Source of the DNA: Nageia nagi
Taxonomy: Eukaryota > Plantae > Pinophyta
Assembly (NCBI GenBank): GCA_050084985.1
Contig: JBITNC010000001.1
Coordinates: forward strand, 73,098,001 to 73,162,000
Length of the DNA: 64,000 bases
Direction: 5' to 3'
Translations under genes and position numbers: made by a program
Notes under the pieces: model-generated
Database searches by the model: none
Seen by the model: the letters and a program-made list of their open reading frames with translations, nothing else
What the model was told of the DNA's origin: nothing
Shown here: positions 1 through 64,000 of the stretch, piece after piece
Layout of the letters: every line of letters begins with the position of its first letter
Position numbering within the stretch: the stretch's first letter is position 1

Positions 1-2750
1 TGCCCATCTTGAGAATGGCCATAATGATTACATGGGTTGTAACATATGTGATGGTTGATTAAATAGATTAGCATGTTGTTGATATTTAACACACTTTCTA
101 ATGTATTCCATGCAATCATGTTCTATAGTAGGCTAGTAATATCCCATATGCATTAATCATTTTGTGATTATAGAGCCACTAAAATGTCCTCCACATATTC
201 CATCATGTGTGCATGAAATAGTAATTTATGAATTAGCCCACTCTAAATATCTGATCAATATCCTATCAAAACCCCTATGGTATAAGACATCTCCTATCAT
301 GCAAAAGTGAAAAGCTTTTATCTTGAATGCTTTCTAATATGATTTTGTTAAGTCTTTAGGTAGTACCCCATATCTTAAGAATTTGAACAATTATGTATGC
401 CATAAATTTTTGTCTTCAATTGCAATGTATTAGACAACATGTTCAACTTCATCTAATTCTATTGAGGATTGAATGATTTGAATAATTTCAATAGGAATCA
501 TTTTTTTATTAGGGTTTATGAGCATTAAAGATCCAATGGAAGCCATAGCATCAGCAAACTTATTAGTTGATCATGGTGCTACTTCTAAATCATATTTTTC
601 AAAATATAATAAAAGATTATTCACTAATCTCTTATATTTTTGCAACAAAGGTACCTTACATTGGAATATTTCTTTGACCTAATTCATGATTAACAATAAA
701 TCACCAATGAATTTTACTTTTTTCAATTTTAATTTTATTGTAGTTTTAATAGCTAAGATTAAGGCTTCATACTTAGCATTATTGTTCATACAAGGAGAAT
801 TAAGTTTAAATGAATAGGGTATGGAACCCCTTGGTTGTAACAAAAACAACATCAGCACCCCTGCTTTGCTCACATCTCGACCCATCAAAATATATTACCA
901 TATCCCAATCTTCTTTAGATTCTACAAGAATTTCCATTTCATATAATTGAAATACATGTTCATTTGGTAATTCTATGGTGAGTGCATTATCATTAGATAA
1001 TGGTGCTTCAATGAGGTACTCAGCTATGACTTGTCCTTTAATTGATTTTTGACTCATGAAAATTAAGTCAAATTTAGTTAGATGCATGATCCATTTAGAT
1101 GTTCTTGCATTTTGATAAGTTTTAATCATCATGTATTTCAAAGAGTCAGCTTTAGCAATTACAGATGTGGTATGGTTTAGCATGTAATATCATAATTTTT
1201 TGATTGCAAATACTACTGCTAAACACAACTTCTCCAAATACATGTATTTAATCTCATAACCAACTAAATTTTGACTAAGGTAATATATTGCTTGTTCTTA
1301 ACTATTCTCATTCTTTTGAGCAATTATGGTTCTTAATGTTGTTTTTGCAGTTAATATATATAGTATAAATGGTTCTCCAATATTAGGTGGTACTAGAATG
1401 GGTGGTGAAAGAAGATAGTGCTTAATCTCATCAAATGCCTCTTATTGTTCATTACCCTAGTGAAAGATAATACCCTTCTTCAAAATTTTGTTAAAAGGTT
1501 TACAATTATTTGATAACTATGAAATGAAACATCTTATGGCCTACAACTTGCCTTGTAGGCTTTGTATTTGTTTTATAGTTGGGGGGGGGGGGGGGGACAT
1601 ATTTGTTATTGCTTTTATTTTGTTAAGATCTACTTCATTCCCTCGTCTAGAGACAATGAAACCTAATAATTTCCCAAATGTTACCCCAAAAACATAATTC
1701 TTTGGGTTCAATCAAATTTTATATTCTAGTAACCTATCAAATATTTTAATGAACACTTTGGGGTGATCCTCTTGTGTTTTTTATTTATTGAGAATATCAT
1801 CTACATAATCTTCTATGATATCATGCATGTAATCATGGAAGATGCATGTCATGGCTCTTTGATAGGTAGCTCTAGCATTTTTTTATCTAAAAGGCATTAC
1901 TCTATAATAGAACATTCCCCATGGTGTTGTGAATGCAATTTTATGTGGTATTCTGATGCTACTTTAATTTGCTTGTACCCTAAAAACCCATCCATGAGTG
2001 ACAACATTTTGTGTCCTATGGTAGAATCAACCAAGCTATCCATGTTTGGTAGGGGAAAGTCATCCTTAGGACATGATTTATTTATATCCCTAAAATTTGT
2101 GCATATTCAAATCTTCCCCATGGATTTCTTAATTGGTACCATATTAGAAATCCAATCAAAGTAATCAATTGGGTGAATAAACTTGGCTTCCAAAATTTTT
2201 TGCAACTCCTCTTTTATTATTAAGGTGATTGTAGAATGCATTTTTTATAATTTTTGTTTAATAGGTTTTGCACCTTCTTTTAAACCAAGGTTATGTACTA
2301 CTAAATTGGGATCAAGCCTAGGCATATCAACATATGACCATGCGAATATTTTCTATTTTTCCTTAAGTATTGTAATGAACTCTTTTCTCTCATTTTTTGG
2401 TAAGGAATTTTCCTAATTGAATTATTTTGGGGATATTAGGTTCATTACTTAAATTAATTTCAATGGTTTCTTCAATTAACATGTGATATCCCTCTTTTAA
2501 TTGGTTAGGTATTGGAATCCAATTACTATCATTGGCATTATATTCTTCATCCTCAGCTTCATATTGATCTTCCAAAGTAGTATTGATATTCAAGTTTGTA
2601 GTCTGTAATATTGTATCTATGTCTTTGAAATATTGGATTATAGGTTGTTCATAAATTAATGTAAAATTTGTAGTTTCTTCATCTACCAGAAAGTATGAAG
2701 AAGAAATATTTGAATTTTTTGAACCTATCATCTCAAACTCATCAAACTCA
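1..2750 (-). mobile_element. Degenerate Ty3/gypsy (Tat/Ogre-like) pol: RT, RNase H, additional RNase H, start of integrase
   Basis: Minus-strand translation gives RT DYVDD near 1797-1811, connection/RNase H (SKWIMHLTKFDL...KSIKGQVIAEYL) and a second RNase HI-like domain (YFDGS...CMNNNAKYEALILAI). Many stops and frameshifts. Confidence 0.88.
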
Positions 2751-2860
2751 TTACTTCCAAACCAAACAAACTAATCACTTATAGACCAATTAAAGTTCAT
2801 TACCGATTTTAGTAATAAAAAGTGAAAAAAAGAAAAAAGAGTTCATTTACTCCTTTCCTA

Positions 2861-4334
2861 TTGCACCCATTTTGATCACCTAAAATCCCCTTTCTACGCA
2901 AAGGGAGAGCATAGATGGGTGTAATGGAAAGTATTAAGTTATTTTATTTGTCATTTCCAAAACCCACAAGATAAATCATTCATATGACTTATTTAAATAA
3001 AACAAATGAATAATGCATATTCCTTAATCATGCATCTACCCTTCCTACATACAATCTAGGCAAAAGGAATCATAAACAAGGGGTTATTTTCCATTTTTCA
3101 TTTTTTAAAACCTAAATTACACTTCCAACATTCATGAAATTTGAAATTTATACCTTCTATTTTGAGTTGATGATGTTTTAGATTTTCACACAAATTCATT
3201 GGAAATCTAGTATAAATCATTGGCATTTCAAACAAATTGCTAGCATTCCAATACAAATAATTGATGTTTAAGACAAATATCTAGTGTTTCAATTTAAATC
3301 ACTTGCACCTAATGAATATAGTCAATGATCACACAAATAAAAAACACATAATAGCAAATAGAAAATAGTATGATATTTAGTAATGATTCCACAAACTCAA
3401 AAGATAAAAAATGAAATATAAATAGCAAGAAATACCCCATGCACCTCATCTTTGGTGTAGCCTATGTGTGAGGGTTCTTCTTCTAGCACCAAAATGCTTA
3501 CTCAAAAAATAAACCTACAAGCATGCAAAAATAAAAATTGTCACAACCAATAGAAACTCTTTATTAATCTTTGAATAAACCTCAATTTTGATTACAAGTT
3601 GCCTTGCAATAGAGGGCTTCTATACAATGTGTAATATAGGCCTCTTGGAGGCCTTCCTTTGCTGATGTATTCAAGCTCTATATACCATTTAATTGCACCT
3701 ACAACAAGAATAATTTTGATTGCTTCTTTCTTGCTAACTCCCTGGCTTCTTTTTGCTTTGATCACTTGCTAGTCTTGGAATCCTACACATACATAGGCCA
3801 AGAACCCATCAAACATACCTGCTCATGCTCTAATATTATAATAAATAAATATGAAATAAACATGCATATAAGCAAAAAAAATAAACTAAAATGTACTTAG
3901 CAATCTGGATATAATTCAGCAACGTAAGGTTGCATTTCATCTTCTCACACCCCCTTTTTCTCTATGGGAGGGTCTTATTTATAGATTTTCTAAGGTACTA
4001 TTAGTTGCTATTATGGAAGGCAAGATCAGATGAAAAAATCTCATCGAACCTTGTCATGGAATATATTTGCACAAAAAAAATATGCAATCAAGGATGACTC
4101 ATCCTTGATCTATTAGCTTGTTTCCTTGGGTGCCTGATTTTTCTATTTTTTTCTTTGTGTTTTCTATTTTTAAGATCACTAGCGATTATCTATCAGGCAC
4201 CAATGACTAGGTATGATTGCCAATGATTGTACTGGATCATCAATGACTAGGATACTTTGGCAAACTTTATTATTTACCTACAATTTTATTCCCCTCTTTC
4301 ATTTGTTGAAAGAGGGGTCATTTTTAGGTGTCGA
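2861..4334 (-). repeat. Probable gypsy LTR remnant
   Basis: Non-coding stretch next to the pol remnant. Its minus-strand start GACACCTAAAAATGACCCCTC and end AAAATGGGTGCAA resemble Tat/Ogre LTR termini. No partner LTR in the window. Confidence 0.4.
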
Positions 4335-4704
4335 AATCAAGAGTCAATGCATAATAGAATATCAACAAGCCAAGCATGAATATGGATGAAAGATATTTTC
4401 TTGAGTGATAATAAGATTCCAATCCTAATGAGAAATGTTTAGAAACACCTAAGTGTAGGGTACTGATTATCGAGATATAATCTTAACAAGCTTTTCTAGG
4501 TTAGAGATACTTACATTTATATCAAGCGTGAGATTACCATTTGACCCCTCTAGTATAGGTTCAATTCATTTCAATGTACCTAACATAAGAATAAGAACAC
4601 AACTTGAGAAATATATAATAATAAGCTAAAATATGATTGAAATATGATAAATCATGTATGTAATGTTACACCTAATTTGGACCATGTTAAGGGGACCACT
4701 TTTA

Positions 4705-5400
4705 GGTGTTAAGACCATCATCTTTGTATTTTATTTTGAAAATTCATTTACATCCAATGGCCTTCTTTCTAGGAGGATGTCTTACCAACTTCCATGTACT
4801 ATTTTTTATTAATGCATCATTCTCAACCTTCATACATGATGTCTAATGTGATAGCTTGATGGCTTCATGAATCATTTCAGGTTCGGGAGTATTCACCATT
4901 GTGCTCATTAGTGTCAAGTTCACTTCCTCACGATCCATGCTTTTTGTTCTTATTCGAGAAGTAGGAGTTTCTAGTGGAGCACTCAAGTTTGAATCCTATA
5001 GTGTATTATGGTACCATTTATGTCTTATGATATTATCAAGTGGCAAATTTATAATTGGATATTCTCTCTCATCATCTTCATCATCAAGATTAATAATTGG
5101 TCCATTGTTAATTTTAGGTACTACTGCAAGTGGACTAAATGAAGATTCATTAGTCTCATCAGAAATTACATCTTTGGTTATATAAGTCTTCCAATTATTA
5201 GGATCCATGAGTTTATATCCTTAAGATTTTCTATTTACAATGTTTGTATAATTTTTCCAAATGTGGGCAATAGAATTGATATGGTTGATTATTCTAACCA
5301 ATAGGAATGGTCATTAACTCAAATGGATCTAGATGATGTTGCCAGATTTTGAAAAAACATGAGATAGCTTGATATTAATGAATTCCATGAAACTAGAAAG
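4705..5400 (-). mobile_element. Ty1/copia pol fragment (post-integrase SH3-like region and RT start)
   Basis: GYKLMDPNNWKTYITKDVISDE (copia GYxLxDP...SRDVxFDE) followed by ALIKNSTWKLV...KAIGCK*IFKIK. Confidence 0.75.
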
Positions 5401-7129
5401 TATCTGATTGATCATCAAATGTGATAGTCTTTAAAGGGTATGCTTTGGTAATAGTTTGGATGCATTCCTAGAAAATGCATTAAGAATGAAGTCCTTCGAG
5501 TTTCAAGAACATTGTAAAACTAAAAGTGTGTCACCAAAAGTATTTTTCCTAGTGGCTAATCAGCTCTTATAAATGAAAATTAGGATTTTAAAATTTTAAA
5601 ATTGGCTAATATGTGGACCCTCAAAAGGGGGGCATTCTCCCTAAAATTATAGTAAGTAATAATTTTTTGTATCCAATCGTAAAAAAAGTCAACATATGGT
5701 ATGTATCCAATTATACCTTTTATTTTAAAGGCTATAATTTCACAAAATTTTGAAACTAATTTGCCTTAGTTTATACAATTTTTTTTGTGTCAATCCTTAG
5801 TAATAACCCTATTTGTTGGGTTTTGAGAAAGTTCATTTATCTTGAAGTAGGCTATATTATGATAAAATGTACTAGTAAAGAGTTTCATCAGGTTTTGGGA
5901 AAATGAATGAATAAAACATCATCGAACTCCAAAAAATTTCTCTTTAATGAAGTTGCTACCCTTCTAGATGTCTTTGAAACATCTCAAACATGTCAAAACT
6001 TAGTCATTGAGGGAATAACTTCCCTACTTAATGCAAGTTGCAATTTTTATAATATTTTGCCCCCTTTCATTGACTATTTTGAATAATCAAAATAGTCAAT
6101 GAACCATATAATAGAAATTAAATAGACAACATGCATTGAGCAAGGGTGGTATGGGATGGTAAATAACTCATAAATATCCTTTTAACCATGCAAAATGATC
6201 TTCAAGTATCAATCAGTCAAAAAACTCAAATCTTGTTGGCTAACTCATACTCTTACTGATTGTACTCCTTTACTCATCCATCACACTTATCAGGAAACCT
6301 CATTTTCTAGATGTAGATAGTTCATGGGGATCCTAAATCTAAATACTAATCAATGATTTATAAAGAAAACTCTTTTAACATTCCCTTGATTGATTTTCAA
6401 CCAAAAATATACTAGAAAACATGATAGTATTAAAAATATAATGGTCTAATAACCAAAATTATGGGACAACTCTTCTAACAAAGAATATTATAGTTAGGTA
6501 CTTGTAAAGTAGTCATGATAGTAATCAAGTAATTATAGTAGTTTGAGTTATCATATATTATGGTGTGAATAGATGGTAATTAGTTGCTTGGGATGTAGGA
6601 CTTCATAGGTAATGGTAAAATATCAGAGGTTTATTCAAAAGATATATAAATCTGAAGCATACCCCCTAGTGTTACCAAAATAGATCTACCTCTATTTTAG
6701 AATATAGCTAATTACTCATATCAACCTTTTTGGTATTTAATAACCATTCATGTTTCTAAGAATAACTCTATAAGGTATTTTTCAATTCAATGAGAAAAGA
6801 ACAAAATATTACCTTAGAAAGTAGAATGTACAACTTTTAGGAATCAGGTGAGGGTAGGGTGGGTGTACCTCTCCAAGAAAATCCATTTTGTGTGACTTTT
6901 ATTAGTAATATTCAAACATGAAAACCTAGAATAAGATAAGTTTAAAACACATTGGATCTACTTCTAATCTAAAATTTTATATACAAATCCTACAATTTGT
7001 AGAACTGTAGAAGATGATATCGAATACAGGAACCTTCTAATGATATCTTTATTGATCCAGTATTCTAGTAATTATGTCAAAGACAATAACTAATCTTTAA
7101 AAGATGAATTCCAAATATCCCCCAATATT

Positions 7130-10100
7130 TCTTAGGTCCAAAATATTTGCTTATGTTGTGCCACATACACTTCTTCAACATAGCCATTAAGGAATGCACT
7201 TTTCACATCCATGTGATGCACATTCCAATGATTATGGGAATCCAATGAAAGCACCATTTGGATTGTCTCTTGCCTTACAATATGAGCAAAAGTCTCCTAA
7301 TATATGTCATACTTTTATGTGAACCCTTTTGCAACCAATTGTGCTTTGTACCTTTCAATGGAACCATCACTATTCCTCTTGATCTTGTAGATCCATTTAA
7401 ATCCAATGCATTTCCTATTTTGGGGCAGCTCACATAACTCCCATGTGTCATTCTTGATAATGGAAGAAATCTCTTCATTCATAGCCTTCATCCACACTTT
7501 GTTAGAACATGCTTGTTCAAAACAACAAGGCTCATAATCATCAAATTTAGTAACTTTATAAGAACTAGAAACATGATCATTGGAATTAGAATCCATTAAA
7601 GTATAATTTACCACATCACCCTTGGGCTCACCATTATCTTCATCTCTTAACATTTGCAAATTTTCTAGGCTTTACAAAGTAGCATATAGTTCCTTATGTT
7701 GACTCCTTTTCAACCTTCTAGAAAAAATTTGGTCCAACATTTGAGAGAGGGATGATATTTTAACACATTTTTACCTTTTATTGACTGATTTACACTTGCA
7801 ATTGGTGATGAAGGTGAAGAAGAACCATGTTGTGGACTTGAAGATCCCATTTATGAAGAGGGATCAAATCTAGGTTGAACTTGATTGTGTGAAACATGGC
7901 TAGGCCGAATACTTCCTTGGTCATTTGAAGCATTTTCTTCAAACATACCATCATCAACAACAACCTTTTGATATTTTTTATACTTCCAACTTCCCCCTTC
8001 ATCAAAAATGGTATCTCTAGACACTATAACTTTGTGAGAAATTGGATTAAAAAATCTATAAGCTTTGGATTGTTCGCTATAGAAAATAAAAATACAATTC
8101 TCACTCTTAGAATCAAGATTTTTTCTATTCTCATCATTCACATGAACATAAGCAAGACAACCAAAAACTTTAAAATATTTCACACTTAGCTTCTTTCTGA
8201 GCTAACTCTCATAAGGAGTAATATTTTTCAAACTCCTTGTATGACTCCTATTTAAAATATAAATAGCAATCTAGATAGCTTCATCCTAATAAAAATTACA
8301 CAAACCTTTTGTGTGCATCATACACCTTGCCACCAAAGTCTAGTTCTTTCTTTCAACCACTGCATTGTGTTGAGGTGTGTATGGTGAAGTCAATTGCCTC
8401 TTAATGTTGAAATCTCTACAAAATGTCATAAAATCATTAGATAAAAACTCACCACCATGATTAGTTCTTAAACACTTAGTTGTATGCCCACATTGGTTCT
8501 CAACACTAGCTTTAAAAGTCTTGAAGCACTCAAATGCCTCATATTTGTGTTTAAGAAAGAATACCAAATAATATCTTGAAAAATCATCAATAAAGGTGAG
8601 AAAATAATAAGCTTTACCCATACTTTATGTTTACATTGGTCCATAAATATCACTATGCACCAATTGTAGAAGAGATTGGTCCCTTCATGCTTCATTATTT
8701 GGAAAATACCCCCTTACATGTTTTTCAAATCACACCCTTCCCACACTTTATTAGTATCTTGGACCTTCAAAAAATCATAAACAAGTGTAGACAAAAGCTT
8801 TAAACTCTAAAAATTCACATGTTCAAACCTCAAATGCCATAACTATCATCAATGCTCACACAAGTAAAACCTCCCCCTTGCTCCACAAACTTGATGGGAA
8901 AAAGCTTATTTTTATTTCATTTTTACTATAGTGACCAACCTTTCACCTCTATTCTTATTATATATCTTGCACATTTTATCTTCACAAACCAATTTAAAAT
9001 TATTTTTCAGCATTTTTCCAACACTTAAAAAATATTATTTCAAATTAGGATCAAAACGAATACTTTTTACCTTCATAGTACCTTTCTTAGTAGGAACCAA
9101 CATTTCCCCCTTTACAATCACCTCCAAATATTTTTCATCCACAAGTTTGATGCTAGAACTAAATGAATGATCAAGATATGATAGAAGCTCCTTCTTTCTG
9201 GTCATGTGGTGTGAACAACCACTATCAAGAACCCAAGTTTCATCCTTTTCTTCTTGTGAAAGAAGTGCTTTGGCTCCATGATTCTCCTCTTGAAAAATAG
9301 AAAGAAACAAGGCATCTTCTTCATAGGAATATTCTTCTCCATAATCTTCATAGGAATATTCTTTCCCATAATTCATTGATGTATTATTTTGCGAGACTTG
9401 TTTAATCCTACACTCTCTCTCAAAATGGCCAAATTTGTTATAATGATAGCATTGCACATTCCTCTTGTCTCTTCCTCCACCTCTTGTAATATATCACCCT
9501 TTAGTACTTGCATTTACACTATTTTCTTAATCACCATATGAAATTTAATCTCTTCCTCTTCCTTTTCTAGAAGAGCCTCTTCTTCCTCCTCTTTCATTTC
9601 GACCTCTACCTTGACCTCTTCCATTAGTATTATCATTCTCTCTAGTTAAGAAAGATTGTTCTTCACTTGTACCAACATTTAACCTTCTTAAAAATCTCTC
9701 TTCTTGAGATTTGAGAGATCCAACCAATTGATCAAACTCCATAGTGGAAAGATCTTTGGTTTCTTCAATTACAAGAGCCACATTGTCTCATTTTGGCAAT
9801 AAAAGTCCACAAGAATTTTTTAATTACCAAGGATTTGTCCAAATCATCACCAAGGGTGGCCATTTTGTTCACTATGGATTTTAGCCTTACACAATAATCA
9901 CCCACACTCACATTTTCATATTGTATGAGACTCTCAAAATCTCTTCTAAGGGTTTGAGCTTCACCTTCTTCACTTTGACACTTCCTTGGTATCCTTCTTT
10001 CAAGGTTTTCCCTGCATCAATCATGATTTTGTGGGTTGAAATTCTTGGACAAATTCTCTTATCAAGAGCATCTTGGATATGTGACAGCCAAAAAATTCTT

Positions 10101-10945
10101 TTATCAAGAGCATCTTGGATATGTGACAAAGCCAAAAAATTCTTCTTCTTCTTCTCTTTGGTTTCCTTCTTTGTATCTTCACTTAAGACACTCCAATCAT
10201 CTGGCTCTTTGTATCCATCTTCAATAATGTCCCATAATTATTTACCTTTCAAGAGATTCATCACCTAAATGCTCCAATATTCATAATATAATCCATCAAA
10301 TTTTTGGATTGGTATTGAGTTTGAGATATTTTCCATGATAGCAAGTCTTCAACATAACTTGGATCTACAAAAGAAATTCTTTCCAAACCTTTTTGCAAAA
10401 TACTCATAATTTTTAAACCTAACAAAACTTAATATGGATCTACTTATTCGGATACCAAAGTGAAGTTTTAATTACTTTATGATAATGTAAAAGACTTATA
10501 GAATCATCATACATTCACATTTGCATTACACAATTAGAAAATTGACACAAATTTGGAAAATATAGTGCAATTATTGCTATGACATTTTGTCAAATAATTT
10601 GCTTTACAAGTATAGGGTGCAATTTACAATTTACACCAAATGATTACACAATCCAACCCAAAAAAAATTTTGGAACTCTTATTTATACATATTGATGCTA
10701 ACCAAATGAAAATAGTAAATAAAATGAACTAAAAAATATGAGAAACTAAAGTGAAACTACTTGGCAGTTTGCCTAAACTGCCTAGGAACTGACAACCTAA
10801 AACGTGATCGTGTTTCAAGCCAAATGTGTTGGGTGGGTGCATTTCCCAAACATGGTAGTGTTTTATTTTCAAATGCAGTGGGGGATTGCATTTTGTCAAT
10901 AAACACTTGTTTTCAAGTTTTGAGCTCAAATTTTAGATCCTAACA
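7130..10945 (-). mobile_element. 3'-truncated Ty1/copia retrotransposon: 5' LTR, PBS, gag-PR-IN-partial RT
   Basis: gag zinc knuckle (CYHYNKFGHFEREC), protease WVLDSGCSHHM, integrase (TFIDDFSR...GGEF...PYTPQHNAVVERKN), RT (KNDTWEL; HMDVKSAFLNG). Disrupted by stops and frameshifts. Confidence 0.93.
10461..10945 (-). repeat. 5' LTR of the copia element; tRNA-Met-type PBS at 10446-10457
   Basis: Minus strand reads TGTTAG...CTTCA followed by TGGTATCCGAAT, upstream of gag. Confidence 0.75.
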
Positions 10946-13854
10946 AGGTTTGTTTGCAATACTTAAGGCATCTATCTTAAGATTGGTAACGTTCATACAA
11001 AGATAAACACATCAATATGGATACCTTTCGACATTTTAATGTATGTATTTTAGATGTATAAGCTAATAGCACCCTTAAAAAAGTGTAATTTTAATAATAT
11101 TTCTATAACAATAAATATTATATTTATTATACTTCTATATGATAATATTAAATATTATGTATTTGAGTATTTAATAAATAAATATTAAAAAAAATCATTA
11201 AATAACATTTTGCATAAATATAAAACTAAACATGCATCAATTAAATGATAATGAATATCATAATGAGAATTAGTAGAGCTAGTGATAAGATCAATGAATT
11301 AAATTTTTTTTTAAATAAATATTATTGTTCCAATAATTTAAGTCTTTCTTCTTGATCTTTCCTTTTAAAACTCATTTTCTTGTCTTTAGTTTTTCATATT
11401 CATATGGAAATGGTAGTGAGATTCTTAATCCATCCAAGGATATGGTGTTGAGATTCAATGTGTTAGACTTATGATTTATATATTGTCAAATCTCATGCAA
11501 GATGTAATGAAAATTGTTATACACATGACCTTTATATAAGTTTAGTAAGAATAATATAAGTGATTATGCATCAAATTGTACCTTATGTAATTATCAAAAT
11601 CTACAATAACATATGTTGCTAGATATAGAGGTGCACTTCTAGATTTGTATATTATACTTTAAAGATACCTTAAAGCATCATTTACTAGCCTATTACCAAT
11701 CCATTATTTCATATTTAATACCACTCTTGCATCCTTATCATCAAAATTTCAATTTACAATTCATCATTATTGTTTTCTCTTGTATTACTAATCCATGTTT
11801 TCATATCAATGTAACCTACAATCGAATGATGTGGTTAATATAATTTATTTTTGTTATAACTTTATACATTATAATTTATTGAAAATATATGTATATATTC
11901 TTCAAACTCATTTCTATAATTTATATTAGGAGATAAGTTTATTCTTTTCACCAACAAGAAGTTGGATTCGCATCTCTAATATTTGTGAAAAATTATCAAA
12001 TCTTCATTATTTATTATTATCACCATGTTATCAAAAAACTATTCAAGAGTTAATATGGTAGAAAATAATTTCCACAATAGCTTTTTATATGTTTCACTTA
12101 CATATGGATTTCTATTCATAATAAAATATGATTATCCTCCCACTAAAATAATTGATCACCCTCCAAAATATATATTATGATATTAGGAAAATGCTTGATG
12201 AAGTCATGAACCTATATGTTCAAGCATTTTGTGACTAATGAAGCTTATATTATTAATCAAAATATACTTATAAGTATTTATGAACTTGAATCATGTTTTC
12301 ACCCAATTATGCAATTTTACTTGAGCATTATTCTCATACCCATAACCTTGTAGATGAAAGCATATAAAACAAGAATGATCATATTTTTAGCAATACCCTT
12401 GAACCCCATATGTACCTAAGAAAACCTTAAATTGTAGGATAAGCATATATTTTTCCTAATTAGTGTGTCTATTAAATATATTTTTTTAGGCCTCAAATAC
12501 CACCTTGACCATTTCCATAGGTTTTGCGATATCCCTAGGTTCTATATTTGAGCCTCCAAGCACTTCATGCTTGAAGTTTGGGGGAAGTTGAGGGCCTTTC
12601 CTAACCTACGTATAATCTAATATTGATTTGATATATTTTTTAGTTGGAGTATTACATAAGGATTTCTATAACAGGGTAAGTACAGGAAGATGGGTCCATA
12701 AAATGGCTAAAAAGTGGACATATTTTCCTTGATTTTTAGGTTTCATCATAATTGATCTCAACTTTTGAATTCCTTAGAGATAGAATCTTGAAAAATATCA
12801 CTAGGATGAAAATGTAGTGCTTGGAGTGTAGTTTCCAAATATGTAATTTATTGCAATACCTAGTTGATAGAAATTGATTTATGATAGGTACTTCTAAAAG
12901 CTATTATTTAAATTGTATCATTTTATGAGCATACCATGGTCTTCTATGAAAAGCATAATTTGACCTAAAATATAATTATTTTTTAAATCCTTTTGTAAAA
13001 AGATACCTAACACATTGAAGATTGTGTAGGATATTTTTTCATGAATATGTTTTTTTATTAATTTTTTACTAGTCGTAATTGTTATTTCAAAAAGTACAAA
13101 TCTACAGCATGCATAATTTGACATAGAATTATCATTTTTTAATTTTTTTATTTAATAGAGAATTGTATGTAGATTATTGACAGATAATTATTTTTCTTAA
13201 TTCCCCCAAAAACAAAAGTTATTAAAAAAGTCATAAAACCTAATTTTTTGAGTTTAAGGATGAGTTTCAATGAAAATTACTTTATAAATAGGAAATATAA
13301 TCAAATTGTTAAAAAAATTACATATTTATAATATAGACTCTTTGACCTGTAATGGATTTTAATTTCATGAAAAAACTTCTCAAAACACTAGATCTAACAT
13401 ATGTTAGAAGTCTATATTTGTCCCTACCACTACCATGAACAAGAAGGTGTAGGTCCAAGGCTAATACTTGGTCCACCAAGCCTTTTCCAAACCTAGGGCC
13501 GAACCTAAATTCAAATAATGAAATTTCATTATGTTTTTCATTAAAAATAATAAAATTTCATTACAAACAAAATTTTATTCTAGTTGTACCCATTATTGTC
13601 AACAATACTTTGGATAGTACTTTATCCAAATTATGCATCATTCTATCTAAACCTTGCATCACCAATAGCTTCAAAAGTGACATTTTTGCAATTTTATAAT
13701 GCAAAATTATTGAGAAGGTCTTTAGAATCCATTTTTTTATCTCTTATCAAAGGTGGTAACTATTTGTAGGATTTTTGAACGTGAAATATGAATATTTAAT
13801 GGTGAAAGAAAGTGTTTCCAATATTTGATTTTGAAGAAATTCTTGAGTAATCAC

Positions 13855-16800
13855 ATGGGTTCAAAATATCATCAAACAAAGAGAGCAAGGAGGATATTGA
13901 CACCTGAAAAAATTCAAGCGAATAAAGAAAAGGAGGCAAAAATATAAAGGGATAAACATGCAAAGATTAAAGCATCAACCTCAATTGTAATTGAGCAGGA
14001 AAACATTGAGAACGTAATTGAAGAGATGTTCACATGGATGATGCAAGTGTGGAATATGTAAATATGATAGAAGCTTCAAATCCTATAAGTATCTCTTCAA
14101 ATCCAATATTGAATGAAGCTTCAAATCCTAGAAGTGCCTCTTTAAATCCAACATTGAATGAACCTTCAAATCCACCAGTGAATGAAGCTTCAATTTGGAT
14201 AATTATGGATACAAATCCAGGTCTGCCTTCAGAACCTCCTTTGAATGACATGTGAAATGTGAATATTAAATCAAATTTAAATATGCCTTTCACCCCTTCT
14301 TTTGATTATGTAGATGATATTTATTCTAATCATGAGGAAAATGAAACAGTAAATGATACTAAAAATTGTAGTTTTAATAATTCTTTGGATAATATTTTTT
14401 TCAAATTTAGAGCAATAGATTAGATAATATCCTTGGTAAGAAATCTTGGAGACAAATAAGAAGATATGATAATATGGTATATGATCAATTTTTCTCTAAA
14501 CAAACATTAGGTTTTCAATGTCAACTTCTATTGCAATTAATGAAAATTATGAAAATGAGTAAGGTAGTGAAAGCTTTAGGCATTTGTGTGAAGAAGGATG
14601 AAACCCTTAAATAAGTTATATCCATTATTGCTAGTGCCATTGACTCTATAATAAATAAGATTTGATCTAAAGATAAGAATGCAGCACGTCAAGCTATAAC
14701 AACAACTTTAGTTAGTAAAACAACTTCAAGTAAAAAAATCATAGGTAAGGTTAGTGGATTTCCAAACATTAATCGTAAAACTTTATAAAGAGTTGCAAAG
14801 AGAAGACAAAGTATTAAAATATATCCACTCAACCAATGTTGGAGTTTTAGTGGAAGAATCCCATGTTCTTACATGAAATTGAATAACGAAAATAAATCTA
14901 TAATTGAAAAAATTTGGAATGATAATATTAGGGTTTCATCTAATACTAGAGATGTTTTGAAACTAAAAGTAGGATCAAAAAATCATGATCCTCATGCTAA
15001 ACACCTATTAGATATGAATCAAATTGCATTTTATGATAAATGTTTAAGTGAATCATTATTACCATTTAAAATTGGTTAAACATCATTTGAAAAATGCAAA
15101 ACTTGGTATGTGAAAATTAACAAGCAAAGAGTATCATGTTGTTGTAAGACTCACATGCAATTTAGATATTATTATGATGTTTTTCGATATATTCCTTGTA
15201 CTTTGCATACTAATGATTTGATGCAGGAATGTAATATTACTAATATGCCTTCTAAAAATATCAATGAATTTATAGCAAGGTTATTTTGTGAACCTCCTAA
15301 TGATCAATTATTTTATTTGAAGGAATGTATTTCTGGAGAATGTATTGGATGTGGTAACTTTTCATTGTTAGGATGATGTATATATGAAATAAGTGAACAT
15401 TAATTTGGACAACAATTAGTGGACATTAAAAAATTCAAGAATATTGAGTATGCTTTAAAAGATGGAAAAATTGGAAAGCATGTTGATTTGGTCATTGAAA
15501 ACATTAGTGTGCATACATTTATAGATGATTTTAAGAGTTGGATACTACCCAAATATGTACAACACTCCCAACATGCTCAATGGCTTGATAGTCAATTTTT
15601 CTTATGTAGAAACATATTTTCAATTAGAACTATATTATCAATGGTTGATTTTGCATAAAACTATACTCTTGCACCATAAGAAGAAATTCAGTCTCAATAT
15701 TACAATTCAATGCAAGTTTCCATTTTTGTTCATATTGTATATAGACATGCAATTGATAGTATTGAAGATAATAGACAAATTTTGTGGGAGTACCATTTCT
15801 ACGTAAGTGATAACCGATTACATTAACCCAAGTTTATCCAATATTGCTTCAAGGTATTTTATGACAATTTGAAGGAAAGAGAAATTCAAATGGCACAATA
15901 TTTAATTTGATCAGATAATTGTACGAGATAGTTTAAAAATGTATGTATGTTTTATTGGCTAAGTAGGGTTCACAACAACATATGAGGAGTTCTTTTAAGT
16001 TGGACATGGTAAAGGAGAACATGATGGAGTTGGTGCATGCGTTAAAAGAGCTCTTGCTAGAGAGCAACTAAAATTTGTAGAAGCGACCAAATTTATAGAT
16101 TCAAGTGCAATTGTGGATTCGTGTAGTACAAAACTATCTAGAGGATTAAGTGAAAATTCTACAATTCAACTATTCTTTTAGTTAGTTGAGGAAAAGGATA
16201 TTCGAATTCATCATGATTGTGAGACAATCAATGGATTAGCAAAGTGGCGTTCATTTAGGAGATCAAATACAAGCACATGGACTTTATGGACAAGAGATCT
16301 TGCATGTTTTTTGTCAATTTTGTATTGTAGGTGATTGAGAATCATGTACAAATAAAGAATGGGTTGAGGAATGGAAACAAAGATATTTGACACCTATGCA
16401 ATCAAATGATCAATAGGAAACATGAATTGCATATGAGAATCAAGTTTTTGCATCAGATGACTATGATCATGTTTTAGATCTTGTACAAGAAGGTAATTTA
16501 ATTTGTTATATTATATGAATGCATAATTATGTATATATGTTAGTTTTATATATGTTATACTTTATTCATACAAATTTTGGCTGTAAGACATGTGTATGCT
16601 ATTGTGGCACCTAAGAGAAATGAAGGGGGAATAGAGTATTGGTTAGCTCGATGTGTTGAAACAAAACATAAGTTAACTCATACTCAAGTTGATGATGATA
16701 GTTTTGAGTATCCAACAAGTTCTGTGGTGGTTGTTGGCACATGCTATGAGCATATATCATAAGACATAATGGTTTTCCTGTATACAAAGATTATCAAATA

Positions 16801-16971
16801 GATAAGAAGATTATACACTACTCACACTTGGTACTGGCAACAAATATAAAACTTGATAGATTTCATGGGAGACCTCGTAATAACGTGTTGTGAAAAACTT
16901 CGATGGAGGAACATGAAACAATTATAGATGCATTACAAAAAAGAGATGATGCATATGGTAAAATAGATTGA
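13855..16971 (+). pseudogene. Sola2-like DDD transposase pseudogene
   Basis: Motifs in order: SCCCKTH, CISGECIGCG, VDFA*NY (D at 15647), *SDNCTR*FKN (D at 15914), GHGKGEHDGVGACVKRAL (D at 16023). One apparent GT-AG intron near 16493-16587. Many stops at W/Q/E/R codons. Confidence 0.8.
14065..14250 (+). repeat. Coding repeat (NEASNP/NEPSNP units) in the transposase N-terminus
   Basis: Recurring GAAGCTTCAAATCC / GAACCTTCAAATCC units; see ORF 14034-14255. Confidence 0.6.
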
Positions 16972-17008
16972 AAAACACAGGTACTTGTTTATAACTTAAT
17001 ATTCTTAT

Positions 17009-17064
17009 CCCTAATCCCTAGTCCCTAATCCCTAACCCCTAATCCATAACCCATAATCCCTAAC
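17009..17064 (+). repeat. Telomere-like heptamer array, 8 x CCCTAAY (degenerate)
   Basis: ccctaat ccctagt ccctaat ccctaac ccctaat ccataac ccataat ccctaac, followed by a ~70 nt C/T-rich tract. Confidence 0.85.
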
Positions 17065-17135
17065 CCCTTTCCTCCTCCTCTTCTCCCTCCCCTTCTTCCC
17101 CTCCCCTTATTTCTCCTCCCATACCCTTCCCCTCA

Positions 17136-17208
17136 ATTGTCTTAGCTCAGTTGGTAGAGCGTGTGGCTTTTAACCACGTGCTGATGGGTTTGATTCCCAT
17201 AGACAACA
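17136..17208 (+). tRNA. tRNA-Lys(UUU), probably a pseudogene
   Basis: 73 nt cloverleaf: A-box TAGCTCAGTTGGTAGAGC, anticodon arm TGTGG-CTTTTAA-CCACG (TTT at 17169-17171), T-loop GGTTTGATTCCC (TTCG changed to TTTG), acceptor ATTGTCT/AGACAAC. Resembles plant nuclear tRNA-Lys-TTT with C>T/G>A changes. Confidence 0.88.
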
Positions 17209-17214
17209 TGTACC

Positions 17215-18700
17215 TTCTAACTTAAATGACCTTATGTACCTATAAACTTCTATCCTTAGGTAAGTTCATAAGGATAATAAAGACTCAAATTGAACCAATC
17301 ATTCTATGATGAATGCACTCTGAATTTGATTAACAATAAACTTTTTCAACATTGTTAATGTTGTCTACTTTTTTATGATTTAGTCCTTAATTAATCCTTA
17401 TTCTATTCCTTCTTAATTCTTAAATTTTTTTGTCTTCTATTATCGTTATTAGTTCACATTTGAGACTAGAAAGTTTGGAAGAGAATAATATATTGGTGAA
17501 TCACTCTAAAGATTATAATAATTATCATTCTAACTTATTATAGTCATGTAAATAAAATAAACCACCTAAGGCTTCTTGAGTATGATTAGAAATAAAATAT
17601 GCATCTTTCCAAATTACTTAAAGACATCTACATTTGTCTCTTCTATTTTTATTTCCTATAACAGAACTTGATTTGTGGTCTTAATTATTTTCAATATATA
17701 TATATATATTTTGTCATTTAGGCATCTTATACTCTAGATGAGGATCTTCATCATTTAGATTTGTAAATATTTTCTTCCTATCGCCCTCTTAACATTAGAG
17801 AGGAATGTATCATGTATCGTGTAACATTAGGGAGGAATATATCATCCTCTTAACTATTTGGGTTCCTTCATCTTTCTCTACCTCAATTTCTAAGAGTCAT
17901 AGTTCCTAGTTAGATAATGTGCTACTATTTTTTTAATATCTAGATCTAAAATTTATGTTATGAGGTTTTTTGTAAGAGGCCTTGAAGAGGAAGTCTTTTT
18001 ACTAAATAAGTTTTATTGGGAGGTTTAAAATTCTTGTTCAAGGAAAACTTCTTTATTAGTCATTAAGGGGGCCATTCAATTTTTTGTACAAAATCAACCT
18101 CTTGGGAGGAAAGTAGGACTTTTACCCCTTAGGGTTCTATTTCTAGGTGTAAACATTTATAAATAGTACTAGTAGAAATTTCTAGAGTTGGAAGGGTTAT
18201 CTCCTACTTTGGAGTCCTCTTATATTGGGTGTCACTATCTCAAGAGGGTCCTACTTATTGTTGGGTTTGCTTGAGGTTTAGTTCTAGAATCTCTCCTTCT
18301 TCCATATCTTGATATTTTTTATGAAAAGTATTTATGTCCTAACGGAGGAGCTCCATGGTACTAGCGGAACCAATGTCATCTTCCTATGGAGGTCCTTTTG
18401 GCCAACCTATTTGTGGAGCTAGTTTATACCTTGAAGTTTCAATTTTATGAGTGTATTTTCAATTTACCATCAAGCATATAGTACCTTCATGAGATAAAAT
18501 CTTGGAATATTTGATAAACTTCTTAAGATATTATTAATGTATTCCAATAACTAACTTAGTATGAGATCTAATGTGTAAAAGTAATCCAAAATACTTGATT
18601 ATTGATTCATATAATTTTCCCCCTAGTGATAATTTCTAAGGAATCTAAACATCATACCATAATAAATTCGTTTAACTTATGAGCTAACTTATTTACTTTA
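17215..18700 (-). mobile_element. Highly decayed LINE fragment (ORF1 end and ORF2 endonuclease start)
   Basis: Minus strand near 17750 reads MKILI*SIRCLN (decayed MKIxSWNIRGLN), then L*EIK and a GDF-like motif. Upstream is a low-complexity ORF1-like tail (MEEGEILE). Confidence 0.55.
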
Positions 18701-19266
18701 GAGAATGTTGTATAGGAAATTGATAAATTACAAGTTATCTATATTTTGTGTACGTAGATTAAATAACTTTTTATCATGAGCTAATTCTACTAGATTAACT
18801 TGGTATTTTTACAAATTCCCCTATCATAATCACTAAATTCTCCTATCATAATTACTAAATTGCCCTATCATAATTTAACTTGGTGTACATTAAATTGTCC
18901 ATGTATGTTCAACATAACAACATAAAAACATCAAAATAACATGTAATTCATTGACATGCCTCCACAAAAATCTATGATAAAATCATGCATATATATCAAA
19001 AAATAATGTATAGTCCATAGTCCCTAATAATGTCCATAATAACACCCATGGTCCATAACAATGTCCATGATCGTGTAAGAATGTACATCTAGTCTCAGAC
19101 AACACATACATGTACATGTATATATATATCAAAAAATACAAAGCACATGTAGTCTTAAGTTCTCAAAAATGTATATAACAATAGACCTAAGACATGCATA
19201 TATTTAACAGAATGGACCTAAGTCCTCAAAAATGTATCTACTCATATCTAAGTCCATAGGATCTAT

Positions 19267-21154
19267 CTAACTACATCCACCCACCCTATCATAATCAATC
19301 TTCCTTTTAGTTCCTCGCAATGAAGGTGAAACTGTAGAGTCCTCATGATGCTAGATACAAGATAAAGAAAAGTAAAATCAGATTTTTAAAAATTTGATTC
19401 AATTTCTTGATAAATTATATTGTTCACTAATCTATATATATGTACATGCCATGTAAAAAAGTATAAAATTTACCACATCATGATGCTTCTCTACACGTTC
19501 AGCAACCATTGGATGTTGTTGTGCAACCTGTAGTGTATCTGATGTATTAATACAAAATGTATCATCAACTAGATCCTACAAGATCAAATAAAGCAAAAAT
19601 CGAAATAAATACATGTTACTTATGTTATAGATCAAATAAAGCATCAAATAAAATGCATGTGTAAACTAATTATTTTAACAATATTACCTCAAATCTATCA
19701 AGTGGCTTAGAGTGAAATTGTGTCTCCCCAGTAACTTGGTGATCAGGATTCGTCTTAATGGTGATATCAACCTGCAAACATATATACAATTTACATGTTA
19801 GATCTAGTGAAAAATAAGAGTACATAATAACGACTAGTATTTAATTAAGAAAATACATACAACGGGTGGTAGATCATGAACAATAGTCACCATAGGAGTA
19901 GTACGTGAACATCCCATGATCTACCTGTAATAACAAAAATATTATATGATAATGCACAGACATGTATACAAAAGTGAAATACTTGACATTACAATTTAAA
20001 CGAGTAGTAAATTTGATTACCTCAAAGGGTGCCTAATCTTGTCTAGGAGTGGATATAATATGACCTCAATCATATCCATATGATGATGTAGAGCCCATCC
20101 TCTGCACCAAAAAAATATAAATATAAGATTGATATATTAATTGCATAAAATTATCCTTATTAAATATAAAATGTATACCTTAAAACTACACATGAAATTT
20201 ACCTATTTAGTAGAAGGATAACCACCTAATAACATCTGCATAAAACTATCATGATCAGTATTTGCTATAGCTACACCTGGAATGGGCCCAAAACACATCT
20301 AGTGGCAATGTTAGCAAGTGTGAGGCATCATCGCCTGCGAGCTACTAGACCCCTCTCCATCAAATCCTCCTTGATGTCTCTCATTGAACTCAACTACCAC
20401 TCAATCTCGATAGCTGACTCAATCCCTCTAACATTGAAACCATTGCAGAACTAAGAATAGTTATAGGAATAGTATATCTAGCAGAAGGGACAAGAGGTGG
20501 AACATGCATGGGTCAATTAGGATCGACCCATGCCCTTAGCCTATCCTGTGGACAGCTAAGACCAACACCCTAAGATGATCTAATACAATGAGATATCGCT
20601 TCCATTGCCATGTGGGGCATGATCAAATACCATCTATCCCAAAAATGACGGACTATCTTAAGATGGGTACACCACCTAATACTAATTCTTTGTTTACTAG
20701 GTAGGATTGGCTTATTGGTTTTGGAATCAATGAAGTACTCAAATATTGTTTGTTTAGTAATTTTTAGGTCATTTATCTCCTTATAAGAAAGACCATCTGC
20801 ATAAAATCATCTAGCCTCCTCTCGTGATGTACAATAATGATCAATACCCTCACCCAAGGACCTAACAGTATTAACTATGGTTTGCATCATAGATACAAAC
20901 CGTGACGTATGGGGGGGAAGATCCCTACCAAGAGTATGGAGTGCACTAATTCTATCCTATAAGACATTGATATTTTGAGTAATAGTTGCTCTAAGGCGAT
21001 CCTCATCTGACTGAGGGGGTGGGGGGTTTTCATGAGGTGGACTAAAGGGTGCCTTTAGGGGGTTCTCATCATATGGACTATGGAGTGAAGATTGGAGAAT
21101 TTCATGATGTGGAGAGGGTGGATGTGGGGGATCGATAATAACAAAAGGTACAAC
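19267..21154 (-). pseudogene. Multi-exon accessory gene of the Sola2-like element, unknown protein
   Basis: Six GT-AG-bounded exons: 21154-20203, 20101-20021 (81 nt), 19924-19861 (64 nt, 1 bp shift), 19771-19688 (84), 19575-19474 (102), 19350-19267 (84, ends TAG). Introns are phase 0 and the last three exons are fully open. Possible non-coding first exon ends at the donor at 24507. Confidence 0.75.
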
Positions 21155-21300
21155 CTACACACATTAACAATTTACTAAGTATAAACAAAGGGCACTTGTA
21201 TATATAAATTCAAAATACGAAATAATATGAACTTAAGTGAATATACATAATCTAATCTATGAAAGCATAATTATCTCAAAAGGATATTTAATATGATATA

Positions 21301-21422
21301 AATACAAATGTTATAAATAAATGATGTAAATGCAAATGTTAAAAATAAATGATGTAAATGCAAATGTTAAAAATAAATGATGTAAATACAAATGTTAAAA
21401 ATAAATGATGTAAATACAAATG
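21301..21422. repeat. 28 bp minisatellite, about 4.4 copies
   Basis: AATRCAAATGTTAAAAATAAATGATGTA repeated in tandem. Confidence 0.9.
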
Positions 21423-21463
21423 ATATTCATCACAATATTTAAAATTGATAATGTTCATTCAAT

Positions 21464-21550
21464 ACACCTAGATGTAGTTGGATTGAAGTCAAGAAAAAAG
21501 GGTACACGTTTTTATAAGAAAAGGGTACATAGTTCATGAAAAGGGTTTTT
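21464..21550 (+). pseudogene. PPR E/E+ junction fragment
   Basis: TPRCSWIEVKK then AGGGTACACGTTTTT (RVHVF after a frameshift), matching the PGxSWIEV...VHxF box. Confidence 0.65.
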
Positions 21551-22299
21551 TAAGCAGGTTAGACTATGTTAGAGCTGATATGAGGAGGACCATCTATGAT
21601 ATGTTTAATGTAACTTATAAGATGGGAATCTGGGCAATGGAAATGGGCATGTGGGATCCCTTTGTTCCTCTTGAAACTCTTTTATCGTCTTGATAAAGTT
21701 GAAATTCTAGTGGGAAAGGAATCCTCCAAGAGGATGGGAGGTAATGAAACCCTAAGCAATAAAGGAAAGACAAGTCTTTTCATGATATAGTTAAGGAAAG
21801 GGGATTGACAATCTAGCACTAATCCTCCTCTAAAAAACTCTTTTAATGATTGTAAATCCTAATCAAAATAAAAATGGATGTCTAACAAAGAGTAATTTGC
21901 CACTTATCTCAAATAAAAAGTAAACTTATCTCAAAGTTGAACTAATTATGCCATAAAAAGAGAAAAGAATGGTTACTACATATTCTCATAATATTGTTGA
22001 TTTCTAGGTTACTTTAAATAGAGGTGATAATTCATCACACGTGCAAATTGTAAGACAATATAGTTGCATCGCCCATCCAACTCAAAATTATGCTTAAAGA
22101 ATGTATATGCAATGTCAATGTAAGTGTCATAATCAAGATATAGAGTAATAAGGGATATAGAATGGGATTCTTGAATTGAGATCATTGGCCCTAACAACCT
22201 TATGGAAGTGATGGTTTATCCATTGATCTCATGGACTTCATAATCATGATCTACCTCATGGACATGTTGACCCTTTGGTTGGTTAGAATGAGAAACTTA

Positions 22300-23700
22300 A
22301 TAATTCTTGGTATTGTTTATTTTATTTTCCTATGCAAGCCAACTTTGATAACATAATATCAAATTGACACCTCTCCTTTGCTAATTACTAAGTCCAAAAT
22401 ATGATGGAAGCATATCCAATGCGTATTAGAGATAATTTTGGTTGGGATATTTTGTTGGATAAGTAAAAGCCACTATGGAAAACCATGTAAAACAAAGGGT
22501 AATTTGCTACTTCTAGGGAACACAAATCAACTACTAAGATATCAAAAATTGGGAACTACTCATTTCTCAATTTATCAAATAGTGAGATTTATGTAAGTCA
22601 TTATTCCAAAGGTTATTATTTTCCATTATTTTCTAATGAAGATGATAGAGATTATATTTTACAAGAAGGTCCATGGTTCTTTAGTCTAGATCAAGATTAT
22701 TTATGAAGCCATGGTATTTCGATTTCAAGTTAATGAAGGAAAATGCCATTAGTCTATGGAATGAAGGGATTCTTGATTCAACTAGTAACTCAATAGGAAT
22801 TTGTATTTCCATGTTGAATCATGCTTATGAGTGTAAATCCTTGGTATACACTAAACTCTATACCCACATGGACTTGGAAGCCCCTCTTCTCACAAATATC
22901 TTGATCAATCTCCCCGATGAGGGTCTAGAATGAGAATAACCCATCAATTATGAAAGCATCCCCATCACATATATGATACATGTTTTGAATACAACAATCT
23001 AGATAAAAGTTTTCCACATAGCATCCAAAAATAGCCTAAACCTAAGCCTATGGAGGATGGTTTCCACCATCCCAAGAGAAAAAACCATTTGGGTAAAACC
23101 CTTCAATAAAAAAAAAAAAAGAGACTAGAATCCTAATCCTAGTACTCCATACTAGACCCTAACATGAATGTCTCACTCGAAAATAGTTTTCATAGCCTAG
23201 TCAATGAGGGCACACCCTTGGATGGCCCTATACTTCCCTAAAGTAGTTGTTCGCCCAAATCCATAATGGATGATAAAATAATAGACATTATTCCATTAGA
23301 CAATAATCCTCTATTCTTAGTATATAAGATACAACATTAATAGTTAATCCTTATTTACCTTTTTCTTTATAATAAATTAACAATAATATGTTGAAAAGCC
23401 CTCAAATCATAAGTCTCGCTACGAAAGAAATCCAAATTCATGTGGGAATTATTTCTCCAACTCCTCACAAGTAGAATTACTAAGGATCCTCTATTAAACA
23501 AACCCCAAACAATGTAAATACATCATAAATTGGAAACTATGGAAAAAGAAGCCATCAAGATAAAGATAAATTACAAGAAGTTGCAAGAGAAGGCATAGGA
23601 GGGGGAACTTTGTAGCAATTAGAGAATATGATAGATCTAAAGAAGGATAAATAGATGAATGATTATCTACTCATAGAAAACTTGAGGCCTCTATTTCTTT
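22300..23700 (+). mobile_element. LINE ORF1 (DUF4283-type) remnant
   Basis: KGYYFPLFSNEDDRDYILQEGPWFF and MKPWYFDF motifs typical of plant L1 ORF1. Confidence 0.7.
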
Positions 23701-23748
23701 GATCTCCCTAGTGTTCTACTTTTTTTAACTAAAATATTTGTAGGAAAA

Positions 23749-23944
23749 GGGGAATTTGTCGCAACAATCCTCTTTTCATTGGAACCTACAAATTTAAGGT
23801 CCACATGCATGTATTACGTTCTTCTTTCAAATATTTATTTTGAAGTGGGCACTTGGGATAATATTCAAAGAGTAAGGACATTGATGAAGGATAGTTGGAT
23901 TCAAGTTGACAAAATGGTACATATTTTTCTCGTACGAGCCAATG
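23749..23944 (+). pseudogene. Captured PLS-class PPR E/E+ domain fragment
   Basis: Frame reads GEFVATILFSLEPTN...YYVLLSNIYFEVGTWDNIQRVRTLMKD-SWIQVDKMVHIFLV. Confidence 0.85.
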
Positions 23945-24262
23945 TTGGGTTGAAGTTGACAAACGCATAAATGTTTTTTCTTGTATACGATGACCAATCT
24001 TGGATTGAAGTTTACAAAAGGGTACATATTTTTCTTGTATGAGCCTAATGTTTTGGGTTGAAGTTATTCCAAAAGGGTAAATGTTTTTCTTGTACGAGAT
24101 GATCAATGTTCCAAATTGAAGTTGACAAAAGGGTACATGTTTTTCTTGTACAAGCCAATGTTCGATTGAAGTTGACAAAAGGTTAAATAGTTTTATTGTA
24201 TACATGATGATCAGTGTTGGATTGTTCAGTTGAAAAAGGGTACTTGTTTTTTGTTTTATGAT
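23895..24262 (+). repeat. About 7 tandem 50-56 bp units derived from the PPR E+ WIEVDKRVHVFLV coding segment
   Basis: Consensus TTGGATTGAAGTTGACAAAAGGGTACATGTTTTTCTTGTA..., alternating short (GAGCCAATG) and long (GATGATCAATG) endings. Confidence 0.85.
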
Positions 24263-25109
24263 ATGTAGTTCTATTAAAGTTAAGTAAACTATTAACTTTT
24301 TAATGTAATTATTCATTTTTTTAATTAAACTAAACTAATTATGCAAGAAAAGCGTGAAATGCAAAAATTAAAGTACACTAAATTTGCAAATAAAAAACTA
24401 AATTAAAATACACCCATAAAACTAAGATATTAAAGTACACACCCATAAAACTAAATTTATAAGTATTTTTGCAAATAAAAAACAAGAGAAGCAAGAAATA
24501 GCATACCCAGAGAGCTGAAGAAGGTCGTGTGGCGGATGCAGAGCACATGGTGGCGGGCCTCCTCAAACCGAAATTGTGTTCATTGCAGGAGAGAATGAGG
24601 GCCTGCAAGCTATCTTCATGGGGTTTATATTCTACAAAACAAAATTTGGGTTCTCAAGAACTGAAATTTCATTTTTGAAAACCAAAATTTCATTCCTTAA
24701 GAACAAAAATTTTTGTTTTTAAAGATTGAAATTTTATTTCGTTTTCATTCGAGAGGCAAAAAGAAACGAAAGTTCGATCTTTAAAAACCAAAATTTTGTT
24801 TTAGTCCACCATTTTTTTTTAAGTGATGATGTCCACCTTAAGTGGATTCATCTTCTTACACTTACCCAACAAGGTGTTATCATTTTGGCATTTTTTGTAT
24901 TTTATATTCCTATATAATAATAATAATTTAATATTAATTTAAATTATAAATAACTATAATAGATATAAAAATCTAAAAAGATTATTAATTATTATTATAA
25001 ATAGTTAGCTATCATGCTTCTAATATAAAATTTATTTTCTTTCAATAATATAATGAGTTAGACAATAAACATAATCATATATATTATATACACGATGATA
25101 ATTAATTAC

Positions 25110-26063
25110 CAACAGACAAAAATTGGCCCACAAACAAGGATGGCCCTAATTGTTGAGGCCTAAAGAGCTACACATCCCAAAGTGGATTAAACGATCTTCA
25201 ACCCATCCAAGTTTATGATGGAACCTTCATAGTTTGTTTGAAAAATGTTAGTCTTTACTTGGAGAGTGGAAAGAATGGATAAGAAGGATAATCATCTAAT
25301 TTAGTTGGAAATGTGATAATCTTTGGTTCATAGTATGAAGCTAGCTATCTTATGGGAGGCTCAGTTCTCACGCAATGAAAATATATTAAACATCACATAA
25401 TGACTTCTAACATGAGCATCCCCTTCTTTCCATAGTCATAGATAATTTTGTGATTATTAAGAATAAAGCAAGTGCAACTGGAGATGATTCAGTTACAACT
25501 AAGCCATTGACTCAAAGGATTGTTATGGACTCAAAGGATTCTATGGATAGTCAACCTTCTATTACACTTTGTCATGAGGAAAAAGATTATTATGGACTCA
25601 AAGGATTCTATGGATGGGAATGAATCTGCCATGAAGGATAAGATTAGTCTAAAGGTGGAAGAGGTGAACAAGTCCAACTAATAGAAGAAATAATTGGATT
25701 CAAAGCTAAGGAGGCAACTTATTATGATGAGGTAATCATAAAATATAAGTTGTTGAATGACCTTTCCATGACCCTTACTAGCATCATAAATTGTCTCAAC
25801 CTACTCGCCCGTAAGTGGATCAATTCTTAAATGAATTCTACAAGAAAATGAAGGCAATAAGCACTCGAAGCCCATAATCTCCTCAAGAACGATGCCCAAG
25901 GTTTGCAATAGTTGGTGGGATTCTAATCACCCCTAGTGTTTAATATATATGTATATTTTATTTTATCGCTTAGTTGTATGGTGACCTTTTAGGAGCTTAA
26001 AAAGACTATTGAGTTAAAATAATTTCATACACTCAAACCTCTATTATCAATATCAAAAAAAAA
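25110..26063 (+). mobile_element. Decayed LINE 3' end (RNase H-like remnant, 3' UTR, poly(A))
   Basis: Weak RNase H-like pieces (DG, GG, LExDS-like, EGNK) and a terminal TCAATATCAAAAAAAAA. Confidence 0.45.
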
Positions 26064-28001
26064 TAGTGTTAATATTAATAGCCATCATCCAGCCAAATTT
26101 ATTGCATACCATGGGTGTTTATCATCTTTGGGTTGCATATGAAATCGATTAGAAACTGGTGGAACATGCTCAAATTGGTAATGGGTGCTTGAATTAGGCT
26201 AACTTTGGTCTTGGTTCATCCAGTTTGATCAATTTTGGCTGATTTGAGGTATAAACGCACAAGATTTGTAGCATAAACACCCAAAGTATATTGTTGAATT
26301 TGGCTAGAGGATAGTTGTGTCCAAAAAATTTAGTCTTCCTTTAGAAACCTCAAACTAAGTAGAGACTAATGTCTTAGTCAGAGAAATGAGGATTACTATT
26401 ATAGAGAATTTCCATAACATTTAAATCAAATGAGACTTGGAGGTGATATTTAATGGCTTTAAAAAATGGCAAATACATAATTAGATATTAAAACCATTAA
26501 GGAAATAGTTTATTCAACTCAATTATTCAAAATTTATCCACCTACAAGATGGAAATGTAGTAGACCTCTTAACCCAACAGAGGTATTGATTCAAATGGAC
26601 CTTACTTTATTATTCAAGTTTTAATGTGGTTATATGGCTTAAAATCTTATAAATATTTTGAAATGGAATTCTTTGATATAGGTCAAAGTTAATAATAAAA
26701 AAAGAATATTCAACTATTTTAATTACTTTAGTTATAAAGATTTTTCAATTGTAACTATTAAATATGGATTTTTAGCATAAAAGATTAAAAATTTTGATCA
26801 AAGAGCTCATTTATAGAGATAAACCCAAAGCAATTTTATCTAGTAGGAAAGGCTTACCAAATAAAGATTATATTAAAAGCAATAGCAAATTTAATATCAT
26901 TATAGGTAATGGATTGAATATAGTAGATAGTTTTGTTGTTCATATTGAAGTTGTGAAGTTCTTGACAAGCACATTGTCACCAAACGTCAACATCATCCAA
27001 TTACGATGTATGATTTATAAATAGATATCACAATCATTACTACATTTAGAATCTTTTAACAATGACATTACCAGTACACTTCATCATCTATGGTATCATC
27101 ATAAAGTACTAACATTATAATTTACAATCATTATAATTTGTAATTATAACTAAATTTCACAATCATCATTATTTTTAGAAGCTCTTAACAATCACATCAT
27201 TATTATATTTCATCATCATCCATAGAATCATCATAAAGCATCAGCATCATAATTTTGTAAGATACCACTAGAAGTTAAACCTTGATGAGTGTTCAAGCAC
27301 TTTAATAATCCAACCAAACAAGATCACACTAGTAATAATAGTTAAATATTATGTTTGTAGTATAAAATTGATATTTTTTCTAATATAATATAATGTAAGT
27401 TAAATAATAAATATAGCTTTAAATTATAAACTTAATAATAAATAAATTTAAAATTTATTGGATATGTTTTCATATATAATATATAGGTTTCAAATTTTTC
27501 AATTCAAATTCATTTATTTATGTTTTGCTATAATTTTTTATTATATTTAATTTTTTAATTTTCTAAATATACATTTATAAATAATATGATATACATAAAA
27601 ATATTCAATAGATTTATTATAATATAATATTTATAAATAGATATCAACATACTCATTAACCCAATCACCCACCCCTTATACCTCTTCACTTAATAATTTT
27701 AATATATTTATAAAATTAAATAAACAATGAAACCTAGATTATGCTAATGATAATAAAAAAAATCTCAAAACTTAAGTTAAAATATTTACTTAAGGATATA
27801 AAAAATAAAGATATAATAAAATCGAACTAATAAATATCAAATAAGACCAATCAAGAAGAATCGGGAATAATGCACTCTACCATCTTATATTTTTCTCCCA
27901 GTCACCTTTTTGCTTCCTTTCTTTTTTCCTTCGAGCTTAGCAATCAACTCACCCTTCTTCCATTGGTTTGCTCCTCATTGTGGTTTCCAAACTCATAAGT
28001 A

Positions 28002-29170
28002 ATGCATAATTGATGCCCCACTACAATCGTGGCGAAATCTCTTTTTGCAAGAAGCGAAGTTAGATTATGGATCCCCTCTAGAGGCTTGTACAACTAATGA
28101 TGGAAAAAAATGCTTGAAAATTCCAAAGGAGGTTACAGACCAAATTATAACATCAATTAGGTTAGAAGATGGACTAAAATGGAAAATTAAAGGAAGTCTA
28201 GAAGTCATTGCTTTGCCTAATGACTATTTGATGTTCACCTTTGTAAACGTTGAAGATAGGGACTATGTTTTGAGTACTCCTTGGTTCTTTGGAAAGAGGG
28301 GACTCTTTTTAGAAAAATGGAGGCATAACTTTAATCCTAAAAAACTCAAATTATGCTTGCTCCTATTTCGATGACTCTTTCGAAACTTCCTTTTAATCTA
28401 TAACACCAAAAAGTTTTTGAAGGAATTGTGAACTCCTTTGGAAAATTCATCACTGTGAATGAAGTCACAAAGGCCTGATCAAGGATGGTTTGAGGCAAGA
28501 TTTTGGAGTGAAACTTCCCAAGAATATTACCTTATATTTTGAGTTGGGTGAGTGGATCCAAGAACTAAGGTATGAAAGAAACAATTGCCTTTGCTTAGCA
28601 TGTAATCAAGTTGGTCATTCATTAAAATCTTGTCTGGCCAAAGTCGTTGTAGCAAGTACTATGTGTAAGGAATGGTGGCCAAAGTAACAGAAGGAAGGGA
28701 ATCCGAACGAACTTGCGAACGACAAAATCCCTTAAGCACCTATAGCAAAGACTATGGAAGTCGACGTTGATAATCAAAATAGAAAACCAATCAATCCACT
28801 AGTTGTCTCCATGGAGGCCCCTCTTGCTATTGATCACCAAAGCGTAGAAGGCCAAGGAATGGATCTAAGTGGACAAAATTATGGAGGAGATGATGGCGAA
28901 AAGACAAATGTAAGATCTAAGAAGAAAAAGGGCCAAAGTAATGAACATTCATCTTATTCGAAGGAGACTATAGTAAAAGAAACTCAATTTGGGAGAAATA
29001 ACATTAGAATTCTAACTTGAAGTGCTTCTAAATCGATAAACATTGGTTCCGTACATGTGGGAAGGCCAAGTAGTAATGAAGTCTATGAGAAGGAAGAGGT
29101 AAAGGATGTTGTGGATGGTAAACAGGCTACTATTGATTTTGGGGGTAGAGCAAGCTTGAAAGCCAGTAAA
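28002..29170 (+). pseudogene. LINE ORF1 (DUF4283 and zinc knuckle)
   Basis: EDRDYVLSTPWFFGKRGLFLEKW; YERNNCLCLACNQVGHSLKSC. Confidence 0.85.
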
Positions 29171-31720
29171 AGATTATTCTTATCTCTTGGAATGTGAGGG
29201 GGTTGAATTCCCCTTATAATTGTAGGCTCCTACGGGATGATTGCAGGAAGTCGAAGCTTGACTCGTTGTTAGTGCAAGTAACAAAAGTCAAGCAACGAAA
29301 AGCACAATTCATCAAAAATCAGATCTAGAAGGTGGTGTGAATGGAATTTGCTCCTACTCTTGGAAGTTCTAGAGGTTTGATGACTTTGTAGAATACGAAG
29401 AAGTTCATTTGTGAGTTATCTTTTGTTTCATCCAAATTGATTTATATGACATTGTTGGAAATAGAGTCTACAATCAAAAGCCATGTCTTCAATATCTACG
29501 CTCCTAATACTCTCTTGGCAAGGAGAAGCATGTGGGGATAAATTGAAAGATTTTTCGAAGGTAAGTTAAGGGAGCCTTTGATTATGGTTGGTGATTTTAA
29601 TTCCCCTCTAACTCAGGTAAACAACTTGGAGGAGTCTTGGATGCCCCAACGTGCTGGTATGAATGATTTTTAGAACTTTATCAATAACTCAGGATTGACT
29701 AATCTTGAACTCCATGGAAGTAAATGCACTTGGACCAATTAGAGGGTAGGTACGATTTGATCATGAGTAGACTTGACAAAATTATGGTTTCTAATGCTTG
29801 GATCAGGAATTTTCCAAATTTCCATTTGAAGTCCCTACCTAGAATTAGCTCATATCATAGTCCCTTGTTGCTAGAAGTTGAAGTACATGAGAGAAGAAGA
29901 ACTCTATTTCAATTTGAAAATATGTGGCTTGATCATCTGAACCTAGAAACCAAAGTTCAAGAATGGTGGAATGTCATTATGCATGGTACTATGATGTTTG
30001 CGCTCATCAAAAAACTCCATCATATTAAGCTAAAGATGAGGTCATGGAATAAGGCGATGTTTGGCATGATTCAGAATGATAAATTTCAGCTTAAAGATCA
30101 AATTGAGGAAATTGACAGGAGAATTAAAAGACTTGGGGCACCTCGGATCTCATATCTGAAGAAACTGAATCTTCGTGCGAATTTCATAACACTCTAGCTA
30201 GTGAAGAAAAGTTTTGAAGACAAAAATCTAGAGTTACTTGGTTGTAAACTAGTGATCGCAACACTAGATTCTTCAAAATGACAACATTGAAGCATAGGGC
30301 AGCAAATAGGATTCGTGAAATCAAGACAAATCAAAGAATTTTGACTCGATTCTGATCAAGGAAATGGGGGTGAATTTTTTTCAAAAACTGTTGTCTTTGG
30401 AGGTAGCTCCTGACACAAGAATTATGGACGAAATTCTTGATCATATCCCATGCATGATTATTGAAAAGGATAATAAAAGATTAACAAGGCCCTTCTCTTT
30501 CTTCAAGATCAAAGCTACGATCTTCTCCATGGCCCACAATAAGTCATCAGGTCTGAACGACTTTCCCATTGAATTTTCCCAATCATTTTGGCACATTGTT
30601 GGAAAGGATGCGTTCTTAGATGCTTGTGAGTTGCAAATGTCTAACCAAATCGTCATGTCTTGGAATGTTACTTTTTTAGCACTCATCCCAAGGTCAGTGA
30701 TGGGAAGGAGTTCAAAAACATTCGTTTAGCTTGTGCAACATTGTTTGCAAAATTGTGACTCAAACTATGGCTAATAAACTCAAACCGTTATTATACAAAA
30801 TCATCTCTCCTAAGCAAAGTGATCTTGTTCAAGGGAGGCAAATTGTTGACGGTATAATCGAACTTCATGAGGTTCTCCACTCAGCGTGCACAAGGAATGA
30901 AGACATTTTTTCCTTAATTTGGATATGCAAGAAGCATATTATTGAATCAATTGGGAATTCTCGGATAAAGTTTGTGCTAAGTTCGGGTTCTCTCAGGTCT
31001 GGCAATCATGGATCCTGCAATGCATCTCTATAGCCTCCTTTTCAGTGTTGATTAATGGGGAAGCAATTGGCTTCTTTCAATCCTAAAGAGGATTAAGGTA
31101 GTACAAACCTATTTCCCCTTATCTTTTCATCATCATGGTTGAAGCTTTGGGCAGAACAATTGGGAACTGGAAAGCTATTAGAAAGATCAAACTTGTTCCA
31201 ATTCCTCCTGATAATGGGATAAGTGATATGTTGGTTTGGAAGCTCGAACAAGAAGGTATCTATTATGTCAAATTTGGTTATGATTCTCTTAATTTACCTT
31301 TAGATGGGTCATTCTTGGTTAAGAAGACATAGAGCAAAAGAGTTACACCTAAAGTTTGCTACTTTTTATGGATTGCTTTTCGAAATCGGCTTAAGGTATG
31401 ACCTTCCCTAATCATTGTTCTTTATGTCGAAATGCTAAAGAAATGATGGATCACTTATGTATTATTTCCCTTATGCCAAGGATGTTTAGAGGGAAATTCT
31501 TGGTGTAAACATGCATGTGTTGGGCATCTCAGTGTGTGATGCCATTGCCAAGTGGTTGTCGACTATGCCTAATAGATCCAAAATGAAGTGATGTTCCTTT
31601 TCTCTTCCTCACATTCTCTAGGAATTATGGAAGGAAAGAAATCATAGAATTTTTCAAGAAAAAAGCATGACACCACATAGATTGGTTTGCAAGATTCTGC
31701 GAATTATTAATGAAGATTAG
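29170..31720 (+). pseudogene. LINE ORF2 (APE endonuclease, RT with deletion, zf-RVT)
   Basis: ISWNVRGLN, NIYAPN, GDFNS, SRLDKIMV, SSYHSPLLL, GRQIVDGI, WKERNHRIF. The YADD region is missing between MVEALGR and DMLVW. Confidence 0.9.
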
Positions 31721-31994
31721 GGTGTATACAAATAAGAACAACCTTGATCAGATCTTTGATGGTAGGGAGGGTGGGTCAACTACAGATTCACATGGGAACC
31801 AAACTTGATATTCTTCTTGCATGGGAGGCACATGAGATGTTGTCTTATATAGTCTCTATAGTTTTGGCATGGATTGAGGTGTTTAGAACCGTTGATCGAG
31901 GGGTTGTGTGGAGAGTCTTGATTGATCTTGCAAGGTGACATATTATTTACTACAAAGATGGTAACTCTTTCTATTCCACCTGACTGTCTCAATC

Positions 31995-32960
31995 ATGATT
32001 AGGCAAAAACAACTTGAGCTTGGAAATGGTGATGTTTTTAAAGATGACTCAATTATATGGGGTATCCTGTGTAATGGTAGAATGAGGGGATTCATTGATG
32101 CTATGGAAGGTCATAACTTGGACTAGTCTCACCAAATCGTTGAATCCTAAGATAAAAGAAGGGTGACTAGATGGCACTCAGTTTACTACAATGCAGAGCT
32201 CATTACAGTTGCTACAAGTATGCGGAATGTTGGGCTCAAGTACAATCGGGATATGTGTGCATCACTAAACCATGTAAGCACCTTTATGGACCTGAGGGAG
32301 CCAATTCTGAATAGGAGGATGTCTGCCTACCTCATTGATTCTATTGTCTATCCTTGGAACGAGGTTATGAAGTTGCTCATCAAACTTTTCACCTTAGAGG
32401 GTCGATATACGAAAATCTAAGATTACCACTTTGTTTTGTTGTCTCACTTCAAAGGTAGATTTGAGGTTAGCCTGCCTTATTTTTTGTTTCATTGCCTTGA
32501 TGTCTACATTAAAAGAAATCGAGGATGCATCCCTATCCACCAAGGGTTGATCAAAATCCTAGTTAATTTTCTGTAGAGAAGCTAGAATGGCTACCCACTC
32601 CAGCAAATTTACCTGAACTACCCTCCTCTAGATAATCCCCACCCCTCCCCTATTCGGTCCCTTTCTTCTCCCCTTCCTCTTGCTTCCCTCTCCAATGTTA
32701 TCAACTTGTCCTCGTACTCTTCAAGCTCCAGAAAAGGCTCCACCTCACACTCTTTTGTGCTTTTGATTGAAGAGTAGGTGACTTTCAAAGGAAAATGTCG
32801 TAAGAGACAATGGATTTCTTCAGGGTCTAAGGAGTCCACCAAGTTGTTGATTGAGGAGTGTCCAAAACTATTTCAAGTTCAGAGCAAAAAGCAACTCACT
32901 AAGTGTAGGCGAAGTGGTTCATTTTGTTTCTTCAGCAATCATTTGTTTTTTTGGAAATAC
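31995..32960 (+). pseudogene. LINE-borne ORF3, uncharacterised protein
   Basis: One frame from ATG 31995: MIRQKQLELG...WGILCNGRMRGFIDAMEGHN...NAELITVATSM...PWNEVMKLLIKLFTLEGRYTKI*DYHFVLLSHFKG...SLPYFLFHCL...PIHQGLIKIL, then a S/P-rich tail. Few stops. Homologous to 42.7-43.55 kb (-). Confidence 0.7.
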
Positions 32961-33889
32961 TAATGATTGGAAAGTGGCTAAAGTTGTCAAAGAAGCTTTA
33001 AGAGCCCATTTTGAATATGCATATGCTCTAAGTAAGTGAGATGGCAAGAAATGGGCAATTATCGTAGCCATTAAAGATGAAGACATTCCATCGTGTGTGT
33101 CGATTCAAAAGCAAGACAAGTTCACTGAAGAGGAATTGGATGTGTTGTGGTCATTCTTGGACTTAACTATGTCTTCTTTGACTTCTATTAGAAATTGTGA
33201 CACTGATTTGCATTGTCGTGTAAAAGTTCTAGACCCTAATGGGAATATGGGTGACCCTAGTTTGACCAACTCAAGGCTTCTAATGTTTAAAGTTTGGTTG
33301 ATAAGAATAGGAAAAAACATTTGTCTCATATGGCTACTATTCAATATCTATGGAAATGTTGTAAAAAACAGGTTTTAAGCCTAAACCCCTGTACAAAAAA
33401 CTTGTCAATAAATTCACCCTTACAAAAAAAAAATAGATATAATAAAATGGTGTTATTCATATTGTTAAAAAGTAATCAAGTTACCAAGAAGCAACCTTAT
33501 TTTTTTCATGTATGGAAATATGCAACTACATTTTTTATAAACATGGTTATGTATTATGAAGTATTAAAATATATGAAACAATATCAAAATAAATTAAAAC
33601 AATGTTAACCTTAGTAAGAATATACAATTATCTTATATGAATTTAAAATTATCACCAAATGCTTAAGATACAAATATACAAACATGATCACATTTCCTAA
33701 GTGACTTTTAAAAAAAAAAGTTCAAATAAACAATTTAAACATGCATAAGAGCATATACAATTAAGACTAAAGCATGTAAAATCTAAGATAAAGTATGTAT
33801 CTCTTGTAGTGTATCAATTTATGTTGAAATATACATTTAGAGATACTAAGCATGTGTACTCTCCTCCTATTTACATGGTATAATGAATA

Positions 33890-34490
33890 GGGTGGTGGTG
33901 GTAGAGGGAGATTTGAACACTGGATATGGTTCCTAGTAAAGAGCAAATTAATTTGTGGAGGGCCCACTAGGTGAGGTGGTCGTTGGAGACAATGCCTCTA
34001 GAAATATTTAGCTCTTCACAAGGTATTAGGAAGGATCTTGCATCAATGGGAAGATGTGTAGCTTGTGATAACATGGGGTGAAGGTATGACTTCCTTGATC
34101 GTGTGATAAGATTGCCCCAACGCCTTGCCTTTATTACTTCAAGTGGCTGAGTTGGAGAAGTGTGTTGAAGAGATGTTGGGAGGTTTGGACATGTAGAGCC
34201 ATAAATAGGAGAGGTCGAAGGGTCTTTTAATTCACATTTTTTCTCTATTGTTGGTGCGCTTTGTAACTATGGCTAAAATCTCGGTCTCTTATTGCATTGA
34301 GTTGGTAGTCCTTCAAGTGGACAAGAAGACCAGGCAAGTGCTAGAAAAAGAGGTCTGGATGAGATTTCTCAATCTCTTCCAATGAGCAGAGATGAGAGCT
34401 TGGCCCTACTCTTGACCCTTTTGTGGGAGGATGGAAGGTTGAGACAAAAGGCATCTCCTTCGTCATTAACCAAGAGCTTATAAAGCCAAT
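33890..34490 (+). mobile_element. Fragment of the same LINE 3' region as the 42233-43933 element
   Basis: Nucleotide homology to the reverse complement of 43370-43933. Encodes VSYCIELVVLQVDKKTRQVLEKEVWMRFLNLFQ...LWEDG...GISFVINQELI. Confidence 0.8.
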
Positions 34491-35583
34491 AAAAAAGAAC
34501 ACTATAATGTTTCAAGGTTCCCAAATAACTAGGTTCCAATGCCCTCATTACAATCAAATACTTTTGTAAATCAATTTTTTTACATGATATTATTTCCTAA
34601 TATTTATTATGTTTTCGATTTTATCTAAAAATAGTATCAGTTCGCATTAGTTGTACTTCCCTAGAGCTAGACTTTGTCATATAGGTTCAATCATTCGAAT
34701 GGTTAGGTTTTATTATTCATTTTCTGGACAAGGAGAAAGTGGTGAAAGGTTTATGTTCACTTCTCGAATACCTAGATAAGCACTTCTACTTCCTATTCCA
34801 ATAGGCAATAAGAACAGAATTCAACTCAAAAGTATGTGAGTCACCTCATTCCTACACAAGTTTTGTGGATAAAGGAGTTGCAATTTTAATTCATTAATAA
34901 AGTTGTGCCATGTTGCAGTCAAATTCTACAAGTATTACTCGAGTATATCTTGAAGGATTAGGGGAGTTGGAAGAACAGCAAGTGTGGAATTTTCAATTGA
35001 TGTAAAGAGAATCTCCTATTCGAATCCACACCTTCACATGCTAATGATATGTCTCAAATGTCACATGATGATAACTCTTGTAGAAAGGTTGGAAACCTTC
35101 ATCACCCCCTTAACCAAATCAAAAAAAACTTGAGTATGAATATTGCTTGGCCCATAGCCTTTCCCTATTTCTACCATCAGCCAAAAACCTGAAAACATAT
35201 AGACAAAATATGTCTCAAAATAGGGTAGACACAATCCTGCAAATAAAGGTATAGAAGAAATAATGTGAACATGCACCAACTAGAGGGTAATGCATACAAC
35301 CCATATGAGGCTCCTTTTAATTTGCACACATGAAATAGATACTTCAAGGACAAGAAAAATTCTCCATTACATGAGAATTCATATTGATAACATGGACTTC
35401 TAAAAATGTTACTTCATGAAGAAACATATTCAAATGATATTTTCTGCTTCAATAGAAGCAGCTCCACAGGAATTGCATTGCAAAATTACCGCTTCCAGTT
35501 TAATTGACCACATTATTGCTAAATGCAATGATATATTATTCTATGATAAGCTTAGTTTACCTGAATAACTAAAAACTGAATTT

Positions 35584-38500
35584 TTAAAAGACAGCGTTGG
35601 CAGCAGTTTCCAAACAACTTAATCCAGCAGTGTTAATTAAAGCATGACCTCTTTTTAAAGCAATGTGGGATAACTTCTGAACCTGCAACATTACACCACA
35701 TATATTTATGAAGGGTGAAGTGGCTATTACCTTCAAAAATTGAAAACACTCCCATTCATTCAATCAAAGTCAAAACTGACCTTATGAGGAACTGTAGCGG
35801 AAAATAACACAGATTGCCTCTGTTTGGGTACAACATCAATAATCTTCTCAAGATCGTTGTGAAAGCCAAGATTTACCAAGTGATCAGCTTCATCAAGGAT
35901 GAGTAATTTCAAGCCCATTAAACGGTTTGAAAAACCTGATGTAGTTTCAATATAATCCAACAGACTCCCAGGGGTGGCCACTATGATCTAATTGATATAA
36001 AGAAATAGTCATAACAAATTACAAAGTCTCTTTCACAAAAGCTTTTAATTCTTATTCCCTCACATTTTGCATAGAAAAAGCAATTGTCACAATCACTGTT
36101 ATTAGGTTATTCTGTTCTCCAGAAACAGAATCAGAAATGACCACTCTTGTTTTGAGCATTAAACAGTATCAAAAAATTATACCACAATCTAAAATAAACT
36201 TGACTAGAAAGAATATGAAGAATTATCCTCTACGAAGTTTCTTGTGATATGTTTGAACTGTCAAGATCTCGCTATCTGAATGTCTAGAATCAAGATCAAT
36301 TTATATGGACACTTCAACTGCCTGAAAATGGCTAAACAGATTACATCATATGTTAAACTATTTCTAGAACCTCACATAAAGATCAGCAATTGCAAACATG
36401 TAAACCTCCATATATCTGTTACCAGAATCTCTGAAACAGCCTTGTCTGGAATTTTCCATGTATCATGGCAGTTTCAGATGCATAGTAGCCAAAAGACACA
36501 GACAGGTACGGTAATTATATAGAAACAAAATAGAGGGGTACAGAGAAATGGCCAAAATAATACACACATTGCAAGACCTTTAACCTGGATCAAGAAAAAA
36601 TTTTACTTCATATTATGTCAACTTTTCACATTTGTAGCCACATAAGATTTAGACCCTTCAACCTGGCTTGTAGTAAATTGAGCCTTTACCAATCCATATA
36701 AAGGCCTGGGGGTGTGTAGTGTGTAAGAGACTGCCTTCAAAATGAAATCACTTTTATCATCATGAAAACAAAAATGCAATCCCCAAGGGGATACCGCACC
36801 TATTGGGCGCATGCCTAGTTGCTGGGAGGTCCCAAGTTCGAATCACCCTGTTTGTTGTAGTACTTTTCACCTAGGTAACATGGTACATTTGGGGGTACCG
36901 TACCCCATACCGTATGTACTGGGTACGTGGGTACATGTACCAGGTATGCATTGATGCGTACCGGTACATTTACCACATCCGGTACATGTACCAAAAGCGT
37001 ACCAGGTGGCGATTTAAAAAAAACACACCATAAACTTATAAAAAAACTTTCCTCCTATTTTAAGTTGCCCTCTCTCACTTCTAACATCAAAACACCTACT
37101 CACACTCAGTATGTTATTTTCCTTCTAAGATGCTATTTTAATTTGTGTAATGTGTATGAGTGTATTTTTTGCAAATTGCAAGTTAATATGATATTTTAGA
37201 AAAAACATATATATATGCCATACCAACATACTGAATTTTCAGCACTCAAACGTACCACATACAGGGTGCTCGTATATGCGTACTGTCATACCGCCACACC
37301 ATGTGATCTAGCTTGTCACACATGCATGACTGATTTGAATGTAAAACGGTTAGGATTCCATTCAAAAATCCATCCTCCAACTTAATAAAAAAAAAATGCA
37401 ATAATGTGACTCTTCATCTTCCTTTTTGAATCTGGTTTTGGGAATGAGAAAGCTTTAATAGCAAGTCTGTGGTATCTTTTGCAAAAGTTGTTGGTACACA
37501 ACTCTGAAATATAAAATATCCAATCATAGATGGAACCATGGTTAGGCAAGTCTGTGGTATCTTTTGCAAAAGTTGTTGGTACACAACTCTGAAATATAAA
37601 ATATCCAATCGTAGATGGAACCATGGTTAGGCTACTACTGTGTACACAATGTTTGGAAATGCAATTTTGAAAAGCAGCTTCTATGCCACATTTGGACCTC
37701 ATATATAGTGACTTCAACCTGGCAACAGTCTCACAACCCCAAGTAAATTTTTGGCATTGTAAATTTACCTGTGAAATCTATACTTTTGACTTTGTGCTTC
37801 TTCACAAAATATTTCCAAGGCTTCATGCTTGAACTTAACTAACTGGTGATCATTTAAATATCAGATTAACCCCGAAGCCTTCAGTGGTTGTGAAGATTAC
37901 TACTCAAAACTCCAGATAAGTTTATTATTATGATTGGAACAAGAAGATCTGAACCAAGCTTTGGGAACATTCTTTTTGCATGCATCCTTCTAAGTTGAGG
38001 CATGTCTACCAGCATCCTTTAAGATACTCATAATGGAATGAAAAGAAAGTTATATTAGACATGCACACATGCATTTGTTCTCATGGGTAAATCAATAATT
38101 TCAAAAGTAGGACTTCCCTCGGTGATTACCAAAAAGCTCCATGTTTAGATTGAATGAAAATCTTGCATCGGTTAAAAAATGGGCCACTAGAAATATTGTT
38201 TTGTTCTCTATTTTTTTATTTTAAATAATGAAGTCAAATAAAACAATAGCTCTCTTCTAAGGATATAATCAAGTTAGAAATAAACTAGGGAATGTTTTGG
38301 CACCTCAACACATCACACAGATACAGTCATCCCTTGAAGCTGCTGCAAAGAAATTCTCAAACTCTAAAATATTAACCGAGTGAAATGCCTCAATAATATG
38401 ATTTTATGCCTATACGATTTTGCCCTCCCTCTCTCTCACTGAACTTTTCTGACAATGCAGTCTTGACATTTATCCTCAAAGTTTGTTCCTCATTATCTCC

Positions 38501-41500
38501 TCCTTCCTCTCCTTATATGTTCCCTTCTCTCCACCACCCCAAAATTCAGTTTGTTCCCTTCTCGCTGAACTTTTGCTATGCTTTATGCCATGATGCTAGA
38601 CATAAACCTTTTTGAAGAACTCAAACAAAGTAAAGATAGAAAAACGACAAGCAGGTTTCAGGAATGATACCAAAATATTAACCACATCTTTACACTTTCA
38701 CTGAGCCAGCTCAACAAAGGCCACATAAGATCCTTTGTTCTATTGTGAACTTTTGAAAGACTTTTGACACAAAGTTTAAACGCTTATTATTTCACAATTA
38801 CTATATATTGGCATCCCTGTGCCCTCTATTGTGACTATCATGATTCTATATGACAGTTGTGGGCTGGATTTTCTGAAGAACTCTAAAATATCATCAAGGT
38901 CAAACAAGTGTATGCCCTCTCCCCTACCTTTTTGGGATCTACATTAATGAGCTTGGGGACTTTGTCTACCAAGATACTCATGCAGACAATGGTTGCCTTC
39001 TACATCAAGTTCATTCTCCTTTTCGTTGATGATCTGATCATTTTAACCTTGACAAAACCAAGATTATGACCTTCAATATCTCTATAAAAGCTCCTACAAA
39101 GTTCAAGTTCTTTTACAAGCGTGAGTTGATCGATATCACCACATCCTACACTTCTTTGTTCAATTTACAAACCCTTCCCTTAACGTTAAGCATGTCACAC
39201 AATTCCGAATTTGTAAGTATACAATTCCCTCTCTATCTTTGAACAACAATACTTTCATAATTCATTTCTAAGACATCTCTACCAAGATATTGCATCTTCA
39301 CTACATTATCAAGTTTACTATATTTCATAGTTCAAGTCTTGAGTTGGAAACTCCATCTGAAATGTTTCTATGCCATTTCCAATTTTGAATCCATCATAAA
39401 ACATAAATTTTAATCATTGTAGTTTTAAAACATTAATTTAAAACAAATTTAATCGAAGTTGAAAAACATTAAACATGAACAAGGAAGAATACCAAGTGGA
39501 ATGGAGACCATTGAAGACGTCGAACAAAATGGAGACAACCTAAAAGAACACATTAGACGACCTGGAGGCTAGAATGGCACATTCACAAAGAGGCCCAACC
39601 TTTCAATCCAATCCAAACGTCAACCTTAGAGAGGTCCAACTCACATCCATCGAATTAGATGCTCAGCTCAAAAAGGCCCAACTAACACCTACTGAATCAA
39701 GCACCCAACTCAAATCAAAACCCGCCAACCTAAATCAAAACCATTGAATCCAAATGCCCAGCTCACGCTTGCAGGCTATGATAAAAATAAAAGAAATGAT
39801 TAAAAAGTTACGCTGGCAAGAACAAAAGAACGAAGGCATATGAACAATCAATTTATACCTCTAATTCCTAAAAGAAGATTTCTCCTAGACTAGAGAACAT
39901 GAGACTCACTTGAGAATAGCAGACCCAAATCCCAAAGCACAACAGAGAAATGATGGAATTGGTCTAGACTTCAAGTGAAGGCTGAATTGTGAAGAATGTA
40001 TGAGCTTGCATCTCCTAAATAAATTAAAAAACTAGGTGGGAAACTACAATGAAAGGGGCGCCAAGACGAGGAAACACACAAGGGAAAATTTCCCAAGTGT
40101 GTTTCCCCCACTTGGTGCCCCTTTCCCGCATGTACGACCCTATGTATGACCATTTTTCTTTTCTCTCACAAATTTTTTATTAAATTCGACGAATATATTC
40201 GCCATAGGAAAACATTTGGCAATTTCCGCACTCCAAGGAAGAAATGCACCAAATCCGTTGACTTAGGTTAGAATCCCCACAACTCTTTCACTAAACCAGC
40301 ATAAATTTGAATATCACCTATTGTTAGGGAAGTTGGGAGAAGTGAGGTATAAAGACACCCACGTTGAAGGTCCCAAGTTCCACTCCCGCCCCCTACATTA
40401 ATGATATTTAAAAACACTTTATAGATCCTACGATCCAATAGGGTTAAAAGACATTAAATGTTGACTTTATCTTTACCTTTATATCTCCCATCCTCACTTA
40501 CAATCCAAGTATGTACATGTGACACCAAATTACTAACCTCTTCCACATATCAGCTTTGAATAATTGAAGGATTGGGAGGATCTATACTTCTTCTACTTCA
40601 TATTCCACTATTGCTATTGGCCTTTAAATGATAAAATATAGCATGATCTGTCATACACACATGATTAAATTGAACATTTGAAAAATACAACTTTACAACT
40701 ATAATTTGTTTCCTAGGTCTTTGAATTGTGAATGAATTCAATCGTATTCCTGATTGATATTGCAATAGGGCTCAAGCATATGAATAGCTTTCATATTTCA
40801 CATGTTCAGTAAATGTTTGAGCCAAAAGAGCCTCCTGTGGAAATGACTGCCAAATTAAACCTCCTGCTCCAACATTTCCTTTTTTATTCTATACAAGATA
40901 AGGTGTCTCTGATGGGCATCATGATTTTGGGAGAAAAAAATCCATTAATGTGAATAGGTGACCAACGTATTTTTTTATCGTGGCTCATGAGACACTAGCA
41001 CATTTTGCACTGTACACATTTTGATTAATATAAGAAAGAATATGTCTTTTCCTCCACTTAATTTCTTATTTTTATATTTTTGAATGTTGATTAAGTGTTT
41101 TAGAACTTAGAACAAGTTTAAATAATAAGTAATCAGTAATATGCATGAGAAAACTTAAATTTTCAATGAAAAATTGCATATTTTTTCTGCTTTCCAGTTT
41201 TTTTTGCTGATTCCCGATTCCAATCGTAATAACACCTCATCAATCCCGATCCAATTCCGCTTTCATCCCACTTGATGGACAAAGATTATCATCAAAATCC
41301 CTTTTAAGGTTCACTATACATGTTCTAAAAAGGTCTATACAATGACTGATGACCCTCTTTTGTGTACAGCCTAAAAAGTTATGTGACATTCATAAAGAAG
41401 AATTTATTGGATGACTCTAAACAACAAATTTTCTTCTTCTGCATTTATTGGCCCTCATTTTTTAATCTAAAAGCCAAGCAGCTACCAATGAGCTAGACGA

Positions 41501-44500
41501 TAACTGATTGACAGATTTGCCTGTAGCAGCTAAGGCTCCCAGTAATCCTCTCATTGTAATATCTAATTTTCCAGATTTAAGAAAATGTGAGTTGTTAGCA
41601 ACTAGAGAAAAACGAACTTTATGTTTGTATGAACTATTAATTGTGTTCAAAGGAGACATGTCCCCAACCCTTGATACCCTTGGAACGGTGTGAGGATGGC
41701 CTGCATCTATCACTTTGCAAAGGGATCTCCTGGGTAACATCCCACTGCAATCCTCCTCTCCGTGTACTCATGGGAACACATTGAATAAGCCTAGATGTCT
41801 CAAAATCCATGAGTAAAAAACATTGAAAAACAGAAACAACCAATAATTGACTGCTAACATTAAATTTTTTTTAAATGCATTCATTTTAGTTCTTTATCAT
41901 GTTATTATTATATTTTGATTCTTGTGCATGAGACACCACCAGATTCAGTTTCAATTCAAATGTCATTGGCATATTTTATCCAATCTCAAGAAAGCCTTTG
42001 ACAGGTTTAATGCACATTTCAGTCTCTTCCATGGTTGAAGTGTTGTCTCAAGCAGCTGAAAGGTAGGTTTTTAATACTGAGATGTATTCATTGAATCATC
42101 AGTACATAACAAATATGATGTAATATTCTAAAATTTAGAGTTATAAAATGAATTTTGAATTGTTATGTTTCAATTTGTCTAACAATAAATCTACAAATCA
42201 TTGACCACTTCCAATAAATGTATCATTCTATGGTTTTTTTTTTTTATTTGTAGTGTAAATGAGGGTTTTGAAAGGACCCTTAACCTTGTACAATTCTCAA
42301 AGATTTTTCATTACACTCTTTTAAAAACACATCTAAACTAAAAGGAAAAACAGGGTATCACCATCACCCCTATTCCAAAAAACATGTGAAAAAAACAAAC
42401 TTAAGCCTAAAGGAAACTAAAAACAGTAAAAGAGACATTGTGCATTCTCAGAGATCATCTAGGAGAGGATTTTTCCTTTCCCCTTAGAAAATCCAGAAGA
42501 TGGACTCAGAGAACAGTCTTCTCCTTCCTTTTTGCGGACAATCCTTGAGCTCTTCCAACAGCTGTTCTGCATAAGAGAGAGGGGCTCGCATTGATCTAAA
42601 CCAAATACGAAGCAGGTACTTCCACTCATCCAAACCCATAAGCCTGCTTCTCGAAGGGGGCCCTGGTTCAATCTTCGAGGTCTTCAAGGCAAAGTTTCCT
42701 CGTAGCATCAATTTTGTTTCGGGTGCAAGGTAGGCTTCAAGTCAGAGCCCTCCTCCACATACTTTTTGCTCTCCTAGGAGACGAGTTACTTAGTTCTTCA
42801 TGAAGACCGAGTGGAGAAACTCTGACTCCCAAAGGTTGCTCCCCTCTTCTCTCTAGTCTCCATCAATGTCTCCTCCGAGGGTATGGTGTAGGTCTCGTCC
42901 TCATCCTCCATTGGGTCTTCTTCTTTCTACTGCTCCTCTCTCTCCTCCTTAGTATCAGCATAGTCTAGCCCAAGAGACAAGGCAAGCTTCCTAGTTGAAG
43001 TCACATAGTTAAACAAGGCACACAAAAGGCCTTGGTGGTGTGGCCCCGCCAACTTCCCTTCCTAGAGTGGAATAGGTAATACGGAACATCGATCTGCTTT
43101 TTACACCTGAAGATGTTCAGGAAGGCAAAGTAAAAGCTCCTTACAATTGGTAAATGGTTATCCAACATCACGTATTGCATAATCACAGTAACCAAATTCT
43201 TCCATTTCATTGGGAGAGACTCTCAATTGATACCCCCTTGCAGCTTCTGTAGGTTTTACTTTTCTCCCTTTAATAGTTGGAGCTCAATCGCTCAGGAATG
43301 CTTCTCTCGAAGCAACTTGTCACCCAACAAAGGAAAACTTGTAACTTCAGCAATGAGCTTGTGGTTAATAGTGGTTAATAACAAATGAGATGCCCTTTGT
43401 TGCAAGTTTCCCATCCTCCCATGGAAGGGCCAAATGCAGAGCCAGGCTCTTGTTTGCTCTTTGGAAGAGATTCAAAAATTTCATCCACCCTTCCTTCTTC
43501 AACAATTCCTTTGTCCTCTCATCCACCTACAGGACCATCAACTCAATGCAATAAGAAACGTCTACCATGGTTACAAAGCACAACAATAGAGAAAAGGCAT
43601 GAATGAAAAGACCCTCTGGCCTATCCAATTTGTTGTTTTGCATGCCCAAATCCCTCAATGCCTCATCGATCTTCCAGAAATCAATACGTACTTCTGCTCG
43701 ACACACTTCTCCAACTAGACCACTCATAGATCATTCCTCCTCTCCACATATTCATCGTCACAAGCTACACATATTTTCAACGAAGCAATATCATCCCCCA
43801 TAACCTGTGCCAAAATGAAGTTTTCTAAAGGCATCACTTTGAACGACCACCTCACTCAATGGACCCTCAATAATTTAATCTGCTGCTAGCTAGGATCCAT
43901 GTGCAGCATTTAAGTCTCCCTCCACCACTCCCAAAATGCATCATTCTATGTTATTTAAGTTATAATTTGTGTGTTTTTATCAAGGTTAAATGGAGTTTTC
44001 TGGGATGGCACAGTTTTGGAGACAGGGGGATACGTTAGACTGATTTTAGGAAACACATACAAGATGACATATATAAATATATGTAAAATAAAATATAAAA
44101 AGTAGACTGTTTTTCTCAAATCTAAAAGTATGTGTATGAAAGTCTATTCTAACAGCAGCAATGATTCAAGAATCAAAATAAAACATCATGATCATTAGAA
44201 TTATAAACCATAACAGCACTGTATAAAAAATTGGAGTCTTGGATAGTAACAAAATTGAGTCTTCAAACTAAAAAATAAGTATAATAGTATACACCATACT
44301 GTATAAAAGTGAAAATTATTAATAATTAGTAAAAAGTAAATACTAATACCAACAACAACTGAAATATGAACTAGCAAACCATAACACTGTTGTTGGCTGC
44401 AATATACCCACACTTCTAACTGGCCACAAGTGCTAAGTGAAAGAATGAATACTTTTTACGGTTGAGTGGCTTTTATATTTTTGTTTGTAAGTGAGTTTTT

Positions 44501-46237
44501 GCCTTTTAGGGTTAAAAGGGGTGGAGGGGTCTTAGTGGGCCATGCCACCCCTTTTTTTCACCATTTTAAATGTTTTTTTAACCTTTTTCACTTGGCTGGA
44601 TGCTCTTTCCATTAGGGACAGCTAGGCATCCTCAAGACGGTCGAGGGACATCCCAAGTATCCAAGATAGATTTTTGATTTTTTCAAAACTAGGAAATGGC
44701 AAGGAAACATTTCGGATGGAGTTTCCATGTTTTCGGTACTCCTCCAAGAAAGGTACGGATGTTTTAAGGGGGGGGGGCATGTCCCCATGTAACCCTGGGT
44801 TTTATATTTTCTTAACTTTCAATTCTCTAGATTAGCCATCCCCCTTGATATCCTCTCTTTTCCCATACTTTAGGGTTGTCTTTGAGCATCCCCTTTTTGT
44901 GCACCCTGTTTCTCCATTCCCCCAAAAGGGAACTTGATGAAATTGCATTTAAAGCATCAACTTTTTCTATTTCATGTCTATCTGACCATTTTATTATATA
45001 TTTGATCATGGATAATTTGGGAAGTCTGTTAAAAGATTAAAATATTACCTGTAGGTGTTTCAAATTTACATTTCTCATCAAGGTTCATAAAATTAAAAAA
45101 GAAACAGAGAAATAAACCAAATAAAAAAAGTACATTGAAATCAAAGTACACTGAAATCCTTTGAAAATTCTTAGTTGTTTATTTTTTACTCACAATACTT
45201 GATGGATATGAAAGGAACAAACCTGACAAAGATTTATTTCTAGCTGTCTTTTCCGTGCATGTAATCTACTATTGTTGAGGACCACCTGGACCCCAATATT
45301 CAAATGGTATTTCAACAATGCATTAGCTTTTGCAGCAGTCTGGATAGCAAGTTCTTTAATAGGACAAATGATCAGTACAACAATGGGCAATCTCTTTTGC
45401 TCACGACTGGAAGAACACAACTTTGAAACTGCCTGAATTGCTGGAAGCTGCATAATAAAACCATGATCAAATATTCTTCTGGCATATCACAGGACTCACT
45501 GTCTGTGTTTTCTGAGTAAACTTTTGCGCAGAAAATTTTGTAAACAAATTACACAAAATTTTATCTTTTGATATAGGTAAACTTTCACATGCATACCAAA
45601 ATGGCTAAAGTCTTGCCTGTTCCAGATTTAGCTATAGCTAGAACATCCTTTCCTGCATCCAACAACTGAAAATCGTTAGACTGCTATGAGTTTTTAAAAA
45701 AAAAATGGAAATACTATCAAATTCCTCTGAAATGATAGACTAATATCTCTTAAGGATACTTTCAACAGAGAGCTTAGATCTCAAGAGTCTATATGCATGT
45801 TAACCAATTTTGGTAAGTGCTACTTCTTAGGTACAGGAATTTTCTTCTGCATGTAAATAATGCCAGTTATTGATTATGTGCATTTCTCCTTCCATTCCAA
45901 TAGAACTTACATGTTTGCCAGTTCTTTGGAGAACATGAAAAAGACATGTTGTGCAATGAAATATTTAGCTACAGCAGACTTTCCAAACCTACAAATTAAG
46001 TTAAATAATTCATATGAATTGCAAGTAAAGTGAGAACAACACATTTTCCTCATGCAATCCAATGACAAATAAGATATATTTCACTGGTAACAAGAATAGA
46101 CATATATATACAATGGACAGTCATTGGCACCTTCAAGAATAACTGGAAGAGTGGCTTCCTGCAAAGCTGTCATTTGCACATATCCCTCTGATGAAAGAGC
46201 CTGAATTGAAGGCAGTGATATATTACACTGATCAAAT
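35584..46237 (-). CDS. DEAD-box RNA helicase (RH25/26/31/33/48 clade), N-terminal RecA domain only; 5' exons not identified
   Basis: Exons 46237-46131, 45652-45597, 45447-45223, 35987-35781 and 35682-35584 with GT-AG junctions splice in frame: Q motif (MTALQ), AKSGTGKT, PIKELA, TPGSL, DEAD, SAT. Stop TAA at 35586-35584. 9.2 kb intron at 35988-45222. Confidence 0.85.
36871..37311. mobile_element. hAT-type MITE (441 bp)
   Basis: TIR CTAGGTAACATGGT / rc CTAGATCACATGGT; 8 bp TSD CTTTTCAC/CTTGTCAC; subterminal GTAC repeats. Confidence 0.8.
37461..37630. repeat. 85 bp tandem duplication
   Basis: GCAAGTCTGTGGTATC...GGAACCATGGTTAG twice, nearly identical. Confidence 0.95.
38730..39350 (+). mobile_element. 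Non-L1 LINE RT remnant (RTE/RTEX/L2-like)
   Basis: Decayed FVDFRKAFDT, GVKQ...LSPTxFGIYINEL, ILLFVDDLII, KTKIMTF. Confidence 0.65.
42233..43933 (-). mobile_element. 5'-truncated LINE retrocopy containing only the ORF3 region and 3' UTR
   Basis: Poly(T) at 42234-42245. 17 bp TSD AAATGYATCATTCTATG at 42216-42232 and 43934-43950. Encodes GWMKFLNLFQ...WEDG...GISFVIN...LIAEVTSFPLLG...WKNLVTVIMQYVMLD...DVPYYLFHS...HQGLL plus an acidic tail. Confidence 0.88.
43981..44797. mobile_element. Non-autonomous hAT-type element (817 bp)
   Basis: TIR CAAGGTTAAATGG / rc CAGGGTTACATGG; 8 bp TSD GTTTTTAT/GGTTTTAT. Confidence 0.75.
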
Positions 46238-46949
46238 CTGCAAGAACAAAACACAAATTCCATATGAAGTTTTCTCAATAAAAATATCCAAAGTATTGAA
46301 GATTGTGATAACTAATACATATAATAAAGTCAGAAATTACCAGAATTTCTAATAGATATATACACGATATTATCTTGAACTTACTACTCTGATTTTAAGA
46401 CTATACCCTCTATAGGATGATAGAAAAACAAGCTAATAAATCTTGGAACTTTTAAAGATGATACGGAAGATCCTTAGAAATTTGAAGAGCGAATAGACTT
46501 TTTATAGACCACCAATGAGTACATAAATCACTTAGGCAGAAAATAACTACATCATCAGCAAAGGCTTCACATAGAGAAGGCAGAGCTCAGACAACAAAAA
46601 TAATATGTGAAAACCCTGACAGAATAACCAAAAGGGTTACCATCGGCAAGGCTTTTAGTAGCAAAATCAAAATTGACGAAAAAAAACAGCGCATGAAATT
46701 TATAGGGCATCCCTCGGATGATTGAATTTTTTAATTATTATTTGATTTCATTGTGTGGTATTGATGGAATTGTTGGTGTCCCAAAATAATGATAACTTTG
46801 AGAAATGAATGTCAAGGGATGTATGCAAAGCGAACACACTTGGTTTGTGTAATGATCCAAACAGGATCTCCAACAAATATCAATGATTACAATAAATAAA
46901 ATCCAACTAGGGCATCCAATTGACAACACACAAACCCTAGAGTGCCAAC

Positions 46950-48030
46950 GTTGCGCTTCCACATGCTAAATACAAACAAGAAATGCCAACAATGGGTCTT
47001 CCAAGCACATATACACCATACAATGCCAATGAATGGCCAATTAAAACACTTCACAATAAAACTAACTCAACGCATGCACAAGATGGATAATACAACACAT
47101 AAACATTGAGATCAAATGCCCACAACTTGTATTATTGATGAACAATGAGAAACAATACAAAACCAAGCCCAAAGGGCTGACATCAGCCTCCTAGGACCTG
47201 AAATGGGCCGGACGAACTCTTTGATGATGTTGGACGGTCTATGGGACAGCAACGCCTCCTCACAATCTAACTCTTCCCCACCGAAGGCGCCCTCCTCAGA
47301 TCTGGATAACCACTCACGTGGTAGAGACTCCACCTTGGATGCTACCGGATGGGCAATGGTGCTCCACCAATGTCGTAGATTGCCAAGATCCCTTAGCTTG
47401 ACAACCCTCTTAGGTGCTCCACCTAAGGAATACACTCAGCACTCTACTAAGGTTGTGTCCACCGGACGATGTAGAAGTGTAGAAGTAATAATAATCAAGT
47501 GTGTCTATCAAATGAGCCTCCAAGTCTTCTTATACCCTCAACCAAGTCCTAGATCTCACCTCAAAATCATCTCTAAGCTCTAAGGCCCCAACATTAGCGT
47601 CTAGAGGGCCTGGGATGCCCAACATGGGTGCCTAGGTATTAGACATCCAAATGTGGGATTCCTGGGTGCCATAAATGCTAGTGCAGGGTCTAGGGGTGAC
47701 ATGCATGCCTACGTGGGTCTTGGTATCATGCGTGGAAGCCTAGGAGTCTAGGATGGCGAACGTGGGGTCTAGGGGGCTACCCAAGGCTGGCGCAAGCATG
47801 CAATCCTTTATCCTGGCTAATTAATGTATACAAGCTCTTGGGATTCCCACAATCAAGTCCGGAATCTCCAAGTACATTAATATATCGTATTCTACACTTG
47901 GGAGGAATACGTTCCACTAGGAGCTCATAGTGGGGTCCATGGACCAATTAATTCCTATCCCAAGTTATACAAAATCAACTACAAGACAACTTTTAAACAA
48001 ACTCTAAAATGTATGTTATAGTTTGGTGAC
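46950..48030 (-). repeat. Probable LTR fragment
   Basis: GC-richer non-coding block starting TGTCACC on the minus strand, with a TGGCAC PBS-like sequence just after it. No TSD found. Confidence 0.35.
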
Positions 48031-48986
48031 AATATCTCTACCTAGCAGCCCTTATTTGGTTTGCTTACTGACATTTTGAGTGTGCACATGTATAGTAGTC
48101 ATTCACATTGTATCTTTCCATTGGCTATATCAATTCATTGGCTCCAGGTACAGGTGTCATAGTCCATAACAGGTATAGTAATCATTCGCATTGTATCTTT
48201 TCATTGATTGCAGGTACAGGATCACAATCCATAACAGACATCAACAGCAGCTTATCAAATACCACATGAGGGTTAAATAAGAGAATTCAGTCCAAGAAAC
48301 CAGGACATCAACCTAGCAATTTAAAAGAACAAATAAAAACTCTAGAACAAAATACATGGCCATTGTCCCTTGCGTTGACTTCTAGCAAAAGTTGATCAAG
48401 CAGAACAGAATAACAAGGTGACGCCTGGCTTCCGAAAAGCACACAAAGGCATTCTATCATTTCCCATCTAATAACACCTAACCACCTGCCAATTTCACTT
48501 GCAAGGCCATTCCTGAAACTCTGCTAAAGAAGTGCTGGAGTCAAGGTTCCATGTTTCAAATGGTCTGTGTAATAGTGTGTATAGAACCAGTAATAACCAT
48601 ATTCTGGCCACAAAGCCAATATCAAAATCTACGAATGACAAATAATTTTACTTGATGACTGCCCCCATCTGCACTGAAAACTCCACAACATTGTATATTT
48701 TTAAGGTCTTTCTGAATTTCAAAACGTGGTAAAAATTTTACATAAGCAGAAAATGCAAGAAAGCTCTCAGCACAGGATGAATCAAGGTAGGATCATCAGG
48801 AAAAGAGCCAGCAAAATTAACCTGAACATTTGTCTGTGGTATCTTGTAATGAGCCAAACTAGGGCCCATCTGAAATTGCACAAATGGGGCTTAAATAAAA
48901 TATTTGAATTGACCATAAATCCATTTATGCTTAATTCATGCACTTCAGAAACTCAAAATGCCCTAATTATGCATAGGAAAATAGGG

Positions 48987-50169
48987 TGATATGCTCAATA
49001 TGACACCAAAATTGCATGAAATATGCCCCTATGAAAGGGGCGAATTCTTCCAAAGATGAGGTCTCACTTAAATAATGGCAGTAAAATGCAACATCCAATC
49101 CTCAAGTACAAGATCTAAATGATAAACTCAAAATATGACACCAAAATGTATTCTTTATTAAAATGTGCCAAGAGAATTGGATACAAGCCCCACTGATGGA
49201 GCCAAACGATGCCCTAGGTGAGACGTCCCAGCCAAGGGGCTAAATCTTCATTCGAGTATGGCCTTGATCTGGATCTAATCCAAAAATGGGTGATGTGTTG
49301 GAAGGCTGAAATGGTGATTCCAGGATTTCCAAATGACCTCCTTGATGATGATGAATCTTCATAAAGAATGGCTCCAAGGCCTCCTATTCCTCAGTAGTGG
49401 TGGAAGCTCCAAGCTTTGTTGGCAATCTTCAGTAACACTAGGGAATGCCAAACCCTAGGTAGCAATCTTCAATAATCTTAGGGAATGTCAGACCCTAAGA
49501 TAGCAGTCTTTAGACCTTTGAGGAATGCGAAACCTCAAAATAGCAATAGATAACGCAAGGGGAATGCTAGACCCCAAGGTAGCAATAGTATAAGCCAAAG
49601 GGAATGCTAGACCCTAAGACCTCCCTTGCTTGCACAAGAGGAAAAAAGAGGAGCCTACACCCACTTCCAAAATAAAATATAGTCCAAGCATGTCAAATGA
49701 AGTCCAAAACTCTTCCTTTTATAGTCTCCAATTGCTCCTCTTTCCCAACGTTCTGCTTGGATGATTTCAATGATGCCTTGGTATTGCCACAATCATGTTG
49801 GAAGTTCCAGATTTACCCAAGGGGTGAGACGATGCTCCTTGGTGTCTTCATATGCACCTTGGGATTTCAAAAATCACATCCAATGAATGCTAATAGCTCT
49901 CCCACATGCAACGCCTCATTGTGGGAGTCTTACATTGCCTCGAGATGCCAAATTACAAGATTCAAAAACTCCAAATATGCAATGTCTTATTCAAGAGATT
50001 AATATTGCATTTACAATTATTAATTATGCCTTGGTGTCACAAATTACAAATATTTGGCATCCATTCGATTGGCCCACATTACTACAAATATAAAAATACT
50101 CCTAATTAAATACAAATCACTCCTAAATAAAGCAAATTAACTTTGCACATCCCTAAGAGAGGGACATCA
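48987..50169 (-). repeat. Probable gypsy solo-LTR with internal ~39 bp repeats (49430-49620)
   Basis: Minus-strand ends TGATGTCCC...GCATATCA; about five GGGAATGC..ACCC.A..TAGCAAT units. No clean TSD. Confidence 0.5.
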
Positions 50170-50635
50170 TTCTCAAAAATGGTCACACGGAGGATAATTC
50201 CCGTGTGCACGTGCGATATGGTTCCTAGGGTGAGCTTCAAGAGGCAATATATCCCTCGTTTCGTGTCAAAACCATGTTGTGTAACTTGTCAAAACGAATA
50301 GCAGAAGATTCTCTCTCCATTCTAGCAGATAAATCGATGATCCATGGCTTGTAGCAAAATATATGCCTCTTATAAGATTTCTTAAAAATGGGGTCGTTAC
50401 ATATCTGCTGATAGTTAGTGAATTCTAACATATAGAAAGTAATATTGAATAGAATTTGATTACAAATGCATAAGTGAAAATGTGATGGCTCCAAAATATA
50501 GAGGAATCTTGATAAGCGCCCATACCAACATATAGCTTATGACTTCAAAAGAGCGACTGGACAGGATACTAATAAACAGTTGTTCAGTTTGAGCTAACCA
50601 CTAACTTAATCCCATAATCATTCACAGTTTTGAAG

Positions 50636-51612
50636 TACAGAACCAAGTTTCAAAGCGTCACCACCATACCATCTATATAGAAAACAAGTTTGACAAATAT
50701 AATATATAACATGCATATGATGTTTTTTCAGGATCAAAGAGATGCAGCATATCACAAGTGTGACTATTATCGTAAGCTGTGGACTGTCTTAGAAAACAAT
50801 TTTCTCCCATGAACCAATTATCAACAAGAATTCACAAATTTAAAATTAACCTTTTAATGATGCACAGTGCATCTGAACAACTTATCTCTGACCAAAAACA
50901 TGTCCTCAACAACTTAGTTGTCGTTACAATTAAGCTGCTATAACTCCATTAGCTTCCAGTAAATCCAATTGTCTTAAGCGTAGCAGTTACTAGTATTTAC
51001 ATATAACGGAATCAAAATCAGAAAAAACTAGACCTCTAGTGTTTCAAGAGACGATTATAAAGTCTCTACAAATCTGTGACATGAAATGTGGAATAAAATA
51101 TCTATAGGCCAGAAACACTGTTAAAGTATAGAACCTAGTTTCAAAGGGTTACCACCATGCCATCTAATAGAAAATAAGTTCGAAAAATATGATACATAAC
51201 ATGCATATGATTTTTGTTCTGGATCAAAGAAATGCAGCATATGATGAGTGTAACTATTATCGTGAGCTGTGGACTCTCTTAGACAACCATTTTCTCCCAT
51301 GACCAAATTATCAACAAGAACTCACAAATTAAAAATTAACTTCTTAATGATGCACAGTGCATCTGAACAACTTATATCTCGCCAAAAACATGTCCACAAC
51401 TTACTTGTCTTCACAATTAAGCTGCTAAACTCCATCCAGTTCCAGTAAATTCAATTGTCTTAAGCCTGGTAGTTACTACTATTTACTTATAATGGACTTT
51501 AACTCGGAAAAAATTAGACCTCTAGTGTTTCAAGAGACGATTATAAAGTCTCTACAAATCTGTGACATGAAATGTGGAAGAAAATATCTATAGACCAGAA
51601 ACAGTGTGTTAA
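50636..51612. repeat. About 490 bp tandem duplication
   Basis: Units start GTACAGAACCAAGTTTCAAAG (50636) and GTATAGAACCTAGTTTCAAAG (51126) and are colinear throughout. Confidence 0.92.
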
Positions 51613-52074
51613 ATATTGAAAAGAAAATGCAAATTGAGAAACCAGACTTCATCTTAAAAGAAATTATAATTAGACTCCACATCATGCATAAAAATCCAAG
51701 AATTAAAGGCTTTTAAGGACACATTTTTCAAAAAAAATGTAAAGATGCGAGAATAGCATTAGCATTCGGAATTCAGAACGAGATACATGTCCTGTTAAAT
51801 GAAATAAATTATGCACAGATCTAACCAAATCATTGAATATGGAAAATCATTTTCTCCAAATCTATTCAACAGCAATATCCTTAATAAACTGAAAAAGCAT
51901 CTGCATCATTCACAAGGAATACCCCCTCTTTTTTACTTCCAACTACTTTGAAACCTAAACATCCTCTTCTGGAAAAACAAGCAGATGCTGTAGAGTTACA
52001 AATTGATGCAATGGACAAAGTGAGAAAGACAACAAGCATCTTTCCCTCGTTAAGTCTCACTTCCACATTTAAGA

Positions 52075-52250
52075 ACTGTACTTGCTAATCATAAATACAC
52101 TCCAAACACATCTGAAACAAGAAAAAAAAACTTAGTATAGCATAGTAATCATAGAAGGGAGACTGTACTTGCTAATCATTAATACACTCCAAACACATCT
52201 GAAACAAGAAAAAAAAACTTAGTATAGCATAGTGATCATAGAAGGGAGAC
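52075..52250. repeat. 87 bp tandem duplication
   Basis: ACTGTACTTGCTAATCAT...CATAGAAGGGAG at 52075 and 52162. Confidence 0.95.
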
Positions 52251-53201
52251 TTCAAAATCTAATGGAGAAAAATCCATACATGAGATTTTTATTTTAGGTT
52301 GAATCAGGCTAAATGTTATTGAAAAAAAAAATCAAAAACTGAATATCAAATATAGTTGTTGAGCAACCCCATTTTTTCTTATTTAAATGTCAAGAAGTTT
52401 ACTTAAGCATAAAAAACAGTTCACATAACATCAAAAATGATGCCCTAATCTAAATCAAGGTTCTCCATCATTAGAAATAAGAATTAAACAAAAGAAGCCC
52501 ACAATGTGTTACACTGTACTCATGTTAATCATCAAAAATTGAGAAGAGGACACCAGATTTAATTTACATAATGGTGATCCTTAAAGACATACAGAAGTGT
52601 CAGAATAATTCGTTTCAGTAATGATACATAAGTGTATGTAACAATGCCTCTAGCTAATAATAAACTAATGAACAAATTATCAAGATTCATAATCCACTGC
52701 AGCTGAGTTGTAGAATGAGTTCAAGACATGAAAGATTTTGACTTCCCATACAAGTCCAATTAAAGGCAAACATAAAATATGACAGTATTTGCCAAATGAT
52801 CAGATTTCTTATAGGAGTGGGATAGATTTCTCATATTGTATTGTATTTAAATAGGTAAATACATGACAATAATAGTATAACAACTCAACCAAGTTGTTAT
52901 AACAAAAAACTAAAACAAACACTCGTACCCTACTCAACAATAAATATTGTTGAGATATTATTCAACACAATAATATAACTAAAGAAATAACAACCCCCCC
53001 TTCTAATGAAAAATCTCTACAATTGTCATTATATCAACATTATTATTTCTCAACAACAATGCACTCACTGATCTTCAAACCATCTTTAGCAGCAATGCGT
53101 TCATTGAAATCTCATGTGGCAATGTTTGGGCATTTGACATTCTTCATTCTTCATGTGGTAATGACTTAGGCATTTACCATCTCGTCATATGTGGTACTAA
53201 C

Positions 53202-56200
53202 CATAGAATAAAAAAACGGTTTTTTGAAAATACGGCCCAGGGTCAAAAACGTAAAAACGGCCTTTAAACAGTCAAAATACGTTGAATACAGCAAAATTCG
53301 CGGCTCTAAAAATATGTAAATACAGAAAAAAAGGGGGAAAAAGACAAAAAATGGAAAAGAAACCGAAAATACAAGGAAAATACGTGATCAAAAAACGTAA
53401 AATACGGCAAATAAACGGACAAAAGACGGGGAAACGATGGAAAATTCGAGGAAAAAACGTGATGCATTGAAAAATTTAAAAAAAAAGCAATTTTTTAACT
53501 TTTTCTATATAATATGCTTATCTAATTACCATAAATGATTAAATCATTCACATAAACAATCATATCATCTACCAACTACCAAGTTACAAACACATTCATA
53601 TTTCATAAACCATATCATCGAATATGAAAATAAAAAGCATCTACAAAATGTTTGTCAGATAATAACTTATAAATCTACTACTACTAGTACTATCACTACT
53701 GTGACACTATCCCATACACTCATGAGTCATAATGCCACTAAGTGTCCACTGCTAACTTGCTAAGCACCAACAAAGTACAAAGTACAAAATACAAAATACA
53801 AATAATCATAAATAACTAAAAACAATGTCTCATGAGTCATGACTCCATGTGTGGGCGCTGGGGACTCATCGATATGTGCGGTCCGGGGCTCTAGCCCTTT
53901 TACTATGCAATCGGTCACCACCACTAGTACTACGGCTACCAGTACCAGTACCACGTGCTCCACCAATAGGTGTAGTAGGAGACTGAGAATTGAAAGGTGG
54001 TCTCGTAGGGGTAGGAGTACTACGAGGAGGCAATCCTAAACTAGTAGAACTGCCACCAACACTCTTACAGGGCTTTTGCCTAATCCTTTGGTATCGAACG
54101 AGTGGCTCATCATCGTCAGGCTCACTCTCAATGTCTCGGAAAACCCGACGCTCATAAATCTGGTGAGGTCCAACACCAAGATCAATCTCCATAGGAGGAA
54201 ATGGATAAAAACGCTGATGCTCCTCCTCCTCCTCCCCCTCCTCATCTTCTGCATGCTCCTCCTCCTCGCCCTCATCTGCAAGTTCATCTATCTCCTACTC
54301 CATGTCAAGCCATTCTTCTCGAAATGCTTCATGTAACTCCTCTGGATCTGCCACTGCATCCACTGGAGGGGCATCACTGTCAAAAAAAACAAAAAACAAG
54401 TCAACATTCATAATTTTGTTGAACCTATCAAGATATTTTAAAAATCACATGTAGGGGGGTGCTAGGTGAAAGTAAAAACGAAGAAGATAACCTATATGAG
54501 GGATCAATGGTAGTCAAGTTAATGGGCTCATCCTCATCCTTCTTTTGCAGTTGCCTCACATACAATCGTAGGTTGATTTAAATGTACACAATATCATTCA
54601 CGCATTGTGTTGTCAACCTATTAACATAAAAAAAATGAGATAATGATAACTGAGAGTGAGATTTGAGAAGTAAGAAATTTCCATTGCATTTTGAAAGTTG
54701 AAAGGAATCACAATTGGAATGAATCAAATTACTAACCTGTTGCGCTTCTTGGAGTGAATGTTTTCAAATGCACTCCAATTGCACTCACATCCTGAAGCGC
54801 TACACATTTGACTAAGGATGCGAATGGCAAATCTTTGCAACTCAGGTGTTTCACCCCCAAAATTCGCCCACCACAACTCTAAAAAATGTAGTAATATCAA
54901 ATCAGAAAACATTAAATATTTAAATGCCTGAATGTATAAACTTAAAACTTAAAATTAATGCATGAACTTTGTATTTTTCTCACCTGGAGCAATTGTGAAA
55001 CATGCCTCTCTAGCGGATTGCTACCTAAAGAGGCCTTTTGAGTGCTTGTATGACTCAAGCTCCTTGAAGATTTTGGATTGAGTGGTAGGATCTTGAACCA
55101 TACCAGCTACACATTTTGTAAGCCCCAAGTTAGCATGACTATCAGTCTTGTATTTTGAGTTTGGTGCAAAATACAAGATAGGGTTTAAGATGGCCCCTAC
55201 TCCATGAATAGGGCGATACAACATATTCCACCACCGTTCATCAATGGGAGCCCAAAACTCCATGTGCTTGTTACCAAACTCATTACCCTCATCAGGGTGG
55301 TCAATATAATAATGCATTATGGCCTCCTTGGCCCTAGCCAGAGCCTCATACAAATAGCCCATAATGTGCCTATCACTATCAACCAAACGTAGGACTCGTA
55401 CAAGTGGTCCTATCACGCTACAAATCTCTTTGAGCGTCGCCCAAAAATCACCCATGGATATCAATGAAGACACGACCATACCCTGACCTGGTGCTCATGG
55501 TTGTATCACTCCACTCTCTAGAAACAAACATGGAACGCAACTCATGCATGTTCCGAAATAGCGACTGAAGGATGATGAAATTGGAGGCAAAACATGTAAC
55601 TCCTAGGCGCAACAAGTCCCTATCGTTGGTGTACCTCCTCATCATACTAAGAACAGTGGTTTTATTATAAATATATCTGGTAACACAAGATAAGAAATTA
55701 AGAATCAAGATAGTCTAAGAGTAAGAATATAAGATAAGAAAAAAATATGATAAGATAGATGTACCTCGTGATTGTCCTAGCTTGGTCAACCACCTCTTTC
55801 ACCCAAGCCATTTTTCCTATGTCCTCCAAAAGAAGATCAATGCAATGACAAGCACATGGATTCCAGTACAAGGAGGGATACATATTCATGAGCTTGCTAC
55901 CTGTTGCAACATAACTAGAAGCATTGTCTGTGATCACCTGAACAATATGCTTCGGCCCCAGGTCCTTCACAAAATGATCCAATAAGTCACCTAACAAGTT
56001 TGCATCTTTTGCCTTATCGGATGCATCAATGGATTTTTTAAATATTGTCCCATATTTGGAGTATACCAAAAAATTAATCAAGCTTCTACTCTTACTATCC
56101 GACCACCCATCAAATAGTATTGTGCAACCCAATAACTTCCAAGATTCTTCAATATCAACCATTCTAAAAATAGTAACATGAAAATAAAATAAATTATAAA

Positions 56201-57535
56201 AACAACTAAACAAAAAAAGTAATTTAAAATATGTAATAAATATTGTCTATTGAAATTTGATATCACTATTTACGTACCTGTCACAGACTTCTTGCTTTGA
56301 GATCCTTCATGAGAGACCCTTGCATTTCTGCATGAGTAGGGCCCACATAACCAGGTCCAGTGTTAGCCACTGCATCGATCGCTAGTTGCCAAAATACACT
56401 CCTGGTAATGTGGATTGGAACTTCTTCATAATAGATCAATTTTGCCAACATCAAATCAGCTTCTTTCTTCTTTGGCATACTCATAATGGATGGTTGGGAT
56501 CCAAGAGTTGTCCGGGGTTGAAAGTAGGAATGGACTCCAACCCTTCCAGGGTATCCACTTCCACTAGGTCTACTGGCACTTGCACTGACACTTGCACTGC
56601 CACCTATACTTGGACTGGACACATTTCCACTTGAAGAGCTTATCCCTCCTAGCTCCATTTGAAATGCTTGTTTCCTCTCTTTTTTCTCAACAATAGAATC
56701 CAAGGCTCTAATTGCGTCCAAAGCAAGATCTGGAGTTGCTTTTGGGCAACTCTCTACATCACTCCTTGATCTCCCAGAAAGATGCCCTTTGAACCTTGTA
56801 ATTGTTCCCTGAATAGGCTTGCCATATAGATTGCAACTAAAATGTTGAGAATTGCCACGAACCCCCTCAATTGGAGTCACATATTGCCAAAACCTGTCCA
56901 ACTCCTTCAGCATTTTGGTGTATTGGAAAATCTCCCTCAATCAATAATGCTCTAGCTCCTCTCTCTTTCTCCAAGCCTTGCAAAGCAAAAATGAGGGGAA
57001 AAACCCTTCCCCCCCCTTTATTCCTTCTCCCCAGCCGCCTAGCACATCCCACGTTTTCACGACGTCTTCGGCGTTTTTTGGCCATTTAAACGGTGTTTAG
57101 ACGCAAAAAAGACATTTTTGGCATCTTTTCCTTCCAAACACAGGTTCTATCTCGGTCGGCCCACGTCTTTTCCTCTTAATACGTGTTGTTTCCACGCTTA
57201 AACACCATTTTTAGATGCAAAAGCACCAAAAATGGCGAGTACAACAGGGTGTTTTAAGTTAAATCTTTCCTACGTGACGTCTTTCACGTTTAAACGGCGC
57301 ATTTTGGAGGAAAAAACGCGTTTAAGGCGGTTTGTAAAATTCGCAGTCAACCTACGTTTTTTCCACGTATTCAACGTTTTTTTCACGTTTTTTCCATGTT
57401 TAGACGTCGTTTAAACAGCCCGTATTTCGAAGTTAAAAACGGTGTTTTTTTCCGTTTTTTAAGGAAAATTCGGAATTTTCCCAAAAACGGAAAAAATGTC
57501 GATTTTCATATTTAAACGTTGTTTTTTATTCTATG
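53202..57535 (-). mobile_element. Complete hAT DNA transposon (4334 bp)
   Basis: TIR CATAGAATAAAAAA at both ends; perfect 8 bp TSD GTACTAAC (53194-53201 and 57536-57543). Confidence 0.96.
53870..56915 (-). pseudogene. hAT transposase (BED finger, DUF659, C-terminal dimerisation domain), spliced and disrupted
   Basis: FWQYV...FSCNLYGK...RFKGHLSG; GCTILFDGWSD; VQVITDNASSY; WNPCACHCIDLLLEDIG; WWANFGGETPELQRFAIRILSQMCSASGCECNWSAFENIHSKKRNRL. Partial duplication and frameshift near 55700 and 55460. Confidence 0.92.
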
Positions 57536-60479
57536 GTACTAACTGGGCTTCTACCATCACATCCAATCAACAACAAAAGAAGTTTATGGAAACTTCCCTC
57601 CCTTAATAGTAACTTCCATGATAACGTATGGGCATTGTCACAACCAAGAATGGATAGAGATAAACACATCTATCTATGATCAAACTACAAAGTGTAAACA
57701 TGAACAAACACATCCGCTTACAACACACATCCAAAGATTCCAAACTACAAAGGTGATTGGCAACTAACACATCCAATCACAAATACCCATCAAATGCGAT
57801 TGAGGACAAACACATCCAACCATGAACAATCATCAAACAACAACACGTCCATTCAGCAACATATAGACAACAACAAACTATCATGTCAGCATGACCATCC
57901 AATAGCATGAGATCGTAGTAAACTATTCTATCATGTCATTGAACAATGGTTAGACACCAACACATCCAACTATCTCTACAAATAGACTTTTTGGCAGTCT
58001 TCTTTCAACCTCCTCTATAGGCTTCTGGCATTTTGCAATTCATATGTAAATGAGGACAAACACATCCACTTACACTTATTAATATTTTTTGAGTATTTAG
58101 AAAACAAATTCCTCCTCATTATCCTCACATGAAGGATCCGTAGTGTGTTCTCCGAACACACATTTTTCATCATCATTAGCAGCCATTGCTTCTTCATCAT
58201 CATTGGCATGCATTGTTTGATCTATCTTCAATTTCTTATTGAGTATATCTTTTACCTGTTGCTTACCATTCATAACAATATGCCCTGATTGTTTGCAATA
58301 ACAACATACAACTCTAGTAAAAGACTTAAAGTTAGAGGAACGATTCTTGGACCCAAAAAAAATTTGTTCTTGACATAGTAGTTCCTTCCTCTATTGAAAC
58401 TTTCTTAGTTCCATCATCAATCAAACTAGATATAATGGCTTCTAATGTGACACTAATCTTGTTCAAAGTGAATAGAACATTCGCATTATTAAATGGCATA
58501 TTGTTCAAAAAAATTGTTTTAGCATCATCATCTTCTATTTTACTTTTATACCAACAAGTTGATTTATAAAAGATTGGAACTTACTTGCGTTGAACAATGT
58601 CCTCACCTTCTTCAATCCAAATAATTTTTGTTTTTAAAACCATCTTAGCATTGGAGGCATGTGACCTATAAAATTATTAAGTGCATCTCAAACTTCCTTT
58701 GATGTTTTAGAGATATCAATGTGGTGGAGATAAGCATTTGAAAGCCCTAAACCAATCAAGGTCGTTGCTCATTGATCCTTTGTAGTCCATGTCAAAATTT
58801 CATTGGCAATCTTTGGTTTTGAAGTTGTTCCACTGACAATATTTCAAAGATCCTTTTCAATAAGGATCAACTGCAATTTTAGTTGCCAAGTATTAAAGTC
58901 TTTTCCTTTAAATTTTGGAACAATAATTATTTTATCCCTACTTCAAAATTTCACAACACTGATCTTTACTTTTCCAAACAGAAATCAACTAAAACTTATA
59001 AACGCACTTACCAACATAACCTCAACGGAAGAACTAACAAAGATAATATGAGAGGAACAATTCACATTTACAACCTTCACGGCTCAATTTCTATTGTCAT
59101 TTGCAAGCTTGAATAGAAACACGACTTCAAGTCTCTACTCACGAGGCAGGTTGACAAGATATATCTAGCATTCCTCCAAGCATATCATAGAAGCTAGCTT
59201 AGGCACATTTTTCAATCTACAAGTCAACGAACAGTGGTTGAAATGCACGACCCACTTTTCCAAGACAATGCATTGCAGAGCGTGAGCCTCATGACTTATT
59301 GTGCAGATAGATTTGTACGATGTTGGGCACACATCGCATAGGCAAAATATGAGACAGTTGAACAAACAATGGTGTTAACAAACATTCCAAGTTTGCTACG
59401 CAATCCACAACAGCATATACGTTGTCTTCTCGATCGTGGCAGATTGTCTCTATTACTAAAAGCCTCCTCCAACACCTTTCACCTCTACGTTCACACTCCA
59501 TTGAATATTGAACAATACACCTTTCTTGGTCTGCACCACACACATTGGATATCAACTCTTACACACAAGCCTCCCTTTTCCTATAGCAAACACATTATGC
59601 AATCACAACAAATTCATACATGTAATTAAATGCATCTTCCAAAATGATCTTCCACAAATTTGTATGTGCATTCATAGCTATGGTAGAAAAACATGGGCCT
59701 AAGTCTCAAGTCAATGAAAACAGATTCAGCATCCTTGTTTTTTTTTTAGCGCACATAGATAAAGAGGTCAACCTCTCAAATCTAAACAAACAACGCAACC
59801 TCCACAAGACAAGTCTCGCTTCTCCCTGCAAGATGTTTCTCAAACACACAAACTCCTTATGTTGTGGCAGATGCACATCTTAATGCGTGTTTCCCTTAAT
59901 TGGATCTATACAAGAACAAAACACCACAAGTTTGATGGTAACCAAATGATTTGTTTTCTTACAAATGTGCTTTGATACCATATTGGAGCAAAATAAATTT
60001 CTCATATTGTATTGCACTTAAATGGGTAAATACATGACAATAATAGTATAACAACTCGAACAAATTGTTATAAAAAAATATAACAACAAACTAAAACAAA
60101 CACCCATATCCTATTCAACAATAAATATTGTTAAGATATTTTTCAACACAATAATCTAAATACAAAAACAATATCTCTAACATTCATGAAAATTTCCTAT
60201 CTATCAATCGACAGATTTATTTTTCATGCTGCTCCATCCTCATTTGAAGAATTACAACCCAAACAAAAGTTGAAAGTTGACTTTCATTCAGCCAAAGACA
60301 TGAATAATAAGAACAAATTCTCATTGCAGTTGAAGTTCAATTCATGAATATAATCTTGGCCAATCATGAGGCCCATTCTCATTTGTTTGCAATAGATTAG
60401 CACAATATCAACCAAATTCATTTTTCAAACAAACCATTTTAATTGCAACAATTTGATTTGGGTTCTCATTTCAACAGAC

Positions 60480-61030
60480 TAGAGTGCAAGGAGGATAGGG
60501 CTACCATTGCCCAAATTGATCCCATTGGAGAGTGAGAGCTATATGGAAATGATGCTCCACACTTGAAGCATCTTGCGATTAGGCTCCTTTCCGAGGTTAG
60601 TAGATGCCATTGGCATGCCATTAAGTATTTGACTATTTGTCAATTTGAAATTTAAATGATTGTTTGAAATCTTAAATTTCTATTTCTCACATAATCTAAT
60701 TTAAATGATTGTTTGTAGGTTTGTAGTTCATCTGCTATGGATAGAAATTGGTCTACTTATGACTTCGTCCACAATCTACGCAAGAACATACTTTTCGTAG
60801 AGCAGAGAAGTTAGTTGCAATGCATAGCTCTATTTGCCTTCACAAGAGAGTTAAGCCAAGGTATAGGGCTAGTCTAGTTGCATGTTGGGATGTTGATCCA
60901 ATGGAGGCAAGCCAACCTGAGGCTAATGTTGATGAGGTGGATTGCCATTGCATACTCTTTAGTTGGATGATGAAAGCAACTCATCAGATAGCTCAACAAA
61001 TGAGAAGGATCCTAATACACCACTGTTAGC
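60480..61030 (+). pseudogene. Old hAT dimerisation-domain remnant with intron
   Basis: YGNDAPHLKHLAIRLLSE|intron|VCSSSAMDRNWSTYDFVH. Confidence 0.75.
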
Positions 61031-61229
61031 ACATGATCTTATAGAGCCATAGACTATAGTGGTTATTTTGGCATTTTCATTTTGTTATACTTATTTTACT
61101 ATTTGTAATATTCCCAAATTTTGCCATCTCGCTCACTCCAGCACAAGGAAGTGGGACGTGCACCCTCATTGTGCTCACTTAGCTATTTAGGCGTATTTTT
61201 GTAGTTTTAGAGTAAATTTGGGAATATTG

Positions 61230-62330
61230 TGACAATATTAAAGTCCTTTTCTTTGTAAAGTTCCACTTGGAGGCTCTCCAACATGGGATGTTGGACTCTA
61301 TGAGTCATTATTTGTAATTTTAATTAGTTTATTGTCGGTAATTATGTGGGACACTTAAGGATGCCAAATAAATATTGTTATTAGTAATACGAAGATCAAA
61401 TTATATTTGTAAATGCAATATTAATTTCCTTTAGTGAGGTGTTGCATATCTAGGCCTTGATGAGTTGCAATTGGCATCTCGAGGCACCTAGATGCCTCTC
61501 GATGTAATAGTGCTTCTCCTTAAGTTGGATGCATCACTAGGGGTAGAGCATGATGATTCCAAAGGAGACACTAATCCCGAGGCATAAAACACTCCAAGAT
61601 AGAGGCGTGGCACCTAGAAGAGCAAACTGGCACCGTTAGATGTGATTACATGGATCCCAATACGCACATGATGCAACATCTCACTCCAAGAGTAAATCCC
61701 AACCATTAAAGACGATTATGATGATCCCAAGGCACCATGGAGCATCTAGAGGTGGACGCAGGATATGAAGACCATTTGGAGTCTATAAAAGGAGGATGAT
61801 AGCCCATTTGAAGATATGCTTATTTGGATTAATTCTCTTCTCTCCAAGACATGGGCGTCAGCTTCATCCTTTGCCTCTTGCAGACGAAAACCCACAAGGG
61901 AGGTGCTGAGCTCTAGCGAAGTCTCAAGGCTATACAAATTGCTACTTTAAGGATTAGTGCACCTCAAAGGACCAGCTAACTATCCAAGGGTGTTGGCATT
62001 ACCTTGGATTATCTAACACTGCAAAAGGGACCCTAGTGTCTCTACCACAATTGAGGAGTAGGAAGCCCTAGTGCAAGCCTTACCACTACTACAGGACAGC
62101 CTTGATGTTTTAATTACAATTTTCAGAGGATCTTCATTTATGGCATCATTGCTCTATATCAAAGCCATGTAATTCAAGTCCCATTTGCAATATTATTTGA
62201 ATTACATTTTGTGGCTCATTAATTGTGTTATTTCATAAGTTTGGCCATGGTAGCCTAAACGTCAGAATTATGGATGTTGTTTGGTGTTATCTTGCCATTA
62301 CTGCTTAAACATTGAGCTTGTTTGAGTTTA
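61230..62330. repeat. Probable LTR-derived segment
   Basis: Non-coding, with a CTATAAA box and LTR-like composition. Boundaries not resolved. Confidence 0.3.
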
Positions 62331-64000
62331 TTGTACTATTTTGAGCTTAATTGTTGAGATCTAGCATTACTAGGCTAGACTTTGGCATTTTTGGCATCAA
62401 TATTGGCTTTTGGAGTTGGATGTTGGATTTTTTGCTTGCTATTTTGCCCCTTAAGGCTAGACATCTACATTTCCAAGGGTTGAAATAGGACATTTTGGGT
62501 GTTTCAAGTGCACAAACGGCTTGATTGCTAATTTTGATGAATTTTTGTAAGCCCTTTTGGCATGTTTCTGGAACAGCCCTAGTTTGGAATATTTCACTAT
62601 TTGACATATTCATGTCAATGTCCAGTCTATGTATTTGATTCAAAACTAATGACATTATGATTCAGATTGATTATGGCATTATGATTATGTTATCAGATTT
62701 AATGTTTTACGATTATATCTTCAAGTTGAATTTCTAATTTCAATTCCATGTTTTCAATTTGCATATATGATTGAATTTGATAATATGATCATTCATCATA
62801 ATAATTATGAATTGGAAACAATAAAATCTAAAAAATCTGAACATTCCTATAATTTTCACTAGTATTATACTTGTTCCCTGGCGTTCCTAAAAAATGACCC
62901 CCTACGTTCCCCCGCTCCAGATACAAGTTCACCCGTTTTCCGACCTTGTGGAACGCTGTCTATAAGCAACAGTACACTCCACAGTTACAGTGTCCATTTG
63001 TTACCTGATGTTGATGAAAGTCTAAAACTTGGATCTATATTTTTATATAAATTTGCACAAATTACTCAAGAATCTGAGTTTTACTTTGGTTCACATTGAT
63101 CATCTGGTTGCACGAATGTTTGCAGTATATTGCTTAGCAAAGGGACTCCTGCTGGGTTTCATATTACCATGAATGATATTACAAAAATAAACATCTGAGA
63201 TAATTACATTCACTTATTCAGATATGTTTTTCTATCATATTTGAAGTTTTTTTTTTAATTCCAGAGCACTGTGAATCAAGCAAGCTGCAAAATACAAATT
63301 ATTTATTTTTAAACAAATGCAATAATAGCCTAGTTTAAGTGCTTCAGTAATAACAGCTATACACATTGAGAAGGCAAAAACAAACTTCACTTTGTTCTGT
63401 TTGCCACAGACTGTTATTTAACAAAATAAAATGCAGCATTTAGAATATATACAGTATCAGTCCATTACACAGATTCAATAGACTTTCTAGCAAATCATTG
63501 CATTCTCCTGCTGTCAACATGAATATCAGTCCGATACAGTTGAGCAGCTCGTGGATTCAACACTTGCATAATTTGTATCAGTAAGAAGGGGGCAAAGTAC
63601 TTGTCAAAATTGCAGAAATATTATGTCAAGAGACCAAGCATCTTGAATGATGTTCACACAGCATTTAATGTCCATCACACATAGGGCAGCTTTAGCAACA
63701 AAGGGTAATACATTCCTGATCTTCAATGAAACCAGTTGACCCTTGCCATCCATCATCTAAGCTTCTAATTGCATATAAATCTCTCCATTTCTTTGCAGGC
63801 AATAATTTTCTTAATCTGTAGCCCAAGCAGGTGCTCCTCCGGCATCACCTGCTCCACACGCTGCAAGCATCTCTACACGTTCATCATCACAAAGACCATC
63901 ACTTCAAATCAAAGTTGTCAGACTCAGCCTCGGATTCGGGACTCGGGAAAAAAATCGGCCAAACTCATTAAAAATCATCAAAACAAAAAATGCAAAATAT

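What the first reader, a model, noticed from the sequence alone, without database searches (positions are those of the whole stretch)
12674..24867. 12.2 kb Sola2-like DNA transposon in a plant, with two convergent genes
Seen: imperfect ~25 bp TIRs with GGG...CCC termini, an exact 4 bp TSD (AACA), and a transposase with a D-D-D triad (DFxENY / SDNCxxQFKN / HGKGxxDG). A second spliced gene is transcribed from the opposite end, as in MuDR mudrA/mudrB. Recalled knowledge: Sola elements have DDD transposases and 4 bp TSDs, Sola2 has GRG termini, and Sola2 is described mainly from animals as a single-gene element. Inference: this is an undescribed two-gene, cargo-carrying seed-plant Sola2 lineage that standard annotation would split into unrelated pieces.
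Basis: partly seen in the sequence, partly recalled or inferred. Interest (0 to 1): 0.92.

Follow-up and report, generated by a model that had tools for sequence, protein, structure and literature searches.

The report
Dead Sola2-type transposon in a seed plant
This 12.2 kb stretch is a long-dead copy of a Sola2-type cut-and-paste DNA transposon family that is abundant in several related seed plants; besides its ruined transposase gene it carries a tRNA-Lys gene and the remains of a second, unknown gene, which is of moderate interest because Sola2 is already reported in conifer genomes.

Summary
At 12674-24867 there is a 20/25-matching terminal inverted repeat (GGGTAAGT...ACTTACCC) flanked by an exact AACA duplication. 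Inside is an intronless-looking transposase pseudogene (14399-16965, +) with the three motifs DFA*NY, SDNCTR*FKN and HGKGEHDG.

The pseudogene has at least 14 in-frame stops and at least 2 frameshifts. It aligns (E 1e-134) to an intact 1106-aa relative from a metagenome contig. In 18-56 relatives from plants, algae and marine animals the three aspartates are invariant or nearly so, and they sit at the canonical positions of a predicted RNase H-like fold.

The motif contexts match the published Sola2 transposases of dictyostelids, read by eye only. A second copy (L029, about 74% identical) starts its homology exactly at the proposed left end and has the same tRNA-Lys(UUU) after the transposase.

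The minus-strand gene is real as a family: two unbroken relatives exist, of unknown function. Its splicing, and whether it travels with the transposase, stay unproven.

"Undescribed" is overstated. DNA/Sola-2 makes up 0.6% of the Cryptomeria genome in a published table, and two-gene Sola2 elements of 10-15 kb are known from slime moulds. First readers of this scan flagged likely copies elsewhere in this genome.

The parts
12670..12673 (.). left copy of the 4-bp target site duplication AACA
12674..12698 (+). left terminal inverted repeat GGGTAAGTACAGGAAGATGGGTCCA
   Evidence: Homology to the independent copy L029 begins here.
12714..12721 (+). subterminal GTGGACAT motif; its inverted partner is at 24829-24836
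   Evidence: The motif is also kept as AAAAGTGGA in L029. A role as a transposase binding site is inferred, not shown.
12679..14400 (+). 5' non-coding part of the element, conserved with L029; includes a 45-bp tandem repeat at 14065-14223
   Evidence: blastn 74% identity over 12679-13411 and 70-73% over 13863-14400; repeat family D9
14399..16965 (+). Transposase pseudogene. DFA*NY 15647-15664, SDNCTR*FKN 15911-15940, HGKGEHDG 16005-16028, Cys/His motifs 15137-15154 and 15326-15355. At least 14 in-frame stops, frame changes near 15985 and 16305, probable intron about 16470-16575.
   Evidence: tblastn with the intact 1106-aa protein L009:1016-4333, residues 203-1105, E 1e-134, 38% identity; motif coordinates
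17008..17130 (+). telomere-like (CCCTAAT/CCCTAAC)n run followed by a C/T-rich tract
   Evidence: Sequence. The C/T-rich part aligns with L029; the CCCTAA-type run is gapped there. L029 has a CCCTAAA-like repeat upstream of its transposase instead.
17136..17208 (+). tRNA-Lys(UUU) gene just after the 3' end of the transposase gene
   Evidence: ARAGORN; Rfam RF00005 57.9 bits. L029 has a homologous tRNA at the same place, 43.8 bits, with the same anticodon loop.
17210..18600 (.). variable spacer, not shared with more distant copies
   Evidence: Contig depth falls to about 0 in run X5 and is lowest in X1-X3. No similarity to L029.
19267..21154 (-). Remnant of a second gene, convergent with the transposase. 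The main exon 21154-20573 is 194 codons with 2 stops; candidate small exons lie at about 20037-20123, 19690-19773, 19471-19575 and 19283-19348.
   Evidence: Relatives P0077 (83% identity, tblastn E 1e-46; reads W where the window has TGA) and P0078 (53%). Low-stop frame test. Depth peaks in X5 lie on the ORF pieces. Splice sites were read by eye and not verified.
21293..21432 (.). 28-bp tandem repeat
   Evidence: family D2
22503..22930 (+). weak DUF4283-like fragment, a possible captured piece
   Evidence: Pfam E 0.016, below the family's cut-off; not relied on
23686..24262 (+). captured PPR E-motif fragment, amplified into repeats of about 105-110 bp
   Evidence: Pfam PF20431 E 5.8e-9, 36.5 bits, above its cut-off of 27.3; repeat families D4/D10; self-blast
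24843..24867 (-). right terminal inverted repeat (reverse complement GGGTAAGTGTAAGAAGATGAATCCA)
24868..24871 (.). right copy of the target site duplication AACA

Best explanation
The stretch is one old, inactivated insertion of a plant lineage of Sola2-group DNA transposons.

Inferred mechanism: a DDD (RNase H-like) transposase binds the GGG-ended inverted repeats and probably the subterminal GTGGACAT motifs. It excises the element and re-inserts it with a 4-bp staggered cut, which leaves the 4-bp duplication (here AACA).

Shown: the termini, the duplication, the homology, the fold prediction, and the multi-copy state in several plant species.

This copy can no longer make transposase. Its ends have drifted (5 mismatches in 25), so at best it could once have been moved in trans.

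In this seed-plant sub-lineage the family's conserved core is 'left end - transposase - C/T-rich tract - tRNA-Lys(UUU)'.

A second module on the opposite strand encodes a protein of unknown function. It is present in a minority of copies and is most likely an accessory or passenger gene of a sub-family. Near the right end a fragment of a host PPR gene was captured and then amplified into a minisatellite.
For: - TIR and duplication.
- Independent copy L029: its homology starts at the proposed left terminus, and it has the same tRNA after the transposase.
- Multi-copy family: 1,079 to 10,425 short contigs per run, from four coded plant organisms, lie on 15201-21200 at 85-99% identity. C>T and G>A changes predominate.
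- Transposase homology: E 1e-134 to the intact L009 protein.
- Catalytic residues: D/D/D plus K and Q are invariant in 18 relatives from moss, green alga, molluscs, echinoderms and amphioxus. In the 56-row alignment the first D is invariant and the other two nearly so.
- Fold: the AlphaFold core has pLDDT 85-95, with the three D on strand 1, just after strand 4 and on the following helix. The best PDB matches are retroviral integrase cores, IstA and Mos1.
- No Pfam family matches, as stated for Sola in PMC5751038.
- Motif contexts match Sola2_DFa-2 and Sola2_PPa-1 printed in the supplement of PMC3627910: MDFKEN / WSDGAKHFKS / W-F...HGKS..D, with similar D-D-D spacing.
- The dictyostelid Sola2 ends read GAG...CTC with 4-bp duplications.
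- Cryptomeria is annotated with 0.6% DNA/Sola-2. A Taxus gene model holds a 40-aa piece 72% identical to the window.
- Tree: the window sits with 99% SH-aLRT support in a 13-row set inside a plant-type set (86%, below the tree's 95% star level) that is apart from the animal set.
Against: - No reference Sola1, Sola2 or Sola3 sequence could be aligned by program, because Repbase, Dfam, Bao et al. 2009 and Yuan & Wessler 2011 are not held. The assignment to Sola2 rather than another Sola group rests on a by-eye comparison of about 150 core residues (roughly 27% identical) and on a RepeatModeler label in another species.
- The right terminus and the 4-bp duplication rest on this single copy.
- L029's left end reads GGA..., not GGG.
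- The tRNA was not found in the other 41 related loci, and gene 2 was found in none of the related loci.
Confidence: 0.8

Rival explanations
1. The minus-strand gene is a true second gene of the autonomous element, needed for transposition in the way the second ORF of PIF/Harbinger is. The ancestral seed-plant element would then be a fixed three-part unit: transposase, tRNA-Lys, accessory gene.
For: - Unbroken relatives P0077 and P0078 exist in other assemblies, one only 53% identical, which suggests purifying selection at some time.
- The gene-2 region is itself multi-copy in four organisms, and its depth peaks fall on the ORF pieces.
- One X5 contig joins 16468 to 20485 (short side of 21 nt, so weak).
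- Other first-stage notes on this genome describe two-gene copies with a tRNA (unchecked).
- The segment DGLSYKEINDLKITKQTIFEYF has the spacing of a helix-turn-helix (my reading only).
Against: - Its depth is only about 10-15% of the transposase part.
- It is absent from the 3.1 kb of L029 that follow the tRNA, and from all moss-type loci.
- There is no Pfam, PDB or Atlas match.
- The structure model is useless (pLDDT 42).
- There is no RNA evidence.
Confidence: 0.35
2. The minus-strand gene is only cargo: a host gene or a piece of another repeat that was captured by, or inserted into, one sub-family, like the PPR fragment.
For: - It has lower and separate depth from the transposase module, and the spacer 17210-18600 is variable.
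- The element demonstrably captures host fragments: the PPR E motif.
- It is absent from relatives.
Against: - No nested-element signature (LTRs or TIRs) surrounds it.
- The only relatives found are two short Logan ORFs. No annotated host protein came up, though the search could only see proteins of 43-136 aa.
Confidence: 0.4
3. The TIR and AACA pair is a coincidence, and the true element has other limits or belongs to another superfamily (MULE, hAT, Zator, Zisupton/KDZ).
For: - The TIR is short and imperfect. A pair of this quality with a 4-bp duplication turns up 0.13 times per shuffled window.
- The pattern search alone gives at least 2 hits in 9 of 100 shuffles.
Against: - L029's homology begins at the same base.
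- The inverted GTGGACAT motifs sit within 45 nt of both ends.
- No MULE, hAT or other transposase Pfam domain matches the intact relatives.
- The motif contexts match published Sola2.
Confidence: 0.05

Closest known systems
Sola2 group of the Sola superfamily (Bao, Jurka, Kapitonov & Jurka 2009, as cited and used in PMC3627910 and PMC4455052)
   Same: DDD transposase with DF.EN / WSDG....FK / HGK...D contexts and similar spacing; 4-bp target duplication; short imperfect TIRs; G-R-G...C-Y-C ends (GAG...CTC in DFa-2, GGG...CCC here); no Pfam domain.
   Different: Plant-type clade, separate from the animal sequences. The duplication here is AACA, not the AT-rich AWWT of dictyostelids. Carries a tRNA-Lys gene.
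Sola2-Fanzor1 chimeric elements DFa-1/2/3 and PPa-1/4/5 of dictyostelids (Bao & Jurka 2013, PMC3627910)
   Same: Elements of 10-15 kb with a Sola2 transposase plus a second, unrelated gene; a shared 5' part and a variable 3' part; 12-22 bp TIRs; 4-bp duplications.
   Different: The second gene here is not Fanzor/TnpB-like: no OrfB_Zn_ribbon or any other Pfam match. The host is a seed plant.
'DNA/Sola-2' repeats annotated in the Cryptomeria japonica genome (PMC11539532)
   Same: A seed-plant (conifer) genome in which Sola-2 is the second largest DNA-transposon class (56.7 Mb, 0.6%). This fits the thousands of contigs seen here in related organisms.
   Different: It is only a line in a RepeatModeler table, with no structure, termini, tRNA or second gene described. 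Whether it is the same family was not testable, because the organisms are coded.
MuDR (mudrA/mudrB) and PIF/Harbinger two-gene elements
   Same: Two genes in one TIR element; convergent orientation as in MuDR.
   Different: Unrelated transposase superfamily and a different duplication length. The resemblance is one of layout only.
Pack-MULE-type gene-fragment capture
   Same: A host gene fragment (PPR E motif) lies inside a TIR element.
   Different: The carrier is a Sola2-type element, and the fragment has been turned into a tandem array.

Membership tests
Sola2 (Sola superfamily) | DDD catalytic triad in an RNase H-like transposase domain | tested here: met
   The three D are invariant in alignment A4. 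In A7 the first is invariant and the other two nearly so. The AlphaFold model puts them at the canonical positions, and Foldseek hits are integrase and transposase cores. The window keeps all three D codons.
Sola2 (Sola superfamily) | 4-bp target site duplication | tested here: met
   AACA on both sides, for this single copy only. PMC3627910 states that 4-bp duplications are the Sola2 feature.
Sola2 (Sola superfamily) | termini 5'-GRG...CYC-3' | tested here: met
   GGG...CCC here. DFa-2 and DFa-3 read GAG...CTC in the supplement of PMC3627910 (poor OCR). L029's decayed left end reads GGA. The GRG rule itself is recalled from Bao et al. 2009, which is not held.
Sola2 (Sola superfamily) | transposase sequence groups with reference Sola2 and not with Sola1 or Sola3 | tested here: inconclusive
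   The comparison with Sola2_DFa-2 and PPa-1 printed was by eye only: all three motif contexts shared, about 27% identity over about 150 residues. No program alignment was made, and no Sola1 or Sola3 references are available.
Two-gene autonomous element (MuDR-like layout) | the second gene co-occurs with the transposase in most full-length copies | not testable with these tools
Depth ratios argue that only a minority of copies carry it.
Two-gene autonomous element (MuDR-like layout) | the second gene is transcribed and spliced | not testable with these tools
   No RNA run holds the stretch. The exon borders were read by eye only.

The most novel reading that the evidence does not exclude
Seed plants (at least gymnosperm-like lineages) would harbour a distinct, highly amplified Sola2 lineage. 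Its autonomous form would be a fixed three-part unit: a DDD transposase, a Pol III tRNA-Lys(UUU) gene preceded by a telomere-like or pyrimidine-rich tract, and a convergent, possibly DNA-binding accessory gene. No such architecture has been described for any Sola element, and the tRNA and the accessory protein would take part in expression or transposition.
Probability: 0.3. Interest if true: 0.6.

Novelty: new variant of a known kind. Interest (0 to 1): 0.42.

Why it matters
Sola2 is one of the least studied cut-and-paste superfamilies. No transposase structure or activity assay exists for it, and in plants it appears only as a line in repeat tables.

This element gives a first anatomical description of the plant form: ends, duplication, transposase limits, a tRNA-Lys gene conserved between two diverged copies, an optional second gene, and gene-fragment capture. 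It also shows that intact relatives exist (a 1106-aa ORF in L009; 942-943 aa P0025 and P0089) that could be tested.

It flags an annotation problem as well. A Taxus gene model fuses a transposase piece to eIF2A. The single copy in the window is itself biologically inert.

Tried and rejected
Searches that found nothing useful:
- Pfam on 40 ORF pieces of the element and on intact relatives. The only significant hit was the PPR E motif. A DUF7893 hit (E 0.008) vanished on better-preserved fragments.
- HMMER of the 84-aa piece 15404-15655 against 1.84 billion representatives found only 22 short fragments and one spurious repeat protein.
- ESM Atlas gave unnamed arthropod and mollusc clusters for the transposase fragment and nothing for gene 2.
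- PDB by sequence gave nothing.

Looking for other copies and ends:
- A second copy or fragment in the window: none.
- TIR scan of the 42 related loci for GGG/GAG-ended pairs: no convincing complete element.
- A right end or gene 2 in L029: none.
- A paralogous empty site for the flanks: none.
- tRNA genes in the other loci: none.

Other dead ends:
- The structure model of gene 2 had pLDDT 42, so it was not searched further.
- Bao et al. 2009 and Yuan & Wessler 2011 are not held.

Limits I kept to:
- For the tree, one single-frame stretch (about 15080-15979) was read with X at the stops, without joins.


Full report
**Observation.**
- The ends read AACA|GGGTAAGTACAGGAAGATGGGTCCA... on the left and ...TGGATTCATCTTCTTACACTTACCC|AACA on the right.
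- The first 8 bases of the two arms are identical and 20 of 25 match. The 4-bp duplication is exact.
- In Markov-shuffled windows, a pair of this quality with a 4-bp duplication appears 0.13 times per window. The ends alone are therefore suggestive, not proof.
- Two further facts make them convincing. First, the 8-mer GTGGACAT occurs only four times in the window on both strands. It sits 41 nt inside the left end and, inverted, 32 nt inside the right end.
- Second, an independent copy of the family, metagenome contig L029, is 74% identical to the window from 12679 onward. Similarity falls to background exactly at the proposed left terminus.
- The right end has no second witness.

**Transposase.**
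- On the + strand, one frame runs from about 14399 to 15979, a second to 16310, and further pieces reach 16965.
- An intact 1106-aa ORF on metagenome contig L009 aligns to this whole span: residues 203-1105, 38% identity, E 1e-134.
- The window copy has 12 stops in the first segment and 2 in the second. There are frame changes near 15985 and 16305, and more damage in the C-terminal part.
- Searches with the intact relative and with a profile found proteins of a moss (Ceratodon purpureus M758_1G230800), a green alga, molluscs, echinoderms and amphioxus. They also found many unnamed plant-like contigs.
- The three aspartates are invariant in the 18-row alignment. In the 56-row alignment the first is invariant and the other two nearly so.
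- An AlphaFold model of a 673-aa relative has a confident core (pLDDT 85-95). D488 lies on the first strand, D583 just after the fourth strand and D624 on the following helix.
- Its best PDB matches are retroviral integrase cores, IstA and Mos1. It is therefore an RNase H-like DDD transposase.

**Which family.**
- No Pfam model matches even the intact proteins. This agrees with the statement in PMC5751038 that Sola domains have no Pfam counterpart.
- The only reference sequences I could read are Sola2_DFa-2 and Sola2_PPa-1 in the supplement of Bao & Jurka 2013 (PMC3627910).
- Their contexts are ..MDFKEN..ELSQNFY..Q.S..., ..FSD...H.., ..WSDGAKHFKS.. and ..W.F....HGKS..D. These line up with VDFAENY..EIQSQYY..Q.S.., YVSDD..H.., WSDGCAGQFKN and W.Y....HGKGEHD of this family.
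- The spacing is alike and about 27% of roughly 150 core residues are identical.
- The same paper gives 4-bp duplications, 12-22 bp TIRs and ends that read GAG...CTC.
- Sola1 and Sola3 references, Repbase, and the founding papers are not held. Membership in Sola2 rather than a sister group is likely but not formally shown.
- The Cryptomeria japonica genome paper lists DNA/Sola-2 at 56.7 Mb, 0.6% of the genome. That is second only to MULE among DNA transposons (PMC11539532).
- A Taxus chinensis gene model (KAH9300319.1) contains a 40-aa transposase piece 72% identical to window 16005-16124.
- In a quick maximum-likelihood tree the window sequence falls, with 99% SH-aLRT support, in a 13-row set with L009, L023 and P0025. 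That set lies inside a 30-row plant-type set that includes the moss protein, though this larger set has only 86% support, below the tree's 95% star level. It is apart from the animal set.

**Copy number.**
- No public run holds the stretch whole.
- Logan contigs of four coded plant organisms lay 1,079 to 10,425 short pieces on 15201-21200 at 85-99% identity. C>T and G>A are the commonest changes.
- Depth is highest over the transposase and the tRNA (to about 17200).
- It drops to almost nothing over 17200-18600 in run X5, and to a low level in X1-X3.
- It recovers to roughly a tenth of the transposase level over 18600-21200.
- The family is therefore abundant in several species. Its conserved core ends just after the tRNA.

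**tRNA.**
- ARAGORN and Rfam call a tRNA-Lys(UUU) at 17136-17208, at 57.9 bits.
- It is preceded by a CCCTAAT/CCCTAAC run and a C/T-rich tract.
- L029 has the homologous tRNA at the same place, 43.8 bits, with the same anticodon loop and a decayed acceptor stem.
- None of the other 41 related loci has a tRNA.
- The tRNA is therefore a component of this sub-lineage, not a private capture of this copy. What it does is unknown.

**Second gene.**
- On the minus strand, 21154-20573 is one frame of 194 codons with two stops. Only 17 such regions exist in the window, against about 0.5 in shuffles.
- The 78-aa piece finds two Logan proteins. P0077 (E 4.5e-27) is 83% identical over 86 residues in a tblastn against the window and reads W where the window has TGA. 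P0078 (E 7.5e-23) is 53% identical.
- The gene family is therefore real and was once under constraint.
- It has no Pfam, PDB or Atlas match. Its model is unusable, with pLDDT 42.
- A helix-turn-helix-like spacing in DGLSYKEINDLKITKQTIFEYF is only my reading.
- Small downstream exons with AG/GT borders can be read to 19267. No RNA data could be laid on them.
- Gene 2 is not found in any related locus. Its depth is a tenth of the transposase's. Whether it is an accessory gene of one sub-family or a passenger stays open.
- Other first-stage notes on this genome describe two-gene, tRNA-bearing Sola-like elements and GGGT...ACCC families with 4-bp duplications. They are unchecked leads, not evidence.

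**Cargo.** A PPR E-motif fragment (23686-23967, Pfam E 5.8e-9) has been multiplied into repeats of about 105-110 bp. A DUF4283-like piece is below threshold.

**Verdict.**
- This is a real, ordinary-in-kind but poorly described element: a dead copy of a plant Sola2-type family.
The claims of novelty are too strong, because conifer Sola-2 and two-gene Sola2 elements are both in the literature.
- What appears new is the conserved tRNA-Lys module and the unknown convergent gene.

**Limits of the work.**
- Pieces of the broken genes were searched separately by reference.

Noticed in passing
window 17008-17208; L029 7840-7973: A tRNA-Lys(UUU) gene preceded by a telomere-like CCCTAAT run and a C/T-rich tract sits directly after the transposase gene. 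The tRNA and the C/T-rich tract are conserved in a copy that is only about 75% identical. A Pol III gene as a fixed part of a DNA transposon is unusual.
   Followed up: partly
window 33893-34396 and 43447-43933: Long inverted repeat arms (about 500 bp, 72-75% complementary) lie about 9-10 kb apart. This is probably another large TIR element (MULE-like?) unrelated to the Sola2 copy.
   Followed up: no
window 52803-52990 and 59974-60171: Direct repeats of about 190 bp (83-87% identical) lie 7.2 kb apart, with low-stop reading frames at 53763-57210 (-) between them. This is possibly an old LTR retrotransposon or another TE. A hAT-dimerisation-like peptide turned up by chance at 55159-55269 (-).
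   Followed up: no
window 37461-37630, 52075-52248, 50677-51607: Near-perfect tandem duplications of 85 and 87 bp, and a duplicated block of about 490 bp.
   Followed up: no
protein P0052 (Taxus chinensis KAH9300319.1): An annotated gene model joins an eIF2A domain to a 40-aa fragment of this transposase family (HGKGEHDG...). It is a likely annotation chimera or an exonised transposon piece.
   Followed up: partly
protein P0049 (ENA, 832 aa): A relative in the animal-type set carries a precomputed Peptidase_C48 (Ulp1-like) Pfam domain, as some plant MULE and CACTA elements do.
   Followed up: no
L029 4091-4738: The related copy has a long array of 7/14/28-bp CCCTAAA-like repeats upstream of its transposase. 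The window has a 45-bp repeat (14065-14223) at the corresponding place.
   Followed up: no
window 24684-24797: Palindromic subterminal sequence (92 bp at 78% and 52 bp at 88% self-complementary) just inside the right end.
   Followed up: no
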